Origin: Candidatus Saccharimonadales bacterium
GTDB taxonomy: Bacteria; Patescibacteriota; Saccharimonadia; Saccharimonadales; JBBQAJ01
Assembly: GCA_038316195.1 (NCBI GenBank)
Contig: JBBQAJ010000006.1
Location: 1-33,560, forward strand
DNA length: 33,560 nucleotides
Direction of reading: 5' to 3'
Shown here: piece after piece, positions 1-33,560 of the stretch
How positions within the stretch are numbered: the stretch's first letter is position 1
Layout of the letters: each line of letters opens with the position of its first letter
Made by a program: the position numbers and the translations under genes
The notes under the pieces: generated by a model
Told to the model about the DNA's origin: nothing
The model's database searches: none
What the model saw: the letters and a program-made list of their open reading frames with translations, nothing else

Positions 1-1
1 G

Positions 2-58
2 GTTGAGTTGACCCCTTATGATCTTACTAAGGGAAGAATCACCTATCGCAAATCATAA
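2..58 (+). CDS. infA: Translation initiation factor IF-1, C-terminal fragment (5' truncated by window)
   Basis: Hand translation VELTPYDLTKGRITYRKS* matches the IF-1 C-terminus; sits directly before rpmJ-rpsM. Confidence 0.93.
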   Translation, partial: VELTPYDLTKGRITYRKS

Positions 59-106
59 TATTTAAGCAGTGTGTCATTCACTCGCAGACAAAGGAGAATG
101 ATCCGC

Positions 107-223
107 ATGAAAGTGCGTGCAAGTGTCAAAAAAATTAGTCCCGATGATAAAATAGTACGTCGCAAAGGACGGATTTACGTTATCAATAAATTGAAGCCTA
201 AGCATAAACAAAGGCAGGGTTAA
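107..223 (+). CDS. rpmJ: 50S ribosomal protein L36, Cys-free (Zn-independent) type
   Basis: Hand translation [38 protein letters not shown]; AAGGAG at 91-96; not in ORF track (too short). Confidence 0.96.
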
Positions 224-227
224 TAGC

Positions 228-614
228 ATGGCAAGAATTTCCGGTGTAACTATTCCTGACGCAAAACAAGTACATGTAGCTCTAACGTACGTATATGGAA
301 TTGGTCCTAAAACTTCTGCAGATATACTGAAAATTTCCGAAGTTGATTCTACTACAAGAGTAAAAAACTTAACAGATTCAGAAATAAGCCGTATTCAGGA
401 TGTTATAAATGAAAAACTAATTGTTGAAGGTGAACTTCAACGAATTGTTGCTACGAATATAAAGCGCCTTAAAGACATAAATAGTTACCGAGGAATACGT
501 CATAAAATCGGACTACCTTCCAGGGGTCAAAGAACTCGTACCAATGCAAGAACTCGACGTGGTAGAAAGACTGCTGTTGGTGGGTCTCAACCTAAATCAT
601 CATCAAAGACATAA
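228..614 (+). CDS. rpsM: 30S ribosomal protein S13
   Basis: MARISGV...YRGIRH...RGQRTRTNARTR motifs; synteny. Confidence 0.98.
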   Translation: MARISGVTIPDAKQVHVALTYVYGIGPKTSADILKISEVDSTTRVKNLTDSEISRIQDVINEKLIVEGELQRIVATNIKRLKDINSYRGIRHKIGLPSRGQRTRTNARTRRGRKTAVGGSQPKSSSKT

Positions 615-623
615 CGAGGAACT

Positions 624-1118
624 ATGACAGACAATACACCTGCACCAAATTCAGAAGAAGCTCTACCAATCGTAGAAGACTTAAATGTTACTGAAATTTC
701 TAAAACAGTAGATGACGAAACTTCAAAAATTAAACCTAAACCATCAAAGAAAAAGAAAACTAAAAGATCAGTTCCATCAGGACAGATGCATATATTAGCT
801 ACATTCAACAATACAATTGTTACTTTCACAGACAATACTGGTGGTGTATTAGCGTCATCAAGCGCTGGTGCTTGCGGATTTAGAGGCTCTAAAAAAGGTA
901 CAGCTTACGCTGCACAAATTGCGGCTGAAAAAGCTGGCCAAATCGTCAAACAGACATATGGAATGAACAAAGCAGATGTTTATGTAAAAGGTATAGGATT
1001 GGGCCGAGAAGCAGCTATTAGAAGCTTACAAAACATGGACATATCAGTAGACAGCATACGAGACGTTACCACAATAGCTCATGGTGGTGTACGACCCAGA
1101 AAGGCACGAAGGGTTTAA
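624..1118 (+). CDS. rpsK: 30S ribosomal protein S11 with ~40-aa N-terminal extension
   Basis: HILATFNNTIVT, GFRGSKKGTAYAAQ, DVTTIAHGGVRP motifs. Confidence 0.97.
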   Translation: MTDNTPAPNSEEALPIVEDLNVTEISKTVDDETSKIKPKPSKKKKTKRSVPSGQMHILATFNNTIVTFTDNTGGVLASSSAGACGFRGSKKGTAYAAQIAAEKAGQIVKQTYGMNKADVYVKGIGLGREAAIRSLQNMDISVDSIRDVTTIAHGGVRPRKARRV

Positions 1119-1122
1119 TAAT

Positions 1123-1743
1123 ATGGCACGAGATAGAGGTTCTATTGTAAAAATGAGTCGTCGCGAAGGCTACGCATTGCACCCTAAGGCTCATAAAGCT
1201 TTGGTTAAACGTAGTGCAACTCCAGGTCAACAAAATACTGGTCGAGGTTACCGGGCCAAAACAAGTCAATATTCTCTTCAATTACGTGAAAAGCAAAAAG
1301 TAAAAAGACTATATGGATTGTTAGAAAAACAATTTAGCAGTCTCATGAAAGAAGCATCCAGGCGCCAGGGTCAATCAGGTGAAATGTTACTTCAACTACT
1401 GGAACAAAGGGCTGACAACGCAGTATATAGATCTGGTTTTGCCACATCTAGACGTGCTGCCAGACAATTAGTTACTCATGGTCACTTCATGCTTAATGGA
1501 CACCGATTTGACATTCCATCTTTGCGTCTAAAAGCTGGCGATGAATTGGTCGTAAGGGACCACAGCAAAAAAACCGAGTACTTCAAGCGATTAGAAGATG
1601 TAAGTCCAGCTCCAGCCGAATATCCAGGATGGTTAAAAGCTGACCGGAAGAAGCTGTCGATAAGCGTTACCGGTTTACCACTTCGCGCAGAAGCTGAACC
1701 AGATATTAATGAACAACTAATCGTAGAGTATTACTCTCGCTAA
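1123..1743 (+). CDS. rpsD: 30S ribosomal protein S4
   Basis: MARDRG..KMSRREG, QLREKQKVKRLYG, ARQLVTHGH, EQLIVEYYSR; start moved from 1081 to ATG 1123, after the rpsK stop. Confidence 0.97.
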   Translation: MARDRGSIVKMSRREGYALHPKAHKALVKRSATPGQQNTGRGYRAKTSQYSLQLREKQKVKRLYGLLEKQFSSLMKEASRRQGQSGEMLLQLLEQRADNAVYRSGFATSRRAARQLVTHGHFMLNGHRFDIPSLRLKAGDELVVRDHSKKTEYFKRLEDVSPAPAEYPGWLKADRKKLSISVTGLPLRAEAEPDINEQLIVEYYSR

Positions 1744-1762
1744 GCCAAGGAGGCCAAACTAT

Positions 1763-2704
1763 ATGTCAAAAATAATTCACACACCAGGAGTAGTAAAAGT
1801 AGACGACCACACTCCTACGAGCGCTACATTTACTATAGAACCACTTCATACTGGATATGGCATGACATTAGGAAATTCATTGCGAAGAGTACTTTTATCC
1901 TCAATTGCTGGTGCCGCTGTAACTTCGTTCAAAATTGACGGCGTAACTCACGAATTTACATCAGTTAAAGGCGTAAAAGAAGATGCTGTTGATATTATGA
2001 TGAACTTAAAATCAATCAGATTTAGAGTATTCGGCGACGACGTACAAAACTTGAGGATTGTCCATGCAGGCAAAGGCGTTGTTACTGCAAACGATATTCA
2101 AACTAATGCTGATGTTGAAGTTGTGAATCCAGATCAAATCATTGCAACTGTTGATGACGAAAAAACCAAATTTATAATTGATTTAATAGTCGAAACTGGT
2201 CGTGGATATCGAACAATTGAATCAGGCGCAGTCAAAAAACCAAGTGATCACGTAGCACTAGACGCTATATTCACTCCTGTACACAGAGTACGATATAAAG
2301 TTGAAAACACTCGTGTAGGTCAAATGACTGATTTAGACAAACTGCTTATCAGTATTGATACCGATGGTTCTATAACTCCCAGAGACGCATTTGAAGAAGC
2401 TGCAGCAATTTTGGTTAATCAATATACTGCACTTGCTGGGCAAACTCGCGTTGAAGCGTCTGCTCCTTTGACATTAGCAGGTGAAACTTCAGAAGTTAAG
2501 GATTCTGACGAATCTGCCGAACTCATGACTCCCATAGAAGACCTAAATCTCTCTGCTAGAACAACGAATGCTTTAATAAACAACGACATTCACACTTTGA
2601 AAGATTTATTTGCACTTGGTGACACTGAATTACGTGAACTTAAAGGATTTGGAAGTAAAGCGTTAGACGAAGTCAAAGAAAAAATGGCGGAGATGGAGCT
2701 CTAA
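1763..2704 (+). CDS. rpoA: RNA polymerase alpha subunit
   Basis: EPLHTGYGMTLGNSLRRVLLSS; alpha-CTD LNLSARTTNAL...GFGSKAL; AAGGAGG RBS. Confidence 0.98.
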   Translation: MSKIIHTPGVVKVDDHTPTSATFTIEPLHTGYGMTLGNSLRRVLLSSIAGAAVTSFKIDGVTHEFTSVKGVKEDAVDIMMNLKSIRFRVFGDDVQNLRIVHAGKGVVTANDIQTNADVEVVNPDQIIATVDDEKTKFIIDLIVETGRGYRTIESGAVKKPSDHVALDAIFTPVHRVRYKVENTRVGQMTDLDKLLISIDTDGSITPRDAFEEAAAILVNQYTALAGQTRVEASAPLTLAGETSEVKDSDESAELMTPIEDLNLSARTTNALINNDIHTLKDLFALGDTELRELKGFGSKALDEVKEKMAEMEL

Positions 2705-2705
2705 A

Positions 2706-3185
2706 ATGCATCGCCACGGGTACAAAGGTCGTAAATTTAACCGCGAACGCGATCAACGCGAAGCTTTATTGCAGAGCTTGGCAGAAAGTTTGATCATCCA
2801 TGAATCAATAGAAACTACTTTAACTAAAGCTAAAGAAATTGCACCAATAGTTGAAAAACTTATTACCAAATCTAAAATAGGCGATTTACATAACAGACGG
2901 CAAATTATTGCACAGCTGCAAACGGTTGGAACTGCCCACAAATTAATAGACGAGATTGCACCTAAACTGAAAAATCGCAACAGTGGTCATTTACGAATAG
3001 AACGTACTAAATTACGTAGAGGTGATAATGCGCAATTAGCTAGAGTAAGTTTTGTGGATGATCTTAAAGAAGCTCCAGTTTCCAAAAATGCCGAGACTAA
3101 ACTTCAGGCTGTTGATAGTACAAAAGTTAAAAAACCTTCTACAGTAAAAAGCAAATCGATAGTTAAGACGGAGATCAAGAAATGA
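2706..3185 (+). CDS. rplQ: 50S ribosomal protein L17 with Lys-rich C-terminal extension
   Basis: IIHESIETTLTKAKE, RRGDNAQLA motifs. Confidence 0.96.
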   Translation: MHRHGYKGRKFNRERDQREALLQSLAESLIIHESIETTLTKAKEIAPIVEKLITKSKIGDLHNRRQIIAQLQTVGTAHKLIDEIAPKLKNRNSGHLRIERTKLRRGDNAQLARVSFVDDLKEAPVSKNAETKLQAVDSTKVKKPSTVKSKSIVKTEIKK

Positions 3186-3622
3186 AAACTTATTCTGCAA
3201 AACCAACTGACGTAATACGCAAGTGGCACTTAATTGATGCCTCTGAAGCTCCTCTTGGTCGCGTTGCTACTGTTGTTGCAACATTGTTAACCGGCAAGGG
3301 TAAGACGCAGTTTACGCATCATATTGACTGTGGTGATTTTGTTATTATAGTAAACGCTGAAAATCTTGTGGTAACCGGCAACAAGTTAGAAGATAAAAAA
3401 TATTATAAGTACAGTGGATATCCTAGTGGACTTAAAACAACTGCACTTAAAGATTTATTGGCAAAAGATCCTACACAACCTATTTATAAAGCCGTGCGTG
3501 GCATGTTGCCGGTGAATAAATTACGAGCCGAGAGACTAAAAAGACTTAAGATATATTCAGGTGCTCAACATGAACATGATGCACAGAAACCAGAAATATT
3601 ATCAGTGAAAGAGGTTAAATAA
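3182..3622 (+). CDS. rplM: 50S ribosomal protein L13
   Basis: WHLIDA..LGRVA, DCGDFVIIVNA, AVRGMLP; ATGA overlap with rplQ. Confidence 0.98.
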   Translation: MKTYSAKPTDVIRKWHLIDASEAPLGRVATVVATLLTGKGKTQFTHHIDCGDFVIIVNAENLVVTGNKLEDKKYYKYSGYPSGLKTTALKDLLAKDPTQPIYKAVRGMLPVNKLRAERLKRLKIYSGAQHEHDAQKPEILSVKEVK

Positions 3623-4026
3623 TGGCTGAGAATTCAAAACACTACTTTTATGCACTTGGTCGTAGAAAAAGCTCAACAGCAAGAGTCAGGCTTATGAATG
3701 GTAAAGGAACCATAACAATCAATAGTAAACCAGCAAATGAATATTTGTCAGAGAGCAAAACACTACTTCATGAATTAGAAAAACCATTCATAGCACTGGA
3801 AATTCAAAACAAATATGACGTTAGTGCAGTCGTATCTGGGGGAGGACATAGTAGTCAAATAGATGCGATTCGTTTAGGAATAGCAAAAGCTCTAGCAGTT
3901 ATGAACGAAGATCTTAGAAGTACACTTAAAAGAGCTGACTTACTAGGTCGCGACCCAAGAGAAAAAGAGCGCAAGAAATTTGGGCTTAAGGGTGCTCGAA
4001 AACAACGCCAGTTTACTAAACGTTAG
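3622..4026 (+). CDS. rpsI: 30S ribosomal protein S9
   Basis: GRRKSSTARV, GGGHSSQ, RDPREKERKKFGLKGARK..QFTKR. Confidence 0.98.
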   Translation: MAENSKHYFYALGRRKSSTARVRLMNGKGTITINSKPANEYLSESKTLLHELEKPFIALEIQNKYDVSAVVSGGGHSSQIDAIRLGIAKALAVMNEDLRSTLKRADLLGRDPREKERKKFGLKGARKQRQFTKR

Positions 4027-4034
4027 TATAAACT

Positions 4035-4062
4035 TTGACTGTATTGACAATGGTGGTATAAT
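4035..4062 (+). promoter_or_regulatory. Sigma70-type promoter with extended -10 for the aro leader
   Basis: TTGACT 4035-4040, 16-nt spacer, TGgTATAAT 4054-4062; leader ATG 7 nt downstream. Confidence 0.75.
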
Positions 4063-4069
4063 AATTCTT

Positions 4070-4132
4070 ATGTCAACAACTACGCAAAATTGCGCATATT
4101 GGTTTGCTAGCTTTAAAAAGGCGATTGTATAA
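4070..4132 (+). CDS. Putative attenuator leader peptide MSTTTQNCAYWFASFKKAIV (Tyr-Trp-Phe sensing)
   Basis: 20-codon ORF starting at the predicted TSS; tandem TAT-TGG-TTT codons at 4097-4105; overlaps the antiterminator arm GGCGATT 4120-4126. Confidence 0.8.
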   Translation: MSTTTQNCAYWFASFKKAIV

Positions 4133-4156
4133 GTTTAGCATTTAGCAAAACGAAAT

Positions 4157-4181
4157 AAATCGCCAAACAGGCGATTTTTTT
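4157..4181 (+). terminator. Attenuator intrinsic terminator upstream of the DAHP synthase gene
   Basis: AAATCGCC-aaaca-GGCGATTT followed by TTTT; the 5' arm AATCGCC can alternatively pair with 4120-4126. Confidence 0.85.
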
Positions 4182-4197
4182 AATTCAGGAATAATAT

Positions 4198-5463
4198 ATG
4201 TCGATTGAACAATGCATACCATCATCACCAATTTTACAAGAATCATTACGCATAAAAGATGTTCTGTTACCAGCACGCAAAAGAATTGAAGCTGTAAATA
4301 CAATCAATGAAGATCGTGTTCTAAAGAGCATCCGGATTCAATTAGGATACGATTCAGATTTTGCCGATTTGTCTGGACTGATTGATGAAAGAGTTGAAAA
4401 GGTTCCAATGATTACACCTAGAATGGTTGCTGGAGTTCTTCCATTATCAGCTGAGAGTGCAAGAACAACTTTAGAAGCACGAAAAACACTTGCAGACATT
4501 CATAAACATCGTAATTTTAGGTTAGCTGTAGGAATTGGTGAATGTTCTGTTCGTGATCCAGAGATGACGATAGAATATGCAAAAAAAGTTGCAATCTGGC
4601 AAAAACAATTTCCAAATCTTTTTTTGATGCAACGAACATTTTTTGAAAAACCACGCACTCCTAGAAAACTTGGTGATGAAGCACCCTGGAAAGGTTTTAT
4701 GTATGACCCACTTTTAGATGGGTCAAATGACATTAATCTTGGTGTAATTGCAGCAAGAATTATATTATGTACTATTACAAAAATGGGTGTTCCTGCTTTA
4801 AAGGAACAGTTAAATGCACTTACTCCACAGTTTTTAGATGGATTAATTACGCAAGACAATATAGGTGCTAGGAATGTAGGAGACCAGAAATCTATGGAGT
4901 ATGCTTCAGGCACATCAGCGATCGTAGGAGCAAAGAATAATCTTGATGGCGATATTGAGGCAGCAATGCAGGCAGTTGCTTCTGCTCATGGAGAACACGC
5001 TTTTTTGGGAATCGATAATTACGGTAATTTATGTCTAGTGAAAACATTGGGCAATGATACAGCTCATATAATTTTACGTGGAGGCAGCAATGGCCCTAAC
5101 TACGGTAAAGATCACATTCAAGAAGCTCGGGTTTTGGCAGACAAGTATGGTGTCAACTTATCTATAGATATTGATGCTAGCCATGGAAATAGTAACAAAA
5201 TAGCAAAAAATCAAATACAAGTTGCAGAGGACGTTTCAGGGCAAATAGAAGAAGGTGAATTTTCAATAACAGGATTTCAAATGGAAACAAGTTTAGTTGA
5301 AGGATCACAGCCCTTTAAGCTTGGTGAGGCAAAAAACTTAATCTATGGACAAAGTATCACGGATGAAACTCTTGGGATTGCTGATACAGAATATTGTTTG
5401 ACGACACTAAATGAATCAACTGCAAAACGTAGTAAACTAACAATCTCAGATTGGGCAACCTAA
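4198..5463 (+). CDS. 3-deoxy-7-phosphoheptulonate (DAHP) synthase, class I-alpha (AroG/F/H-like), divergent
   Basis: IGECS, FEKPRT, IGAR, GAKN, HIILRGG, DASHGNS, MET, YGQSITD; Cys/His/Glu/Asp metal ligands all present. Confidence 0.9.
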   Translation: MSIEQCIPSSPILQESLRIKDVLLPARKRIEAVNTINEDRVLKSIRIQLGYDSDFADLSGLIDERVEKVPMITPRMVAGVLPLSAESARTTLEARKTLADIHKHRNFRLAVGIGECSVRDPEMTIEYAKKVAIWQKQFPNLFLMQRTFFEKPRTPRKLGDEAPWKGFMYDPLLDGSNDINLGVIAARIILCTITKMGVPALKEQLNALTPQFLDGLITQDNIGARNVGDQKSMEYASGTSAIVGAKNNLDGDIEAAMQAVASAHGEHAFLGIDNYGNLCLVKTLGNDTAHIILRGGSNGPNYGKDHIQEARVLADKYGVNLSIDIDASHGNSNKIAKNQIQVAEDVSGQIEEGEFSITGFQMETSLVEGSQPFKLGEAKNLIYGQSITDETLGIADTEYCLTTLNESTAKRSKLTISDWAT

Positions 5464-6653
5464 TGACAGAGTTAGTTGTTGGTATTCAAGGTGAAAGTGG
5501 TAGTTTTCATGAAGCTGCTGGAAATGAATTCTACACAGATAATGCTGATAGCATTCGCTATGTGCCATTTGCATCGCATGAACTATTACTTCACAATTTA
5601 TTTAACCCTAATAATGAGATTCATGAAGCCGTTATAGCTGTAGATAACAACACTTCTGGTAGAGTTTTAAGTGCAATTAACGCTTTAAGAGAACACCCAG
5701 AAGTTCGTATTATTGGTTCTATTACTTTGAACATAGATCAGCATCTTCTTTTAGCTCCAGGACATGATGAAGCAGGCCTACAAGCTGTTATCTCACAACA
5801 ACCTGCCCTGGACCAGTGCGAAGCTAATATTAAAAATGCAGGCTACAAGGCTATACCATATTACGATACTGCTGCGGCTGCTCGTAGAGTAAGGGATTCA
5901 CGAGGTAGATATCAAGACTTCACTTCTGTTGCTGCAATTGGCTCACGTGTTGCAGGTGATATATTCGGTCTCTCAGTGGGTTCGAAGTTTAACGATATTG
6001 AATATAACGCAACAAAATTTTGGATTTTATCTGATGTTGAAAAAAGTGGTCACGGTAGTCACACGGCATTAACATTTGAAGTTTCAGACCGAGCAGGTTC
6101 ACTGCATCGTGCGATCGGTATATTATCAATGGATTTCGGGTATAATCTTACGGATATTGACAGTCATTTAGCGTCAAAAACAGATCGTAATAGAGCATTT
6201 TTTGCAGAAATTGAGCATGGAGACTCCGATCAGCTAGAGGCTGTAATATCCAAGATGATGGCTGAAGATTTGAACCCACAAGTACTTGGGCAGTACTCAC
6301 CAAAAGGCAGTCCACTAGCTGTTGAAGGTCTGGATCATCATTTACCAGAAGCCCTCAAACATGATGAATGGAGTGGTCGACACGGGTTAAAAAATCCAAA
6401 TGGATCTGCTGTGCTATATGTCGAGACAGATCATACCAGTGGTTCTTTATTTAAAGTACTAGGGAAGCTTGCATCATGTAATCTTGTTGATTTAGGTCGG
6501 CCCACTGTTCCTATAGACCATCAATTTAATAGGGGATTTTACATAGTTATTGATGCAACTACTCAAAGAAATGTCATACAATCAGCGATCGAATCAATCA
6601 GTCAAATGGAAGGTTTTTCGGCAGAAAAAGTAAGTGTTGGAGAGCTAAAGTAA
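5463..6653 (+). CDS. pheA: Prephenate dehydratase (PheA-like) with two ACT-like domains and no chorismate mutase domain
   Basis: QGESGSFHE, QPALDQC, DTAAAA, NATKF (TRF-like); ACT DRAGSL..NLTDIDS and second DHTSGSL..NLVDL; likely start ATG 5463 (TAATG coupling). Confidence 0.8.
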   Translation: MTELVVGIQGESGSFHEAAGNEFYTDNADSIRYVPFASHELLLHNLFNPNNEIHEAVIAVDNNTSGRVLSAINALREHPEVRIIGSITLNIDQHLLLAPGHDEAGLQAVISQQPALDQCEANIKNAGYKAIPYYDTAAAARRVRDSRGRYQDFTSVAAIGSRVAGDIFGLSVGSKFNDIEYNATKFWILSDVEKSGHGSHTALTFEVSDRAGSLHRAIGILSMDFGYNLTDIDSHLASKTDRNRAFFAEIEHGDSDQLEAVISKMMAEDLNPQVLGQYSPKGSPLAVEGLDHHLPEALKHDEWSGRHGLKNPNGSAVLYVETDHTSGSLFKVLGKLASCNLVDLGRPTVPIDHQFNRGFYIVIDATTQRNVIQSAIESISQMEGFSAEKVSVGELK

Positions 6654-7411
6654 TGAGTAAGCAAGAATCAATCGGTATAGTTGGCGCGTATGGTGATTTA
6701 GGGCGACAAATGGCAGTTCAAGCAACTAGCGCGTATTCTGAAGTTTTTCTTTACGACATCCCAAAAGTATCTCCAGTTTCTTCGCTGCAGGGGATAGATT
6801 CTGAACTATCAGCTGAAACATTAAATAATCGTCCACAGATAGCCAACAACCTAGGTGAATTGGTTGAACTTTCTGACATAGTCCACTGGTGTGCTCCTAT
6901 TTCCGGATTAGAGGATTTAGAAAAAATAGATGAAGACACAACATTAATACTACATGATAGTGTTATGCAAAACAGTATTGAGGCAAGTACTGATTTAAAA
7001 CAATGCATAAACGTTTTAGGCACTATTGCGATTGTTCACTGTTTGGTCAATAATCCAAATACCGTCGTAGTTGCATCTGATAGCCTTGGGGCCAATTTAG
7101 CATGGAATCATTTTATAACATTGGGGTTAAGTCCTATTTATAAAACAGTAAAAGAACACGATACTGCAATGGCTCAGAGTCAGGGCGTTTTTGCACTAAA
7201 CATTTTGAGACATTATGCAGATTTGAAACAACTACAGTCTATTGGATTATTAACGCAATCATCGCTGGAATTTCTTCATGCCATGGAAGCGCGTGTTTCT
7301 AGATGGACGCCTGTAACTTTAAAAGCTATTCTAAGTAATCCAGAATTGAATGCTAGCCCACAAGTTACGCTAGTAGAAATTGATGATTTTATTTCTGAAC
7401 ATTATCACTAA
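6653..7411 (+). CDS. Prephenate/arogenate dehydrogenase (TyrA-like), divergent
   Basis: Rossmann IGIVGAYGDLG; KEHDTAMAQSQG matches the TyrA EHDxxMxxxQ motif; TAATG coupling to pheA. Confidence 0.7.
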   Translation: MSKQESIGIVGAYGDLGRQMAVQATSAYSEVFLYDIPKVSPVSSLQGIDSELSAETLNNRPQIANNLGELVELSDIVHWCAPISGLEDLEKIDEDTTLILHDSVMQNSIEASTDLKQCINVLGTIAIVHCLVNNPNTVVVASDSLGANLAWNHFITLGLSPIYKTVKEHDTAMAQSQGVFALNILRHYADLKQLQSIGLLTQSSLEFLHAMEARVSRWTPVTLKAILSNPELNASPQVTLVEIDDFISEHYH

Positions 7412-7494
7412 CTATACAAATTATTACGTTGAAATATATAATAGATGCATAAAGAAATATGAAGTAGGTTTTCTGAACCTATATCCTTCATAAG

Positions 7495-7524
7495 TTGACA
7501 TAGAAATTGACAATGTGATAGTAT
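7495..7524 (+). promoter_or_regulatory. Sigma70-type promoter with extended -10 for the trp leader
   Basis: TTGACA 7495-7500, 18-nt spacer, TGaTAGTAT 7516-7524; leader ATG 7 nt downstream. Confidence 0.7.
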
Positions 7525-7531
7525 TTTAATT

Positions 7532-7621
7532 ATGTCTAAAATATATGGCAATACAATAAACCGATCGATTAGCACGCAAACGACTTGGCAAAACTCTCAT
7601 AACGTACGGGAGTCAATTTAG
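7532..7621 (+). CDS. Putative trp attenuator leader peptide MSKIYGNTINRSISTQTTWQNSHNVRESI
   Basis: 29-codon ORF starting at the predicted TSS; single TGG at 7586-7588; overlaps the antiterminator arm ACGGGAGT 7606-7613. Confidence 0.72.
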   Translation: MSKIYGNTINRSISTQTTWQNSHNVRESI

Positions 7622-7649
7622 TATAATTTAAAATTAAATATCTAAAAGC

Positions 7650-7674
7650 AATACTCCCGTCAGGGAGATTTTTT
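7650..7674 (+). terminator. Attenuator intrinsic terminator upstream of ORF-trpB-trpA
   Basis: AAT(A)CTCCC-gtca-GGGAGATT followed by TTTT; ACTCCCGT 7653-7660 is the perfect complement of 7606-7613. Confidence 0.8.
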
Positions 7675-7693
7675 AATTTAAGGAGATAAAAAT

Positions 7694-7921
7694 ATGAACG
7701 AAGCAATCAACACATTAGATTATTTCGATAAGTCAACAGACAAATCACAGCAATTAAATGTTGCTACAAAGATTGGAAATATGATTATTCAGAAAACTAA
7801 AATAGAAGAAGCATCATTACTAAATAATGATTATTTCAATGGACGACTACAAGCATCGTTAGCTGAAGAAGATCGTTTTGTGGAATTATTTGGGTACTAT
7901 CCGGGTGGGCTGGGATTATGA
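7694..7921 (+). CDS. Small hypothetical protein (75 aa), first gene of the trpBA operon
   Basis: AAGGAG at 7681-7686; ATGA overlap with trpB; no recognised motif. Confidence 0.75.
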   Translation: MNEAINTLDYFDKSTDKSQQLNVATKIGNMIIQKTKIEEASLLNNDYFNGRLQASLAEEDRFVELFGYYPGGLGL

Positions 7922-9138
7922 TGTCCAATAATAAAAATCAATATTTCGGTAAATATGGTGGACGATATGTACCAGAAATGCTTCAGCAAACGTTAGAAAA
8001 TTTGGCTCAATCATATGACAAATTAAAAAAAGAAACCAGTTTTCAAAATGAATTGTTTGATTTACAAACTAAATTTAACAATAGACCGACACCATTAGTT
8101 TTTGCAGAGAACCTAACTAATAAATTAGGGGGTGCACAAATCTACCTTAAAAATGAAGGAATGAACCATACAGGGGCACACAAGATTAATCATTGCCTTG
8201 GACAAGCTTTAGTAGCAAAAAGACTACAAAAAACCAGACTAATTGCTGAAACGGGTGCAGGACAACATGGTTTAGCGACGGCAACAGTTGCAGCAAAGAT
8301 GGGATTCGAATGCACTATCTATATGGGTGAAATTGATATGGATAGGCAAAGGCCAAATGTAATTCTTATGGAATTACTTGGTGCAAAAGTTGTACCAGTC
8401 AGTTTTGGTTCTAGAACATTGAAAGACGCTGTAACCTCAGCAATGAAAGATCTTTTACAAAATTCAGATATTACACATTACGTAATTGGTTCGTGTCTTG
8501 GACCGGACCCTTATCCACGCATGAACCGTGATTTTCAATCCATAATTGGCAAAGAAATACACAAACAGCTAAAAATCCTACCGGATTATGTAATTGCGTG
8601 TGTTGGGGGTGGTAGTAATGCTCTAGGAGCTTTTACGGAGTTTTTAAAGTACCCATCAGTAAGTCTGGTTGGCGTTGAAGCGGGAGGTATAAGTTCTAAA
8701 ATCGGTCAACACGCGACTCGTTTTCCTGATGCTAAAATCGGAATATTTGAAGGTTATAAATCGTATTTCCTACAAGACAAAAATGGAAACTCCTCCAAAA
8801 CACATAGTATAGCTGCTGGACTCGATTATATTGGCATTGGACCTGAGCTATCTGAACTCCACGACAGTAAGCGAGTTGAATTTGTACATGCCAACGATGA
8901 TGAAGTTTTGGAAGCAGTAAAAACGCTTGCGATAACCGAAGGTATCATTCCTGCTTTAGAGTCAGCTCATGCAGTCGTTCATGCAATAAAAATCGCAAAA
9001 ATTTTGTCAAAGGATAAGAAAATAGTCGTAAATATATCAGGGCGAGGAGACAAAGATATATTTACGCTCGCTAAACATTTTGATGAGCTTAAGTTTACAA
9101 AATTTTTACGAAAGGAGTTAAATCAATATGACAAATAA
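7918..9138 (+). CDS. trpB: Tryptophan synthase beta chain
   Basis: FGKYGGRYVPE, HTGAHKIN (PLP Lys), AETGAGQHG, CVGGGSNA, EGIIPALESAHA, SGRGDKD. Confidence 0.98.
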   Translation: MMSNNKNQYFGKYGGRYVPEMLQQTLENLAQSYDKLKKETSFQNELFDLQTKFNNRPTPLVFAENLTNKLGGAQIYLKNEGMNHTGAHKINHCLGQALVAKRLQKTRLIAETGAGQHGLATATVAAKMGFECTIYMGEIDMDRQRPNVILMELLGAKVVPVSFGSRTLKDAVTSAMKDLLQNSDITHYVIGSCLGPDPYPRMNRDFQSIIGKEIHKQLKILPDYVIACVGGGSNALGAFTEFLKYPSVSLVGVEAGGISSKIGQHATRFPDAKIGIFEGYKSYFLQDKNGNSSKTHSIAAGLDYIGIGPELSELHDSKRVEFVHANDDEVLEAVKTLAITEGIIPALESAHAVVHAIKIAKILSKDKKIVVNISGRGDKDIFTLAKHFDELKFTKFLRKELNQYDK

Positions 9139-9880
9139 AATAATGACGCATGTAGTGGCTGGATATCCTACGCGTCAATTGTGCGTTGAATTACTTCTAG
9201 GTATGCAGAATTCTGGCGCAACAATGGTTGAAATTCAATTTCCTTTTTCAGATCCAAGCGCTGATGGAGAAATAATAATGAAAGCCAACGAAGTTGCTAT
9301 AGGCAATAATATTACAATTAATAATTGCTTCAAAATGATAGAAGTAGCAAATAAAAACGGGTTAAAAATTCCCGTATACGTTATGAGCTACGCGAATAAA
9401 CTATTTCATTTTGGATATAAAAGGTTCTGTCACAACGCAAATAAATATAATGTCTCAGGCATACTTGTTCCAGATTTGCCATTTGATACTTCAGATTATA
9501 TAGACTTACAGAAACATACTAACAGTTACGGGATAGAACTCGTTCCTGTACTATCACCTGGAATTCAAATTGAACGAGTAAACAATTACGAGCTACATAA
9601 GAAAAAGCTTGTCTATATTTCAAGTACTAAAGGAATTACAGGTAATGATCTACATATTCAGCCTGAATTGTTGAGCTTAATCGAAATAGTGAAATCTAAG
9701 TCTAGCTGTAAGATTGCTCTAGGATTTGGGATTCGATCAAACTTACATGTAGAACAAGCTTTAGAGGTAGCTGATATTGCAGTCGTTGGCAGTGAGGTAA
9801 TAAGAAATATTCATAATAATGAAATTGGAGATGCAATTAAGTTAGTCTCTAAACTTGTTTACGGGTCTAAAGACTCCTAA
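9128..9880 (+). CDS. trpA: Tryptophan synthase alpha chain
   Basis: EIQFPFSDPSADG, VPDLP, GITG, GFGI, VVGS; overlaps the trpB end. Confidence 0.95.
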   Translation: MTNKIMTHVVAGYPTRQLCVELLLGMQNSGATMVEIQFPFSDPSADGEIIMKANEVAIGNNITINNCFKMIEVANKNGLKIPVYVMSYANKLFHFGYKRFCHNANKYNVSGILVPDLPFDTSDYIDLQKHTNSYGIELVPVLSPGIQIERVNNYELHKKKLVYISSTKGITGNDLHIQPELLSLIEIVKSKSSCKIALGFGIRSNLHVEQALEVADIAVVGSEVIRNIHNNEIGDAIKLVSKLVYGSKDS

Positions 9881-9914
9881 ATACGGGCGTTTTCTACTAT
9901 ACTAATGAATAACA

Positions 9915-10946
9915 ATGACTAAACAAGTAATCTTGACAGGACTCAGAGCAAATAATGATCTTCACTTGGGAAATTATTTAGGTGCTCTTTTACCAATTGT
10001 AGACTTGGCAAACTCTCAAGCAGGTAAATATCAAATTAATTTATTTGTCCCAGATTTGCACAGTTTCACAACTCCAATAGATCATACAAAGCTATATAGA
10101 CAAATTATTGTTAGTTTAAAGTTTTTTGTTGCAGCTGGGTTAGATATTAATAACAAAGATTTATTTTTATATAGACAAAGCTTTATTCCAGCCCATAGTG
10201 AACTTGCTTGGATATTAAATTGTTTTACAGGCTTTGGTGAACTTACTCGCATGACAGAATTCAAAGATAAATCAGCACGCATTGGGAAAGATCACATAGG
10301 AGTCGGTCAATTTGACTATCCACCACTAATGGCAGCCGATATATTACTGTACGACGCTTTATACGTCCCAGTAGGGGATGACCAACGTCAGCACTTAGAA
10401 TTTACAAGAACTATTGCAGAAAGATTAAATAACAAATTTGGAAAACTATTTACAATTCCAAAATCAACATCCGAACAGCATGTTTTTTTTGGAAATGATC
10501 AAGGTGTTAGGGTTAGGGATTTACAAGAACCTACAAAAAAAATGAGTAAAAGTGATGAAACTGGTAAAGGCGTAATTTTCTTGAGCGACTCTCCTACATT
10601 AGCAAAGAAAAAAATAATGAGCGCAACGACTGACAGTCTTGGAAGAATAGCGTATAACAGAGCTGAACAGCCAGGCTTGACAAATTTAATAGATATGTTG
10701 GCACAAATGACCAATAAAAGCGTAGGTGATATATGCAAAAAATACGTTGGACATGCTCAATATGGACCATTAAAAAGTGAATTAGCCGATGCAATAGCTG
10801 AATTCTTATCTAAATTTCAATCCAAACTAACAAAGGTAGATGAAAAATCACTAATAAGAAAATTACAAGTTAGTGAAGAAGCTATGAATAAACAGGCAAA
10901 TTTAAAACTTATAAAAATTCAACAAGCCGTTGGACTTAGAAAATGA
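9915..10946 (+). CDS. trpS: Tryptophanyl-tRNA synthetase
   Basis: HLGNYLG, YPPLMAADIL, VPVGDDQRQHLE, KMSKS. Confidence 0.97.
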   Translation: MTKQVILTGLRANNDLHLGNYLGALLPIVDLANSQAGKYQINLFVPDLHSFTTPIDHTKLYRQIIVSLKFFVAAGLDINNKDLFLYRQSFIPAHSELAWILNCFTGFGELTRMTEFKDKSARIGKDHIGVGQFDYPPLMAADILLYDALYVPVGDDQRQHLEFTRTIAERLNNKFGKLFTIPKSTSEQHVFFGNDQGVRVRDLQEPTKKMSKSDETGKGVIFLSDSPTLAKKKIMSATTDSLGRIAYNRAEQPGLTNLIDMLAQMTNKSVGDICKKYVGHAQYGPLKSELADAIAEFLSKFQSKLTKVDEKSLIRKLQVSEEAMNKQANLKLIKIQQAVGLRK

Positions 10947-11791
10947 TAACTTCCCCAAAAGTACCAAAAAAAAGACTTGATCATTATCTTGCGGAAAAAC
11001 ACACTGAAATAAGTAGAGCATTTTTACAAAAACTGTGCACAAATAATCAAATATTGGTTAATGGTAATCCAGAGAAATCAGGCTTCAAGCTAAAACCTAC
11101 TGATAAAGTTGAAGTTTTATATGATATCGAAGGTATGGAGAAAATTGAAGATATTGATTTACCAATAATTTATCAGGATGATTATGTTGTTGTAATTAAT
11201 AAACCTACAGGAATTATTAGCCATAGCAGAGGAAAATTTTGGAACGAGCCTTCAGTTGCATCTTTTATTCGCCAATTAACATGCCAACCCGGTAGTAGAG
11301 CTGGTATAGTTCATCGATTAGATCGTGCGACATCGGGGGTTATGATATGTGCAAAAACACAGTCAGCGTTGGAATTTTTGCAAAAAGAATTCGAAAAAAG
11401 GAGAGTTGAGAAAACTTACATAGCGATTGTAAGTGGTCATTTATCACCGAACCAAGCAATTATCGACATGCCCATAGAACGCAACCCTAAAGCTCCATCA
11501 ACATTTCGGGTTGGCTCAAATGGTAAGTCAGCTCAAACATTATACGAAGTTATAAAATCATCAAAAAACTATGATTTAGTACAGCTATTACCGAAAACTG
11601 GTAGAACTCATCAGCTTCGAGTTCATTTACATCAACAAAAACATCCTATTGTTGGAGACACCTTATATGGTGGAGAAATCTATCCGAGACTTATGTTACA
11701 CGCTGAAAAGTTAAAAATAACACTGCCTAATGGAAAAACAAAAATATTTGTAGCACCCATTCCTCCAGAATTTCAGAAACTTGTGAAATGA
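10943..11791 (+). CDS. RluA/RluD-family pseudouridine synthase with S4 domain
   Basis: RLDHYL, INKPTG, GIVHRLDRATSG, TGRTHQLRVH, PIVGDTLYG. Confidence 0.95.
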   Translation: MITSPKVPKKRLDHYLAEKHTEISRAFLQKLCTNNQILVNGNPEKSGFKLKPTDKVEVLYDIEGMEKIEDIDLPIIYQDDYVVVINKPTGIISHSRGKFWNEPSVASFIRQLTCQPGSRAGIVHRLDRATSGVMICAKTQSALEFLQKEFEKRRVEKTYIAIVSGHLSPNQAIIDMPIERNPKAPSTFRVGSNGKSAQTLYEVIKSSKNYDLVQLLPKTGRTHQLRVHLHQQKHPIVGDTLYGGEIYPRLMLHAEKLKITLPNGKTKIFVAPIPPEFQKLVK

Positions 11792-11798
11792 TTGATAA

Positions 11799-12659
11799 AT
11801 GAATAATTTGTTAATACACCCAACTACTAACCATCAAATGGAAACCCTGATTCAAGCCGAACCCCACAGTATATTAATTTATGGCAGTGAAGGGTCTGGT
11901 AAACAAGCTATTGCACAAGTTATAGCTCTTAATGTGCTTGATATTCAAAGCGTTGCAAACCCAAGAATATTGTATATAAAACGAGATGATACAAGTATCG
12001 GAATTGATCAAGTTCGTACAATACGCGAATTCTTGAAACGAAAAACAACAGGAGAAAAAAGCATCCGTAGAATGATAGTGATTATCGACTCACACTTAAT
12101 GACTGATGAAGCTCAGAACGCCATATTAAAAACCTTAGAGGAACCACCAAAAGACACCATGATATTACTTACTGCTGATGACCCGACCAAACTCAAACAT
12201 ACAATACGATCAAGGACGCAACAATTGATAGTGTTACCAGTGTCAAAAGCTGACGCCAAAACTTATTTTACAAATAAAAAATACAAACAACAGGATATCG
12301 ATTCTGCATTTTATATGAGTGATGGACGCGCAGGTTTGATGAGTTCAATATTAAATGAATCTGACACGCATAAGTTAGTTATTGCAATTGCGAATGCAAA
12401 ACAGTTACTTAATCAATCAAAATATGAAAGATTATTAAAAATAGACACAATGATTAAAGACAAAATAAATTTAAAAAGAGATTTAGTTGGCCTTGAAACA
12501 ATAGTTTCGAGTGGAATTAGGCTAGCAGCTGATAAAAATAATGTGGAATTAGTGCGCAAATTTTATTCTATAAGTAAATCAATAGAAAAAACAAAACAAG
12601 AATTACATGAAAACGGTAACCCTAAGCTATTGCTTACAAAACTATTCTTAAATATATAA
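11799..12659 (+). CDS. holB: DNA polymerase III delta' subunit-like clamp-loader protein
   Basis: YGSEGSGK, IDQVR, AQNAILKTLEEPP, TIRSR. Confidence 0.85.
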   Translation: MNNLLIHPTTNHQMETLIQAEPHSILIYGSEGSGKQAIAQVIALNVLDIQSVANPRILYIKRDDTSIGIDQVRTIREFLKRKTTGEKSIRRMIVIIDSHLMTDEAQNAILKTLEEPPKDTMILLTADDPTKLKHTIRSRTQQLIVLPVSKADAKTYFTNKKYKQQDIDSAFYMSDGRAGLMSSILNESDTHKLVIAIANAKQLLNQSKYERLLKIDTMIKDKINLKRDLVGLETIVSSGIRLAADKNNVELVRKFYSISKSIEKTKQELHENGNPKLLLTKLFLNI

Positions 12660-12733
12660 TACATCTATAAACATGAGCTAAATACTCTTCAGATAGATTT
12701 CTTAATTAATGCCTGTATAATAGGAACTATATT

Positions 12734-13387
12734 ATGTATGAATTAATCCTATTGTTGGGATTCGGAATTTTAGCAACGCGTGGCTCGAAATTACGAGAAG
12801 AAGAACTCTCTCCTTTGCCTCGTAAAATTAGCGACAAGCTTGGAAGACTTTGGGATATAGCACATCAGGGTATGCGTGAAAACAGATTTTTAAGAGCCGA
12901 AAAAGCATTGTTATCAATTCTAAAGATTGATGAAAAAAATGCCGCCGCCTATAACAGGTTAGGAATTTTATACGCCAAACAAAAAGAATTTAAAGACGCC
13001 ATCGACTGTTTTGAAATAGCATCCTCAATTGAACCAACAGCTTCATCCTTACACAACCTAGGTCTTATATATTATGAAACTGAAGATTATCCTAGAGCCT
13101 CAACTGCATTCGAACAAGCAATAACACTTGAAGGTGAGTTAGCTGCCAGACACATTGCCTATGCTAAAGTTCAAGAAAAACTTGGAAATAGTAAACTTAT
13201 GTTACAAGAACTAGAAATTGCCGTGGAACTAGAACCAAATAAAGAAAGCTACATGTTACTAATGAATAGCTATAGGAGTAATGATCAAAATGAAAAAGCG
13301 GATTTGATTCAAAATAAAATACAAAAATTAATTACCCCGTCAGGTTCGTCAAAAAGAATTGTTCGACCAAAAAGAGTCGTAATATAA
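12734..13387 (+). CDS. TPR-repeat protein with short N-terminal hydrophobic segment
   Basis: AAYNRLGILYAKQKEFKDAIDCFEIA and SLHNLGLIYYETEDYPRASTAFEQA TPR patterns. Confidence 0.85.
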   Translation: MYELILLLGFGILATRGSKLREEELSPLPRKISDKLGRLWDIAHQGMRENRFLRAEKALLSILKIDEKNAAAYNRLGILYAKQKEFKDAIDCFEIASSIEPTASSLHNLGLIYYETEDYPRASTAFEQAITLEGELAARHIAYAKVQEKLGNSKLMLQELEIAVELEPNKESYMLLMNSYRSNDQNEKADLIQNKIQKLITPSGSSKRIVRPKRVVI

Positions 13388-13393
13388 GTAAGT

Positions 13394-14236
13394 ATGTCAA
13401 TTGATTCAGAAAAAGTAATCATAAACGGTTCTGTGGTCGATAAAAAGTCAGCAGTTATGTCAATAGCTAATAAGGGCTACTTTTTTGATTTCTGTGTATA
13501 TTCAAGTTTAAAAATTGTTCAAGGTAAGTTATTTTTCCCAATATTTCACGCAGAAAGAATCATTGAGTCTGCAAAAATCTTGCAGATTAAAAATGACTAC
13601 AATATATCTAAAATTACAAAATTACTTGAAAAATTTATTGATGCTAATAATTTCGAGAACGCTTTTGTTAGAATGGTCCTCATTGGAGACATAGATGGCG
13701 TTAATAACGCAGATCTGTATATTTATGCCGTAGGTTCACTAACATTCTATCCAGACAAGCTTTATAAAACTGGTGGAAAAGCTATAACATTTTTGGGTGA
13801 AAGATTATTGCCAAAAGCTAAAACTAAAGACCTATTGCTATCTGTTATAGCGTATAGAGAAGCAAAAACTAAGGGAGCATTGGATGCCCTATTAGTGGAT
13901 AATTTGGGGAATATAAGAGAAGGAACAAGATCAAATATATTTGCAATTAAGGGTGACAAGCTTTTTACGCCTCCAGCTGAACTAGCACTCAAGGGTATAG
14001 CGCAAAAAATAGTTATAGAAATTGCCAAAAACTATATGCAAATAGTGCGAACAAACATACATGCAAGTATGCTTGATGAATTTGAAGAAATATTTATAAC
14101 AAATACTACTATGAATGTTATGCCTATCAGTCAGGTTGATGACAAAATTTATAATACTGATTTTATAAAAACAAAAGATTTGCAGAAACGGTTTAAAGAA
14201 TACATTAGAACATATGTTCTAAACAATGAAATGTAA
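13394..14236 (+). CDS. PLP fold-type IV enzyme (IlvE/Dat/PabC family)
   Basis: HAERIIESAKIL, AKT Lys, EGTRSNIF, LKGI, EEIFITNT. Confidence 0.88.
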   Translation: MSIDSEKVIINGSVVDKKSAVMSIANKGYFFDFCVYSSLKIVQGKLFFPIFHAERIIESAKILQIKNDYNISKITKLLEKFIDANNFENAFVRMVLIGDIDGVNNADLYIYAVGSLTFYPDKLYKTGGKAITFLGERLLPKAKTKDLLLSVIAYREAKTKGALDALLVDNLGNIREGTRSNIFAIKGDKLFTPPAELALKGIAQKIVIEIAKNYMQIVRTNIHASMLDEFEEIFITNTTMNVMPISQVDDKIYNTDFIKTKDLQKRFKEYIRTYVLNNEM

Positions 14237-14280
14237 GATTGCTCTACAGGTTAGTTTTTGGTAAACTTCATCGGTATTGT

Positions 14281-14357
14281 GCCACCTTAGCTCAGTTGGT
14301 TAGAGCGACTGTTTTGTAAACAGTAGGTCGTCGGTTCGAATCCGACAGGTGGCTCCA
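14281..14357 (+). tRNA. tRNA-Thr(TGT)
   Basis: GCCACCT/AGGTGGC acceptor; anticodon arm ACTGT-ttTGTaa-ACAGT; GTTCGAATC; encoded CCA. Confidence 0.97.
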
Positions 14358-14361
14358 TTGC

Positions 14362-14447
14362 GCAGGGTTAGTGAAGCGGTCAAACACAACAGACTGTAAA
14401 TCTGTCGGCTTATGCCTTCGTAGGTTCGAATCCTACACCCTGCACCA
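14362..14447 (+). tRNA. tRNA-Tyr(GTA)
   Basis: GCAGGGT/ACCCTGC acceptor; ACAGA-ctGTAaa-TCTGT; long variable arm; CCA. Confidence 0.97.
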
Positions 14448-14502
14448 AGTAATTCAATTACGGTTATTTAGATAACTTACGTTCTAATTTCGGGCACACT
14501 TA

Positions 14503-14709
14503 CTAATATCGATTCCTAAGGTGTTTAGCAATGCGCCTAAAGTGTCGTCTCATAGCAAAACTATTTTCTAGCAGTTCAGCATCGAGTTCTGGCGATGTAT
14601 CGTTAGAGACATTGTCCGAAATATCATTGTCGTCATATAAATATTGCTCAAAAAATACTTTTGAATTATTTTGCTGTTTGTTATTAATTTCATTGGTTGA
14701 ATGTAACAT
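14503..14709 (-). CDS. Small hypothetical protein (68 aa; acidic middle, basic C-terminus)
   Basis: AAGGGG RBS upstream on the minus strand; candidate CRP-type promoter further upstream. Confidence 0.6.
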   Translation of the reverse strand: MLHSTNEINNKQQNNSKVFFEQYLYDDNDISDNVSNDTSPELDAELLENSFAMRRHFRRIAKHLRNRY

Positions 14710-14807
14710 TGGTCATCCCCTTTATTAGATTTATTTAAACAGCCTAGTATTTAAGTTAACACCCTCCTCCCAAATGATGTGCGTAATATTGTTAGCACAC
14801 TTTAAAT

Positions 14808-14850
14808 AGCATAACTATAATGTTTTCGATTGTCTGTGCCCATTATCACG
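14808..14850 (-). promoter_or_regulatory. Candidate class II CRP-type promoter
   Basis: Minus strand CGTGA-taatgg-GCACA (14850-14835) centred at -41.5 relative to -10 TATGCT (14813-14808). Confidence 0.6.
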
Positions 14851-14990
14851 GGCTTTTAGTGTCAAAGTAGTCCTAATTGCCAATATCAATAGCTCCGCGT
14901 CACAAAGTTAAGTTAAACTTATGACTAAAAATATGCTATTGAGTTGTAATTCTTACGAACTTTAAATTGCGAAGTAGTATACTTAAGCTA

Positions 14991-15668
14991 ATGACTAAAG
15001 ACACACTAGCTGTTATGGCCACAGAAAAAGCTAAAGAAGAAGACTTTGACACATATTTTAGTGATGGACGGTTATTGAAGTATTCAAAAGGAGACACCAT
15101 TGTAAATGGTTTAGATGATCCGCAAGATGTCTTTATCATTAAGGAAGGCTTCGTCAAAGCCTATACCATCACAAAGGCAGGTGAAGAAAATCTTTTGTTG
15201 ATTCACGACACTGGGGAGTTTATTCCCCTGCCTTGGGCTTTAAACGGCTCGCATGCAGACGGTCTATATTATGAAGCAATGTCCGACGTCACGGTATTGA
15301 AAACTTCAAAGGTAAAATTACTATCCGTCATGAGTAGTAATATTTGGTTATCACAGGAAATTCTAAAACAGGCATTGCACATTATCACTAATTACTCTCA
15401 AAGAATTCAAGCATTAGAGTTTCGTACTGCTAGGCAAAGGATTGTTGCTGAGCTATTAAACCTTGCAGAGATGTTTGGTAAAATGAACGGCAAAATAGTC
15501 CTTATAGAGGCACCTGTAACTCACCAAGATATAGCTAACTCAATTAATATGACTCGTGAGACCGCAAGTCGAGCACTAGGCTTGCTTTTTGAGGAGGAAC
15601 TTTTAGGTCAAAACGAACACTTTATTACAATTTTAGATTATACAAAGTTACAAAATGAGCTTGGTTAG
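14991..15668 (+). CDS. CRP/FNR-family transcriptional regulator
   Basis: cNMP-binding fold (FIIKEGFVKAY...GE); HTH THQDIANSINMTRETASR; start placed at ATG 14991, 7 nt after TATACT. Confidence 0.92.
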   Translation: MTKDTLAVMATEKAKEEDFDTYFSDGRLLKYSKGDTIVNGLDDPQDVFIIKEGFVKAYTITKAGEENLLLIHDTGEFIPLPWALNGSHADGLYYEAMSDVTVLKTSKVKLLSVMSSNIWLSQEILKQALHIITNYSQRIQALEFRTARQRIVAELLNLAEMFGKMNGKIVLIEAPVTHQDIANSINMTRETASRALGLLFEEELLGQNEHFITILDYTKLQNELG

Positions 15669-15669
15669 T

Positions 15670-15705
15670 AATAGAAAGACCCCCGATTACTATGCCAAGG
15701 GTCTT
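15670..15705 (-). terminator. Hairpin/terminator downstream of the CRP gene, better formed on the minus strand
   Basis: Minus strand AAGACCCTTGG-catagtaa-TCGGGGGTCTT followed by TCTATT; G-U pairs favour minus-strand RNA. Confidence 0.55.
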
Positions 15706-15780
15706 GTGACATGATACCTAATAAATTGATACGGGCAATCATGAACAAGTTATATTAAACGTTAAATCTGACAAACAATC

Positions 15781-15796
15781 TGTGTGCTTCGTCACG
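15781..15796. promoter_or_regulatory. Second CRP-box-like site
   Basis: TGTGT-gcttcg-TCACG, 8/10 match to TGTGA-N6-TCACA. Confidence 0.45.
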
Positions 15797-15855
15797 TCGC
15801 ATAACAGAATAGCTTTCATAAATTTAATTTTTAGGAATAAAATGTATTCTTTTCC

Positions 15856-16936
15856 GAGTAACCGGCAAAATCGTGGAGGTTTTTAGTCCATTTACTCTCT
15901 GTTAATTAGCAATAAGTAATGTCGTAAGACATTACTTATACATGAAACAACGAGGATTTCGCTACTGCCCCACCTGCAGTACAAAGCTACAAAAGCGTGG
16001 ATTAACAGCTGCTGGTACCCAACGTTGGTTGTGTATTGTTTGCAGCAGGAGTGGTACAAAACCACGGCCAGATTTATCTCAAGCTTTGCTCTTGGAACGG
16101 TTTGTCGCCTGGCTACTAGGGAAACAATCCCAAGCAGACTTACCAGGTTCTGAACGCACATGGCGAGCCCAAACGGCTTGGTGTTGGAAGATTGTGCCGC
16201 CACAAATACACAGTGGCGAGATTTATCCGGTAGTAATCATAGACGGCATCCGGATTGGCAGTACAGTCTGCCTCATTGCTCGTACTCCTGAATACGTCAT
16301 TGGTTGGCACTGGGCACCATATGAATCCAGTGGCACCTGGTCTGAGCTGTTTGACCAGTACCCAGCTCCTAGCTTTGTGGTCTGTGATGGCCAGAAAGGT
16401 ATCTTACTGGGACTTAAGCGATCGTGGCCAACAACGGCAATACAGCGCTGCCATTTCCATGTCTGGCAGAATGTCCGAAGTAAGCTAACTCTGCATCCCC
16501 AAACTGAAGCTGGACAAGATCTCCTACGTCTGACCAGAGGCTTGTGGCAAGTCTACGGTCCAGAGCATATGACAGCTTGGCGGACTGGTTTCAGACTTTG
16601 GGAAGAAATATACTGTGACTTTGTAAAACAACGCACCTATCACCAAGAGCCAACAGCTGGCAGACGACGCTGGTGGTATACCCATGGACGGCTCAGAAGT
16701 GCCTACAACCAACTCAGGAAGTTGCAGGAGGATAACCAATTATTTACGTTCATTCATAACCCAAGAGTACCGATACCTAGAAACACCAATCACATGGAAG
16801 GAGGTATTAACTCCCAGCTCAGAACCAAGCTCAAACTACATCGAGGTATGAACGAAGAGCACCAAAGACGACTGGTTGAATGGTATCTTTACAGTCGAAC
16901 CGAAGACCCAAAACCTCCACGAAATTGCCTATAACC
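15856..16936 (+). mobile_element. IS256-family (IS1249-like) insertion sequence, ~1.08 kb
   Basis: Inverted repeats 15864-15888 and 16905-16929 (21/25 match); direct repeat TTCTTTTCC at 15847-15855 and 16937-16945; visibly higher GC than flanks. Confidence 0.9.
15942..16934 (+). CDS. IS1249-like DDE transposase
   Basis: N-terminal CPTC...GTQRWLCIVC Zn ribbon; IIDG, VVCDGQKG, IQRCHFH, NTNHMEGGINSQL. Confidence 0.93.
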   Translation: MKQRGFRYCPTCSTKLQKRGLTAAGTQRWLCIVCSRSGTKPRPDLSQALLLERFVAWLLGKQSQADLPGSERTWRAQTAWCWKIVPPQIHSGEIYPVVIIDGIRIGSTVCLIARTPEYVIGWHWAPYESSGTWSELFDQYPAPSFVVCDGQKGILLGLKRSWPTTAIQRCHFHVWQNVRSKLTLHPQTEAGQDLLRLTRGLWQVYGPEHMTAWRTGFRLWEEIYCDFVKQRTYHQEPTAGRRRWWYTHGRLRSAYNQLRKLQEDNQLFTFIHNPRVPIPRNTNHMEGGINSQLRTKLKLHRGMNEEHQRRLVEWYLYSRTEDPKPPRNCL

Positions 16937-16945
16937 TTCTTTTCC

Positions 16946-17176
16946 ACACATACAGGTAAGTCGACCTTAATTTTGCAGTATCAGCCTTCGCAATCAATGA
17001 GCCGAATATAAAGTTTACAATCGTTCAAGCTGGTTGGGCTAAGACAAATATGGATGGAATCAATGCAGATATTGAAGTAAGAATCATCCGTGGGTATCAA
17101 AAAGCTTTACAATACTATTGATACTCTAGAATCCGGAAAAATGTACAACTACAGTGGCTCACAAATGAATTGGTAA
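16946..17176 (+). pseudogene. Degraded C-terminal part of a short-chain dehydrogenase (CsgA/C-factor-like)
   Basis: LNFAVSAFA..IKFTIVQAGWAKTNMDGINADIEV, frameshift near 17080, then ESSVGIKKLYNTIDTLESGKMYNYSGSQMNW*; resembles the SDR PGWVxTDM...SGxFxxYxG..W tail. Confidence 0.7.
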
Positions 17177-17330
17177 TTAAATCATTTTCATTTCTTAAGT
17201 TATCATACTAAATGAATAATAAGTGAGTTATGAAAGTTACAAATATATATTTACGTAGATAGTCAGAGATAAAATATTTTATAATTTAGAATCTATAAGT
17301 ATTTGTGTGTGTTAGAATTATCAAGTTCAC

Positions 17331-17405
17331 GCCGTCGTAGCTCAGTGGTAGAGCATCGCCATGGTAAGGCGGGGGTCTCGAGTTCAAATCTCGACGACGG
17401 CTCCA
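17331..17405 (+). tRNA. tRNA-Thr(GGT)
   Basis: GCCGTCG/CGACGGC acceptor; TCGCC-atGGTaa-GGCGG; GTTCAAATC; CCA. Confidence 0.95.
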
Positions 17406-17439
17406 TAGCACACATACTACACACTACAATTTACTTCAG

Positions 17440-17468
17440 TTGCATAGTTATTCTTTATCTGTTAAAAT
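17440..17468 (+). promoter_or_regulatory. Candidate rpmG promoter
   Basis: TTGCAT 17440-17445, 17-nt spacer, TGtTAAAAT 17460-17468. Confidence 0.55.
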
Positions 17469-17478
17469 CTAATCTCAT

Positions 17479-17682
17479 ATGGCAAAAAAAGGCGGAAAAA
17501 GAAAGATAGTTGGTCTAGTGTCCGAAGAATCTGGACACAGGCATTATTACACACGTAAAAATACCATGAATACTCCCGACAAATTGCAGCTCAAAAAATA
17601 TGATCCAGTACTTAGAAAACATGTTCTTTACGTAGAAACCAAAAAATCTTTAGGCCGAAACGAAGTCAAAAAAAAGAAATAG
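17479..17682 (+). CDS. rpmG: 50S ribosomal protein L33, Cys-free type, with short C-terminal extension
   Basis: [16 protein letters not shown]...[19 protein letters not shown]. Confidence 0.95.
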
Positions 17683-17760
17683 TTAGTTAGTAGAAGTTGA
17701 TAACCCTAAATATTTTTATCCTTTTGGCTTTTATATACAAATGAGATAATGGTATTGTTA

Positions 17761-19689
17761 TTAAGTTTTTGAGTAGTCTAAAACAGTATTAATAAATTCT
17801 GCGTGACTCCATATAAGTGGTGTAACTGACACAATCGAACCATCGTTTGGGTTAACTTGTTCCGATAGAACACCACTGTATAGTTTATGATCATTTGCCC
17901 AATCTAAATAATGCTTAGCTTTTTCTTTCTGGCCAGAACGTACGTAAAACTGCGCCAACCAAAGTGTAGTCACAAACCAGGGGTTACCCATATATGCTGG
18001 ACTCGAAGCAAAATAATTATCGTTTTCATAGCGAGGGCATCCTCCTGATGGACTTTTGTCCAAGAGTACGTTTTCAATTTTGAGTATAGTTTTTTGTATT
18101 TGTTCAATGCCATTGTTCAGTCCATACATAAGTACACCATACAAACTAGATACATCTAAAGTGTCGTCAAAATTTAAAGAACCATCTTGCATTAGTAAAT
18201 AGCCTTTTCTGTATATTTCCATCTTAGGGTTAAAAAGTATACTCGAATTATTCTTTATTTTATTTGCAACTTCTCGCCACAAAACGGCATCATCAGGATA
18301 TTCAAACATATCAGCAAACTGTGCAGCTGTCATTAACGCTTGAAATACAACTGAAACGGTATAAGTTGATGTCAGAAACTTTTCTTCCCACAAATCGTAA
18401 CTTGCATGTGGCAATCCTGTTTCGCTGTCAATAAACGCTGACATGAAGTTTGCGGCTGGTTGTATGAAAGTGCTATAAAGGCTCTGAACAAACTCTTGGT
18501 CGTTTGAATATTCTAAATATTCACCAAGCATGTAAATCACAATTGCCGTTTCATCTTCCTGGATAGCTAACTCTTTGCGTTTATTATGTATGAGAGGGTG
18601 CCAAGTACTTCCTATAGCCTTATCAGGTTGATATTTATGCATCAAATACCCATCAGGATTCATGATATCTCTACAAAATTCAAAGAATTTTTTAGGTTCT
18701 TCACAGTAACCCAGTCTTATCAATGGCCATATGACATAGGCACCATCTCTTGGCCAAACGTAACTGTAATAATCTCTACCATAATTGTATATAGAAGAAT
18801 CAGCACTTGCTATCACCCCACCTCGTTTATCAATATGAGAACGCAAAACTAGAAGTGACTTTGAAACCATAATTTTGAATTCGTCTGGTACCTTACTTCT
18901 TTTGTTCTCAGACAAAGACAGCCATGAATGCCAATTCTGTCTAGTTTTTTCTCTACGAACATTATTAGTAGATTCTTTGAATAAATTGTGAATTTTTTCT
19001 GCTGATTGCTGTGAATCTGACGCAACTATCCAATAGTCGACAGTACTAGTTGCCCGTGAAGGCATTTTAAGTTTAAATCGCATAACAGAGTCAACTCCAC
19101 CATGTTCAACAGCACTGCCAGATAATTCGCCATCTTCGGCATCTTTGAATGTACCTTCTTTTCCTTCAATTCCATAACTTCCAACAGCATATTGGTCAAA
19201 GGGTTTGCCTTCAGTCTCTCCATAAATCAGCAAACTTACGCGTCCTTTATAGTCTAGTATGTAGTTTTCTTCTGGTACGAATAACGCTGTATCGGCTCGA
19301 CCTGCATGTGATATTTGAAATACTTGGTGTAAAAACACTCTAATTTCTCTAGCATCATCATATGCATTTTCAACTTGTATAACCCTACTAAATACGTTGT
19401 ACTCAGAATCTACAAAGTCATTTAATACTAGTTTTATTCCTAATTGCTCGTTTTTCATAGTTATTCGACTGATAAGTGCATCATTTTCAAAATCAACTAC
19501 CGTTTGCCAACTGCCATCATCTACCCAAGTAAACTTTCCGTTTACCCAAATACCGATCATATGATGAGCACTACGAGCATTGGTGAGATTTTCTAAACCA
19601 ACGTAAGGATAATAAAAATCATGGACAAGCCCGTTTTCATTTAAGCCCACAGTAAGTGCGCCATTGCCAAGCATTACTAGTCTTGCCAT
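17761..19689 (-). CDS. Glycoside hydrolase family 15 (glucoamylase-like)
   Basis: YSYVWPRDGA, QEDETA, DLWEE, LSEQV...PLIWSHAEF; start likely ATG 19689 just after the GH57 stop. Confidence 0.92.
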   Translation of the reverse strand: MARLVMLGNGALTVGLNENGLVHDFYYPYVGLENLTNARSAHHMIGIWVNGKFTWVDDGSWQTVVDFENDALISRITMKNEQLGIKLVLNDFVDSEYNVFSRVIQVENAYDDAREIRVFLHQVFQISHAGRADTALFVPEENYILDYKGRVSLLIYGETEGKPFDQYAVGSYGIEGKEGTFKDAEDGELSGSAVEHGGVDSVMRFKLKMPSRATSTVDYWIVASDSQQSAEKIHNLFKESTNNVRREKTRQNWHSWLSLSENKRSKVPDEFKIMVSKSLLVLRSHIDKRGGVIASADSSIYNYGRDYYSYVWPRDGAYVIWPLIRLGYCEEPKKFFEFCRDIMNPDGYLMHKYQPDKAIGSTWHPLIHNKRKELAIQEDETAIVIYMLGEYLEYSNDQEFVQSLYSTFIQPAANFMSAFIDSETGLPHASYDLWEEKFLTSTYTVSVVFQALMTAAQFADMFEYPDDAVLWREVANKIKNNSSILFNPKMEIYRKGYLLMQDGSLNFDDTLDVSSLYGVLMYGLNNGIEQIQKTILKIENVLLDKSPSGGCPRYENDNYFASSPAYMGNPWFVTTLWLAQFYVRSGQKEKAKHYLDWANDHKLYSGVLSEQVNPNDGSIVSVTPLIWSHAEFINTVLDYSKT

Positions 19690-19690
19690 A

Positions 19691-20902
19691 TTATGCCTCA
19701 ACTCCCAAGCAACTTAGTCTATATACTAAGTCGTGCCACGCATTCATGAAGTTGATAAAAGCTTCATAAGGGGTGTCATACGGACTAAAATAGGCATGTA
19801 TATCGCCATCGTTGAACCATTTAGTACACATATAATAAAAATGATCAGAAGTTTGAAGTTTTCGCCAATCTTCGATTAGACTTAAATTCCCGGTTTGGAG
19901 TATTTTGTTTTGCAATCCATATAAAGCCGTAATGGCTTGCTGTTGCATTGGATTTCCTAGCCAAGCTGACAAATCACGCTCTGAATCGGCCCAGGTTATA
20001 GTTTGAGGGACGTCAACTTGATCGACTGGTTCAAAGCTTTGAACAGTTTCACTAACAGTCATAAAAGTATTTTCACTTTCTTTTAGCCATTCAGATGGCA
20101 AATGACTCAAGAATTCAAATATCCCACCTTCACTCCATTGATGTTCTCCAAATGTCTCATAATCCATAAAAAGATTGAAGTTAGTGCCATCGCCAGAGTC
20201 TTTTACCCATTTCACAAATTTATCTGCTGTTAAAGGCCAACCAGACCAATCTCTGTCTCCAAAACGAAAAGCGATATCGTCACTTAATTTGTAATTTTTC
20301 ATAAGTAATTTTATGTTGTCTGTGTATGTCGGTCGATAAACATAATTGGGGCTTCGCCATCCTAATATTGGATCCCAACCTTCAGTAAGAATACCGGTGT
20401 ATCCAGCTCTATCTGCCCAGTATGCCAAATCATTATTGTAGCTAAGTTCAGTGTTTCTAAAAACTTTTGGAGTTTGCCCAAACAATTGTTCAATTTTGTT
20501 TTTATGCATTTCGACTTGCATTTCAAACTCGGAAAGGGAATAGAAGAATGCCAAGCTATGGTGGAAAGTTTCAGCTACTATTTCAACTCTTCCAGTCTCA
20601 GTTAATTTTTGAAAAGACTCTAATACATGTGGTGCATAGCGCTCAAATTGCTCCAGAACTGTACCAGATAAAGATAAACTTACTTTAAACTCAGGGTGCT
20701 GGTCTAAAAGTTCCATAAGTTTTTTATTCATAGGCAAATATGATTTTTCAGCAACTTTTTGAATGATTGATTGGTTATTTGTTTTAGAATCAATTGGCGC
20801 ATCAAAATAATCGTGATTTTTAGAGGCATCAAATATTGTATAGTGACGGACACGAAAAGGTTGGTGAACGTGCAAATAAAGTACTATTGCTTTGCGGCTC
20901 AT
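19691..20902 (-). CDS. Glycoside hydrolase family 57 (alpha-amylase-like)
   Basis: HVHQP, ETFHHSL, FRNTEL, FMDYETFGEHQW, QTSDHFYYM. Confidence 0.93.
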   Translation of the reverse strand: MSRKAIVLYLHVHQPFRVRHYTIFDASKNHDYFDAPIDSKTNNQSIIQKVAEKSYLPMNKKLMELLDQHPEFKVSLSLSGTVLEQFERYAPHVLESFQKLTETGRVEIVAETFHHSLAFFYSLSEFEMQVEMHKNKIEQLFGQTPKVFRNTELSYNNDLAYWADRAGYTGILTEGWDPILGWRSPNYVYRPTYTDNIKLLMKNYKLSDDIAFRFGDRDWSGWPLTADKFVKWVKDSGDGTNFNLFMDYETFGEHQWSEGGIFEFLSHLPSEWLKESENTFMTVSETVQSFEPVDQVDVPQTITWADSERDLSAWLGNPMQQQAITALYGLQNKILQTGNLSLIEDWRKLQTSDHFYYMCTKWFNDGDIHAYFSPYDTPYEAFINFMNAWHDLVYRLSCLGVEA

Positions 20903-20978
20903 AGTGTTAATGTTCCAAGTCTAAAAGCAATTTCATTGTGCGTAAAAATGTGAAAATTAATTAATTTTCCTGAGGAAT

Positions 20979-22187
20979 TCATACCAAAGCCTTTTGTATG
21001 TGGAATTTATACGCAGTCAATAGCTTGTCTGCTGCTTGACTCCAGCTTAATTCGTCTAATTCCATTCTTGAATTTCTTTGCAATGTATCTCGTAGTACAT
21101 CGTTTTTAACGACTGAGGTAATTTGGTTTGCCATTTCACGAATATCCCAAAAATCTACCTTTAAGCAGTTGGCAATAACTTCAGAAACACCGGACTGTTT
21201 ACTGATAAGAGCTGGTGTACCATATCCAATAGATTCAAGTGGAGTTAGCCCAAACGGTTCTGAAACAGAAGGCATAACGAACAAATCTCCAATAGCAAAC
21301 GCATCTCGCCATTGTTTGCCTCGCATAAAACCTACAAAAAGTACATTTTTACTTATTCCCAGTTCTGCTGCTAATTCAATAAGCTCAGTATTTTGCTCCC
21401 CAGAACCAACAACTAGAAATATTGTTTTAGGTGCACTTTCTATTACTGCCTTAGCAGCTTTAAGTAAGTTAGGAAGTCCTTTTTGAATGGTTAATCTTCC
21501 AACATTTACTACGACCCTATAGCCGTGCTGTTTCATTGTTTCAAGGTAACTATAGCTGTTATCTCCGTCGATAGGTAGAATCTCAGATAAATCAACACTG
21601 TTATGAATTATTTCGATCTTATCAAATGGAATTTTATACTCTCTTATTATGGCTTTTTTGGTGTGATTGCTGACGGCAATTATTTTGTCAGCCAACATCA
21701 TTGCGTTATATTCGATTTCTCTAACTAAATGGTTGCCTTCATTTTCTCGTCCAGCCCTGTCCGACTCAATTGAATGAACATGTAAAATTAAAGGTCTGTT
21801 AGATTTTTCTTTTGCACGAAGAGCAGCTCTAAAAGTTAACCAATCGTGAGCGTGAATCAAATCAAAACTAGTCTCATCTACTATTCTGCCTACGGCCTCT
21901 TCGTATATTGTGCTTTGATCAAACAAATCAACCCACTCTGTTTCGCCAGAAATTTTAGTATATTTAAAACTATCATACGGGATACCAGAGTTAATTACAG
22001 TCTTTACGTCTTGAGGGTGAGCTGTATTTATTTTCATAAAATCTATACCATGTTCAGCTGTATATGGCACGACAAATTCAATATCAACGGTTTTTTTAGA
22101 TAACGCTTTGCATAGCTGGTAACATGCCACACCAAGTCCACCACTGTTATAAGGTGGTAATTCCCATCCCAACATTAATATCTTCAT
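20979..22187 (-). CDS. GT4/GT-B glycosyltransferase (glycogen synthase-like)
   Basis: GWELPPYNSGGLG, HAHDW, GRLTIQKG, PSVSEPFGLTPLE. Confidence 0.92.
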   Translation of the reverse strand: MKILMLGWELPPYNSGGLGVACYQLCKALSKKTVDIEFVVPYTAEHGIDFMKINTAHPQDVKTVINSGIPYDSFKYTKISGETEWVDLFDQSTIYEEAVGRIVDETSFDLIHAHDWLTFRAALRAKEKSNRPLILHVHSIESDRAGRENEGNHLVREIEYNAMMLADKIIAVSNHTKKAIIREYKIPFDKIEIIHNSVDLSEILPIDGDNSYSYLETMKQHGYRVVVNVGRLTIQKGLPNLLKAAKAVIESAPKTIFLVVGSGEQNTELIELAAELGISKNVLFVGFMRGKQWRDAFAIGDLFVMPSVSEPFGLTPLESIGYGTPALISKQSGVSEVIANCLKVDFWDIREMANQITSVVKNDVLRDTLQRNSRMELDELSWSQAADKLLTAYKFHIQKALV

Positions 22188-22363
22188 ATTAAGTCGCTAC
22201 CCTCTGCTTTCTTCTTATCTTTATTTAACTTGTATTATAGGTGATAAACGGGGGTAAGCACAACCTTTTATAATTTTAATAATTAGTCCCATGATTGAAT
22301 TGCTTTTATGGTGACAAAGCACCCAAAATCGGCTATGATTACTCTGTTCATAATGTAATTTAT

Positions 22364-22439
22364 AGGGGTATAGCTCAGTTGGTAGAGCACCGGTCTCCAA
22401 AACCGGGTGTCGTAGGTTCGAGTCCTGCTACCCCTGCCA
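22364..22439 (+). tRNA. tRNA-Trp(CCA)
   Basis: AGGGGTA/TACCCCT acceptor; CCGGT-ctCCAaa-ACCGG; GTTCGAGTC; CCA. Confidence 0.97.
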
Positions 22440-22504
22440 GGTGAAATAATTATTCCCTGACATAATTTTGCAACAGATAAGAATTAGTTATAATATATTA
22501 AGAT

Positions 22505-23167
22505 ATGCAGAAACTAATACTTTCACAACCAACTCTTTTTCTTTTATTTGGATTCCCAGGTTCGGGTAAGACATTTTTTGCTAGACAAATCTGCGAAGAG
22601 TTACAGGCTGCACACGTACAAGGCGATAGGGTAAGGTATGAACTTTTTGAACGACCACGCTACGATAAACAAGAAAATCAAATAATTAGTCAGCTTATGA
22701 AATATATGACAGAAGAATTTCTAAAAGCTGGAGTTAGCGTAGTCTATGATGTAAACGCCATGAGAACTAGTCAAAGAAAAGCACTCAGGGAACTTGCGTT
22801 TAAGAACAAGGCACAAACTGTGTTAGTTTGGTTCCAAATGGATATTGATAGTGCATATGAACGCGTATCAAAAAGAGATAAACGCAAAACTGATGACAGA
22901 TTCACTGCTAATTTAGACAGACGACAGTTTGATTCGATAATTCGAGGTATGCAAAACCCCGATACAAGTGAAAGTTATATGGTTATAAGTGGTAAAAGAA
23001 CATTCCACACACAACGAAGCGCGACTATAAAAAAACTTTACGACATGGGACTAATCCAGTCAGAACAAACTATCGCTGGTCTCGCAAAACCAAACTTAGT
23101 AAATTTAGTTCCGAATAATAGTGGTGGTAGAGTTGACCCTTCAAGACGTAACATAACAATTAGATAA
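22505..23167 (+). CDS. P-loop kinase-like protein (AAA_33-type)
   Basis: GFPGSGKT Walker A; SVVYD Walker B; lid region RVSKR. Confidence 0.8.
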   Translation: MQKLILSQPTLFLLFGFPGSGKTFFARQICEELQAAHVQGDRVRYELFERPRYDKQENQIISQLMKYMTEEFLKAGVSVVYDVNAMRTSQRKALRELAFKNKAQTVLVWFQMDIDSAYERVSKRDKRKTDDRFTANLDRRQFDSIIRGMQNPDTSESYMVISGKRTFHTQRSATIKKLYDMGLIQSEQTIAGLAKPNLVNLVPNNSGGRVDPSRRNITIR

Positions 23168-23170
23168 ATT

Positions 23171-23881
23171 TTGGCACAAAAACTTATAAATATTCAGGAT
23201 TTAGGTATCGTAAAAATTCAAAAAAGAAAAGACGCTAAAAACATACGTTTATCAGTTAGTCATGACGGTGTGTTACGCGTAACTATCCCTGTATGGACAC
23301 CTTATAAGGCTGGTGAAATGTTTGCACTCAGCAAAAGAAATTGGATTCAAAAACAGCTGTCTTTAAAGCACTCTCATAAATTTCAGTCTAACCAGAGAAT
23401 AGGCAAAAGCCATCGTATAATATTTGTTTCATCAGAAGTTAATAAAATTTCGGCACGAGTATCAAACACTGAAATTATTATTCGTTTTCCTAAATCTAAA
23501 ACATTCAGCGACGAAGATATACAAAAAAAATTAAGAGTGGCTGCAATTAGGGCTCTAAAACGAGAAGCTAAACTACTTTTACCTCAAAGGTTAAATTTGC
23601 TTGCTGACAAGTATAATTTTGAATTTCGAAGTGTTAATATTAAGAATTTAAAAAGTAGATGGGGAAGTTGTAGCTCAAATCAAGATATAGCATTGAATTG
23701 TTTTTTAATGCAACTTCCATGGGAACTAATTGATTATGTTTTATTACATGAATTAGTCCATACCAAAATAATGGCACACGGAAGTGATTTTTGGAAAGAA
23801 CTGAGTATATATGTCTCTGATTTGTCTGACAAAAGGAAGATTATTAAGAATTATCAACCGATTCTTATATCTCAAGATTAA
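23171..23881 (+). CDS. YgjP/DUF45-family metal-dependent hydrolase
   Basis: SRWGSCS, YVLLHELVH (HExxH), HGSDFW; TTG start. Confidence 0.88.
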   Translation: MAQKLINIQDLGIVKIQKRKDAKNIRLSVSHDGVLRVTIPVWTPYKAGEMFALSKRNWIQKQLSLKHSHKFQSNQRIGKSHRIIFVSSEVNKISARVSNTEIIIRFPKSKTFSDEDIQKKLRVAAIRALKREAKLLLPQRLNLLADKYNFEFRSVNIKNLKSRWGSCSSNQDIALNCFLMQLPWELIDYVLLHELVHTKIMAHGSDFWKELSIYVSDLSDKRKIIKNYQPILISQD

Positions 23882-23919
23882 AAGATATATATTAAAATCG
23901 AATTTGTTACAATATGCTT

Positions 23920-25050
23920 ATGCCTATTGAACAAGCAGATTCTCTTAATGATAGTGTACCCGTAGCCTTGCATCCGGACGTAGAAGTTGAGAGAGAAAGG
24001 CTGACAAGCTTAATAAACAGTATGGGTGATGGTGTTTTGGCAGTAGATGAAAATTTTAATATAGTTGTGAATAATGGTGCTGCACTAAACATTTTAGATG
24101 TAAATAAAACTTTATCAGGACAGAAACTAAATTCAGTCTTAAAACTACTTGATAAATCGGATGAAGTAATGGATGTTAACGCTCTAATTTCATCAAAAAA
24201 TACATCTCAAGCAAGCCGTGAATGGAGGATCAAATATTCCGACGGCAGCACGGTTAATCTATATGTAAGCATTGCTCCAGTTCGCCTCGGTTACGGCCAG
24301 CGTGGAATGAAAGGCTACGTTATTTTATTGCGTGATATTACTCGTGAGAAATCTCTAGAAGAAGAGAGAGATGAGTTTATTAGTGTTGTAAGTCACGAAC
24401 TTCGCACACCTATAACAATTGCAGAAGGAAATATTGGTAACGCAGAATACATTTTAAAAAAAGCAGGAATAGTAGATAAAGGAGTTCAGGATGCGTTGGC
24501 GCAGGCTCATACACAAGTTGAATTTCTTGCTGGACTCATAAATGATTTATCAACACTATCAAGGGCCGAAAGAGGCGTTTTGCAAGTAGAAAAAGAATCC
24601 ATAAATGCTAGCGAATTAGTTGATGAATTAATCTCAAACTACAATCCACAAGCAGTGGCAAAAGGAATAAAACTCTTAACCAATCTAGACCCAAAATTGG
24701 AAATTATAAATTCATCTAAACTTTATATCAGGGAAATACTACAAAACTTTATAACAAATTCAATAAAATATACTGAAATTGGAAGTGTCACCATTGGAGC
24801 CGTATCAAAAGAAGATGGTATTGAATTTACGGTAACAGATACAGGCATAGGCATCAGTAAAAATGATCAAGCGAAAGTATTTGATAAATTTTTTCGCTCT
24901 GAAGATTTTCGAACTCGTGAGAGTAATGGTACAGGTTTAGGTCTATACGTGACAATGAAACTAGCGAATCTAATTCAGGCTAAAATTAGTTTAGTAAGTG
25001 AACTCAACAAGGGTTCAATCTTTACTATATTTATACCCAATTTAAAGTAA
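23920..25050 (+). CDS. Soluble PAS-domain sensor histidine kinase
   Basis: PAS (SMGDGVLAVD...LLRDIT); SHELRTP H-box; NFITNSIKY, DTGIGI, FDKFFR, GTGLGL; start 23914 or, more likely, 23920. Confidence 0.93.
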   Translation: MPIEQADSLNDSVPVALHPDVEVERERLTSLINSMGDGVLAVDENFNIVVNNGAALNILDVNKTLSGQKLNSVLKLLDKSDEVMDVNALISSKNTSQASREWRIKYSDGSTVNLYVSIAPVRLGYGQRGMKGYVILLRDITREKSLEEERDEFISVVSHELRTPITIAEGNIGNAEYILKKAGIVDKGVQDALAQAHTQVEFLAGLINDLSTLSRAERGVLQVEKESINASELVDELISNYNPQAVAKGIKLLTNLDPKLEIINSSKLYIREILQNFITNSIKYTEIGSVTIGAVSKEDGIEFTVTDTGIGISKNDQAKVFDKFFRSEDFRTRESNGTGLGLYVTMKLANLIQAKISLVSELNKGSIFTIFIPNLK

Positions 25051-25070
25051 TATCAGCAAATAACCATTCT

Positions 25071-26546
25071 TCATACTTTAGGAAGACGTGATGTTACATG
25101 CATAACTGGTATGCAGATATTCCTTTCCTTCCATTCGATGGTAAAATATTCATATTGAAACATTGACATGTTTTCAATGATTATTTCGCTTATTGCAGCA
25201 ATAGGAAATGTGACTAGTGCAATCAAGGTATTTTCTGGGTCAGATATTTTTACTATAGAAACATGTGAAATTATTAATATTAAGCATGTTGACGAAACTA
25301 GCAATGGATTAATATTTATAAGCCAATTATTCAAAATTAAAAATAGAAATGGGAATATAAAAAATACAAGGATTATCACACTAAGCAAGAACACCCACTC
25401 TGGTTTTTTGCGTAATTTTGGGTAACTGTTTCGAACAGCAGTACTAAGTTGTTGTTGGTAGTTTTTATTAGTGTATAATTCCAACTCATTACTGCTTCGA
25501 ATGAAACTATACTTGTCCTGTTTTACTAACTCTCTTGCAAAAAAACTTTCAGGTATTATTGTATTGCTTACTGCTCCAAAACCGCCAATCTTTTTAAGAA
25601 CTTTTTTTTCAATCATCCAACAGGTGCTCAGTACTGGTGGCTTGTTAAAAATCCTTCGTGGTAGCGATAGTTCCCACCAATATCGCATTGGCTGAATAAA
25701 AGCATCTGAAAATTTGCTAGAACTTTGAATAGGTAACACACTCAACATAGATTTATTGCGACTTTTTAGTATATTCACCATGCTTCTAATAGTTCGTGAG
25801 CCAAATCTAGCATCCACTCCACAAAATAGAATTAATTCACCGGAAGCTTCTGCGAAAAGTCTTTGATATGCTTGGTTTTTTGCTAACCATCTTTCTGCCG
25901 GAAGGTCGCCATTTATAAATCTAACACCTTTTTGAGCAAAACTTTTTATTATTTCATCAGTATTTGATTGAGAACAATCATCGAGTACTATTACTTCAAG
26001 TTTTGGATAATCGTTATTTAGTACTGATTCTAAACACTCTTGAAGAGATGTTGTTTCATTGCGTGCAGGGATGGCAACAGTTATAGTCGGCAATTCAGCA
26101 TCCGTCATATATATTTCAGGCATCCGAAATTTTAATTTTCTTAAATTGTTTTGCACTATAATAAAAATGCATACAGCTATAAAAAGCTGGAAATACGTTA
26201 CTATTTCTAAAACTTTTGATTTACTTAATAAAATAATCAGGCTAATGAGTACAACAATAGTTGGGTTCAAAACAAAAAGAAAAATACTAGTCCTTAGGGT
26301 CGCACGCCTCAGATATGTTTCATGCATACGATTCTTAACTATTCTAAGCATATTAAGAACTCTGAAGATTGCAATGGCGCCAACTGGTATGCCAAACAAA
26401 TATCCAAGTTGATAACATATCAAAGCACTTGTTATTAAGACAATAATTGCTATCGTTAACGCCATTAGACGTCGAATTTTCCAAGCAAAATGCAAACTAT
26501 ATAGAGCGCCCTCTAGTAAAAAAGAAATAAACCACAATTCAAACAC
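25071..26546 (-). CDS. Membrane GT2-family glycosyltransferase
   Basis: IPARNE, VLDDCS, WLAK; several hydrophobic helices at both ends. Confidence 0.88.
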   Translation of the reverse strand: MFELWFISFLLEGALYSLHFAWKIRRLMALTIAIIVLITSALICYQLGYLFGIPVGAIAIFRVLNMLRIVKNRMHETYLRRATLRTSIFLFVLNPTIVVLISLIILLSKSKVLEIVTYFQLFIAVCIFIIVQNNLRKLKFRMPEIYMTDAELPTITVAIPARNETTSLQECLESVLNNDYPKLEVIVLDDCSQSNTDEIIKSFAQKGVRFINGDLPAERWLAKNQAYQRLFAEASGELILFCGVDARFGSRTIRSMVNILKSRNKSMLSVLPIQSSSKFSDAFIQPMRYWWELSLPRRIFNKPPVLSTCWMIEKKVLKKIGGFGAVSNTIIPESFFARELVKQDKYSFIRSSNELELYTNKNYQQQLSTAVRNSYPKLRKKPEWVFLLSVIILVFFIFPFLFLILNNWLININPLLVSSTCLILIISHVSIVKISDPENTLIALVTFPIAAISEIIIENMSMFQYEYFTIEWKERNICIPVMHVTSRLPKV

Positions 26547-26622
26547 ATTTTTATATTAACTTTATATTATGAAAACAAGAAACTAAAATATCTAATATTG
26601 ATATGGAAATAATAATAACTAT

Positions 26623-26650
26623 TTGCAAGAAACTCATCTTGTGATATATT
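26623..26650 (+). promoter_or_regulatory. Candidate secE-nusG promoter
   Basis: TTGCAA 26623-26628, 16-nt spacer, TGaTATATT 26642-26650. Confidence 0.55.
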
Positions 26651-26656
26651 GACATC

Positions 26657-26684
26657 AGAGGAACCTACGCATAGGTTCTTTTTT
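26657..26684 (+). terminator. Terminator-like hairpin in the secE 5' leader
   Basis: GAACCTA-cgca-TAGGTTC followed by TTTTTT, then the AGGAG RBS of secE. Confidence 0.65.
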
Positions 26685-26698
26685 ATTAAGAGGAGATT

Positions 26699-27112
26699 AT
26701 GGCAGAAGACAAGACCCCAACTGGCAAACGCCAACTGAAAAAAACCTCAACTGTACGAGAGCGTGCAGAAAAATCCGGAGGAATAATTAAGCACAGAAGA
26801 CTTAAAAAAGCTCGTTCTTCGCTTGCGAAATTTGGTAAACCACTAAAAAGCGTTTCAAATACTGGACGTAAAGAGTATTACCTTCCTCTGCCTGATAATA
26901 AAGTCGGAAGGTTTTTCAACAAACGACGTCAAATAATACCAAGCTATTTTCGAAATGCTTGGCGAGAATTAAGACAAGTAGTGTGGCCAAGTAATAGAGA
27001 AACTACAAAACTTACTTTTGCTGTATTTATGTTTGCCATATTTTTTATGATAATAATTTCACTGACGGATTCTGGACTAGATAAAATATTTAAAAAACTG
27101 ATTCTGAAGTAG
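26699..27112 (+). CDS. secE: Preprotein translocase SecE with long basic N-terminal extension
   Basis: YFRNAWRELRQVVWPSNRET plus one TM helix; directly before nusG. Confidence 0.93.
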   Translation: MAEDKTPTGKRQLKKTSTVRERAEKSGGIIKHRRLKKARSSLAKFGKPLKSVSNTGRKEYYLPLPDNKVGRFFNKRRQIIPSYFRNAWRELRQVVWPSNRETTKLTFAVFMFAIFFMIIISLTDSGLDKIFKKLILK

Positions 27113-27122
27113 GAGAATTTAA

Positions 27123-27665
27123 ATGGTAAAAAGATATGATGCAACAAAACAATGGTACGCAATCCACACATATAGTGGTTACGAAGAGAAAGTAGCAGAA
27201 AGTATCCGCCAACGAACAGAGAGTCTGGATATGAAGGACAAGATTATTCAGGTTTTAGTTCCCAAAGAGAAAATGATTGAAGTTAAAAATGGTAAGAGAA
27301 AAGTTGTTGAAAAAAGAATTTTTCAAGGCTACGTATTAGTACAAATAAAAATGACTGAAGACGCATGGTATATAGTTCGAAACACTCCATCTGTTACTGG
27401 ATTTGTGGGTAGTGGAACAGATCCCACTCCAATAAGTGATGACGAAATAGATAAGATCATGAAACGAATGGGTCGCGACGAACCTAAACACAAAATTGAT
27501 TATAAAATGGGTGAAGTTGTTAACATTATAGACGGTCCTTTTAAAGGTTTTGATGGTAGCATAAGCGAAGTAGATCAAACTAAAGGTAAATTAAAAGTTC
27601 TAGTAAATATGTTTGGCCGAGAAACACCAGTTGAATTAGATAGCCTTCAAGTAAAAAGAGTATAG
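27123..27665 (+). CDS. nusG: Transcription factor NusG
   Basis: WYAIHTYSGYE, VRNTPSVTGFVG, KOW GPFKGFDG, MFGRETPVEL. Confidence 0.98.
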   Translation: MVKRYDATKQWYAIHTYSGYEEKVAESIRQRTESLDMKDKIIQVLVPKEKMIEVKNGKRKVVEKRIFQGYVLVQIKMTEDAWYIVRNTPSVTGFVGSGTDPTPISDDEIDKIMKRMGRDEPKHKIDYKMGEVVNIIDGPFKGFDGSISEVDQTKGKLKVLVNMFGRETPVELDSLQVKRV

Positions 27666-27858
27666 AGATATCCAAATAAAATAAACAAACTTTTAGTTTG
27701 TGCTATTAAAAGTATGAACTTGCAAAATAAAAATTGATGGAAAATGTACATATTTAAGATAGTAGTACATGTCGGAGCGAAAATAGAGTTCCGGGCAAAG
27801 ATTAGTGGCGCTATTTTGCAATATCTATTCTAATGATCGACAATGCATACGAACCAGC

Positions 27859-27887
27859 TAGACAACAGAGGTAAGTTATAGTACAAT
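27859..27887 (+). promoter_or_regulatory. Candidate rplK promoter
   Basis: TAGACA 27859-27864, 17-nt spacer, TACAAT 27882-27887. Confidence 0.6.
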
Positions 27888-27946
27888 CTATCGGTTACGC
27901 ACATGGATACATGCTTCAGTATCCATTAATGCAAGGAGAAAAGAAT

Positions 27947-28378
27947 ATGGCCAAAAAAGTTACAGCAAATTTGAAAATGAAGATCAAAGGAGGGCAAGCC
28001 AGCGCAGCGCCTCCTGTTGGAAGTACGCTTGGTCAATACGGAGTAAATATGATGGATTTCATAGGACCCTTTAACGAGGCTACTAAAGACCAAATGGGGC
28101 AAGACTTGACGGTTCATATAGCTATACATGAAGACAGGACTTTGAGCTTCAGAACCGTAGGGATTCCCACTGACGATCTTATACGTAAAGCACTAGGGAT
28201 ACAAAAGGGATCTGGAAAACCAAACACAGAAAAAATTAGTAAAAAACTTTCTGATGCTCAGTTGACCGAAATTGCAGAAACTAAGGCAATCGACATGAAT
28301 ACAGACGACATCCCTGCAGTTAAAAAGATTGTTTCTGGCACAGCTCGAAGCATGGGCGTTGAAATTGAATCAGCTTAA
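27947..28378 (+). CDS. rplK: 50S ribosomal protein L11
   Basis: MAKKV, APPVGSTLGQYGVN, GTARSMGVEI; start moved to ATG 27947 after AAGGAG. Confidence 0.96.
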   Translation: MAKKVTANLKMKIKGGQASAAPPVGSTLGQYGVNMMDFIGPFNEATKDQMGQDLTVHIAIHEDRTLSFRTVGIPTDDLIRKALGIQKGSGKPNTEKISKKLSDAQLTEIAETKAIDMNTDDIPAVKKIVSGTARSMGVEIESA

Positions 28379-30663
28379 GAAATATCCATATTTGATACAA
28401 CTGCTTCAAATAGCTCCTCGGTAGCAATCCAGATAGCCCTAGAAATAGGATTACTCTCAAACAGCTTTGAATAGTGCTTTTTGCTGTTTAAATAATATTT
28501 AACGAAACTAGCTTTAATTTGACCTCTAGTTACACCAACTGTTAAATCTCCAATATGACTTCCTGAACGGTCTATTGATTTTTTGATGATCTCTATATTT
28601 ATATTATTAATTCCTAGTTTTTCAGATTGATTTGCGTCTAATTCTTCTGATGTTTCGTGGGAGTGATTAGTTTGTTTAGTTTGAATCAGTACAGATTCTA
28701 ATACTTTCGTACCAAATTCTCGATGTATTATTCTTTTTCTTTTATTGCTTTCCTCAATTGATTCAGCGTCCTCAACAGAGTCATGTAGGAGTATTGAAAT
28801 TAAATCTTCTTGAGATATATCCTCGCCTCTTGCAAATATATTCAAAAAATATGCGAGTGTAAGAGGTAATACATGACCTTCATAATGATTTATGCCAGAA
28901 CGTCTTTTTTCACCGTTATGCCATTTATGAGCAAGCCTTAGAGCATTATGTAGTTTAGTTTCGCCGATTATCCAGTTTGGTATTTCAGCTTGTATTATGT
29001 CTCTAAATTCTATTTCAGAAACTTTCGATACTGGTAAAACTACCAAACTCAGATCTAAACTACTTAAGTTATCTGAAAATTTCATTTTTGAAGAAAATTC
29101 ACCGAGATCATGTGGTATTGCTAAGGTCGTATTATTTGCCGTTATTACTTTGTATAATTTTGAATAGTTGTTTTGTAGGTTTGGCCAGAACTCAAGCATT
29201 CTTATCTGAGTTTTCACGGCAAGTTCCCGTGTACCGTTTGTAAATACTTCTGCTCGCCTTATTACTCCATTTGCAATTTCTTCTGCACGTCTTAAATCTT
29301 CCTTTGTAGAAGGGTTAGATTTATATACCGCAATTATTGCTTTTCCAATTTTGTTACTAGTTAGCATTTTTTCAGTGACAATTTGAATTTCGGTTCCAAC
29401 GCGCGTTGATATCCCTAGTTTTTTAATCACAAAATTCAAATACACTGTTTCAAATCCAGATTCTTTAGGTTTCCCTGCAAGCATTTTTTCAGGTCGCCCT
29501 AATTTATCATATAGCTCATTAGCTTTTTGAATATTCAATACAATTGCTGCGGAATCCTCAGTATTTTCTTCATGGTTATTATTTTGGCGTCCTAGTTCTA
29601 CGACGAATTCATCAGTTATTATTCGGTATGTTCCATTTTTGTATTTGAACGCAGAAATAATATCGTTTATTACAACTCCCAATGATTCATTATCTTTGAC
29701 TACAATTCTATAACCTATAATATCGGCAATTTCATCATAGTTAGTAATACCTTTTCGAAGCCCCTTTAAGATCGTAGAACCCAATCCTTTAATTCTTTTT
29801 CTTTCTATGCGAAATGAAGGTTCGTCAATCCATGAATTCAAAAGTTGTTCTATAGGATCTATAATTGAAGCTGCAAGAGTTTGTATTGCTGTTATATCGC
29901 TAGTAAATTCAGGATACTGGATTTCCATATACTCCCAGGCACTTTGTCTTGCTCTTTCTGTTATGTTATCAAATTTTGGTCCAAACATTCTTAACGTAGG
30001 TATAAGTATTTCTTCAAGATTGATAACAGCCCTAAGTCTAATATTTTCATCGACGTTATTATCTTCTACAAGCGCAAGATTCCTTGCAAAATTCAGTAAA
30101 TATCCCTCAACATCTGATTCCATTACTAATTTTCTGCTTGATTCTAATTTTTCAATTGACGTTAAGGGCGCAAAATCTTTTACGAATCCTTTTGGCAATG
30201 CTTTGTCTGATTCGCCAGCAATTATGCTAGCTAAATCCATCCGTTCTTCCTCGGTGCCTTCAAATCTATCGTCGAGTAATATATTTTGCGCTGCATCAAA
30301 AAACCGGATATCTTCAGCTTTAACATTTTCAAAAAATGACATACCAACACCAACACACCAGGTGGTATATTCAGAAGTAGCACTCTCCACCATTAGTTTT
30401 TCTAAATAGTTTAGTGCTTCATCCCTGATTGTACTTTCACCTTTTATATCAAGATCAATATATCTCAACGCTAGTGCAACAGGAATCAATAAATTAATAA
30501 CATCTGTAAAAGATTCAGGCGAAACTATTTCAGTAGTATTTATTATATCTAAAACTACACTTGGATTTGGTAATATACCAGAAATTTCTAACCAATCATC
30601 ATTGAGCTCACTTGGCGAAAACTTTGGCTCTAAGTCATCAAAATCATAGGTGGAATATTCCAT
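28375..30663 (-). CDS. RelA/SpoT-like protein: divergent synthetase domain followed by C-terminal HD hydrolase domain
   Basis: Synthetase-like RIKGLGSTILK..DEIADIIGYRIVV..PKESGF..EIQIVT..VYK; C-terminal AHKWHNGEKRRSG..YEGH..LLHDSVED..FG..IDR. Confidence 0.8.
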   Translation of the reverse strand: MEYSTYDFDDLEPKFSPSELNDDWLEISGILPNPSVVLDIINTTEIVSPESFTDVINLLIPVALALRYIDLDIKGESTIRDEALNYLEKLMVESATSEYTTWCVGVGMSFFENVKAEDIRFFDAAQNILLDDRFEGTEEERMDLASIIAGESDKALPKGFVKDFAPLTSIEKLESSRKLVMESDVEGYLLNFARNLALVEDNNVDENIRLRAVINLEEILIPTLRMFGPKFDNITERARQSAWEYMEIQYPEFTSDITAIQTLAASIIDPIEQLLNSWIDEPSFRIERKRIKGLGSTILKGLRKGITNYDEIADIIGYRIVVKDNESLGVVINDIISAFKYKNGTYRIITDEFVVELGRQNNNHEENTEDSAAIVLNIQKANELYDKLGRPEKMLAGKPKESGFETVYLNFVIKKLGISTRVGTEIQIVTEKMLTSNKIGKAIIAVYKSNPSTKEDLRRAEEIANGVIRRAEVFTNGTRELAVKTQIRMLEFWPNLQNNYSKLYKVITANNTTLAIPHDLGEFSSKMKFSDNLSSLDLSLVVLPVSKVSEIEFRDIIQAEIPNWIIGETKLHNALRLAHKWHNGEKRRSGINHYEGHVLPLTLAYFLNIFARGEDISQEDLISILLHDSVEDAESIEESNKRKRIIHREFGTKVLESVLIQTKQTNHSHETSEELDANQSEKLGINNINIEIIKKSIDRSGSHIGDLTVGVTRGQIKASFVKYYLNSKKHYSKLFESNPISRAIWIATEELFEAVVSNMDIS

Positions 30664-30730
30664 ATATAATAGATATTATATAATGTATTGATGATAAAGC
30701 ACAATCTGTGATATTATAAATATTATTAAT

Positions 30731-30774
30731 TTGTGGGACCTCTTAAATATTGTATCGAGGGCTTGAACCACGAA
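30731..30774 (+). promoter_or_regulatory. L1-binding autoregulatory leader structure upstream of rplA
   Basis: GTGG-GA-CCTC...GAGG-GCTTGAA-CCAC two-helix/internal-loop pattern resembling the 23S rRNA L1 site, next to the RBS. Confidence 0.7.
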
Positions 30775-30784
30775 AGGACATCAA

Positions 30785-31819
30785 ATGGCAGAAACCATTA
30801 AGAAAACTGTTTCCAAAACAAGTAAATCGAGTACACAAGATTTAAAACTAGATGATAAAATTGCAAAAAAATCAGCAAATAAATCTAATACTGAGAAAAA
30901 GCAGAAAACTATCGCTACAACTGAACCGGTATTAGAGATTAAAACTGAACAAGTTGATTCTGAAAAAGATGACACAAATGTAAGAAAAGCTGGCAAAAGA
31001 AGCGAAAAGGGAATAAAAGAAGCCCTAAATAAGCAGGAAAAACTGGAACGACAAGCAAACACACTAAGCGAAAACGATACTGAACATAAAAAATCAACAA
31101 CAAAACACGTTCAAAAGACTAGGTCCAAATTAGAACGTAGTTCAAAAAATTATAGGAGAGTTTCTGAAATATTAGATTCCAACAAATCATATGGTATAAA
31201 AGACGCATTAGATTTGGCAGTCAAAACTAATCCAGTTAAATTCGATGCAACCGTTGAGCTTCATGTAAGATTGGGCCTTGACCCAAAACAAGCTGACCAA
31301 AACTTGAGAGATACAATTACATTACCTTCAGGCACTGGTAAGGCAGTTCGAGTCGCTGTCTTCGCTGAAGAAGAACAAATTTCAAACGCTAAATTGGCTG
31401 GCGCTGACATTGCTGCATCAGATGAGTTTTTACAACAGTTAGACAAGGGTATTATCAATTTTGATATTCTTATTGTTTCACCACAACAAATGTCAAAACT
31501 TGGCAAATACGCCAGACTTCTTGGTCCTAAGGGCTTAATGCCGAATCCAAAAAGTGGTACAGTAACTACTGATATCGCAAAAGCAGTAACAGAAGCTAAA
31601 GCAGGACGATTAGAATATCGTGTTGATAGCACAGGAATTATTCATGCAGGAATAGGTAAAGTGAGTTTTGGCTCCGAGAAACTATTGGTAAATGCACAAG
31701 CACTATTTGCAAGTATTAAAAATAACAAACCTACTTCTCTAAAAGGGGTATATGTAAAATCTGTTTTCGTAACAACTAGCATGGGTCCCAGTATACCAAT
31801 CGAAACCTCGGTAATTTAA
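30785..31819 (+). CDS. rplA: 50S ribosomal protein L1 with ~110-aa charged N-terminal extension
   Basis: KFDATVELHVRLG, LPSGTGK, LGPKGLMPNPKSGTV, TTSMGPS. Confidence 0.97.
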   Translation: MAETIKKTVSKTSKSSTQDLKLDDKIAKKSANKSNTEKKQKTIATTEPVLEIKTEQVDSEKDDTNVRKAGKRSEKGIKEALNKQEKLERQANTLSENDTEHKKSTTKHVQKTRSKLERSSKNYRRVSEILDSNKSYGIKDALDLAVKTNPVKFDATVELHVRLGLDPKQADQNLRDTITLPSGTGKAVRVAVFAEEEQISNAKLAGADIAASDEFLQQLDKGIINFDILIVSPQQMSKLGKYARLLGPKGLMPNPKSGTVTTDIAKAVTEAKAGRLEYRVDSTGIIHAGIGKVSFGSEKLLVNAQALFASIKNNKPTSLKGVYVKSVFVTTSMGPSIPIETSVI

Positions 31820-31843
31820 TATGTATTAAAAAAGATTTACTAT

Positions 31844-32335
31844 ATGCCCCATGTTCACGAACTTAACGATTTTACATCAAGTGGGTATATTGTTTTTAAA
31901 CAGAAGATTCTTTTAGTTCATCATAAGAAGCTAAAAGTGTGGATATCACCAGGAGGTCACATTGAATTGGATGAGGATCCGATAACGGCACTCTGGCGAG
32001 AAATTTTAGAAGAAACTGGACTAAACAAAAAGAACCTAGAGTTAATTTCAACTGGTCCATTAGTCAATGACTTAAAAACTACAAAAGCTTTCCATCCTCT
32101 TCAATCACCGTTTGCAATGTTTATAACAAATTACGACAATACGACAAATCACAAACATATTGATTTGTGCTATTTGCTAAAGTCAAATACTTTTGAGGTA
32201 ACATTAGAAGAAAGTTCATCACATGATATTGGATGGTTTACGCTTTTACAGCTTGATAAATTGTTTATAAATGGACACATGTTTCAAAATTCTTATACAT
32301 ATAGTAAATTTGCAATTAACTATTTTAAAAAATAA
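31844..32335 (+). CDS. Nudix hydrolase
   Basis: Nudix box GGHIELDEDPITALWREILEETGL; HKHIDL. Confidence 0.93.
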   Translation: MPHVHELNDFTSSGYIVFKQKILLVHHKKLKVWISPGGHIELDEDPITALWREILEETGLNKKNLELISTGPLVNDLKTTKAFHPLQSPFAMFITNYDNTTNHKHIDLCYLLKSNTFEVTLEESSSHDIGWFTLLQLDKLFINGHMFQNSYTYSKFAINYFKK

Positions 32336-32373
32336 AGTTTTTAGCTGGAGCTTAACTCTAGTACAATATGCTC

Positions 32374-33129
32374 ATGATTATATTGGGCATGACTGGACCG
32401 ATTGGCCATGGTAAAACAACGTTTGCAGATGCTCTAACTGAACTAGAGCCAAATACTGTGCATTTTGAATCTTCATTGATAATCGCAGAAGTTGCGAATT
32501 CTCTTCAGGCTGCCTTAAGTGATGTACCTGACCCATATAACGTAGAACGCTTAAACAATTGGCTAAGAGCACTACCGGTAATATTGCTTGAAATAGCACA
32601 CGTTCACTGTACGTTTGAACAAATCAAATTAGATCAAGTTGCAATGGAAGAACACCCAATTGAATTTCAAAAACTAATTCTTCATGTAGAAAACCTACAA
32701 CGCAGACCAGAACTAATGTCGCAACAGATTACAAAAGATAACAAGGAAAGCTACAGGCCATTTTTGCAATGGATAGGAGGATATCTAGTTCAACATATTG
32801 ATAGTGGTATATGGTATAACGAAATAGTTAGGCGTGTCAGACAAGCAGCCTCTGCCGGTGCACAGCTGTGTATAGTTGGAGGGCTTCGCTACCCAACAGA
32901 CGCTGCAATATTACGTGGAGCTGGTTCCATAATAATTAAAGTCTACCGGCCGGGACATTTACAAAGCGATCTATTAGACCCCACGGAACGTGAACGTCAA
33001 AATATAAAAGTGGACTGTACGATTATGTCTAATGGCACCGTTGCAGATGTAAAAGTGTTCACGAAATTGTTCTATGAAGATTTAAAAAACAACAAACTTC
33101 AATCCACCTATCACACAGCAGTTGTCTAA
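32374..33129 (+). CDS. Deoxynucleoside monophosphate kinase-like P-loop protein
   Basis: IILGMTGPIGHGKTT, RPFLQWIG, GGLRYPTD..IIKVYRPG resemble phage-type dNMP kinases; start 32368 or 32374. Confidence 0.7.
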   Translation: MIILGMTGPIGHGKTTFADALTELEPNTVHFESSLIIAEVANSLQAALSDVPDPYNVERLNNWLRALPVILLEIAHVHCTFEQIKLDQVAMEEHPIEFQKLILHVENLQRRPELMSQQITKDNKESYRPFLQWIGGYLVQHIDSGIWYNEIVRRVRQAASAGAQLCIVGGLRYPTDAAILRGAGSIIIKVYRPGHLQSDLLDPTERERQNIKVDCTIMSNGTVADVKVFTKLFYEDLKNNKLQSTYHTAVV

Positions 33130-33560
33130 GAGTTGTACGGCTCTTTTATTCCAAGTAATTTATCAACAGTGACAAAAGTAAAGTTCTGCTTTTTTAGTTC
33201 ATCAATTACTAACCTGACAGATTCAACAGTCTTGCTTCTATCACCACCTTTAGACTCCACTCCATCGTGAAAGATAATAATTGATCCAGGGTGAACTTTA
33301 TTCACGGTTTTTTTAGCAATATATTCTGCATTTGGCTGAAACACCTCAAAAGCATTACAAAATACACCAGAAATCATTATCATTTTATTTTCACGAGTAA
33401 CTTTAAACAACCCAGGAGACCTAAAAAGCCAGGGAGGTCTAAAAAACTTGGGCATTACGCCGACAGTATTTTTGATTGTATTTTGACAAAGTTCTATTTC
33501 ATAGCTCATCCGTCTTATGTAAAAACTATTCATAAATTTATGATTCATTGAATGATTTCC
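33126..33560 (-). CDS. Polysaccharide deacetylase (CE4/NodB), 5' truncated by window
   Basis: Frame is open to the window edge giving GNHSMNH; FFRPPW and GSIIIFHD motifs. Confidence 0.9.
   Translation of the reverse strand, partial: GNHSMNHKFMNSFYIRRMSYEIELCQNTIKNTVGVMPKFFRPPWLFRSPGLFKVTRENKMIMISGVFCNAFEVFQPNAEYIAKKTVNKVHPGSIIIFHDGVESKGGDRSKTVESVRLVIDELKKQNFTFVTVDKLLGIKEPYNS

Follow-up and report, generated by a model that had tools for sequence, protein, structure and literature searches.

Background

Upstream of both the aro and the trp operon on contig JBBQAJ010000006.1 of Candidatus Saccharimonadales bacterium, an ultra-small Saccharibacterium with a genome of approximately 0.9 Mb, there is a promoter, a short open reading frame (ORF) and an intrinsic terminator, which raises the questions of how these genes are controlled and why the two upstream regions (here the aro and trp modules) look so alike. 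A first-pass annotation had viewed them as attenuators sharing one blueprint. Of its observations, all the listed features are present where it placed them, while the more-than-chance status of two of them, the word ACGCAAA and a 10-mer in the promoters, did not hold; of its interpretation, attenuators built on one plan within a module family stand, while duplication and an aromatic operator do not. We consider it likely that both modules are ribosome-mediated (leader-peptide) transcription attenuators of a three-segment type, located on probably leaderless transcripts, and most likely the ribosome itself switches on the aromatic and tryptophan genes on shortage of the cognate amino acids. We found no published description of such attenuators in the literature. 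Coordinates refer to the window, i.e. the whole stretch of 33,560 nt that was analysed, and all features located by coordinates are on the + strand.

The aro module

The aro promoter (4035..4062; 11/12 consensus matches, with TG) consists of a -35-like hexamer (4035-4040), a 16-nt spacer and an extended -10 (4054-4062), and it scores highest among promoters in the interval 3400-14400. Its spacer includes one copy of the 10-mer (4043-4052) that is also present in the trp promoter. The leader ORF (4070..4132; 20 codons and a stop) starts with ATGTC at ATG 4070 and is probably leaderless, since this start lies only 7 nt past the -10. It carries the codons for Tyr-Trp-Phe at 4097-4105 (Trp codon 4100-4102) and an extra Phe codon at 4112-4114. 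The 5' half of the predicted antiterminator (arm 1; 4120..4126) is situated in the last leader codons, 14 nt past the Tyr-Trp-Phe core, and its start is 18 nt beyond the final G of TGG. A ribosome stalled at the extra Phe codon, which is only 5 nt ahead of arm 1, would hide arm 1 and make termination more likely, and this counts against the attenuation reading.

The intrinsic terminator (4157..4181) has an 8-pair stem, with arm 2 at 4158-4164 and arm 3 at 4170-4176, and a T-run to 4181; the three-way complementarity thus involves 4120-4126, 4158-4164 and 4170-4176. The arm 1:arm 2 duplex (-10.2 kcal/mol) was matched by none of 300 shuffles. With the ribosome placed at the core, state folding gave the antiterminator (-15.6 kcal/mol), which persisted once the terminator had been made; for a ribosome on the stop codon, the terminator alone was formed (-9.9 kcal/mol).

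The putatively regulated aro genes taken together cover 4198..7411. They comprise a DAHP-synthase-like gene (4198-5463; TIGR00034, 275.9 bits), a prephenate-dehydratase-like gene (5451-6653; PF00800) and a gene (6653-7411) for a 252-aa protein, which has no Pfam or NCBIfam match and is probably prephenate-dehydrogenase-like on a language-model lead only (score 0.94). In the genome, which is 98.9% complete, neither chorismate synthase nor a chorismate-binding (TrpE-type) enzyme was found, and neither pathway is complete, a point that counts against the attenuation reading.

The trp module

In the trp promoter (7495..7524; 10/12 consensus matches, with TG) the -35 hexamer is located at 7495-7500 and the extended -10 at 7516-7524, the latter abutted by the second copy of the 10-mer (7506-7515). 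In an independent scan of 3400-14400, no promoter or terminator scored above those of the two modules. The trp leader ORF (7532..7621; 29 codons and a stop) starts with ATGTC at ATG 7532, also 7 nt past the -10, and has a single Trp codon (7586-7588). Classical leaders typically have two or more Trp codons, and the lone Trp codon in the leader of the studied genome counts against the attenuation reading. Arm 1 (7606..7613) starts 18 nt past the Trp codon and ends 5 nt before the stop, and is part of a three-way complementarity (7606-7613, 7653-7660 and 7663-7667) with the intrinsic terminator (7653..7674; arm 2 at 7653-7660, stem 7654-7658 with 7663-7667, T-run 7669-7674). The arm 1:arm 2 duplex has a predicted energy of -9.5 kcal/mol, with 0/300 shuffles as good. 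In state folding the antiterminator had -12.1 to -14.3 kcal/mol and the terminator -8.3 kcal/mol, and folding of the module without a ribosome resulted in the antiterminated state.

Together the putatively regulated trp genes cover 7694..10946 and include a 75-aa ORF of no known family (7694-7921), which is the first gene of the operon, trpB (7918-9138), trpA (9128-9880) and trpS (9915-10946). Between these genes the + strand yielded no terminator-like site, except for a weak one within trpB. TrpBA probably serves indole salvage, as the genome yielded no TrpE-type enzyme. Neither G000 nor the sister genome G002 yielded a TrpR gene, and some other control is therefore needed in these two.

Conservation of the leaders in related genomes

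AroG was identified in 19 of the 401 genomes of the order, and 18 aroG loci, those with upstream sequence present, could be evaluated for a leader. At 14 of these there is an upstream short ORF in which Trp-Phe forms the core and more Phe/Tyr codons are present, arranged with the same geometry as in the aro module, and the aro leader lies in a gap between rpsI and aroG that is conserved. All 14 leaders begin 5-11 nt past a -10 box (for eight the distances found include 7 nt) and are followed by a GC hairpin with a T-run. Every leader in the alignment has the Trp-Phe codon pair, and of 329 leader residues 79 are Phe, Trp or Tyr, vs a background of 8.3%. Arm 1 starts 12-14 nt past the aromatic core in ten of the 14 leaders, and the arm 1:arm 2 duplex is better than shuffles (p ≤ 0.023) in 12; it is weak in G002 (-6.5 kcal/mol, p 0.15) and not significant vs shuffles in G336. 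The terminator helix covaries (92.9% of cells paired, four pairs changed on both sides and 0/500 shuffles as good). The antiterminator helix on the MAFFT alignment, by contrast, did not exceed column shuffles (68.4% of cells paired, 299 of 500 shuffles as good), which counts against the attenuation reading but is partly because four f51 rows were misaligned and most of the others share one stem sequence. When arms were swapped between genomes, those with divergent stems paired best with their own arm, and there was no cross-pairing between aro and trp arms.

The trp leader is present in five genomes from three families. Homologous leaders that agree in C-terminal motif, stem and geometry were identified in G002 and G113. 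G424 and G474 share all three as well; there the motif is the C-terminal end of a TrpR-like ORF. The -10 hexamer of the trp promoter is identical in G002, G424 and the f51 genomes, and arm 1 starts 18 nt past the Trp codon in four of the five trp-leader genomes, G002, G424 and G474 among them. The p values for the trp duplex across the five genomes are 0, 0.017, 0.093, 0.013 and 0.02. An attenuator linked to trpR appears to be the ancestor of the trp leader.

A family of modules

The family of modules proposed in the first-pass annotation does exist: a genome-wide rule-based scan retrieved the aro and trp modules together with a Pro-codon module before a proB-like gene. An Arg-codon module is located upstream of a 164-aa ORF and argS in the same genome. 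The Pro-codon module is conserved at approximately 18 of 26 loci. Upstream of aroG an aromatic-cluster short ORF is present at 13/18 loci and a Pro-cluster at 0/18, while the corresponding numbers upstream of the proB-like gene are 2/26 and 18/26. Each module family is conserved in relatives, with leader codons that fit the downstream gene. The pro family has its final Pro codon directly against arm 1, an observation that counts against the attenuation reading. As to the suggested comparison with shuffled sequence, the generic pattern (-10 box, 5-9 nt, short ORF, hairpin with T-run and arm complementarity) was found at 10 loci in the real genome vs 3, 4 and 0 in three dinucleotide shuffles; the pattern is enriched over shuffled genomes, only about fourfold, and is not diagnostic alone.

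Leaderless starts are common in this genome: of 734 long ORFs, 176 are preceded by a -10 box at a distance of 6-8 nt from the start codon. We therefore rejected the leaderless start as a special trait of the modules. In this lineage an A/T-rich stretch and then a Shine-Dalgarno sequence come after the T-run terminators. The modules mostly look alike because they are built from the lineage's standard parts; the likeness of aro and trp represents a regulatory style of the lineage, with at least four modules (aro, trp, pro and arg) in the genome.

Likeness of the two modules and alternative explanations

Comparing the two modules directly, we confirmed that the -35-like hexamer, the 10-mer, the extended -10, the 7-nt distance and ATGTC are present in both, as are the 18-nt offset from TGG to arm 1 (starts 4120 and 7606), the three-way complementarity and terminator tails having GATTTTTT and TTTTTTAATT in common. 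ACGCAAA is indeed in frame as Thr-Gln in both leaders (4082-4088 and 7574-7580); as a meaningful likeness it does not hold, being at chance level (P ≈0.29; 29% of shuffled-ORF trials give a common 7-mer) and at different offsets to TGG, and the match is a coincidence. The modules have 18 seven-mers in common vs a shuffle mean of 5.6 (2/1000 shuffles reach 18). That they are recent copies of one cassette, retargeted via changed stems and codons, would account for the same order of parts, the 7-nt and 18-nt distances and the two 10-nt words common to both. We regard such a duplication as very improbable: there is no likeness beyond the 10-mer and the T-run tail, common words of ≥10 nt appear in 87/1000 shuffles (8.7%), and aro and trp have each their own orthologues in distant relatives, with stems and peptides from separate conserved families, the trp leader apparently coming from a trpR-linked attenuator and the aro leader residing in the conserved rpsI-aroG gap. 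A further alternative is that ATTGACAATG, put forward in the first-pass annotation as an operator or a second -35, binds an aromatic-specific repressor, so that initiation is the main control with or without attenuation; E. coli, with TrpR and trpL, and C. glutamicum, with LtbR and trpL, would be parallels. The identical 10-mer is found at nearly the same position in both promoters, nine of its ten nucleotides are palindromic as read from the sequence, in the G002, G007 and G256 aro promoters its first 7 nt are exactly 7 nt ahead of the -10, and in relatives a tandem CTAG box is present in the same trp promoter region, beside TrpR genes. We nevertheless find an operator unlikely, given that TTGACA-N4-TGnTAnnnT, with TTGACA 7 nt ahead of an extended -10, occurs seven times in the genome (other spacings, canonical 17-18 nt aside, 0-3 times) and at unrelated promoters, preceding a Ddl-like gene and several further ORFs, that the box is not conserved in the G002 trp promoter, nor the palindrome in G002 and G007, and that G000 lacks a detectable TrpR. 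Counted genome-wide, the 10-mer has six copies vs ≈3.4 expected from base composition and is not clearly over-represented. As a second -35 it cannot work with the same -10, since the spacer is only 6-7 nt.

Two other alternatives concern what is sensed. Leader translation is a prediction and the arms alone could make a two-state switch, and the leaders might be untranslated, with a switch that responds to an RNA-binding protein (as for TRAP), a tRNA (T-boxes) or a metabolite (riboswitches). This is highly unlikely in our view: no Rfam family matched at threshold, and the reading frame is conserved (a constant spacing from the -10 to the start codon, a stop codon ahead of the terminator and operon-cognate codons) while peptide length and the remaining sequence vary. 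Moreover, three or four amino-acid specificities on one plan are more simply explained by a ribosome sensor than by several ligand-binding RNAs. Even harder to credit is that the nascent peptides sense the free amino acid, as TnaC does, rather than tRNA charging. The single conserved Trp and the conserved C-terminal motif beside the stop codon of the trp leader would fit such sensing, but the codons of this motif overlap arm 1 of the RNA switch, and this coincidence explains their conservation. In addition, induction by excess Trp makes no sense for trpBA and trpS, and the terminators here are intrinsic, whereas TnaC control is via Rho-dependent termination.

Proposed mechanism

The anatomy of the modules, its conservation, the match of codons to genes and the in silico energetics are shown by the analysis, and from these we infer the transcription start, leader translation and amino-acid response of both modules as follows. 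The transcript 5' end would be at, or adjoin, the A of the leader ATG, leaving an mRNA without a Shine-Dalgarno leader, and the ribosome would board this end and trail RNA polymerase. When charged tRNA is abundant the ribosome would reach the leader stop codon and, because this is only 2-5 nt past arm 1, cover arm 1; arms 2 and 3 would then pair, and the resulting terminator would stop transcription ahead of the first gene. When charged tRNA is scarce the ribosome would stall, at the Tyr-Trp-Phe codons in aro and at the Trp codon in trp, with its front edge just short of arm 1 (14 nt past the aromatic core and 18 nt past the Trp codon, respectively). Free arm 1 would pair with arm 2 once this is made, no terminator would form and the operon would be transcribed. 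In this way the aro module may report all three aromatic amino acids to the DAHP-synthase-like, prephenate-dehydratase-like and prephenate-dehydrogenase-like genes, and the trp module charged tRNA-Trp to trpBA and trpS.

Comparison with known systems

As in the E. coli trpL, pheL and pheST leaders, terminator and antiterminator are mutually exclusive, the cognate codons are ≈14 nt ahead of the antiterminator 5' arm, and from its position at the stop codon a terminating ribosome masks this arm; as in pheST, a tRNA-synthetase gene (here trpS) would be under the same control. Unlike in E. coli, the leader ORFs probably have no 5' UTR or Shine-Dalgarno sequence, three segments are involved, the trp module is antiterminated when folded without a ribosome and there is a single Trp codon. 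The Corynebacterium leaders are reported by Neshat et al. in 2014 to be leaderless. Membership in the Rfam Trp_leader family (RF00513) was rejected, the best Rfam score being 21.6 bits vs a threshold of 41.

In Salmonella mgtP and mgtL it is the Pro codons that matter. These are short ORFs whose translation acts on a downstream attenuator (PMC3641672), and they are the nearest precedent for the Pro-codon module in the studied genome. The Salmonella ORFs are Shine-Dalgarno-led and act on Mg2+ transporter and virulence genes, whereas the Pro-codon leader here is located before a glutamate-5-kinase-like gene. The mycobacterial "Cys ribulon", as outlined in the abstract of Canestrari et al. (bioRxiv 10.1101/834739), has leaderless polycysteine short ORFs; here too a leaderless cognate-codon short ORF is the first cistron and several loci would form a ribosome-read regulon. 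There, the stalled ribosome is described as exposing a sequestered ribosome-binding site, i.e. translational control, whereas in our modules an intrinsic terminator precedes this site, which according to state folding is outside the competing helices.

Finally, in C. glutamicum the aroR leader peptide with Phe-Tyr-Phe precedes aroF (DAHP synthase) and is subject to ribosome-stalling control, a separate Trp-codon leader, trpL, precedes the trp genes, and an LtbR repressor site is located at the -10 region of trpL and of a DAHP-synthase promoter (excerpts of PMC4046766, PMC3890552 and PMC11802643). As far as these excerpts go, the present modules are similar in having a leader with consecutive aromatic codons before a DAHP-synthase gene and a separate Trp-codon leader, and the promoter box common to both is a parallel to the LtbR site. 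The core in our aro leader has codons for all three aromatic amino acids including Trp and the likeness to aroR noted here is one of layout; the downstream pathway is incomplete here and the host is a Saccharibacterium with its ≈0.9 Mb genome. The proposed mechanism is classical, here as a conserved family in a little-studied lineage.

Organization of the two modules

The aro and trp modules of the window are real and conserved, and they most likely represent functional attenuators, new examples of the classical kind. The genome in which they reside (G000) originates from a sediment metagenome assembly and comprises 888 kb distributed over 24 contigs (38% G+C, 98.9% complete), the window being contig C20; the genome sizes of the sampled relatives in the order range throughout between 0.6 and 1.6 Mb. 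Assignment to Saccharibacteria agrees with these uniformly small genomes and with a language-model lead to a Candidatus Saccharimonadota cluster. Among sequencing runs, two DNA runs from a single sediment study contain this DNA, whereas another run of that sample contains almost none of it and no RNA run was identified. The aro module, located downstream of rpsI (3622-4026), consists of a promoter (4035-4062), a leader ORF (4070-4132) and a terminator (4157-4177), and is followed by a DAHP-synthase-like gene (aroG, 4198-5463, with approximately 65 extra N-terminal residues), a prephenate-dehydratase-like gene (5451-6653; 400 aa) and a gene for a 252-aa protein (6653-7411). The latter gave no match in Pfam or NCBIfam, and its nearest Atlas clusters, a language-model lead, are prephenate dehydrogenases. 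In the trp module the corresponding elements are found at 7495-7524 (promoter), 7532-7621 (leader ORF) and 7654-7667 (terminator), followed by a 75-aa ORF (7694-7921), trpB, trpA, trpS and then rluA-like and holB-like genes. The 75-aa ORF has a strong Shine-Dalgarno sequence and overlaps trpB by 4 nt; it had no match in a Pfam search, and direct comparisons revealed no similarity with either the 157-aa ORF that occupies this position in the relative G002 or the TrpR-like TrpB extension of the relative G336. The window also carries four tRNA genes and an IS1249-family transposase gene (14281-14444, 17331-17402, 22364-22436 and 15942-16934).

All elements of both modules listed in the first-pass annotation were recovered at their positions. 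Within 3400-14400 an independent consensus scan placed the two promoters, with a TG preceding the -10 box in both, and the two terminators (stem and T-run) at the top of their respective kinds; in each module the intrinsic terminator separates the leader ORF from the first gene of the operon. As in classical attenuators, both leaders contain cognate codons: Tyr, Trp and Phe in aro, Trp in trp. The aro leader (20 codons) has these as consecutive codons at 4097-4105, i.e., one codon per pathway product and more than the lone Trp codon emphasized initially, and the trp leader (29 codons) has a single Trp codon. Arm 1, which together with arm 2 forms the antiterminator (the terminator being arm 2 paired with arm 3), starts 14 nt past the final base of the core in aro and 18 nt past the Trp codon in trp; the corresponding distance in Escherichia coli trpL is approximately 14 nt. 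Because in both modules the extended -10 precedes the ATG by exactly 7 nt, the two leader ORFs are predicted from the sequence to start leaderless, that is without 5' UTR and Shine-Dalgarno sequence. Such starts would fit the peak that -10 boxes show throughout the genome at 6-8 nt before start codons, and leaderless starts are ordinary here: in 176 of 734 long ORFs a -10 box precedes the first start codon by 6-8 nt.

The aromatic pathway is patchy in G000: DAHP-synthase-, prephenate-dehydratase- and prephenate-dehydrogenase-like genes are present, and neither chorismate synthase (genome 98.9% complete) nor a chorismate-binding, TrpE-type enzyme was found in the whole genome. The EPSP-synthase family gave a single match, on contig C17, which may be MurA, and TrpBA probably serves in indole salvage.

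The aro leader in related genomes

Of 401 genomes sampled in the order, 19 carry a homologue of the DAHP-synthase-like gene, and the upstream regions of 18 loci were compared (one further locus ends at a contig end). A short ORF with a Trp-Phe core and additional Phe/Tyr codons, followed by a GC hairpin with a T-run, was identified at 14 of the 18 loci in several families of the order and is absent from the remaining four (G297, G183, G199 and G180). These leaders start 5-11 nt past the -10 box, with 7 nt among the spacings in eight of them. In the alignment the Trp-Phe codon pair is invariant, while the length (20-29 codons) and the other sequence vary; arm 1 begins 12-14 nt past the core in ten of the 14 leaders.

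The duplex between arm 1 and arm 2 was better than in 300 shuffles (p ≤ 0.023) for 12 of the 14 aro leaders, the two that failed being those of G002 (p 0.15) and G336 (p 0.23). The terminator helix covaries over the 14 genomes (92.9% paired; none of 500 shuffles equal). On the MAFFT alignment, in which four rows are misaligned and most of the others have a single stem sequence in common, the antiterminator helix was no better than column shuffles. For this helix a swap test is more telling than covariation at the alignment level: in genomes with divergent stems (G000, G055, G375, G244 and G140), arm 1 pairs best with the arm 2 of the same genome, and no cross-pairing was seen between aro and trp arms.

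The trp leader and its link to TrpR

TrpB is encoded in 14 of the 401 genomes of the order and in eight of 401 genomes in a second, class-wide sample, six of which are new. The upstream comparison leaves out three genomes (G155, G127 and G089), and in four (G519, G488, G566 and G678) the rule-based scan gave no trp leader. In two relatives, G002 and G113, the leader shares its C-terminal motif and stem family with that of the trp module and is likewise accompanied by a terminator. The duplex test gave p ≤ 0.023 for two of three trp leaders, and p ≤ 0.02 for both of two further leaders, those of G424 and G474, which belong to another order. In these two genomes the leader motif makes up the C-terminal 18 residues of a TrpR-family protein of 94 aa (PF01371, 60.6 bits). 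Arm 1 starts 18 nt past the Trp codon, its end lying 2 nt before the stop codon, and the ORF is followed by a terminator whose stem is that of G002. The TrpR-family gene itself is leaderless, with a tandem CTAG box ahead of it (loci L156 in G424 and L155 in G474). Hence, the tail of the repressor ORF seems to double as leader peptide. In G113 the leader is a separate ORF immediately 3' of a TrpR-like gene. Members of one relative family (f51) have no trp leader; instead, their TrpB carries a TrpR-like domain as an N-terminal fusion, and the -10 overlaps with a tandem CTAG box. The long TrpB variants (loci L032, L034, L035 and L036 in G336, G399, G356 and G257, respectively) comprise approximately 496-499 aa and are encoded by leaderless genes. 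Their extension of approximately 90 aa matches Trp_repressor above the cut-off (33-39 bits) in G336, G257 and G399, the three of these genomes that the search covered.

For the genome of the window, repression through a TrpR operator was considered as an explanation for control of the trp genes. The -10 hexamer of its trp promoter is the same as in the relatives that have PF01371 (G257, G336, G399, G113 and G424), whose trp promoters contain the tandem CTAG box. The G000 promoter is without this box, and PF01371 was not found in G000 or G002, and we therefore rejected TrpR-operator repression for G000. Since the leader is tied to trpR in some relatives and TrpR was not found in G000 or G002, the trp module looks like the remnant of an attenuator that was once linked to trpR and has lost its repressor.

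Predicted folding and proposed mechanism

Each leader was folded with the ribosome footprint masked. With the ribosome stalled at the aromatic core of the aro leader, arm 1 (4120-4126) pairs with arm 2 (4158-4164) at -15.6 kcal/mol, and this antiterminator is the best fold even once the entire terminator has been made. A ribosome placed at the stop codon covers arm 1 and leaves the terminator (-9.9 kcal/mol) as the sole fold. The corresponding values for trp are -12.1 to -14.3 kcal/mol for the antiterminator vs -8.3 kcal/mol for the terminator. The two RNAs behave differently in silico in the absence of a ribosome. The trp RNA adopts the antiterminated fold, and therefore termination would require translation to the stop codon. 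In the aro RNA, pairing of the codon region with sequence further downstream is possible and the terminator prevails; the aro module would then terminate in a manner similar to classical superattenuation.

In the proposed mechanism, a ribosome stalled at the cognate codons would leave the antiterminator free to form and a ribosome at the stop codon would mask arm 1. An antiterminator that excludes the terminator depending on the position of the ribosome would agree with the duplex tests, the folding of the different states and the swap test. The single Trp codon of the trp leader and the Phe codon near arm 1 are weak points of this model.

A family of modules in the genome

The first-pass annotation had suggested that the two attenuators belong to one family with members upstream of other biosynthetic operons. 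When the whole genome was scanned by rule, the aro and trp modules were recovered together with a third, Pro-codon module on contig C18 (~14755-14898, + strand), which has an extended -10, 7 nt and an ORF of 18 codons that includes two Pro codons close to the 3' end. Arm 1 of this module overlaps the stop codon; the terminator is followed by a glutamate-5-kinase-like (proB-like) gene that matches TIGR01027 at 103 bits, below the cut-off. This gene is present in 27 of 401 genomes; at 18 of 26 loci examined the rule identified a leader with a Pro cluster, and the arms of the Pro-codon leaders show compensating changes. An Arg-codon module on contig C24 (~22172-22342, + strand) comprises a terminator and an ORF of 16 codons, of which two adjacent ones encode Arg, and precedes a 164-aa ORF and argS; here the -10 is approximately 10 nt from the ATG.

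The leader codons follow the downstream gene. Clusters of aromatic codons are present in 13 of 18 aroG upstream regions vs 2 of 26 proB-like upstream regions, and Pro clusters in none of 18 vs 18 of 26, the genomes compared being kin and hence not independent. The generic pattern (box, short ORF, hairpin and complementarity) occurs at 10 loci in the real genome vs 3, 4 and 0 in shuffled genomes, so it exceeds the chance expectation, albeit with modest enrichment. As the generic pattern alone is insufficient, the case for attenuation rests on the cognate codons and on conservation. A family of modules does exist, and the central inference of the first-pass annotation stands. Other leaderless short ORFs with a T-run hairpin are present at C11 ~9015 and C8 ~4975 (both + strand), one ahead of a 622-aa ORF and the other ahead of a 91-aa ORF; neither has an obvious run of cognate codons.

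The similarity between the aro and trp modules had also been taken to indicate a duplicated or convergent cassette. They have 18 7-mers in common vs a shuffle mean of 5.6, and two blocks carry this excess, the 10-mer present in both promoter spacers and the T-run tail; a common word of at least 10 nt appears in 8.7% of shuffles. Duplication is thus not borne out, as sharing beyond chance is confined to these two blocks. Likewise, the shared ACGCAAA carries little meaning: it is expected in 29% of shuffled ORF pairs, and its offsets from TGG differ between the leaders.

The 10-mer itself, for which a role as operator or second -35 had been raised, has six exact copies in G000. An aromatic-specific operator is argued against by TTGACA at the 7-nt spacer, which recurs seven times in the genome before unrelated genes. 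In this arrangement TTGACA is located 4 nt before the TG of the extended -10, one helical turn nearer the -10 than a normal -35; neighbouring spacings number 0-2 and the canonical spacing 15. The seven sites are window 4044-4062 and C7:40615 on the + strand, and C7:12727, C10:15229, C10:162959, C14:18127 and C16:3572 on the - strand (reverse-complement positions), three copies having an identical 19-nt promoter core. In the collected loci of relatives, a set that is uninformative on this point, the proximal box is seen at aro promoters only. TTGACA with a 7-nt spacer may be a distinct promoter element of the lineage, which would be new.

Implications for regulation in Saccharibacteria

Most CPR/Saccharibacteria lineages are uncultured, Saccharibacteria have very few transcription factors, and to our knowledge almost nothing is known about their gene regulation. 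The modules provide a concrete, testable mechanism that needs no dedicated regulator, and they reveal which genes the cell treats as its answer to a given amino acid shortage, among these orphan pieces of the aromatic pathway, the indole-to-tryptophan salvage pair and trpS. The leader codons are therefore usable for annotating downstream genes of uncertain function, such as those for the dehydrogenase-like protein of 252 aa and the divergent proB-like kinase and the fast-evolving ORF upstream of trpB.

The aro, trp, pro and arg modules may together constitute a leaderless-attenuator 'ribulon', which would include salvage and partial pathways that use host intermediates. The trp attenuator may derive from the 3'-terminal part of the trpR ORF, and in some lineages may still be that part, which would be new; if true, translation of the repressor's own tail gates the downstream trp genes. 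We put forward only tentatively, and with some doubt, that all of this holds jointly, i.e., that such a 'ribulon' runs much of the amino acid economy, that the trp attenuator derives from the trpR 3' end and that the 7-nt TTGACA is a distinct promoter element.

Comparison with known systems

Only tRNAs in the window reach the Rfam gathering threshold, and an E-value search also gave no leader family. The best sub-threshold match, full-length to Trp_leader (RF00513) at 4099-4184, falls on the aro rather than the trp module; with 21.6 bits vs a threshold of 41 (E 0.44), we rejected membership of either module in this family. Control at the level of translation was likewise weighed. The closest concept is the leaderless Cys 'ribulon' of mycobacteria, which is reported to act on the ribosome-binding site and not on a terminator (10.1101/834739). 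There, a stalled ribosome is reported to unmask a sequestered ribosome-binding site, whereas in the G000 modules the control element would be an intrinsic terminator. The ribosome-binding sites of the two modules (~4187-4191 and 7680-7685) are situated downstream of the T-run and outside both competing helices, and control of the mycobacterial type was rejected on this ground.

The literature searched, which excluded subscription journals and bioRxiv supplements, contained no description of leader-peptide or leaderless attenuators in Saccharibacteria, Patescibacteria or CPR. Transcription attenuation mediated by the ribosome has its nearest precedent in Corynebacterium glutamicum, for which an aroR leader with Phe-Tyr-Phe before a DAHP-synthase gene is reported, together with trpL in the same organism (PMC4046766, PMC3890552, PMC11802643). 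Because the mechanism itself is classical and involves no new principle, the present modules are of value for adding a new lineage and new leader families that can serve annotation, and they extend the 'ribulon' idea from Actinobacteria to a lineage of epibionts with reduced genomes.

Follow-up and report, generated by a model that had tools for sequence, protein, structure and literature searches.

A candidate ribosome-mediated attenuator with aromatic codons upstream of a DAHP synthase gene in a Saccharibacteria-like genome

The question raised by the locus

The window analyzed here is a 33,560-nucleotide stretch of DNA from a Candidatus Saccharimonadales bacterium. Between rpsI and a gene for DAHP (3-deoxy-7-phosphoheptulonate) synthase it carries a short open reading frame (ORF) rich in aromatic codons, followed by a hairpin and a run of T residues. 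The question is whether this hairpin merely ends the ribosomal protein operon upstream, or whether it belongs to a regulatory switch acting on the DAHP synthase gene, as proposed in a first-pass annotation of the DNA. We judge the element to be a ribosome-mediated (leader-peptide) transcription attenuator with a probability of about 85%, based on sequence comparison and computed folds. This core of the original proposal is supported by the recurrence of the leader at related loci, a -10 box close to a start codon that lacks an SD (Shine-Dalgarno) motif, the co-variation of its pairing segments, and folds in which a ribosome is masked at defined codons. DAHP synthase is encoded by 19 of the 401 genomes of the order, and a leader ORF with an aromatic-Trp-Phe core plus a terminator is found at 16 of the 18 DAHP synthase loci for which upstream sequence is available.

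Architecture of the leader region

All positions given for this leader and for the three genes that follow it refer to the + strand. A -35-like hexamer, TTGACT (4035-4040), is separated by a 16-nt spacer from an extended -10 element consisting of TGg plus TATAAT (4054-4062). This 11/12 match to a sigma-70-like promoter, with TG, is the best in 14 kb according to a promoter scan. Only 7 nt (4063-4069) separate the -10 element from an ATG at 4070, and the original observation that no room is left for a Shine-Dalgarno (SD) site is correct in each detail. The ATG opens a leader ORF of 20 codons plus TAA (4070-4132, stop codon at 4130). Its proposed sensing codons are adjacent ones for Tyr (TAT, 4097-4099), Trp (TGG, 4100-4102), and Phe (TTT, 4103-4105), and a second Phe codon (TTT) follows at 4112-4114, exactly the content that had been described.

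The same layout is seen in relatives. In 16/16 leaders the start codon is preceded by a -10-like box at a distance of 6-13 nt (exactly 7 nt in nine of them), and inspection of the alignment by eye places -35-like hexamers at 16-18 nt in most leaders. An SD-like motif precedes none of the 16 leader ORFs but 13 of the 16 next genes (AGGA at 4187-4190 for the DAHP synthase gene of the window), so the noted lack of an SD site extends to the relatives. These features suggest that the leader ORF is probably translated from an mRNA that is leaderless or almost so. A search of sequencing runs for this stretch listed two DNA runs, both from one study, and no RNA run. Transcription would start at, or a few nucleotides from, the A of ATG 4070, and such a start is what would permit the ORF to be translated without an SD site.

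Predicted mutually exclusive structures in the leader RNA

The hairpin is composed of the 5' arm AAATCGCC (4157-4164), a loop (4165-4169), and the 3' arm GGCGATTT (4170-4177), which runs into seven T residues (4175-4181). As an intrinsic terminator (4157-4181), it is the top terminator-like site in our scan. The last codons of the ORF contain GGCGATT (4120-4126), a putative antiterminator strand identical to the terminator 3' arm, and the 5' arm is the common partner of both. The first-pass annotation had proposed that pairing of GGCGATT with AATCGCC excludes the hairpin. This pairing with the terminator 5' arm comprises 7 bp at -11.5 kcal/mol, is equaled in only 1/500 shuffles (p = 0.002), and co-varies in relatives, all of which argues for the proposal. 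The overall fold energy of the leader is not unusual (z = -1.47, with 13/200 shuffles as good), and no significant fold z-scores were found for the leader elements, those of a second leader near trp genes included.

To model the influence of a ribosome, we masked the nucleotides that it was assumed to cover, from -15 to +14 relative to the first base of the codon in the A site. When the ribosome is masked at the Tyr or Trp codon, the antiterminator is the structure of lowest energy (-15.6 kcal/mol), also when the full leader is included. At the first Phe codon the two structures tie (-15.8 vs -15.6), and at the second Phe codon or the stop codon the terminator forms. Thus, the expectation that a ribosome at the stop codon leads to termination is borne out by the footprint-constrained folds, whereas the broader expectation that stalling at Tyr, Trp, or Phe frees 4120-4126 stands for Tyr and Trp, is left balanced at the first Phe codon, and fails at the second. 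A ribosome stalled at the second Phe codon would cover GGCGATT, and termination would therefore be favored. The ribosome-free leader of the window's genome (G000), folded as it would exist before synthesis of the 3' arm, also adopts the antiterminator, which speaks against the model as far as the untranslated state is concerned.

A further pairing had been proposed to act as a pause or anti-antiterminator structure. TTTGCTA (4103-4109) does pair with TAGCAAA (4143-4149) in the minimum-energy fold, but this structure is without a conserved counterpart. A search of the 16 leaders for a conserved 1:2 hairpin, or for any upstream partner of the antiterminator strand, gave 0/16 at p ≤ 0.05. A 1:2 hairpin of the E. 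coli type is not required for the mechanism.

This mechanism can be outlined as follows. When charged aromatic tRNAs are plentiful, the ribosome would reach the stop codon and cover GGCGATT, the hairpin with its U-run would form, and transcription would end before the DAHP synthase gene. Upon starvation, a ribosome stalled at Tyr-Trp-(Phe) (4097-4105) would leave GGCGATT free about 19 nt downstream, where it could pair with AATCGCC before the 3' arm is synthesized. With the terminator blocked, the genes for DAHP synthase, prephenate dehydratase, and a 252-aa protein would be transcribed.

Conservation and co-variation among relatives

A terminator is present in 16/16 leaders, and its T-run begins 39-49 nt past the leader stop codon in all except that of G375, where the distance is about 62 nt. 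Another gene intervenes between leader and DAHP synthase at 2 of the 16 loci. The RNAalifold consensus structure is the terminator, with compensatory changes in 2/7 pairs. Antiterminator pairing is likewise predicted in every leader (5-12 bp) and beats shuffled sequences at p ≤ 0.05 in 14/16; the remaining two are G002, the nearest relative with DAHP synthase, which has a 5-bp pairing only (p = 0.078), and G076 (p = 0.064). Counted from the first base of the Trp codon, the antiterminator strand begins at a distance of 15-30 nt, with +19 in seven leaders.

Terminator arms of at least six types occur, each with a matching segment inside the ORF. When these segments were swapped among loci, the native mean of -13.63 kcal/mol (permuted, -11.19 ± 0.49 kcal/mol) was reached in 0/5000 permutations, although the loci are kin and permutation tests on them overstate independence. 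A single pair of genomes illustrates the same behavior. The three pairing segments read GGCGATT, AATCGCC, and GGCGATT in G000, and GGCGGTT, AACCGCC, and GGCGGTT in its congener G001, so that one and the same base differs in each segment between genomes whose rpsI genes are 92% identical. In these comparisons the stems co-vary, as anticipated for relatives. Furthermore, GGCGGT is read in two frames in different leaders, as Gly-Gly or as Ala-Val, which suggests that selection acts on the RNA. An unfitted MAFFT alignment with 6-7 rows out of register gives a less clear picture of the antiterminator: 71.4% of cells pair, compared with 28.6-61.4% for slid partners, and the same alignment holds four double-sided pair changes, a number reached by 39/500 shuffles. 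In G003, the start codon, the Trp codon, the -10 box, and the terminator are all altered, a pattern that reads as decay of the element as a unit.

The case draws its strength from the relatives rather than from the single sequence. In the AT-rich genome of G000, a loose filter for a short aromatic ORF with a T-run behind it is not specific, giving 94 hits when both strands are counted (1.78 Mb; ~0.02 per 400 nt). A strict genome scan recovered the DAHP synthase leader together with four candidates of unexplained nature; the second leader escaped it because an A precedes its T-run. A metagenome search with a single protein returned no match, and one with an alignment returned mostly distant loci at 36-48% identity.

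Which amino acids might be sensed

The predicted conservation of the aromatic codons in the upstream regions of relatives is fully realized: Phe, Trp, and Tyr are each encoded in 16/16 leaders linked to DAHP synthase. Each leader has exactly one Trp codon, found with an ORF filter that did not require Trp for 14 of the 16 and required Tyr for none. Aromatic residues make up 90/379 positions across the 16 leader peptides, compared with 8.2% in the proteome, and the peptides diverge outside the core of aromatic-Trp-Phe and an often following Thr or Ser. Classical attenuators present runs of codons to the ribosome; the supply here is one or two codons per amino acid. Trp is the most constant codon in these leaders, and separate Tyr and Phe inputs are plausible. 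A three-input OR gate on Tyr, Trp, and Phe, as originally suggested, is one logic that we can only infer from such codons.

The alternative that survives best accepts the attenuator and narrows its input. The switch may essentially be a tryptophan sensor in which the Tyr and Phe codons are context or minor inputs, a possibility that deserves weight even though we hold it to be clearly the less probable one. The invariant single Trp codon, with its fairly constant spacing to the antiterminator strand, fits this idea, as do the folds at the Phe codons, with a tie at the first and the terminator at the second. Also, leaders of this type precede trpS operons in many Saccharibacteria, the lineage to which named matches assign the group. 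There, the aromatic-Trp-Phe leader usually lies between rpsI and trpS, and trpS is located within 3 kb downstream in 21 of the 23 loci examined. Among five genomes that lack DAHP synthase, the region downstream of rpsI contains an intact leader in two, G001 and G004; in the latter a prephenate dehydratase gene is situated between the leader and trpS. Because the same leader precedes trpS operons in genomes with no DAHP synthase, the codons for Tyr and Phe may not count as inputs of their own. The pattern by which the trpS-linked leaders were found required TGGTTT, however, and is blind to leaders with Trp codons only.

Other observations speak for a broader input. Tyr and Phe codons are retained in all 16 leaders with no demand from the filter for Tyr, and a ribosome masked at the Tyr codon yields the antiterminator. 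The second leader of the window (7532-7621), which precedes orf75-trpB-trpA-trpS and is conserved in G002, provides a comparison within one genome. It has one Trp codon, one distant Tyr codon, and its own 8-bp antiterminator, but no aromatic codon adjoins Trp, whereas Tyr, Trp, and Phe stand together in the DAHP synthase leader. Since the two leaders of G000 and G002 differ in this way near Trp, a choice of codons matched to each operon would fit.

Alternative explanations for the locus

Control could instead be exerted at the promoter by a DNA-binding protein, with the terminator playing a minor part. The promoter spacer contains ATTGACA (4043-4049), a candidate second -35-like box or operator whose TTGACA ends exactly 7 nt before the -10 element, and an inverted TGTCAA occurs at the start of the ORF. 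ATTGACA is found in the same place in G000, G001, G002, G007, G256, and the second promoter of the window, and in G000 and G007 the -10 box is flanked by TTGACA on one side and TGTCAA on the other. The motif is missing, however, from most of the 16 leaders, and no candidate regulator was identified. Moreover, the arrangement TTGACA-N7-(-10-like) occurs 19 times in G000, with TGG plus TATAAT or TACAAT shared by at least five of these sites, and so has the look of a promoter style in general use, not of a specific operator. A protein of this kind would be an added layer that leaves the co-varying RNA segments unexplained, and as a replacement for attenuation it is very unlikely.

The hairpin might also be the plain terminator of the rplM-rpsI operon, in which case the promoter-like site and the ORF would be chance features of an AT-rich spacer. 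It does follow rpsI at a distance of 131 nt and is scored as a terminator on either strand, and the frequency of loose filter hits and the ordinary fold energy would permit such a coincidence. This reading is already strongly disfavored, to the point of being extremely unlikely, by the promoter located between rpsI and the hairpin, by the recurrence of leader and hairpin at loci of which 11 of 16 have no rpsI upstream, and by the in-ORF segment that changes together with the hairpin arm. The hairpin may nevertheless also stop read-through from rpsI.

Scarcely credible as the main function is an action in trans, either by the ORF product as a small hydrophobic peptide or by the transcript from 4070 to about 4181 as a small RNA: the peptide core is conserved and attenuator leaders with trans functions have been reported (for example peTrpL and rnTrpL in Sinorhizobium), but the peptides diverge elsewhere, GGCGGT is used in two frames, and the element always immediately precedes aromatic-pathway or trpS genes in the same orientation, so a trans role could exist besides the cis role, not replacing it.

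Relationship to known attenuators

The attenuator proposed here has its closest functional parallel in aroR of Corynebacterium glutamicum, a leader with Phe-Tyr-Phe before the DAHP synthase gene aroF (Neshat et al. 2014, as summarized in the review PMC11802643); the aroF leader is also named in PMC4046766 and PMC7356990. In both systems a short leader ORF of mixed aromatic codons precedes a DAHP synthase gene, and stalling in aroR raises transcription of the operon according to that review, in whose account Tyr availability is without effect on the aroF operon. Unlike aroR, the leader described here also includes Trp, as an invariant single codon, and is found in another phylum, in a genome that appears to lack the remaining shikimate pathway steps. 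The parallel is one of function, being drawn from descriptions rather than from sequences.

Cognate codons, competition between an antiterminator and an intrinsic terminator, and sensing by the ribosome are shared with trpL and pheL of E. coli, from which the present leader differs by its missing SD site, its single codons in place of runs, and the lack of a conserved 1:2 hairpin. Covariance models for known leaders gave scores below their gathering thresholds, at 21.6 bits versus 41 for Trp_leader (RF00513) and 19.6 bits versus 55 for Phe_leader (RF01859), with most of each score derived from the terminator. As for a T-box or other riboswitch, only four tRNAs reach the Rfam gathering level in the window, and the length of the leader is a mere 112 nt or so. 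We do not assign the element to Trp_leader, Phe_leader, or T-box.

Leaderless sensing ORFs have precedents in Actinobacteria. Synthesis of the ilvBNC leader is said to need no ribosome-binding site (Morbach et al. 2000, as cited in PMC4046766), and polycysteine leaderless short ORFs are reported for mycobacteria in a preprint (bioRxiv 10.1101/834739). As far as these accounts go, their sensing ORFs, like the one predicted here, are located at or next to the transcript 5' end and have no SD site, although the amino acids and the phylum are different. Attenuation of an aminoacyl-tRNA synthetase operon by a leader peptide is represented by E. coli pheST, as covered in PMC11802643, and is mirrored by the sibling leaders before saccharibacterial trpS operons, for Trp rather than Phe. 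DAHP synthase has been placed under attenuation control elsewhere, namely in Vibrio, with a predicted attenuator before aroAI-alpha_Y > tyrA (PMC1173090), and in a Shewanella screen that lists an "attenuator sensing tyr-tRNA" for aroF (PMC2659441, Table 3). These cases are predictions or older genetic inferences from other lineages, all gamma-proteobacterial, and the passages on them in the two papers do not give the leader peptides.

A literature search found no report of such leader attenuators from Patescibacteria. Attenuation by leader peptides is textbook knowledge, and C. glutamicum already provides a leader with mixed aromatic codons ahead of DAHP synthase; thus, the mechanism is not new. 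What appears to be new, as far as literature searches show, is a conserved family of aromatic leader switches in Saccharibacteria. Such a family would imply that in these ultra-small epibionts transcription is coupled to translation, and that their ribosomes initiate with no SD site. It would also offer a ready-made amino-acid-responsive regulatory part for Saccharibacteria, which have become genetically tractable only recently.

An apparently orphaned enzyme

The putative attenuator precedes a presumed operon of three genes. The first (4198-5463) encodes a type I-alpha DAHP synthase of 421 aa (PF00793; TIGR00034 aroFGH) that scores 275.9 bits against the NCBIfam TIGR00034 cutoff of 173.2 and has about 65 extra N-terminal residues. 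The second (5451-6653), which overlaps the end of the first, encodes a 400-aa protein of the prephenate dehydratase family (PF00800) that falls below NCBIfam equivalog cutoffs. Neither the N-terminal 68 residues of the synthase nor the C-terminal 116 of the dehydratase matched a family in Pfam or NCBIfam.

Searches of the G000 genome for chorismate synthase, dehydroquinate synthase, anthranilate synthase, and a CM_2 chorismate mutase found none of the four, and the description of the locus as an aromatic operon was to that extent overstated. Chorismate synthase was likewise not found in 4 of the 5 relatives checked. Because its genome has no recognizable chorismate synthase, the DAHP synthase of G000 looks orphaned. 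That most of the pathway it would supply appears to be missing is a point against the attenuator reading. A regulated DAHP synthase of this kind is a puzzle that bears on what epibionts take from, or give to, their hosts.

One tentative scenario, which we regard as rather unlikely in its entirety, is that leaderless aromatic-codon attenuators are a lineage-wide feature of the rpsI-trpS locus, and that in a minority of genomes the switch captured DAHP synthase, in some cases together with prephenate dehydratase. The charging of its own aromatic tRNAs would then tell the epibiont when to switch on enzymes that share a product or substrate with the host by exchange. If this were true, the aromatic pathway would be both regulated and split between a symbiont and its host bacterium.

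The third gene of the presumed operon (6653-7411) encodes a protein of 252 aa that, like the 75-aa ORF ahead of trpB, matches no family in Pfam or NCBIfam. A homologue of the 252-aa protein is encoded between rpsI and trpS in G006.

Organization of the candidate attenuator

The window corresponds to contig C20 of the source genome (G000; 888 kb in 24 contigs, 98.87% complete, 38% G+C). A 171-nt spacer separates rplM (3182-3622) and rpsI (3622-4026) from genes for a DAHP synthase of type I-alpha (4198-5463), a protein of the prephenate dehydratase family (5451-6653) and a 252-aa protein (6653-7411) for which family searches returned no match. The spacer carries the top promoter-like score in 14 kb (TTGACT, 16 nt, then TGg and TATAAT), an ATG at 4070 located 7 nt past the -10 box, and an ORF of 20 codons in which Tyr, Trp and Phe codons stand side by side and a second Phe codon follows. 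The final codons of this ORF include GGCGATT (4120-4126), and a terminator-like hairpin (4157-4177), the top terminator-like site of the scan, runs into seven T residues. The first-pass annotation had read these same elements, all of which are present, as a leaderless Tyr-Trp-Phe attenuator acting as a three-input OR gate. Judging from sequence, we estimate a probability of roughly 0.85 that this leader is a working attenuator, whose mechanism and logic would agree with classical leader-peptide attenuation (trpL, pheL). It seems to be a known type of attenuator, here in a phylum for which no example appears to have been reported, and in an unexpected metabolic context. Searches for literature on leader peptides or attenuation in Saccharibacteria, Patescibacteria or the candidate phyla radiation, outside subscription journals and supplements, found no relevant paper.

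The leader by itself has an ordinary fold energy (z = -1.47), and its Rfam matches are all below threshold and rest mostly on the terminator. A homologue of the 252-aa protein (34% identical) is encoded directly between rpsI and trpS in another genome (G006, locus L227) that has no DAHP synthase; the 252-aa gene is part of the locus and not of the aromatic gene set.

Association with DAHP synthase genes

DAHP synthase is rare in the order, being found in 19 of 401 sampled genomes and in five of 41 close relatives, the latter tally taking in one weak match (G035) that enters no other result. Because one of the 19 loci begins at a contig end, 18 have upstream sequence, and in 16 of these a terminator follows a short ORF whose core is aromatic-Trp-Phe; the leader is absent from the other two (G199 and G180). 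The ORF filter required at least three aromatic residues, with no demand for Trp, for 14 of the leaders, and a Trp adjoining an aromatic residue for the remaining two. A loose leader filter gives 94 hits in G000, or ~0.02 per 400 nt, and therefore 16 of 18 is far above chance. Fourteen leaders lie directly before DAHP synthase, and two precede an intervening gene (a 107-aa ORF in G297, the dehydratase in G183). Trp is encoded exactly once in every leader, and Tyr and Phe at least once each; aromatic residues make up 90 of 379 positions compared with 8.2% in long G000 ORFs. The T-run starts 39-49 nt past the leader stop in 15 leaders and ~62 nt past it in G375, as calculated from leader lengths.

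The hairpin might instead be merely the terminator of rpsI, which precedes it in G000, but rpsI is upstream in only five of the 16 leader loci, so the hairpin belongs to the leader. As a separate observation, the hairpin has a terminator-like score on both strands and could also end read-through from rplM-rpsI. At four more G000 sites (contigs C7:45917-46022, C8:4945-5106, C14:10570-10662 and C24:22211-22322) a gene directly follows a short ORF combined with a terminator and a possible antiterminator, and the codon content of these four short ORFs reveals no obvious amino acid theme.

Alternative pairing and co-variation

The attenuator reading draws further support from a pairing between the 3' part of the ORF and the terminator 5' arm, which can form in all 16 leaders over 5-12 bp. 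This pairing is better than that of 500 shuffled sequences at p <= 0.05 in 14 leaders, and falls short in G002 (p = 0.078) and G076 (p = 0.064). The antiterminator segment begins 15-30 nt past the first base of the Trp codon (+19 in seven of 16). At least six terminator-arm types exist (ACCGCC, the most common; AATCGCC, in G000; GCCGCC; GTCCGC; GCTCGG; GTTCGC), each with its own matching segment in the ORF. Swapping terminators among loci weakens the pairing from a native mean of -13.63 to -11.19 +/- 0.49 kcal/mol, and none of 5000 permutations reaches the native value, although the loci are kin and their independence is thereby overstated. The clearest single case of co-variation is the homologous leader of a congener without DAHP synthase (G001; rpsI 92% identical to that of G000), where GGCGGTT / AACCGCC / GGCGGTT differs from the G000 set GGCGATT / AATCGCC / GGCGATT by the same base in all three pairing segments. 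The reading frame of GGCGGT differs between leaders, giving Gly-Gly in one subset and Ala-Val in another, which points to selection acting on the leader RNA. On a plain MAFFT alignment with 6-7 rows out of register, 71.4% of antiterminator cells paired, compared with 28.6-61.4% for slid partners, and four pairs showed changes on both sides, a number that 39 of 500 shuffles also attained; RNAalifold on this same alignment recovered the terminator alone.

Folds of the G000 leader with a masked ribosome footprint distinguish the codons. With the Tyr or Trp codon in the A site, the antiterminator is the minimum-energy fold at -15.6 kcal/mol, and remains so when the leader is complete, whereas the first Phe codon gives a tie between terminator (-15.8) and antiterminator (-15.6). 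With the second Phe codon or the stop codon in the A site, GGCGATT is masked and the terminator forms. When no ribosome is present, the antiterminator folds before the terminator 3' arm is made, and the complete leader adopts the terminator together with a hairpin between 4103-4109 and 4143-4149. The latter hairpin had been proposed as a pause or anti-antiterminator element; it does appear in that full-length fold, but a conserved upstream partner of the antiterminator strand is found in none of the 16 leaders. For this reason the family looks like a three-segment design without the 1:2 hairpin of the E. coli style.

Translation start and promoter style

A -10-like hexamer is located 6-13 nt upstream of the leader start in all 16 leaders (exactly 7 nt in nine), with ATG as the start codon in 14 and GTG in two. 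A Shine-Dalgarno-like core precedes none of the leader ORFs, compared with 13 of 16 genes after the terminator in the leader alignment (A2). This absence and the -10 spacing support a message that is probably leaderless or nearly so. Leader ORFs lacking ribosome-binding sites are known in Actinobacteria, according to excerpts of PMC4046766 and bioRxiv 10.1101/834739.

At 19 sites in G000, TTGACA is followed after exactly 7 nt by a -10-like hexamer, an odd spacing for a -35 box, and at least five of these sites share TTGACA-N4-TGG-TATAAT or TACAAT. Examples of the spacing are 4044-4062 and 7507-7524 in the window, and C7:40615, C7:87053, C10:148116 and C14:5653 elsewhere in the genome. At 4044-4076, TTGACA and its inverse TGTCAA flank the -10 box and start codon, as they do in G007.

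A second leader and the choice of codons

A second element of the same build (7495-7674) precedes a 75-aa ORF, trpB, trpA and trpS. Its -10 box TAGTAT (7519-7524) ends 7 nt upstream of an ATG at 7532 that opens a 29-codon ORF (P0002), in which ACGGGAGT (7606-7613) is a perfect pairing partner for ACTCCCGT (7653-7660) in a terminator (7654-7667 plus a T-run). P0002 encodes Trp once (7586-7588) and Tyr once, at a distance, so that no aromatic codon adjoins Trp; the element is kept in G002 with two Trp codons (L222, about 850-1010). Thus, in this genus the trp-gene leader has no aromatic codon next to Trp and the DAHP synthase/dehydratase leader joins Tyr, Trp and Phe, which fits a codon choice matched to the operon. 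In a congener without DAHP synthase (G003), the leader copy has decayed (L224:1906-2075; start to TTG, Trp to TAG, -10 box weakened, terminator arms lost), and trpS follows directly at +286.

With respect to the proposed OR gate, the input held with most confidence is Trp; Tyr and Phe are plausible, if tentative, as separate inputs. The closest functional precedent in the portions consulted of PMC11802643, PMC7356990 and PMC4046766 is aroR, the Phe-Tyr-Phe leader upstream of aroF in C. glutamicum, an operon that, in the part of PMC11802643 consulted, responds to Phe limitation and is unaffected by Tyr availability. Attenuators before DAHP synthase genes have also been predicted in Vibrio and Shewanella (PMC1173090 and PMC2659441, in excerpt).

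Wider distribution

A pattern made from the most common type of leader, when run against one genome for each prokaryotic species, matched at least 80 loci, which are uninformative on co-variation or on Trp-only leaders because the pattern demanded TGGTTT and GGCGGT. Among the matches listed, 31 of 80 have Candidatus Saccharibacteria, Saccharimonadales or Microsaccharimonas titles, and three named records match the leaders of G346, G229 and G076 exactly, which places the window's order in Saccharibacteria. Fifty listed matches pass the ORF filter, and the first large downstream gene is DAHP synthase in 14 (two weak), the dehydratase in four and trpS in nine. Also among the matches listed, 21 of 23 closely examined loci have trpS no more than 3 kb downstream, often past a 63-105-aa ORF, and rplM-rpsI is directly upstream in 23 of 49 candidates. 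An rpsI-leader-trpS operon arrangement is seen in many Saccharibacteria without DAHP synthase (named records in L023-L099; L223, L225).

G183, G055 and G256 share the arrangement leader, (dehydratase,) DAHP synthase, trpS. As we infer its history, the rpsI-leader-trpS arrangement is likely old, with the aromatic genes inserted later.

Aromatic leaders before DAHP synthase are not confined to Saccharibacteria. Leader ORFs with terminators occur in at least six Massilia, at least one Limnohabitans and at least one Burkholderiales record (L039, L052, L061, L073, L076, L079, L087, L091). Likewise, of 73 mostly high-GC metagenome DAHP synthase loci whose upstream sequence was long enough, 18 pass a leader filter, ~14 of them convincing by eye (for example L156, L162, L170, L176, L194 and L219). 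These leaders may form a widespread class that has not been described, from which the Saccharibacterial gene and its leader could have come.

Metabolic context

By the family searches used, DAHP synthase, the enzyme under the switch, seems to be an orphan without its pathway. In G000 these searches gave no hit for chorismate synthase, dehydroquinate synthase, anthranilate synthase or CM_2 chorismate mutase, whereas in 14 control genomes they were positive for chorismate synthase in 14, anthranilate synthase in 14, CM_2 in 13 and dehydroquinate synthase in 11. The IGPS match is weak and partial, and the single EPSP-synthase-family hit may, we presume, be MurA, a member of the same family. Chorismate synthase was likewise not found by family search in four of five other DAHP synthase genomes (G002, G229, G244, a single contig, and G256), and is present in the fifth (G257). 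This gives DAHP synthase, the dehydratase and TrpBA the look of pathway fragments.

The window also contains an ORF (15942-16934) that resembles a Mutator-family transposase and matches Pfam weakly, and four tRNA genes (14281-14444, 17331-17402 and 22364-22436).

Follow-up and report, generated by a model that had tools for sequence, protein, structure and literature searches.

Two predicted leader-peptide attenuators, missed in the initial annotation, appear to tie the genes of an aromatic amino-acid operon and of trpBA-trpS to aromatic amino-acid supply in a Saccharimonadales genome. The operon occupies positions 4198-7411 (+ strand) of the window, by which we mean the whole 33,560-nucleotide stretch analysed. 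It encodes a DAHP synthase (DAHPS), a prephenate dehydratase (PDT) and a TyrA-like dehydrogenase in a genome where the trunk of the pathway was not found, and we see an even chance that the whole locus forms a trunkless aromatic amino-acid module under attenuator control in an epibiotic Saccharibacterium.

Gene content and divergence of the operon

The genome is a metagenome assembly of 887,939 bp in 24 contigs (completeness 98.87%, contamination 0.01), and its runs are sediment metagenome DNA. It belongs to the Saccharimonadales (CPR): the record titles of its RpoA relatives read Candidatus Saccharimonadales or Saccharibacteria, bearing out the CPR-like character first proposed for it. The genes of the locus are as follows.

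3622-4026, rpsI, flank of the DAHPS operon (profile search)
4198-5463, + strand, type I-alpha DAHP synthase, 421 aa (TIGR00034, PF00793, PDB match)
5463-6653, + strand, divergent prephenate dehydratase, 396 aa (PF00800)
6653-7411, + strand, divergent short TyrA-fold (prephenate/arogenate dehydrogenase-like) NAD(P) enzyme, 252 aa
7694-7921, + strand, orf75, no assigned function, overlapping the trpB start by ATGA
7918-9138, + strand, trpB, tryptophan synthase beta (TIGR00263, 533.1 bits vs 392.45)
9128-9880, + strand, trpA, tryptophan synthase alpha (TIGR00262, 167.6 bits vs 102.35)
9915-10946, + strand, trpS, tryptophanyl-tRNA synthetase (PF00579)

The three operon genes lie between rpsI and trpBA-trpS and are translationally coupled, the positions and identities given in the initial annotation being confirmed. 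Their open reading frames (4198-5463, 5451/5463-6653 and 6653-7411, all + strand) meet in TAATG overlaps read from the sequence at 5461-5465 and 6651-6655, so the ATG at 5463, rather than the TTG at 5451, is the likely PDT start. The order rpsI...trpS-rluD-holB-TPR recurs in relatives, and the island is present in two of the four genomes of the genus searched, the other carrier being G002. At the place of orf75, which has no Pfam match, G002 has a 157-aa ORF with no detectable similarity to it.

The DAHPS scores 275.9 bits against TIGR00034 (aroFGH, cut-off 173.2) and 152.8 bits against PF00793, and matches an I-alpha DAHPS in the PDB at E 2.1e-67 and 1n8f at E 1.5e-64. Judged from the alignment, its active site is intact: C116, K151-P152-R153, R225, K246, R294, H329, E363 and D389 do not vary among 14 DAHPS sequences from eight families and align with a solved I-alpha enzyme, and the protein has both the Cys/His/Glu/Asp metal site and the KPRT, GAR, KN and LRGG motifs, the metal-ligand and PEP/E4P-binding roles being those that we assume after the E. 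coli enzyme. Family and fold are common to E. coli AroG/AroF/AroH (TIGR00034; PDB 1n8f, 1kfl), from which the protein differs in its N-terminus (ca. 65 extra residues with one long, lineage-specific helix at residues 12-48, by AF2 and alignment), in a short insertion after KPRT and in the lack of aroB-aroC in the genome. The AF2 model has a pLDDT of 91.0, with low confidence at the insertion. The E. coli enzymes are under the TyrR/TrpR repressors, whereas control here is predicted to lie in a leader peptide.

The second gene product reaches 106.9 bits against PF00800 (gathering score 25.2), below the NCBIfam equivalog cut-offs (NF008865, 111.2 vs 219 bits; NF008866, 108.9 vs 359). Its PDT domain is followed by a candidate ACT domain that stays below the 27-bit cut-off (14.7 bits at E 0.026 and 16.2 bits at E 0.0092) and by ca. 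110 further C-terminal residues, which are possibly a second, weakly ACT-like domain: a Smith-Waterman comparison gave an internal repeat with a score of 42, matched by 19 of 2000 shuffles, and BLASTP gave none. N182, T184 and F186 are invariant (alignment A3), and the motif that presumably holds the catalytic Thr reads T-K-F in this genome (G000) and G002 vs T-R-F in four relatives.

The third protein, P0003, matched no Pfam family at E<=10, hence neither PDH_N nor PDH_C, and no NCBIfam family of note. On the evidence of its AF2 model (pLDDT 91.3), the TyrA-like label is right at the fold level; the model comprises a Rossmann domain and a helical dimerisation domain, and ranks 1-11 of a Foldseek search against the PDB are prephenate dehydrogenases (E down to 7.6e-10; TMq 0.62-0.71, and 0.67-0.71 for the top matches). 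With soybean PDH1 (5t9e) and the short TyrA (237-244 aa) of two relatives, G004 and G056, it shares the fold, the GxxGxxG loop, Ser/His and (E/D)HD, and differs in having SVM for SVK, HCL for HPL, a Trp at the specificity position and no PDH_N/PDH_C match. The G004 short TyrA ORF passes PDH_N (54.3 bits), that of G056 matches 5t9e at E 5.9e-17, and hhalign places A1 against the two at 96.3% (E 1.6e-9, 193 columns), whilst a profile of 15 homologues reached PDH1 at E 0.019 only. G8, G11 and G14 of the dinucleotide loop, the nearly invariant S103 and H129 align with TyrA, and we take them to be the glycine-rich loop and the catalytic Ser and His. W218 is invariant and, through a weak chain of two alignments, falls at the prephenate-vs-arogenate specificity position of the plant enzymes.

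Nowhere else in the order are these enzymes as divergent as in this genus, an observation that was counted against salvage as the role of the locus. DAHPS scores are 276-281 bits in the genus vs 321-479 elsewhere in the order, those of PDT 109-112 vs mostly 160-217, and the stem branch of the genus is 1.82 substitutions per site long for DAHPS vs 0.16 for ribosomal proteins. Such a long DAHPS stem, together with the insertion beside KPRT and the low model confidence there, would fit a reading that we consider somewhat unlikely, namely that the three fast-evolving enzymes have left the DAHP-pathway substrates behind, simply sit in the trpS attenuator unit and now produce or sense some other compound, perhaps a different 2-keto-3-deoxy sugar acid or a different cyclohexadienyl/aromatic molecule, or serve as ACT-domain amino-acid sensors. 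The same reading would accommodate the TKF in place of TRF and the added second ACT-like region in PDT, a TyrA-like family that is rare (14 matches in a large protein search), fails Pfam and has an invariant W218 at its presumed specificity position, and the seven genomes with an orphan DAHPS and no other aromatic enzyme. It has to contend, however, with metal- and PEP-binding residues that are all invariant in a DAHPS scoring above the curated aroFGH equivalog cut-off, with a PDT that keeps its presumed catalytic Thr and a TyrA-like protein that keeps the aligned catalytic His and Ser, and with the codons of the first leader (below), which are exactly those of the three pathway products.

DAHPS, PDT and the TyrA-like protein are under purifying selection between G000 and G002, a comparison in which synonymous sites are saturated, and the PDT and TyrA-like frames are intact. 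The dN values are 0.235 (DAHPS), 0.39 (PDT) and 0.51 (TyrA-like), and those of the essential neighbours trpS and holB are 0.31 and 0.34. This bears on the possibility, unlikely in our view, that the genes are remnants of a complete ancestral pathway at this site, without present role and heading for loss, as accelerated evolution, a presence that varies inside the genus and a patchy distribution with differing cargo between rpsI and trpS would suggest. Frames that remain intact despite saturated synonymous change, a DAHPS dN below those of trpS and holB, DAHPS active-site residues invariant over eight families, and start/stop overlaps and both attenuators retained in G002 all argue against decay.

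Two predicted leader-peptide attenuators

The following elements precede the DAHPS operon and the orf75-trpBA-trpS unit, respectively.

4035-4062, + strand, promoter-like site 1: TTGACT, 16-nt spacer, TATAAT, TG before the -10
4070-4132, + strand, leader ORF 1, 20 codons (MSTTTQNCAYWFASFKKAIV), adjacent Tyr-Trp-Phe codons at 4097-4105
4120-4126, + strand, antiterminator strand 1, GGCGATT, in the end of leader ORF 1, pairing with 4158-4164
4157-4183, + strand, intrinsic terminator 1, AAATCGCC-AAACA-GGCGATTT plus T run (hairpin 4157-4177)
7495-7524, + strand, promoter-like site 2: TTGACA, 18-nt spacer, TAGTAT, TG
7532-7621, + strand, leader ORF 2, 29 codons (MSKIYGNTINRSISTQTTWQNSHNVRESI), single Trp codon at 7586-7588
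7606-7613, + strand, antiterminator strand 2 (ACGGGAGT), pairing with 7653-7660
7654-7675, + strand, intrinsic terminator 2, CTCCC-GTCA-GGGAG, A, T run (hairpin 7654-7667)

We infer from their sequence that both promoter-like sites act as promoters; of all sites in 3900-10100 the first agrees best with the consensus (11 of 12 positions). As its -10 ends 7 nt before the ATG, leader ORF 1 is probably read from a leaderless mRNA; the same 7-nt gap between -10 and start codon recurs in G002, G007 and G256 and at leader ORF 2, which heads orf75-trpBA-trpS. The G002 homologue of leader 2 has the same C-terminal end and stands in the same place. At both loci an alternative hairpin takes up the terminator 5' arm together with a strand that a terminating ribosome would cover. 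The fold of 4112-4168 has -15.6 kcal/mol (z -5.2, 0 of 200 shuffles as good), that of 7598-7664 has -14.1 kcal/mol (z -4.1, 1 of 200 shuffles as good), and the antiterminator 1 duplex, with a dG of -10.2, has its strand beginning 19 nt after the Trp codon. A distance of 19-23 nt between Trp codon and antiterminator strand was found at six of the eight loci resolved by script.

Aromatic leaders, to which leader 1 is homologous and like which it is aromatic-rich, stand at the head of 12 of 14 I-alpha DAHPS units. The leader was detected in 37 of 63 rpsI-trpS gaps vs one of 63 shuffled gaps (control, 5 matches in 1.86 Mb, same loci), and across the order the leader-controlled unit is anchored downstream by a conserved trpS. 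No Rfam family reached its gathering score in the window or at the loci of six relatives, Trp_leader (RF00513) scoring 21.6 bits in the window vs the 41 needed. As the same leader family stands before trpS alone in relatives, the presence of a leader by itself is no proof that the cargo serves aromatic supply.

In Corynebacterium glutamicum, aroR-aroF likewise has a short leader with adjacent aromatic codons (Phe-Tyr-Phe) upstream of DAHPS, which works by ribosome stalling (Neshat et al. 2014, as related in the review PMC11802643). Set against that account, the present locus differs in its Tyr-Trp-Phe codons, in an apparently leaderless ORF, in a leader family that controls trpS in relatives and in an organism with no known route for using DAHP. 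Attenuators that precede genes for aminoacyl-tRNA synthetases are described for Streptomyces trpS and leuS (PMC1262725), and these, like E. coli pheST, combine a cognate-codon leader, a terminator and a competing antiterminator, as here before trpS. Unlike in these classical synthetase attenuators, biosynthetic cargo stands between leader and trpS in some Saccharimonadales genomes.

The missing trunk pathway across the order

The absence of aroB/D/E/K/A/C and chorismate mutase, first noted for the window, extends to the whole genome, and the DAHPS thus has none of aroB, aroD/Q, aroE, aroK and aroC to follow it as first step of a shikimate pathway in the same genome; trpE, trpD and trpF were not found either. 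Profile searches of all 887,939 bp gave no match to PF01264, PF01761, PF01220, PF01487, PF08501, PF01202, PF01817, PF07736, PF00425, PF00591 or PF00697, the sole PF00275 match (C17:873-2117) we take to be a putative murA, and tblastn with a relative's aroB/A/K/E/D/C, chorismate mutase and TrpE proteins found nothing at E<=0.01. A transketolase and three aminotransferases (one class I/II, 228 bits, and two class IV) are encoded, so that substrate supply and finishing enzymes would be at hand for salvage.

The initial annotation had allowed for a rare prototroph with the rest of the pathway elsewhere, which we reject because the eleven family searches and tblastn found neither trunk nor TrpE/D/F genes in this 98.9%-complete genome. 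That the missing genes were simply not assembled or binned, as a 24-contig assembly from sediment metagenome DNA might permit, is highly improbable: at least ten genes would need to be missing together, G002 (same genus, shares the island, 100% complete by estimate) lacks aroC and CM_2, and the single-contig genome G244 has a DAHPS with neither aroB nor aroC.

The trunkless aromatic gene set is a trait of the order and no oddity of one genome. A complete conventional pathway, which would have spoken against the initial control-point suggestion, is rare in relatives: among 301 Saccharimonadales genomes, chorismate synthase (aroC) occurs in 6 and chorismate mutase (CM_2) in 47, whereas PDT is present in 117 (112 of them without aroC), TrpA in 10 (5 without aroC) and I-alpha DAHPS in 14 (12 without aroC, of which 7 also lack PDT). 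With PDT found without aroC in 112 genomes, the combination is too common for transient decay, which further weakens the case for relics. Cargo between rpsI and trpS varies by genome (DAHPS alone, DAHPS+TrpE, PDT alone, trpBA, or none), and within family f51 both aroB and aroC persist in some genera whilst sister genera retain DAHPS alone, a pattern that does fit loss from an ancestral pathway. In G056, PDT, a HisC-like aminotransferase and the short TyrA are clustered beside a tRNA synthetase gene, read by eye as TyrRS.

Proposed salvage of host intermediates

We put the likelihood at about one half that starvation switches on the locus to salvage prephenate or arogenate, and indole, from a host. 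When charged tRNA-Tyr, -Trp or -Phe is scarce, a ribosome would stall at the leader codons, leaving GGCGATT (or ACGGGAGT) free to pair with the terminator 5' arm, and transcription would read through. Together with a transaminase from another locus, the dehydratase and dehydrogenase could then convert host prephenate or arogenate to Phe and Tyr, and TrpBA could join indole and serine to Trp. With TrpE/D/F absent and TrpBA kept, Trp synthesis would depend entirely on an intermediate from outside, such as indole.

Genital Chlamydia trachomatis salvages indole by TrpBA alone, with a tryptophan synthase and no TrpE/D/F as here; unlike in that organism, TrpBA is tied here to a Trp-codon attenuator, trpS, Phe/Tyr-branch enzymes and a DAHPS. 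The nested insect endosymbionts Tremblaya and Moranella divide a single pathway, each partner keeping some of its steps, as we propose here; with both genomes known, their aromatic genes add up to the complete pathway, whereas here one partner's genome is known and has kept the two ends. In some groundwater Patescibacteria, trpA/trpB occur in 15-18% of MAGs (PMC8672522).

Host exchange of intermediates would account for PDT, the TyrA-like enzyme and TrpBA, but not for DAHPS; prephenate and indole salvage leaves that enzyme unexplained, because DAHP needs aroB. No transporter for prephenate, arogenate or DAHP turned up in the course of the analysis, a point that speaks against salvage. The seven aroC-less DAHPS genomes that have no PDT, the T-K-F motif and sub-cut-off NCBIfam scores of PDT, the TyrA-like protein's lack of a PDH_N match and its Trp, and an island confined to two of four genomes of the genus weigh the same way. 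It is quite unlikely, but conceivable, that DAHPS, or the compound it makes, is passed to the host and there circumvents the feedback-inhibited first step; equally doubtful is the sequel, in which the host would put out more aromatic amino acids and intermediates and the epibiont would harvest them. Of the schemes offered, this alone finds for the orphan enzyme of the first step a role connected with aromatic starvation, and DAHPS is the cargo gene in 12 of 12 leader-headed I-alpha units and has a conserved, clade-specific N-terminal helix. Yet the protein shows no signal peptide or secretion signal by eye, neither an exporter nor an importer is known for DAHP, a charged phosphate ester, and the scheme is pure inference. 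There is little probability that the orphan DAHPS is a tool of host exploitation, switched on by the W-F-T/S leader at Tyr, Trp or Phe shortage; if it were, the leader may sense via its nascent peptide as well as its codons, and PDT, the TyrA-like enzyme and TrpBA might finish intermediates leaking back from the host.

We return to salvage as the preferred reading. The gene content agrees with the initial suggestion of a symbiont that retains control-point enzymes and no others; the other half of that suggestion, a trade in intermediates between symbiont and host, is hypothetical. Since only the first and last enzymes are kept, under switches that resemble sensors of shortage, the building blocks of the aromatic amino acids in this organism are probably derived from the host and finished here.

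Identity of the aromatic genes

In the first 14 kb of the window, the plus strand carries rpsM, rpsK, rpsD, rpoA, rplQ, rplM and rpsI, then a three-gene aromatic set, followed by a small ORF, trpB, trpA, trpS, rluD, holB, a TPR protein and a class IV aminotransferase. Two sequence runs contain the stretch, both from one sediment metagenome DNA study, and no RNA run is listed as containing it. Placement of the genome in the CPR was borne out by RpoA, as the best 80 relatives in genome_contigs carry mostly Candidatus Saccharimonadales or Saccharibacteria titles, with a few other or generic labels. The three genes are:

4198–5463, plus strand: type I-alpha DAHP synthase (DAHPS, gene 1)
5463–6653, plus strand: predicted prephenate dehydratase (PDT, gene 2), with an alternative TTG start at 5451
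6653–7411, plus strand: TyrA-like protein (gene 3)

Both junctions read TAATG, so that stop and start overlap, and the three genes are coupled as the initial annotation described; its DAHP synthase, PheA-like and TyrA-like identities also hold, by profiles for the first two genes and by fold and profile-profile comparison for the third.

Gene 1 scores 275.9 bits against TIGR00034 (cut-off 173.2) and its best solved relatives are I-alpha enzymes (E 2.1e-67). In an alignment of 14 Saccharimonadales homologues, C116, K151-P152-R153, R225, K246, R294, H329, E363 and D389 are invariant; by E. coli AroG, we take these to be the metal ligands and the PEP and E4P binders. In the AF2 model (pLDDT 91.0), about 65 extra N-terminal residues form one long helix (12–48) and a loop, and a short insertion after KPRT has low model confidence. 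A three-helix AroQ domain in this extension was rejected, as the model has a single 37-residue helix instead, and a hidden chorismate mutase in either the DAHPS N-terminal or the PDT C-terminal extension was likewise discarded, Pfam searches of the cut-out segments (E ≤ 10) returning nothing relevant.

By its sequence, gene 2 is a divergent prephenate dehydratase: it matches PF00800 at 106.9 bits, falls under the NCBIfam equivalog cut-offs, and reads T-K-F where four relatives show T-R-F. Its ACT match is weak, and the C terminus extends ~110 residues further with at best a weak resemblance to ACT; an internal ACT duplication was not retained (BLASTP blank; Smith–Waterman score reached by 19 of 2000 shuffles, weak support).

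Gene 3 had no Pfam match at E ≤ 10, and a sequence search against PDB chains gave no meaningful match, a profile search being marginal only. A large protein search found 14 relatives, two of them labelled prephenate dehydrogenase at source. Solved prephenate dehydrogenases occupy ranks 1–11 of a PDB fold search with the AF2 model (pLDDT 91.3), and a protein-language-model look-up returned PDH clusters at 0.94. When profiles were compared, gene 3 matched a pair of short Saccharibacterial TyrA proteins at 96.3% probability (E 1.6e-9), with S103 and H129 opposite the SVK serine and the HPLFGP histidine; one member of that pair matches soybean PDH1 at E 5.9e-17. Model and profiles together point to a TyrA fold. 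Another genome of the order (G056, L136:612–3999) has a canonical PDT clustered with a HisC-like aminotransferase, a short TyrA of 244 aa and a class I tRNA synthetase, which by eye reads as TyrRS, with CM_2 6 kb away and no aroC match.

The small ORF before trpB (7694–7921, 75 aa) has a good ribosome-binding site and an ATGA overlap coupling it to the trpB start, as does a 157-aa ORF in the same-genus genome G002 (L008:11411–11884); the two have no detectable mutual similarity and no Pfam match. Further along the window, a Mutator-family transposase-like ORF adjoins a minus-strand cluster of GH15, GH57 and a GT4/starch-synthase-like glycosyltransferase (15942–16934 and 17761–22187), which suggests storage-glucan metabolism.

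Trunk enzymes in the genome and the order

Six-frame family searches over the whole genome, each positive in named control genomes, did not find chorismate synthase, DHQ synthase, either dehydroquinase, shikimate dehydrogenase, shikimate kinase, CM_1, CM_2, anthranilate synthase component I, TrpD or PRAI, and tblastn with the complete shikimate operon of the relative G026 returned nothing. The EPSP-synthase family has a single match, on another contig, taken to be a putative MurA. The genome encodes transketolase, an aminotransferase of class I/II and two of class IV. A free-standing IGPS (TrpC)-like ORF of 189 aa (C17:7783–8349; L132:1501–2070) matches at 30.9 bits over Pfam model positions 48–140 only; it looks too short for a full barrel and sits in a genome without TrpD, TrpF or TrpE.

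The whole-genome check proposed at the outset for the shikimate pathway and chorismate mutase thus found none in a genome of 887,939 bp (24 contigs, 98.87% completeness, 0.01 contamination; the window is the whole of contig C20). The suggestion that the rest of the pathway lies elsewhere in a prototroph is out, family searches and tblastn both being blank; that the trunk genes exist and are merely missing from the assembly is, at this completeness, scarcely credible.

Aromatic-pathway genes among 301 genomes of the order, this one included
aroC: 6 of 301
DAHPS above cut-off: 19 of 301
High-scoring I-alpha DAHPS: 14 of 301, 12 of the 14 without aroC
PDT: 117 of 301, 5 of the 117 with aroC
CM_2 above cut-off: 47 of 301, some fused to PDT
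TrpA: 10 of 301, 5 of the 10 without aroC
TyrA-like family of gene 3, strong matches: 7 of 301

The genomes of the order, as listed, span 0.5–1.6 Mb. The unpublished genome G262 enters the PDT, CM_2 and TyrA-like tallies and the unpublished G035 only the sub-cut-off DAHPS matches; no claim depends on either alone. In family f51, aroB occurs in 9 of 30 genomes (G257 among them) and was not found in the DAHPS-bearing genomes G244 (one contig), G229 and G140. These counts make a complete conventional pathway rare and trunkless ends common, so that the initial annotation's proviso, a complete pathway widespread in relatives, does not apply (aroC in six genomes). A compact complete operon is found in family f24 (G026, L011:357–7999), comprising DAHPS of another subtype, aroB, aroA, aroK, aroE, aroD, aroC, CM and a class IV aminotransferase, and adjoins the folate gene HPPK.

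None of the 17 matches of a peptide-pattern search for close DAHPS relatives in genome_contigs was confirmed. When 25 neighbouring ORFs were compared all against all by BLASTP, no partner gene of the orphan DAHPS proved conserved across genomes, and two families turned up within f51 only: an alpha/beta hydrolase and a 257–271-aa protein with no Pfam match adjoin DAHPS there (L047:6348–8047, L045:9168–9947, L042:4880–7869), and both are absent at the locus studied here. The stem branch of this genus has a length of 1.82 substitutions per site in DAHPS and of 0.16 in a set of five ribosomal-cluster proteins. In eight-taxon trees of the two sets the genus has no firm position (62/67), and its DAHPS may be of vertical descent or transferred; the one supported conflict is that G007 groups with G183 and not with G076.

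The rpsI–trpS locus and its leaders

The order shares a conserved backbone of rpsI ... trpS-rluD-holB-TPR, in which rpsI and trpS lie between 79 bp and about 6.2 kb apart.

Cargo between rpsI and trpS
This genome and G002: DAHPS-PDT-TyrA-like-trpBA
G007: DAHPS-TrpE
G076: DAHPS-PDT
G183: PDT-DAHPS
G256: DAHPS alone
G055: unknown gene + DAHPS
L081, L107: PDT alone
L089: trpBA
Many other genomes: nothing aromatic

The full island is present in two of four searched genomes of the genus. G007 (L009:2029–5089), with no aroC match, has a full-length, 531-aa anthranilate synthase component I between DAHPS and trpS: another pair of first-step and branch-point enzymes. Weakly DAHPS-like proteins (24–31% identity to the G026 enzyme) lie in the gap of L073, L075, L083, L100 and L120; the 16 sub-cut-off DAHPS rows of the order-wide search are mostly open frames of about 380–430 aa, and such proteins may be degenerate or repurposed paralogues.

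Two leader regions precede the island's genes, all on the plus strand:

4035–4062: promoter-like site 1, the best of the region, upstream of DAHPS
4070–4132: leader ORF 1, 20 codons, Tyr-Trp-Phe at codons 10–12, starting 7 bases after the -10 box
4120–4126: antiterminator strand 1, GGCGATT, within the end of leader ORF 1; can pair with the terminator 5' arm
4157–4177 plus T run: intrinsic terminator 1
7495–7524: promoter-like site 2, upstream of orf75-trpB-trpA-trpS
7532–7621: leader ORF 2, 29 codons, one Trp codon
7606–7613 with 7653–7660: antiterminator pairing 2 (z -4.1)
7654–7667: terminator 2

The alternative hairpin of leader 1 has a predicted energy of -15.6 kcal/mol (z -5.2), and both leaders are present in G002. 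Across eight script-resolved loci the antiterminator strand always lies in the last 11–28 nt of the leader ORF, with the Trp codon 19–23 nt before it in six; between loci, the paired strands differ in concert with pairing kept (GGCGATT/AATCGCC, GGCGGT/ACCGCC, GGCGGCT/AGCCGCC, CGGGAG/CTCCC). An aromatic leader precedes 12 of the 14 I-alpha DAHPS units, and the two leader-less units (G199, G180) also lack the N-terminal helix and the rpsI–trpS context. Of 63 rpsI–trpS gaps, 37 contain a short ORF that encodes [FY]WF and has a T run behind it, compared with five matches in the remaining 1.86 Mb of these loci and one in 63 shuffled gaps; in many of these loci the leader lies directly 5' of trpS with no cargo.

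The leader family of the order has a W-F-T/S core (rpsI–trpS stretch of L052–L131, e.g. L070:12358–12468 and L112:14628–14743; window 4070–4183). An alignment of 34 copies shows little or no variation in TGGTTTAC or in the blocks GTGGCGGTTT, AACCGCCAC and GGCGGTTTTTT, and the paired blocks of the leader RNA are nearly invariant. With TGGTTTAC invariant and the codon after it either differing at the third position or replaced by one for Ser, the core appears conserved at the amino-acid level, and possibly has a nascent-peptide role. The codons after WF in canonical copies, ACCGACAC, resemble the terminator 5' arm by eye and could act as a fourth segment by pairing with the GTGGCGGT strand. The leader ORFs look leaderless, as exactly 7 nt separate the end of the -10 box from the start codon, with no Shine–Dalgarno sequence (4057–4072 and 7519–7534; the same in G002, G007 and G256); AGGAG-type sites precede the structural genes behind the terminators. 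Rfam gave no family at gathering score (Trp_leader 21.6 bits against 41 over 4099–4184). Precedents for the design are the attenuators upstream of trpS in Streptomyces (PMC1262725) and, in C. glutamicum, the aroR leader (Phe-Tyr-Phe) upstream of aroF, a DAHPS gene (review PMC11802643).

Divergence and possible roles of the island

Synonymous sites are saturated between this genome and G002 (pS 0.70–0.82), so dN/dS is not usable and only dN was compared.

dN between this genome and G002
trpB: 0.18
DAHPS: 0.235
trpA: 0.29
trpS: 0.31
holB: 0.34
PDT: 0.39
TyrA-like: 0.51

By profile scores, this genus's enzymes are the most divergent of the order; a changed function of the three enzymes is conceivable, if unlikely. 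All frames are intact in the gene pairs, and a decaying relic is a doubtful account of them. The genes have been retained and coupled, and they lie behind switches that seem made to sense charged tRNA-Tyr/Trp/Phe.

On the most economical reading, which we infer with about even confidence, the set would provide aromatic amino acids from imported intermediates, with PDT, the TyrA-like enzyme and a transaminase working on prephenate or arogenate and TrpBA on indole. Two points count against such supply from imports: how divergent PDT and the TyrA-like protein are, and that in relatives the leader family controls trpS by itself. The reading also leaves DAHPS without a role, an enzyme whose active site is complete and which is the cargo gene that all 12 leader-headed I-alpha units share; that DAHPS serves host manipulation is quite improbable. 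A conserved, regulated first-step enzyme with its second step absent is the puzzle left.

CPR bacteria, Saccharibacteria among them, are generally portrayed as unable to synthesize amino acids, and partial pathways and TrpBA-only salvage are known kinds. Frequencies of trpA and trpB in Patescibacteria MAGs are in print (PMC8672522). As judged mainly from listings and the openings of abstracts, full-text searches on Saccharibacteria, Patescibacteria and CPR returned no description of trunkless aromatic modules in Saccharibacteria, of an orphan DAHPS or of their placement in the trpS attenuator unit; supplementary CPR tables may list the genes. The locus and the order-wide counts mean that many Saccharibacteria retain selected aromatic-pathway ends without the trunk, and place such genes under switches that appear to sense aromatic aminoacyl-tRNA supply, which points to prephenate or arogenate, chorismate, indole and perhaps DAHP as exchanged metabolites.

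Follow-up and report, generated by a model that had tools for sequence, protein, structure and literature searches.

The question raised by the tryptophan synthase locus in the window, the 33,560-nt stretch of Saccharimonadales DNA analysed here, is whether a short open reading frame (ORF) with one Trp codon and the hairpins that follow it form a switch responding to tryptophan supply. The usual picture of Patescibacteria (CPR) is one of minimal biosynthesis, and little has been learned of their gene regulation. No report of leader-peptide attenuation in Patescibacteria was found in the literature searched; judging by these searches, the mechanism itself is known and the lineage is new for it. 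From the sequence of the locus and its relatives we consider it very probable that the element is a transcription attenuator of the classical leader-peptide, ribosome-mediated kind, which would sense charged tRNA-Trp and control ORF75, trpB and trpA, and probably trpS.

Layout of the leader and its operon

The sequence features listed in the initial annotation (promoter, ORF, TGG, 8-bp complement and terminator) were all found in place (Table 1). The predicted promoter is near-consensus and of the sigma-70 type, with an 18-nt spacer between TTGACA and TAGTAT. The leader ATG (7532) follows the -10 element after a gap of 7 nt and has no Shine-Dalgarno sequence, so the transcript is presumably leaderless; with the start placed from promoter geometry alone, this is the probable state of the window leader mRNA. 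By our reading, this 7-nt spacing is shared by the same-genus genome G002, both aromatic leaders and several further leaders of the order. One of the latter, a single-Trp leader in another genome (L144 in G011), is preceded by TGtTAGTAT, 7 nt and ATG. Genome-wide, TAnnnT hexamers peak 6-7 nt before candidate start codons.

Table 1. Positions of the leader, attenuator and operon features in the window.
Feature	Position	Strand	Basis or remark
-35 hexamer TTGACA	7495-7500	+	promoter scan; identical in same-genus genome G002
Extended -10 element TG-a-TAGTAT	7516-7524 (TG 7516-7517, TAGTAT 7519-7524)	+	promoter scan
Leader ORF, 29 codons and TAG (7619-7621)	7532-7621	+	translation MSKIYGNTINRSISTQTTWQNSHNVRESI
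Sensor Trp codon W1, sole TGG of the leader ORF	7586-7588	+	in-frame, read from translation
Segment 1, ACTCTC	7593-7598	+	centroid fold; +7 to +12 from W1; pairs with segment 2
Segment 2, ACGGGAGT	7606-7613	+	end of leader ORF; partner is segment 1 or segment 3
Segment 3, ACTCCCGT	7653-7660	+	terminator 5' arm and 2 loop bases; antiterminator with segment 2
Intrinsic terminator	7654-7674	+	terminator scan; CTCCC 7654-7658, loop GTCA, GGGAG 7663-7667, A, T6 7669-7674
Shine-Dalgarno AAGGAG of first downstream ORF	7680-7685	+	comparison with homologues
ORF75 (75 aa), first cistron past the attenuator	7694-7921	+	stop overlaps trpB ATG (ATGA)
trpB (tryptophan synthase beta)	7918-9138	+	TIGR00263, 533 bits versus cut-off 392
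trpA (tryptophan synthase alpha)	9128-9880	+	TIGR00262, 167.6 bits versus cut-off 102
trpS (tryptophan--tRNA ligase)	9915-10946	+	TIGR00233, 268.8 bits versus cut-off 176.75

Segment 1, missing from the initial annotation, pairs with GGGAGT (7608-7613) over 6 bp (-5.6 kcal/mol), and with it the 1:2 / 2:3 / 3:4 scheme of a classical attenuator is complete. Segment 2, ACGGGAGT, is the exact reverse complement of segment 3, ACTCCCGT; the resulting 2:3 antiterminator, ACGGGAGT/ACUCCCGU, has 8 bp and -13.8 kcal/mol and is mutually exclusive with the terminator hairpin 3:4 (-8.9 kcal/mol), which comes after the leader ORF and before the first structural gene. When forced into 2:3, the whole leader folds at -23.0 kcal/mol, and when forced into 3:4, where 1:2 forms too, at -21.8 kcal/mol. 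The energetics of the three helices thus allow a switch. The terminator stem has 5 bp and is separated from the U-run by one A, while most relatives have 7 bp, and termination is therefore possibly leaky.

When the ORF was shuffled by mononucleotide, 15 of 5000 versions showed perfect complementarity to the terminator arm over 8 bp or more, and the duplex energy of -13.8 kcal/mol was attained in none of 300 shuffles. The minimum free energy of the whole leader is unremarkable against shuffles (z = -1.02; 30 of 200 fold equally well). A conserved hairpin round the Trp codon (GCCAGCA..TGCTTGGC) was also considered; it is present in some relatives and, by eye, absent from others, and was dropped.

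The initial annotation had placed the attenuator upstream of trpBA. Both genes do lie downstream, although ORF75, and not trpB, comes first after the terminator. No Pfam or NCBIfam match was obtained for ORF75, and its similarity to ORF157, found at the same place in G002, is not significant (E = 2.7). ORF157 resembles a 276-aa family in its first ~15 residues only (E = 0.078); we considered that ORF75 and ORF157 could be what decay has left of a first gene present in the ancestor. A scan of 7000-10200 revealed no terminator-like site in the interval between trpA and trpS, and trpS probably belongs to the same transcription unit as ORF75-trpB-trpA. Neither trpE nor trpD was found in the genome, which is 98.9% complete, and the regulated function is therefore salvage rather than full biosynthesis. 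The 252-aa gene upstream of the promoter (6653-7411) has no Pfam, NCBIfam or PDB sequence match.

Conservation, covariation and genomic setting of related leaders

The same-genus genome G002 keeps the arrangement TTGACA-18-TGaTAGTAT-7 nt-ATG, with the extended -10 element identical, and a 29-codon ORF, MSNLQDDQIIPNLGQQGAWRNSQDTWESI, in the same frame. The pairing segments, the U-run, the Shine-Dalgarno sequence and a downstream trpB are kept as well, while the flanking first ORF (ORF75 or ORF157) is not conserved between the two. In a further genome of the comparison (G026), trpB has 59% identity, and another long ORF lies directly upstream of it within the stretch compared.

For a wider comparison, 25 homologous leaders from many Saccharimonadales families were aligned with MAFFT (alignment A4); the leaders were picked partly for having a W-containing ORF, and two near-identical pairs are included (L070/L075 and L046/L048). 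An in-frame TGG is present in 25 of 25 homologues, a property for which the set was partly chosen, and W1 is aligned as TGG in 24 of the 25 rows; the remaining leader, L066, is misaligned but has an in-frame TGG. The distance from W1 to the stop codon is 33 nt in 19 of 25. In 23 of 25, a segment 2 able to pair with the 5' arm of the terminator begins at +16 to +21 relative to W1, the exceptions being L059, where the terminator was mis-picked, and L079, which has a long-range duplex. Over the span of the leader ORF, the alternative frames are rarely open, in 1 and 2 of the 25 homologues respectively. The stretch formed by the T-run and AATTTAAGGAGA is near-invariant. The leaders of G000, G002 and G027 are 22-29 aa long.

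The initial annotation regarded the lone Trp codon as a minimal sensor. The window leader does have a single TGG, as do 4 of the 25 homologues; tandem WW was found in 8 and a further TGG in 20. This further TGG lies within segment 2 (TGG-GAG), at +21 in 18 leaders and +18 in 2, and a ribosome stalled there should favour termination. Because the further codon is inside segment 2, having one codon at the position of the sensor is the most frequent arrangement (17 of 25) and no peculiarity of the window. A single Trp codon is a less steep sensor than tandem codons.

Upstream of W1, entropy is higher at third codon positions (1.35 bits) than at first (1.04) and second (1.00) positions, so leader conservation is partly at the amino-acid level; together with the mostly closed alternative frames, this is an indirect coding signature. 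The peptide consensus across families is ..F-G-Q-Q-G-A-W-[RW]-N-S-x-Y-x-[WR]-E-S-I-stop, while leaders of more distant Patescibacteria have only W or WW in common. An order-wide blastn search gave matches in 46 of 401 genomes (G342 among them), ~8 of them extended leader matches; most span just the generic T-run and Shine-Dalgarno sequence, and the figure is therefore no estimate of prevalence. The unpublished genomes G342 and G035 were among those compared, and none of the conclusions drawn here depends on either.

Compensatory differences were observed in several leaders: TTGGCGGA/TCCGCCAA/GGCGG in L067, ATGGGAGCC/GGCTCCCAT in L066, GGGGA/TCCCC in L074 and GGAGGA/TCCTCC in L079. In L065 the terminator arms are ACTCCT/AGGAGT, and segment 2, GGGAGT, pairs by G-U. 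For helices 1:2 and 3:4 together, 86.2% of cells in A4 are paired, compared with 28-73% when the partner is slid, and six pairs are changed on both sides, a number reached by none of 500 shuffles. Taken separately, 82% of cells are paired in 1:2 and 91% in the terminator 3:4, where both-sides changes occur in 4 of 5 pairs. For 2:3, 77.5% of cells are paired versus 35-53% when slid, and its covariation score was reached by 1 of 500 shuffles; two of five measures, both-sides changes (112/500) and further pair types (328/500), are not above shuffles. Independent compensatory events are few, since the GGGAG/CUCCC core is highly conserved. The Trp codon and the complementarity, the loss of which among relatives the initial annotation had named as evidence against attenuation, are both conserved. 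Its reading of Trp-codon-dependent attenuation is supported, at the level of sequence, by the kept ORF, TGG, spacings, pairings with compensatory changes, and U-run.

The gene immediately preceding the leader belongs, in most relatives, to the TrpR family (PF01371). The best 80 of 313 TrpR-family loci were kept for comparison. In an association test independent of the choice of the 25 leaders, a W-containing short ORF begins at the TrpR-family stop in 45 of 77 loci, against 0 of 77 on the opposite strand and 5 of 75 and 6 of 71 in two other controls. Trp makes up 6.8% of the residues in the ORFs at the TrpR stop and 0-2.1% in controls. The window's own genome (98.9% complete) has no PF01371 match.

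A scan of this genome for leaders gave five hits. One has a Y-W-F...F leader and precedes a DAHP synthase/prephenate dehydratase gene, and another, with an S-L-L-L-S leader, precedes a 2-isopropylmalate-synthase-like gene; the leader codons match the downstream pathway in these cases, as they do upstream of trpBA, while two hits (C7 and C8) have no obvious match of codons to pathway. In relatives, a Cys-rich leader was found before a PALP and rhodanese enzyme, an Ile/Val-rich leader before RidA and threonine dehydratase, and TrpRS genes downstream of Trp leaders at three loci (L060, L065 and L067). The same Trp leader precedes genes without a known tryptophan link in many relatives.

Switching model and alternative readings

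In the model that we favour, ribosome-mediated attenuation, transcription would start at the leader ATG or 1 nt before it, and the RNA would contain four segments derived from one complementary pair: ACUCUC (1), GGGAGU (2), ACUCCC (3), and GGGAG followed by U6 (4). When Trp-tRNA is plentiful, a ribosome translating the leader would reach the UAG codon (7619-7621) and cover segment 2, so that 3:4 would form and transcription would terminate at 7669-7674. If the leader were left untranslated, hairpin 1:2 would form, 3:4 would form as well, and termination would again result. When Trp-tRNA is scarce, the ribosome would stall with TGG 7586-7588 in its A site and cover segment 1 (+7 to +12), as published footprint sizes suggest. 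Segment 2 would then be free to form the 8-bp helix 2:3, and RNA polymerase would read through into the operon with no terminator in its way.

The partial conservation of the leader peptide across families would also be expected if the peptide itself, perhaps together with free tryptophan, stalled the ribosome in the manner of TnaC, in which case the amino-acid sequence would matter. The window and G002, however, differ at most positions ahead of the W (SISTQTTW versus NLGQQGAW), while codon, spacing and segments are kept, and the leaders of distant Patescibacteria share nothing beyond W or WW. Past W1, the conserved stretches are those of segments 1 and 2 (AAC-UCY and UGG-GAG-UCU), so RNA pairing accounts for them. 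In addition, a ribosome held at the stop codon would mask segment 2 and so promote termination. A nascent-peptide arrest sensor thus appears very improbable.

We regard as similarly improbable a second alternative, in which the hairpins are real but are switched by a TrpR-family or TRAP-like protein or, as in a T-box, by uncharged tRNA. The TrpR-family gene next to the leader in most relatives is what such a factor would predict, but neither PF01371 nor the TRAP family PF02081 was matched in the 98.9%-complete genome. At gathering thresholds, Rfam models matched four tRNAs only in the whole window, with Trp_leader (RF00513) and T-box unmatched. Within 7350-7950, a search at E up to 10 gave chance-level sRNA and snoRNA matches only, with no T-box or other leader family. 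The leader has no (G/U)AG repeat array, and the sole match in the window (21863-21880) is at chance level. With no matching model, gene or repeat array, the T-box, TRAP and TrpR readings were rejected for the window's genome. Moreover, the frame has stayed open and its TGG has kept a fixed spacing, and a mechanism independent of translation would need neither.

A third alternative is that the short ORF gives rise to a small protein or trans-acting product with a role of its own, or that the freed attenuator RNA acts as an sRNA, as described for rnTrpL/peTrpL of Sinorhizobium, with cis control of trpBA being secondary. Functions in trans are reported for leader peptides and attenuator RNAs (PMC7298713, PMC6614838), and the peptide is partly conserved. 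Yet nothing at the locus points to a target in trans, and the element is always found directly upstream of an operon, together with the terminator/antiterminator and a Shine-Dalgarno sequence. A role in trans would supplement attenuation in cis and not replace it, and as a substitute for the attenuator this reading seems to us very unlikely.

Least probable, and in sequence terms close to refuted by the comparative data, is a constitutive promoter followed by a chance hairpin, with ORF and complementarity devoid of regulatory role: the whole-leader fold is unexceptional and the terminator weak, but every feature is conserved across families, the TrpR association is far above controls, and parallel Tyr-Trp-Phe and Leu leaders exist in the same genome.

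Predicted attenuation in Patescibacteria and comparison with known systems

Returning to ribosome-mediated attenuation, the locus and its relatives indicate textbook transcription-translation-coupled attenuation in ultra-small bacteria, which implies that RNA polymerase and ribosome are functionally coupled and that intrinsic terminators work in these cells. Often the transcript seems to be leaderless, or the leader is coupled to a gene of the TrpR family. The Trp leader can be used as a marker of tryptophan-starvation-responsive genes, several of them without known function.

We tentatively propose, as a generalisation that could well prove too broad, that Patescibacteria possess a portable unit of three parts, namely a gene of the TrpR family, a Trp leader with its ATG overlapping or just past the TrpR stop, and a terminator/antiterminator, and that a promoter takes the place of the TrpR gene in the window's genus. 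Such a unit would be the tryptophan-starvation switch of the lineage, set before various operons, and its targets together would make up a hitherto unrecognised regulon for acquiring or salvaging tryptophan in ultra-small, host-dependent bacteria, with attenuation through Trp, aromatic, Leu, Cys and Ile leaders as their main amino-acid sensing. Its targets may include a set of 276-aa unknown, luciferase-like 302-aa and 100-aa proteins, and a pair formed by a 530-aa unknown and a B3_4-like protein. DUF3182 with AstE/AspA-like proteins, ~800-aa PPDK_N proteins, an IGPS-PfkB fusion, TrpRS and trpBA may be further targets.

Known Trp-responsive terminator/antiterminator switches in trp 5' leaders include TRAP attenuation and the tRNA-Trp T-box of Firmicutes. 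Unlike these, the window's element comes with no TRAP gene, (G/U)AG repeats or T-box match, and what is conserved is an ORF that is presumably translated.

The trpL attenuator of Escherichia coli (Rfam Trp_leader, RF00513) shares with the window's element a short ORF with one or more Trp codons, mutually exclusive helices 1:2, 2:3 and 3:4, a 3:4 terminator with a U-run ahead of the first structural gene, and a similar length (~140 nt). In E. coli the trpL stop codon lies between segments 1 and 2; in the window it follows segment 2. The window leader further differs in having a single Trp codon where E. coli has two in tandem, in its probably leaderless ATG, with no Shine-Dalgarno sequence and 7 nt after the -10 element, and in that its four segments all repeat one complementary pair of 5-6 nt. 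On our reading, its targets are trpBA and trpS, in a patescibacterial genome that has neither trpE nor trpD. As the element matches no Rfam family, Trp_leader included, it is predicted to work like trpL while standing outside the RF00513 sequence family. The E. coli mechanism was taken for this comparison as summarised in PMC4007540 and PMC7755916.

In Deinococcus deserti, 14 leader peptides were predicted, including a trpEGD leader with a transcription start at -1, the starts being mapped by dRNA-seq (PMC4007540), and leaderless polycysteine short ORFs are described in mycobacteria (bioRxiv 10.1101/834739). The window leader is predicted to resemble these in having its AUG at the 5' end of the transcript, with the start, here derived from promoter geometry, at or 1 nt before the AUG; as in these systems, its codons match a downstream amino-acid or tRNA-synthetase gene. 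The Saccharimonadales leaders differ in belonging to another phylum and in a design that recurs across many families, often after a TrpR-family gene instead of a promoter.

The trpR-IGR-trpBA locus of Chlamydia trachomatis contains a putative 59-aa TrpL with non-consecutive Trp codons, which PMC7755916 describes as unvalidated and a poor attenuator, attenuation there working through YtgR. The Saccharimonadales leader differs from chlamydial TrpL in being short and conserved and in having clear alternative helices, and the window's genome differs in having no TrpR. The chlamydial order of trpR, leader and structural genes nevertheless resembles the TrpR-leader-operon units of the window's relatives, and C. 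trachomatis is likewise a host-dependent organism with a reduced genome that keeps only trpBA, for salvage. For the present genome, with trpBA and trpS and no trpE or trpD, the sequence can be read as predicting induction of these genes when charged tRNA-Trp runs low, which would be a salvage strategy comparable to that of genital Chlamydia.

Probable leader attenuator ahead of trpBA and its pairing segments

The initial annotation had described a promoter, a 7-nt gap, an ATG and a 29-codon ORF with one TGG, followed by an 8-bp complementarity between ACGGGAGT and ACTCCCGT and by a terminator; all of these were found where it had placed them, and its list lacked one strand, segment 1. In the resulting four-segment leader, segment 1 would sequester segment 2 (pairing 1:2), with 2:3 as the predicted antiterminator and 3:4 as the terminator. 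The leader ORF, the neighboring genes and other amino-acid leaders are listed in the table.

Features of the Trp leader, its surroundings and other leaders (window coordinates unless a locus is named)
Feature	Location	Strand	Basis or remark
-35 TTGACA	7495-7500	+	consensus promoter scan; 18-nt spacer to -10
TG of extended -10	7516-7517	+	sequence
-10 TAGTAT	7519-7524	+	consensus promoter scan; 7 nt to ATG at 7532
Leader ORF MSKIYGNTINRSISTQTTWQNSHNVRESI*	7532-7621	+	translation; sole TGG (W1) at 7586-7588
Segment 1 ACTCTC	7593-7598	+	partner GGGAGT 7608-7613; 6 bp, -5.6 kcal/mol
Segment 2 ACGGGAGT	7606-7613	+	exact complement of ACTCCCGT
Segment 3 ACTCCCGT	7653-7660	+	exact complement of ACGGGAGT
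Terminator CTCCC-GTCA-GGGAG	7654-7667	+	terminator scan; then A and six T (7669-7674)
Strong SD AAGGAG	7680-7685	+	downstream of terminator, ahead of 75-aa ORF
75-aa ORF	7694-7921		no match to any family
157-aa ORF, same-genus genome G002	L002 1696-2169		counterpart position to 75-aa ORF
Aromatic attenuator	4034-4181	+	ahead of DAHP synthase/prephenate dehydratase
Aromatic -10 TATAAT	4057-4062	+	7 nt before leader ORF
Aromatic leader ORF MSTTTQNCAYWFASFKKAIV*	4070-4132	+	Tyr-Trp-Phe codons side by side
Aromatic antiterminator GGCGATT/AATCGCC	4120-4126/4158-4164	+	second strand is terminator 5' arm
Aromatic terminator AATCGCC-AAACA-GGCGATT + T7		+	ahead of DAHP synthase
DAHP synthase	4198-5463		upstream of Trp leader
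Prephenate dehydratase	5451-6653		upstream of Trp leader
Aromatic leader counterpart in G002, MLRVSFWNYAYFINPRVATSS*	L122 1854-1919		
Leu leader MNEAKLLQDISLLLSPSRLCFSLIEAYPA*, window's genome (G000)	G000:C9:1573-1662 (L148)	-	antiterminator TGAAGCCT/AGGCTTCA
Leu leader terminator TCAGGCT-TCAA-AGCCTGA + T5	contig C9, L148	-	

Shuffling the ORF 5000 times produced a perfect complementarity of 8 bp or more to the terminator arm in 15 cases, and none of 300 shuffles reached the energy of the ORF/terminator-arm duplex; taken as a whole, the leader had a minimum free energy that was not exceptional relative to shuffles (z = -1.02). Sequence analysis supports the reading of the initial annotation, Trp-dependent attenuation, and we conclude on this basis that the finding is real and its predicted mechanism of a known type.

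Segments 1-4 are copies of a single complementary pair, CUCYC/GGGAG, and segment 1 lies at +7 to +12 from W1, the sensor Trp codon. Given published ribosome footprint sizes, a ribosome whose A site holds W1 should, when Trp-tRNA is short, cover segment 1 and thereby leave segment 2 available to segment 3. Masking residues through 7599 gave the antiterminator as the predicted fold (-14.3 kcal/mol); masking through 7633, which corresponds to a ribosome at the stop codon, left the terminator alone (-8.9 kcal/mol). Since the energies of the whole leader are nearly equal (-23.0 kcal/mol with 2:3 forced versus -21.8 kcal/mol with 3:4 forced and 1:2 also formed), the order of synthesis should decide, and in the absence of a stalled ribosome 1:2 would form first and 3:4 next. 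At 5 bp, and with an A preceding the U-run, the window terminator stem ranks among the family's weakest, and attenuation at this locus may consequently be leaky.

Conservation, covariation and alternative readings

The blast match in G002 spans query positions 84-282, which is exactly window 7495-7693, at 70% identity. This genome preserves TTGACA-18-TGaTAGTAT-7 nt-ATG, a 29-codon leader ORF (MSNLQDDQIIPNLGQQGAWRNSQDTWESI*), the segments, the U-run and the SD, with trpB further downstream. The comparison with relatives that the initial annotation had proposed found the Trp codon and the complementarity kept in G002 and in other homologous leaders. In G027, from a different family, the element lies directly 3' of a TrpR-family gene (PF01371), though no trpB was found in that genome.

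Twenty-five homologous leaders were collected by order-wide blastn, by a search of named genomes with a TrpR-family alignment built on four genomes from the window's order, and with a covariance model; because some genomes may be present both among the named loci and among our G-numbered genomes, counts from the two collections should not be summed. In 19 of the 25 leaders the stop lies 33 nt from W1, and in 23 a segment 2 that begins +16 to +21 relative to W1 pairs with the terminator 5' arm. The other two frames are open across the ORF span in one and two leaders, respectively, and 5' of W1 variability is 1.35 bits at third codon positions versus 1.04 and 1.00 at the others. W1 is the only Trp codon in four leaders (window, L049, L059, L060) and part of a tandem WW in eight. 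An extra TGG within segment 2 (TGG-GAG) is present in 20 leaders, at +21 in 18 and +18 in two; the site is CGG in the window and CGG or AGG (Arg) in three other leaders. Because a stall there would cover segment 2, favoring termination, we read this codon as a by-product of the segment 2 sequence and assign sensing to W1, together with any W next to it.

Strong covariance model matches (at least 77 bits) were obtained in 12 of 151 genomes of the order, G000 included, and weaker ones in 10 further genomes; several Y/W/F leaders were among the matches. All seven new strong matches inspected contained a W-containing leader ORF, which in six was directly 3' of a TrpR-like C-terminus. Since a W-containing ORF was partly a selection criterion for the 25 leaders, a separate control was made on TrpR loci (the best 80 of 313). 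A W-containing short ORF starting -25 to +28 nt from the TrpR stop was found at 45 of 77 loci, versus 0/77 on the opposite strand and 5/75 and 6/71 at two other places; Trp made up 6.8% of residues in the TrpR-stop ORFs and 0-2.1% in controls.

Pair counts were made on a MAFFT alignment of the 25 leaders. In the terminated state (1:2 + 3:4), 86.2% of cells were paired, compared with 28-73% when partners were slid, and six pairs had changes on both sides, a result equaled in none of 500 shuffles. For the antiterminator 2:3, 77.5% of cells were paired versus 35-53% when slid, and its covariation score was equaled in one of 500 shuffles; two other 2:3 measures were no better than shuffles (112/500 and 328/500). 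These pairing figures are lowered because MAFFT misaligns deviant sequences. Per-sequence analysis revealed compensatory changes of whole sets in five leaders: TTGGCGGA/TCCGCCAA/GGCGG in L067, ATGGGAGCC/GGCTCCCAT in L066, GGGGA/TCCCC inside CTCCCCAT/ATGGGGAG in L074, GGAGGA/TCCTCC in L079 and, in L065, terminator arms ACTCCT/AGGAGT, with segment 2 GGGAGT reaching the 5' arm via G-U. Independent compensatory events are few because the core is otherwise highly conserved.

That the leader works as an arrest peptide is unlikely: the peptides of the window and G002 differ at most positions 5' of W, whereas both genomes retain the codon, the spacing and the segments, and the stretch conserved 3' of W1 coincides with the paired segments. 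Control by TrpR in the window was rejected since G000 has no TrpR-family gene, and control by TRAP since this genome has no TRAP gene and the leader no triplet-repeat array. The element matched no Rfam family, T-box and Trp_leader included.

Putative leaderless start, TrpR coupling and gene context

No SD precedes the leader ATG in the window. The -10-to-ATG gap is 7 nt in the window, in G002, in both aromatic leaders and, by eye, in L135, L138, L139, L141, L144 and L145; in other leaders it is 6, 8 or 9 nt. These data support, but do not prove, a leader transcript beginning at a 5'-AUG. Across G000, TAnnnT peaks 6-7 nt before candidate starts of long ORFs (83 and 49 at first start candidates versus 17-50 elsewhere), a crude measure on uncurated starts that hints at widespread leaderless mRNAs in G000. 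Where a relative's leader is TrpR-linked, its ATG either overlaps the TrpR stop or trails it closely (TAATG, ATGA or a gap of a few nt), which suggests that these leaders start by re-initiation instead.

In the window, rpoA, rplQ, rplM and rpsI, then the aromatic genes and a 252-aa protein without any family match, lie 5' of the leader. The stop of the 75-aa ORF overlaps the ATG of trpB, which is followed by trpA and trpS; each of the three exceeds its NCBIfam equivalog cut-off, and the terminator scan gave no terminator-like site between trpA and trpS. The first ORF is unconserved within the genus (E = 2.7 against the G002 ORF), the SD and the stop/start overlap with trpB being kept, and the start of the G002 ORF, MSEFEQQRSYVR, resembles MSEFNQTRNVR of a 276-aa family that other Trp leaders precede; it is perhaps a decayed remnant. 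Neither anthranilate synthase (PF00425) nor anthranilate phosphoribosyltransferase (PF00591) was matched in the G000 assembly (888 kb, 24 contigs, 98.9% complete), and IGPS gave only a weak, partial match away from trpBA, so trpBA looks like a salvage module.

Genes behind Trp leaders vary by genome and include TrpRS, an IGPS-PfkB fusion, trpBA and several uncharacterized families. At the TrpR-family loci L041-L120, which come from named Patescibacteria MAGs, they comprise a set of 276-aa unknown, luciferase-like 302-aa and 100-aa proteins (8 loci), a 530-aa unknown with a B3_4-like protein, DUF3182 with AstE/AspA-like proteins, PPDK_N proteins of about 800 aa, NIF3 with TrpRS, and the IGPS-PfkB fusion. 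Many non-Saccharibacteria TrpR-linked leaders have a terminator/antiterminator (e.g., L105, L111, L118, L119), and W/WW leaders with both also occur in records titled Roizmanbacteria; taxa in this set come from MAG titles, others of which are uninformative or doubtful (e.g., 'Gammaproteobacteria'). The gene after the Leu leader encodes 389 aa, with best NCBIfam matches, under equivalog cut-offs, to 2-isopropylmalate synthase. Judging from these leaders, the leader-attenuator design is general in the window's lineage.

Non-Trp leaders L018 (G155), L025 (G375) and L017 (G156) share a cassette, GGGAG(G)-T-run-AATTTAAGGAG. In relatives, a Cys-rich leader (MSNMITQKDCCSCKFLECGF*) precedes a PALP + rhodanese enzyme, an Ile/Val-rich one (MSKQIIVNVIILPGNSG*) RidA and threonine dehydratase, and one with KQKK (MSTMFSQLKQKKATVREASSL*) an M20 peptidase. 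The T-run with AATTTAAGGAG is almost invariant in dozens of the order's genomes, ahead of unrelated genes, and appears to be a terminator-to-SD junction favored throughout the lineage. At L141 (G020), about 170-260 nt into the stretch examined, the next frame after the terminator of the Y-W-F leader MSLRQLNITGYWFTDTTRGGFFRMFE* again starts MNFSFTNNRYWFAGILRDG and is possibly a second aromatic leader in tandem. L145, L146 and L147, on three contigs of G028, match the Trp-leader model equally (43.5 bits) and reflect a repeated element or else duplication in the assembly; the L145 leader (MNRNAIVLVTFFTPSTLGGLASFIR*) has TATAAT, 7 nt and ATG, without a Trp codon.

Comparison with known attenuators

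Literature searches, which left subscription journals mostly uncovered, found no report of leader-peptide attenuation in Saccharibacteria, Patescibacteria or the candidate phyla radiation; among the papers listed on Saccharibacteria tryptophan synthase, titles and abstract openings contained nothing on regulation, and passages of PMC7427843 had no description of attenuation in this lineage. A passage of PMC8672522 reports trpA and trpB in a minority of Patescibacteria MAGs. Leaderless leader peptides have been described in mycobacteria (bioRxiv 10.1101/834739) and, in passages of PMC4007540, 14 are predicted in Deinococcus deserti, that of trpEGD with a TSS at -1. The TrpL annotated in Chlamydia trachomatis trpR-IGR-trpBA was judged unvalidated and atypical by its authors (excerpts of PMC7755916). 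The window attenuator would use the same mechanism as E. coli trpL, summarized in portions of PMC4007540 and PMC7755916. What goes beyond the textbook case is the lineage, a recurring design that is apparently leaderless or else TrpR-coupled, and the use of the Trp leader as a pointer to uncharacterized genes.

Follow-up and report, generated by a model that had tools for sequence, protein, structure and literature searches.

A 762-aa protein of the RelA/SpoT (RSH) type from a Candidatus Saccharimonadales bacterium combines a degenerate N-terminal hydrolase, a synthetase and a second, intact-looking hydrolase at its C terminus. This architecture of pseudo-HD, synthetase and appended intact HD, without TGS or ACT, is confirmed as real and conserved in a small family, and the protein is the sole RSH found in the 888-kb genome that encodes it. 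We think it probable, with moderate confidence, that it acts as a ribosome-independent bifunctional (p)ppGpp-type synthetase/hydrolase whose hydrolase has been relocated to the other end.

Locus and domain architecture

The RSH gene is set antisense between the ribosomal protein genes rplK and rplA in the 33,560-nt stretch of contig JBBQAJ010000006.1 that we analysed, hereafter the window. Its features are listed below.

27947..28378, plus strand: rplK (L11), convergent with the RSH gene (Pfam Ribosomal_L11_N and L11)
28375..30663, minus strand: RSH gene, a table 11 ORF of 762 aa in the order pseudo-HD, SYNTH, linker, HD
28384..28998, minus strand: predicted SAH/Mesh1-type HD hydrolase domain, aa 556-760 (VIA, profile, motif table)
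28999..29313, minus strand: linker, aa 451-555, helices and one beta-hairpin, pLDDT mostly 63-95
29314..29904, minus strand: RelA_SpoT synthetase (predicted nucleotide pyrophosphokinase), aa 254-450 (Pfam, VIA, invariant residues)
29914..30651, minus strand: pseudo-HD, the degenerate hydrolase domain at aa ~5-250, which has lost its metal ligands
30664..30784: divergent intergenic region, 121 nt from RSH start to rplA start
30785..31819, plus strand: rplA (L1), divergent from the RSH gene (Pfam Ribosomal_L1, aa 147-335)

The 3' ends of rplK and the RSH gene share a 4-nt overlap. Promoter-like sites are at chance level (13 found versus 15.2 expected), the hexamers of the rplA/RSH intergenic region being no commoner than in shuffles; the promoter/terminator scan returned no terminator-like sites, and Rfam gave no matches within 26000-33560. 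Base composition is unremarkable. The AF2 model of the 762-aa protein has a pLDDT of 82.5 and a pTM of 0.80, and its domain folds, the structural check that had been proposed, were matched by VIA.

A long-RSH core with a decayed hydrolase

The sequence of the N-terminal half points to long-RSH descent. As in long RSHs, an N-terminal HD-fold domain is followed by a conserved helical linker and then by SYNTH, with the HD degenerate. The original prediction saw in the first ~280 aa only traces of an RSH hydrolase and linker and no HD, a reading borne out by the profile alignment, hhalign and the absence of metal ligands; all of the motifs that it quoted are found in the translation. The best-preserved part of the pseudo-HD, aa 184-232, is the equivalent of KLADRLHN...IYAPLAHRLG: the family profile, whose positions 185-416 align to residues 134-355 of Thermus thermophilus Rel, pairs YLLNFARNL (aa 188-196) and EEILIPTLRMFG (aa 217-228) with KLADRLHN and IYAPLAHRLG. 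An hhalign chain connects the window clade to a distant clade of the family (95.6%) and that clade to the classical Rel HD (96.2%), and VIA places model residues 5-477 on residues 6-347 of the Bacillus subtilis Rel NTD (8acu_B; Z 16.4, 306 aligned, rmsd 5.8). With the A3 profile, E values are 7.8e-31 for the T. thermophilus Rel NTD and 7.9e-28 for RelSeq (1vj7); SAS proteins reach 5.8e-11 at best, FaRel2 2e-6 and CapRel 4.9e-5.

No H-D dyad appears in the N-terminal domain across the window clade in the motif table. In the distant clade this HD reads HDxVDH, the catalytic ED pair being lost, and the family members form a graded series from HDxxED through HDxVDH to the loss of every ligand. The N-terminal HD of RelA is likewise a catalytically dead scaffold.

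A divergent synthetase with a conserved core

Pfam RelA_SpoT (PF04607) matches aa 289-450 with 30.1 bits against a cut-off of 27, which places the protein in the RSH superfamily; a six-frame genome search puts the match at 29314-29799. Model residues 254-446 superpose on SAS1 (5ded; Z 14.4, rmsd 2.8) in VIA, and a clade-specific insertion occupies about aa 330-395. Neither the SYNTH segment nor the full protein had a phmmer match in the PDB.

We take the synthetase motif set to be RxKxxxSxxxK, DxxG/AxR, GYxxxH, ExQxxT and YK (RelSeq numbering). The window protein reads R290-I-K292, DIIGYRIV (314-321), GFETVY (403-408), EIQIVT (425-430) and AIIAVYK (442-448), with G317, R319, T430, Y447 and K448 also present. 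R290, K292, S296, K300, D314, G403, E425 and Q427 do not vary among 19 members whose identity is only 17-49%; in alignment A3 R290 is nearly invariant and the others strictly so. Such invariance at this level of identity argues for a working catalytic centre and speaks against the pseudo-synthetase that had been suggested.

The deviations lie elsewhere. In the G-loop, where GYxSxH reads GFETVY, Y404 is replaced by F, S by T and H408 by Y; EIQIRT reads EIQIVT, its R being kept in 1 of 19 members, and HWxYK reads IAVYK. The deviating G-loop Y and H and the EIQIRT R presumably sit at substrate-contact positions. Core residues are kept and substrate-side residues altered; the substrate or activity could differ as a result. 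The G-loop stacking position retains an aromatic residue. Since H408 is found in 16/19 members and the H-to-Y change is confined to the window protein (P0001) and P0002 (2/19), this change is recent.

An intact HD domain at the C terminus

The Mesh1/SpoT-type HD with the H..R..H..HDxxED..D set that had been read at the C terminus holds up in the profile, in the HD_4 scores of relatives and in the predicted fold. Its residues are R587, H597, H627-D628, E631-D632, K695 and D698-R699, with HDSVED at aa 627-632 and IDRSGSH at aa 697-703. H597, H627-D628, E631 and D698 are present in 19/19 true members; in A3, R587, D628 and D698 are invariant and H597, H627, E631 and K695 nearly so. The window clade has S in place of the N of DRxxN. 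The HMM check that had been proposed gave a divided answer: RelA_SpoT exceeds its cut-off, but HD_4 (PF13328) on the C terminus of the window protein alone scores 13 bits (E 0.085), below the cut-off of 27.2. Relatives above that cut-off are P0013 (45.2 bits), P0025 (30.2), P0015 (29.4) and P0020 (28.1).

Furthermore, the family profile matches HD domains in the PDB, namely Rel (6s2t, residues 23-151), the SAH 7qoe (3.5e-11) and Mesh1 (3nqw, 2e-8). VIA aligns the domain to RelH (7qod) with Z 17.4 and rmsd 2.6 Å over 183 of 192 RelH residues, followed by MESH1 (5vxa, Z 17.1), the SpoT HD (7qpr, Z 16.9) and a (p)ppApp hydrolase (7smg, Z 13.2). The predicted structure has the SAH/Mesh1 fold with its H, HD and D ligands and ED pair. 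Unlike a stand-alone SAH, this domain follows the pseudo-HD and SYNTH as the C-terminal part of one 762-aa ORF.

The C-terminal region of long RSHs, with TGS, helical, ZFD/CC and ACT/RRM domains, is not found. As originally predicted, there is no TGS/ACT tail: Pfam gave no TGS or ACT match in the window protein at E up to 10, aa 440-565 align to the post-synthetase region of 17 long Rels with an hhalign probability of 0.7%, and none of 38 relatives matches Pfam TGS. A stretch of the linker that looks TGS-like by eye (V-I-T...L-A-I-P) was considered as a TGS remnant and dropped on the same hhalign and Pfam results.

Origin of the C-terminal hydrolase

An HMM of the C-terminal HD finds stand-alone HD proteins of 240-290 aa at 1e-31 to 1e-24 with full HMM coverage, and classical Rel HDs lower, at 1e-20 to 1e-8. 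In an unrooted 65-row HD tree, whose rows were selected for resembling the family HMM, the 22 classical Rel HDs group in a 100/100 clade and all 22 family HDs fall outside it. The family HDs are not one clean clade (2 changes are needed, and one 406-aa row is nested inside); in both the tree and the HMM ranking they are nearest to stand-alone SAH-like proteins. Because the C-terminal HD lies outside the classical Rel clade and nearest to these proteins, a fusion of a Rel core with an SAH appears the likelier origin. Tandem duplication of a resident Rel as the source of this HD is disfavoured by the tree and the HMM ranking.

The phylum commonly has Rel ORFs of about 465-550 aa that lack a CTD, and the closest Atlas clusters measure 510-553 aa. 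Such a Rel core, consisting of HD-SYNTH and about 500 aa long, may have been the ancestor; a stand-alone SAH-like hydrolase, about 250 aa in length, would then have been joined to its C terminus. After the fusion, the N-terminal HD would first have lost its catalytic ED pair, as seen in the HDxVDH of the distant clade, and then, in the window clade, all metal ligands, leaving a RelA-like pseudo-HD scaffold.

A small family with a conserved position

The new architecture that had been put forward, with a dead HD, a synthetase and an appended hydrolase, proves to be conserved: a protein-database search found about 20 proteins of the same domain order among 1.84 billion representatives, and the literature searched contained no description of an RSH whose N-terminal hydrolase has decayed while a second, intact one stands at the C terminus. 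Searches of the RSH and alarmone literature on Patescibacteria, Saccharibacteria and CPR, and of that on SAH fusions and architectures, returned nothing relevant. The RSH classification, in the accessible parts of PMC3153485 and PMC7229694, lists long HD-SYNTH-CTD proteins and single-domain SAS and SAH; the accessible content of three supplementary files of PMC7229694 makes no mention of Saccharibacteria, Saccharimonas, 'candidate division' or Parcubacteria.

Full-length homologues include P0002 (49% identity), P0003 (37%) and P0004 (30%). A word-indexed sequence search with the window protein found only P0002, a profile search of the same index mostly classical Rels, and a related-locus search with family alignment A2 one locus. 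Two proteins of about 805 aa with RelA_SpoT only, P0050 and P0052, were left out of all member counts because they lack the C-terminal HD motifs; they stayed in the alignment used for the fold.

The source genome (G000; 98.9% complete) has one RelA_SpoT match, no HD_4 match and one match to family profile A1; in G030 and G355, too, the family protein is the only RelA_SpoT match and HD_4 has none. Three of 41 relatives carry the gene, and a search of 401 genomes of the phylum was headed by two full-length matches. None of three congeners (97-100% complete) has any RelA_SpoT or HD_4 match, and rplK directly adjoins rplA in all three; the RSH gene is dispensable in the genus. Among the four genomes in which the gene context of family members was analysed, the homologue in G030 lies antisense between rplA and rplK and that in G033 lies antisense adjoining rplK, so that an antisense position by rplK is common to three families of the order, that of the window and two others. 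Between G000 and G030, L11 is 84% identical, L1 69% and the RSH 30%, and the RSH protein evolves fast. A gene so rare, dispensable and quick to diverge could belong to an accessory or conflict system just as well as encode a regulator.

Proposed function and alternatives

From the observed architecture, homologies, residue conservation, distribution and synteny, we infer activities, substrate and regulation as follows. The SYNTH domain would move pyrophosphate from ATP to the 3'-OH of a purine nucleotide, and the C-terminal HD would take it off again. As TGS, ZFD and ACT are absent, the balance between synthesis and hydrolysis would not be set by the ribosome or by sensing of uncharged tRNA; intramolecular contacts, ligands or expression level would have to set it instead. 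More speculatively, the conserved position relative to rplK and rplA may couple RSH expression inversely to ribosomal-protein transcription, although the promoter/terminator scan lends this idea no direct support.

A bolder version, unlikely though worth stating, makes the family a third multidomain RSH class, 'pseudo-HD-SYNTH-SAH', that has dropped ribosome-coupled control, has its expression wired inversely to ribosomal-protein transcription and senses the rate of ribosome synthesis, or else one in which the SAH is a cis-antitoxin. Patescibacteria would have replaced the ribosome-controlled stringent factor by a self-contained alarmone make-and-break enzyme, built from a Rel core and a small alarmone hydrolase. 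Transcriptional interference or antisense would then link the RSH to ribosomal-protein genes, and the signal would not be uncharged tRNA; in the cis-antitoxin variant, the SAH would restrain a growth-arresting synthetase until a trigger frees it.

That variant borders on a reading we hold to be distinctly unlikely, in which a growth-arresting, toxSAS-like pyrophosphokinase, with (p)ppApp or (p)ppGpp as its product or tRNA as its target, is neutralised by its fused SAH as a cis type-IV antitoxin and serves in phage defence or episymbiont-host conflict. The patchy distribution, with absence from congeners, the fast divergence of the RSH compared with its flanking genes and the affinity of the C-terminal HD to stand-alone SAH-like proteins would fit, as would a weak match of the distant member P0013 to the PADLOC candidate PDC-S33 (E 1.4e-5) and the neutralisation by SAHs of every toxSAS tested, according to the accessible part of Jimmy 2020 (PMC7229694). 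However, PADLOC has no match to P0001 or P0004; the neighbours are core ribosomal genes on the opposite strand, with no TA-like bicistron, mobile element or unusual base composition, whereas a toxSAS is a small single-domain synthetase in a conserved two- or three-gene operon with its antitoxin; three families share the chromosomal position; and the synthetase carries the pseudo-HD and linker core of long RSHs, which it matches much more strongly than FaRel2 or CapRel. The fused toxin-antitoxin logic of the original prediction is not supported.

Similarly doubtful is a different chemistry, with a non-guanosine product such as (p)ppApp, or with a Mesh1-like NADPH-phosphatase or other metabolic role for the C-terminal HD. 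The substitutions in the G-loop, the family-wide loss of the EIQIRT R and the N-to-S change in DRxxN point this way, and MESH1-NADPH (5vxa) and the (p)ppApp hydrolase (7smg) are about equal to ppGpp hydrolases as structural matches. Yet fold similarity cannot discriminate substrates, an aromatic residue is retained for stacking, and the H-to-Y change is recent and restricted to two members.

We regard as very unlikely a catalytically dead synthetase in a hydrolase with two vestigial domains: the Pfam score is barely over the cut-off, phmmer found nothing in the PDB for the SYNTH segment and several classical motifs deviate, but the SYNTH fold is confidently predicted and the invariance of the motif residues would be unexpected in a dead domain. 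An assembly chimera or mis-joined ORF, which had been named as a possible refutation, is hardly conceivable, given full-length homologues from independent assemblies, the same locus layout in G030 and Logan contigs from runs X1 and X2 (one study, possibly the source sample) that span the rplK/RSH, SYNTH/HD and RSH/rplA junctions with no differences.

Comparison with known systems

Few bacterial stress regulators have been studied as closely as RSH enzymes, and this family is a natural experiment in domain replacement. The predicted simple, ribosome-independent bifunctional enzyme would be useful for structural and allosteric work, and it is the one available way into alarmone signalling in these bacteria, which are ultra-small and probably host-dependent and whose close relatives lack any RSH. 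A conserved insertion within the L11-L1 gene pair is also unusual in itself; L11 is the ribosomal protein that RelA activation requires.

The N-terminal 450 aa resemble long RSHs (6s2t, 8acu/6yxa, 1vj7) in their two-domain layout, linker helices and synthetase motifs. Unlike them, the window protein has no detected TGS, helical, ZFD or ACT/RRM region and ends in a second, intact HD; NCBIfam TIGR00691 (spoT_relA; cut-off 499 bits) does not match it, and gives 59.5 bits for P0013, 49.7 for P0007 and 25.9 for P0004. With SAHs (RelH of Corynebacterium glutamicum 7qod, Leptospira 7qoe, Pseudomonas aeruginosa 6yvc, Mesh1 3nqw/5vxa), the C-terminal 205 aa share the fold along nearly the entire SAH chain (Z 16-17.4, rmsd 2.5-3.0) and the R...H...HDxxED...D set, but here the domain is fused downstream of a synthetase and carries the DRxxN substitution of the window clade. 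ToxSAS-SAH type IV pairs (FaRel/ATfaRel, in the accessible part of PMC7229694) likewise combine a synthetase with an SAH-type hydrolase able to undo its product; the window protein differs in being one polypeptide with a long-RSH pseudo-HD, at a locus that is not bicistronic and without PADLOC matches. Closest in setting are the CTD-less short Rels of Patescibacteria/Saccharimonadota, which come from the same phylum, also lack the ribosome-sensing CTD and probably gave rise to the N-terminal 450 aa. In these Rels the domain order is classical: HD_4 detects their N-terminal HD, and a C-terminal HD is absent.

A synthetase followed by a C-terminal hydrolase domain

The RSH (RelA/SpoT homologue) gene coincides with a single minus-strand ORF, 28375-30663, which encodes a protein of 762 aa, P0001. 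The synthetase domain of the original prediction is recognized by Pfam RelA_SpoT at aa 289-450, with 30.1 bits against a cut-off of 27. The proposed C-terminal HD domain is sub-threshold when P0001 is taken alone (HD_4, 13 bits, E 0.085), with only weak matches in the PDB (7qoe, E 0.12), and it is the relatives, the family profile and the predicted fold that establish it. When 1.84 billion representatives were searched exhaustively with phmmer, 39 proteins matched at E<=0.001, P0001 included. Among the 38 relatives scanned with Pfam, 17 have at least 600 aa; 14 of these carry a RelA_SpoT match, 8 a C-terminal HD_4 or HD match and 7 both, with the synthetase before the HD, which is the order first proposed. 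The HD_4 cut-off is passed by four relatives, P0013 (45.2), P0025 (30.2), P0015 (29.4) and P0020 (28.1).

The family profile A3 matches the catalytic region of Thermus thermophilus Rel (E 7.8e-31) in two stretches: profile positions 543-686 pair with the Rel HD (residues 23-151), and 185-416 with Rel 134-355, a stretch made up of the final HD helices (KLADRLHN), the linker with IYAPLAHRLG and the synthetase. It also matches the stand-alone hydrolases 7qoe (3.5e-11), Mesh1 3nqw (2.2e-8) and RelH 7qoc (1.2e-7). The family alignment gave a confident AF2 model (pLDDT 82.5, pTM 0.80); its top PDB matches in Foldseek are full-length SpoT and Rel, and its modules superpose on known domains as follows.

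VIA-align matches of the AF2 model
556-760, RelH 7qod: Z 17.4, rmsd 2.6 A, 183/192 aligned
562-754, MESH1 5vxa: Z 17.1, rmsd 2.9 A, 173/178 aligned
548-762, SpoT HD 7qpr: Z 16.9, rmsd 3.7 A, 191/687 aligned
254-446, SAS1 5ded: Z 14.4, rmsd 2.8 A, 147/190 aligned
5-477, Bacillus subtilis Rel NTD 8acu_B (residues 6-347): Z 16.4, rmsd 5.8 A, 306/331 aligned

Two further proteins of about 805 aa, P0050 and P0052, have an unusual RelA_SpoT-only architecture, with the synthetase at about aa 250-414 between long flanks devoid of Pfam matches; lacking the C-terminal HD motif, they were excluded from the family.

An assembly artefact is ruled out by independent homologues and by Logan contigs that span every junction with 0 differences, from two sediment-metagenome runs that belong to one study and may represent the source sample.

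Logan contig spans
28321-28646, rplK and RSH 3' ends
28627-29394, synthetase-to-HD junction
29457-31031, RSH 5' half into rplA

Decay of the N-terminal HD domain

The N-terminal region, described at the outset as the trace of an RSH hydrolase, is linked to that domain through intermediate sequences. Distant family members retain R...HN...LHDxVDH...DNLxNP, and their N-termini (12 sequences) align with residues 1-260 of 21 classical Rels (hhalign 96.2%, E 2.7e-9, 206 columns), pairing HDxVDH with HDxxED and DNLxN with DRLHN. The window clade (4 sequences) aligns in turn with the distant clade (95.6%, E 1.2e-8, 236 columns); on its own it finds no match to the classical Rel N-terminus (0.1%), and its ligand positions hold neither H nor D. 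Of the 17 members having this region, 11 retain the H-D dyad, which is missing in P0001-P0004, P0027 and the protein of genome G355. The family has therefore lost the ancestral hydrolase site in graded steps.

Catalytic residues and function

In the 18-sequence alignment A1, the invariant positions include K292, S296, K300, D314, G403, E425 and Q427 in the synthetase part and R587, H597, H627, D628, E631, K695 and D698 in the C-terminal HD; K292, S296, K300, D314, G403, E425, Q427, R587, D628 and D698 are also invariant in A3. The invariant residues align with the synthetase and hydrolase motifs of Rel. From the RelSeq and Mesh1 literature, we take the synthetase D and E positions to bind Mg2+ and ATP, the hydrolase H, HD and D to be Mn2+ ligands and the ED pair to be catalytic. 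At position 632, D is found in 14 of the 19 members, and the N of DRxxN is replaced by S in the window clade.

On balance, we consider P0001 rather likely to be a self-contained bifunctional alarmone synthetase/hydrolase that lacks ribosome-sensing domains and has its hydrolase moved to the C-terminus. A changed nucleotide chemistry is a less likely alternative, for which the altered substrate-side residues of its synthetase leave room: GYxSxH reads GFETVY, with an H-to-Y change confined to P0001 and P0002 (H is retained in 16/19 members), and the R of EIQIRT is kept in just 1/19. A toxic synthetase neutralized in cis fits less well with flanks made of core ribosomal genes and with the lack of a PADLOC match for both P0001 and P0004. 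A dead synthetase, like the earlier suggestion of a pseudo-synthetase, is argued against by a core conserved across members at 17-49% identity.

Genomic context

The bifunctional candidate is encoded antisense within the conserved secE-nusG-rplK-rplA cluster.

Genes around the RSH ORF
26699-27112, secE
27123-27665, nusG
27911/27947-28378, plus strand, rplK; shares 4 nt with the RSH gene where their 3' ends meet
30785-31819, plus strand, rplA; start lies 121 nt from the RSH start
31844-32335, plus strand, NUDIX hydrolase gene, downstream of rplA
32368-33129, plus strand, DNMK-like nucleotide kinase gene, after the NUDIX gene

The GC content of the RSH gene (0.33-0.37) is similar to that of the remaining window, and promoter, terminator and Rfam scans of the locus gave nothing above chance. 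NUDIX enzymes degrade (p)ppGpp in some bacteria; here, the NUDIX/DNMK-like pair is independent of the RSH gene, because the same pair stands behind rplA in the RSH-less genome G002 of the same genus. The listed rplK ORF starts at 27911; homologues start at MAKKV (27947), probably the true start, which would give a longer nusG-rplK spacer. L1 has a Lys/Glu/Ser-rich N-terminal extension of about 145 aa (30785-31219, plus strand) ahead of its Pfam domain (aa 147-335), and its ORFs are also long in relatives (320-373 aa in the same genus, 345 aa in G030). Small unrelated ORFs (96-120 aa) sit between nusG and rplK or rplK and rplA in other genomes of the genus or order, and the cluster seems tolerant of insertions.

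Small inserted ORFs in related loci
L007:2592-2882, minus strand
L008:408-713, plus strand
L029:7851-8213, minus strand

Elsewhere in the window, 16001-17000 has a GC content of 0.48 (about 0.35 elsewhere) and an overlapping ORF pair (15892-16934); an RNA gene and foreign DNA are possible explanations. An AAA_33/Zeta-toxin-like P-loop kinase gene (22505-23167, plus strand; Pfam Zeta_toxin E 2e-6) adjoins genes for a YgjP-like metallopeptidase and a PAS histidine kinase.

Distribution and origin

Most of the nearest Atlas clusters belong to Candidatus Saccharimonadota. In the source genome (887,939 bases, 24 contigs, 98.9% complete), the RSH gene is the sole RelA_SpoT and sole A1-profile match and HD_4 matches are absent; likewise, the family protein is the sole RelA_SpoT match in G030 and G355, with no HD_4 match. 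Three same-genus genomes (97-100% complete) have neither RelA_SpoT nor HD_4 matches, and their rplK is followed directly by rplA. Across 41 genus and order genomes, the P0001 search found the three-module protein in the source genome, G030 (E 1.5e-97) and G033, where HMMs confirmed the architecture; G036 has just one SAH-like (small alarmone hydrolase) ORF, of 246 aa. In the phylum, 294 of 401 genomes (a tally that takes in the unpublished G193) have A1-profile matches. Those listed are classical HD-then-synthetase Rels or separate HD proteins, apart from near-full-length matches in G355 (E 1e-234) and the source genome; 410 weaker matches lie beyond the listing.

In G030 the RSH gene has the same place as in the window, antisense and flanked by rplA and rplK, and in G033 it is antisense beside rplK; rplK is absent from the 5.4-kb locus of G355. 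Identity between the source genome and G030 is 84% for L11, 69% for L1 and 30% for RSH. The position beside rplK/rplA looks ancestral in the window-type clade and would since have been lost many times. Transfer between genomes by recombination through the conserved flanks is a possible alternative.

An HMM of the family C-terminal HD finds stand-alone HD proteins of 240-290 aa at 1e-31 to 1e-24 over its full length, a 273-aa ORF of the phylum genome G251 among them, and classical Rel HDs lower (1e-20 to 1e-8). In an unrooted IQ-TREE tree of 65 HD segments picked by similarity to this HMM (22 from the family, 21 from short stand-alone proteins and 22 from classical Rels, with two duplicate rows for the G030 protein, P0004 and L003, left out), all classical Rel HDs form one 100/100 clade with no family HD inside. 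The family HDs split into two groups, and because one 406-aa row is nested among them they do not make up a single clean clade. The common form of RSH in the phylum is a Rel ORF of about 465-550 aa that lacks the C-terminal regulatory region (CTD), and joining an SAH-like protein of about 250 aa to a Rel core of about 500 aa gives the 740-860 aa of the family. Together, the HMM ranking, the tree, the CTD-less Rels and the length sum favour a fusion of Rel core and SAH as likelier than a tandem Rel duplication. The stand-alone HD proteins, nearest relatives of the C-terminal module, are extended at the N-terminus by about 55-75 aa and count as candidate fusion partners.

Stand-alone HD proteins
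L011:1336-2157, plus strand (G251)
P0008, P0012, P0016, P0022, P0024, P0028, P0035, P0036

Comparison with described RSH proteins

Full-text searches of openly accessible article text turned up no description of the order pseudo-HD, synthetase, C-terminal HD, nor of Patescibacteria RSHs. The terms Saccharibacteria, Saccharimonas, 'candidate division' and Parcubacteria are all absent from the portion of the PMC7229694 supplements covered. As far as the relevant portions of two RSH classification papers extend, the classes described are long HD-SYNTH-CTD proteins, single-domain small alarmone synthetases and single-domain SAHs only (PMC3153485, PMC7229694).
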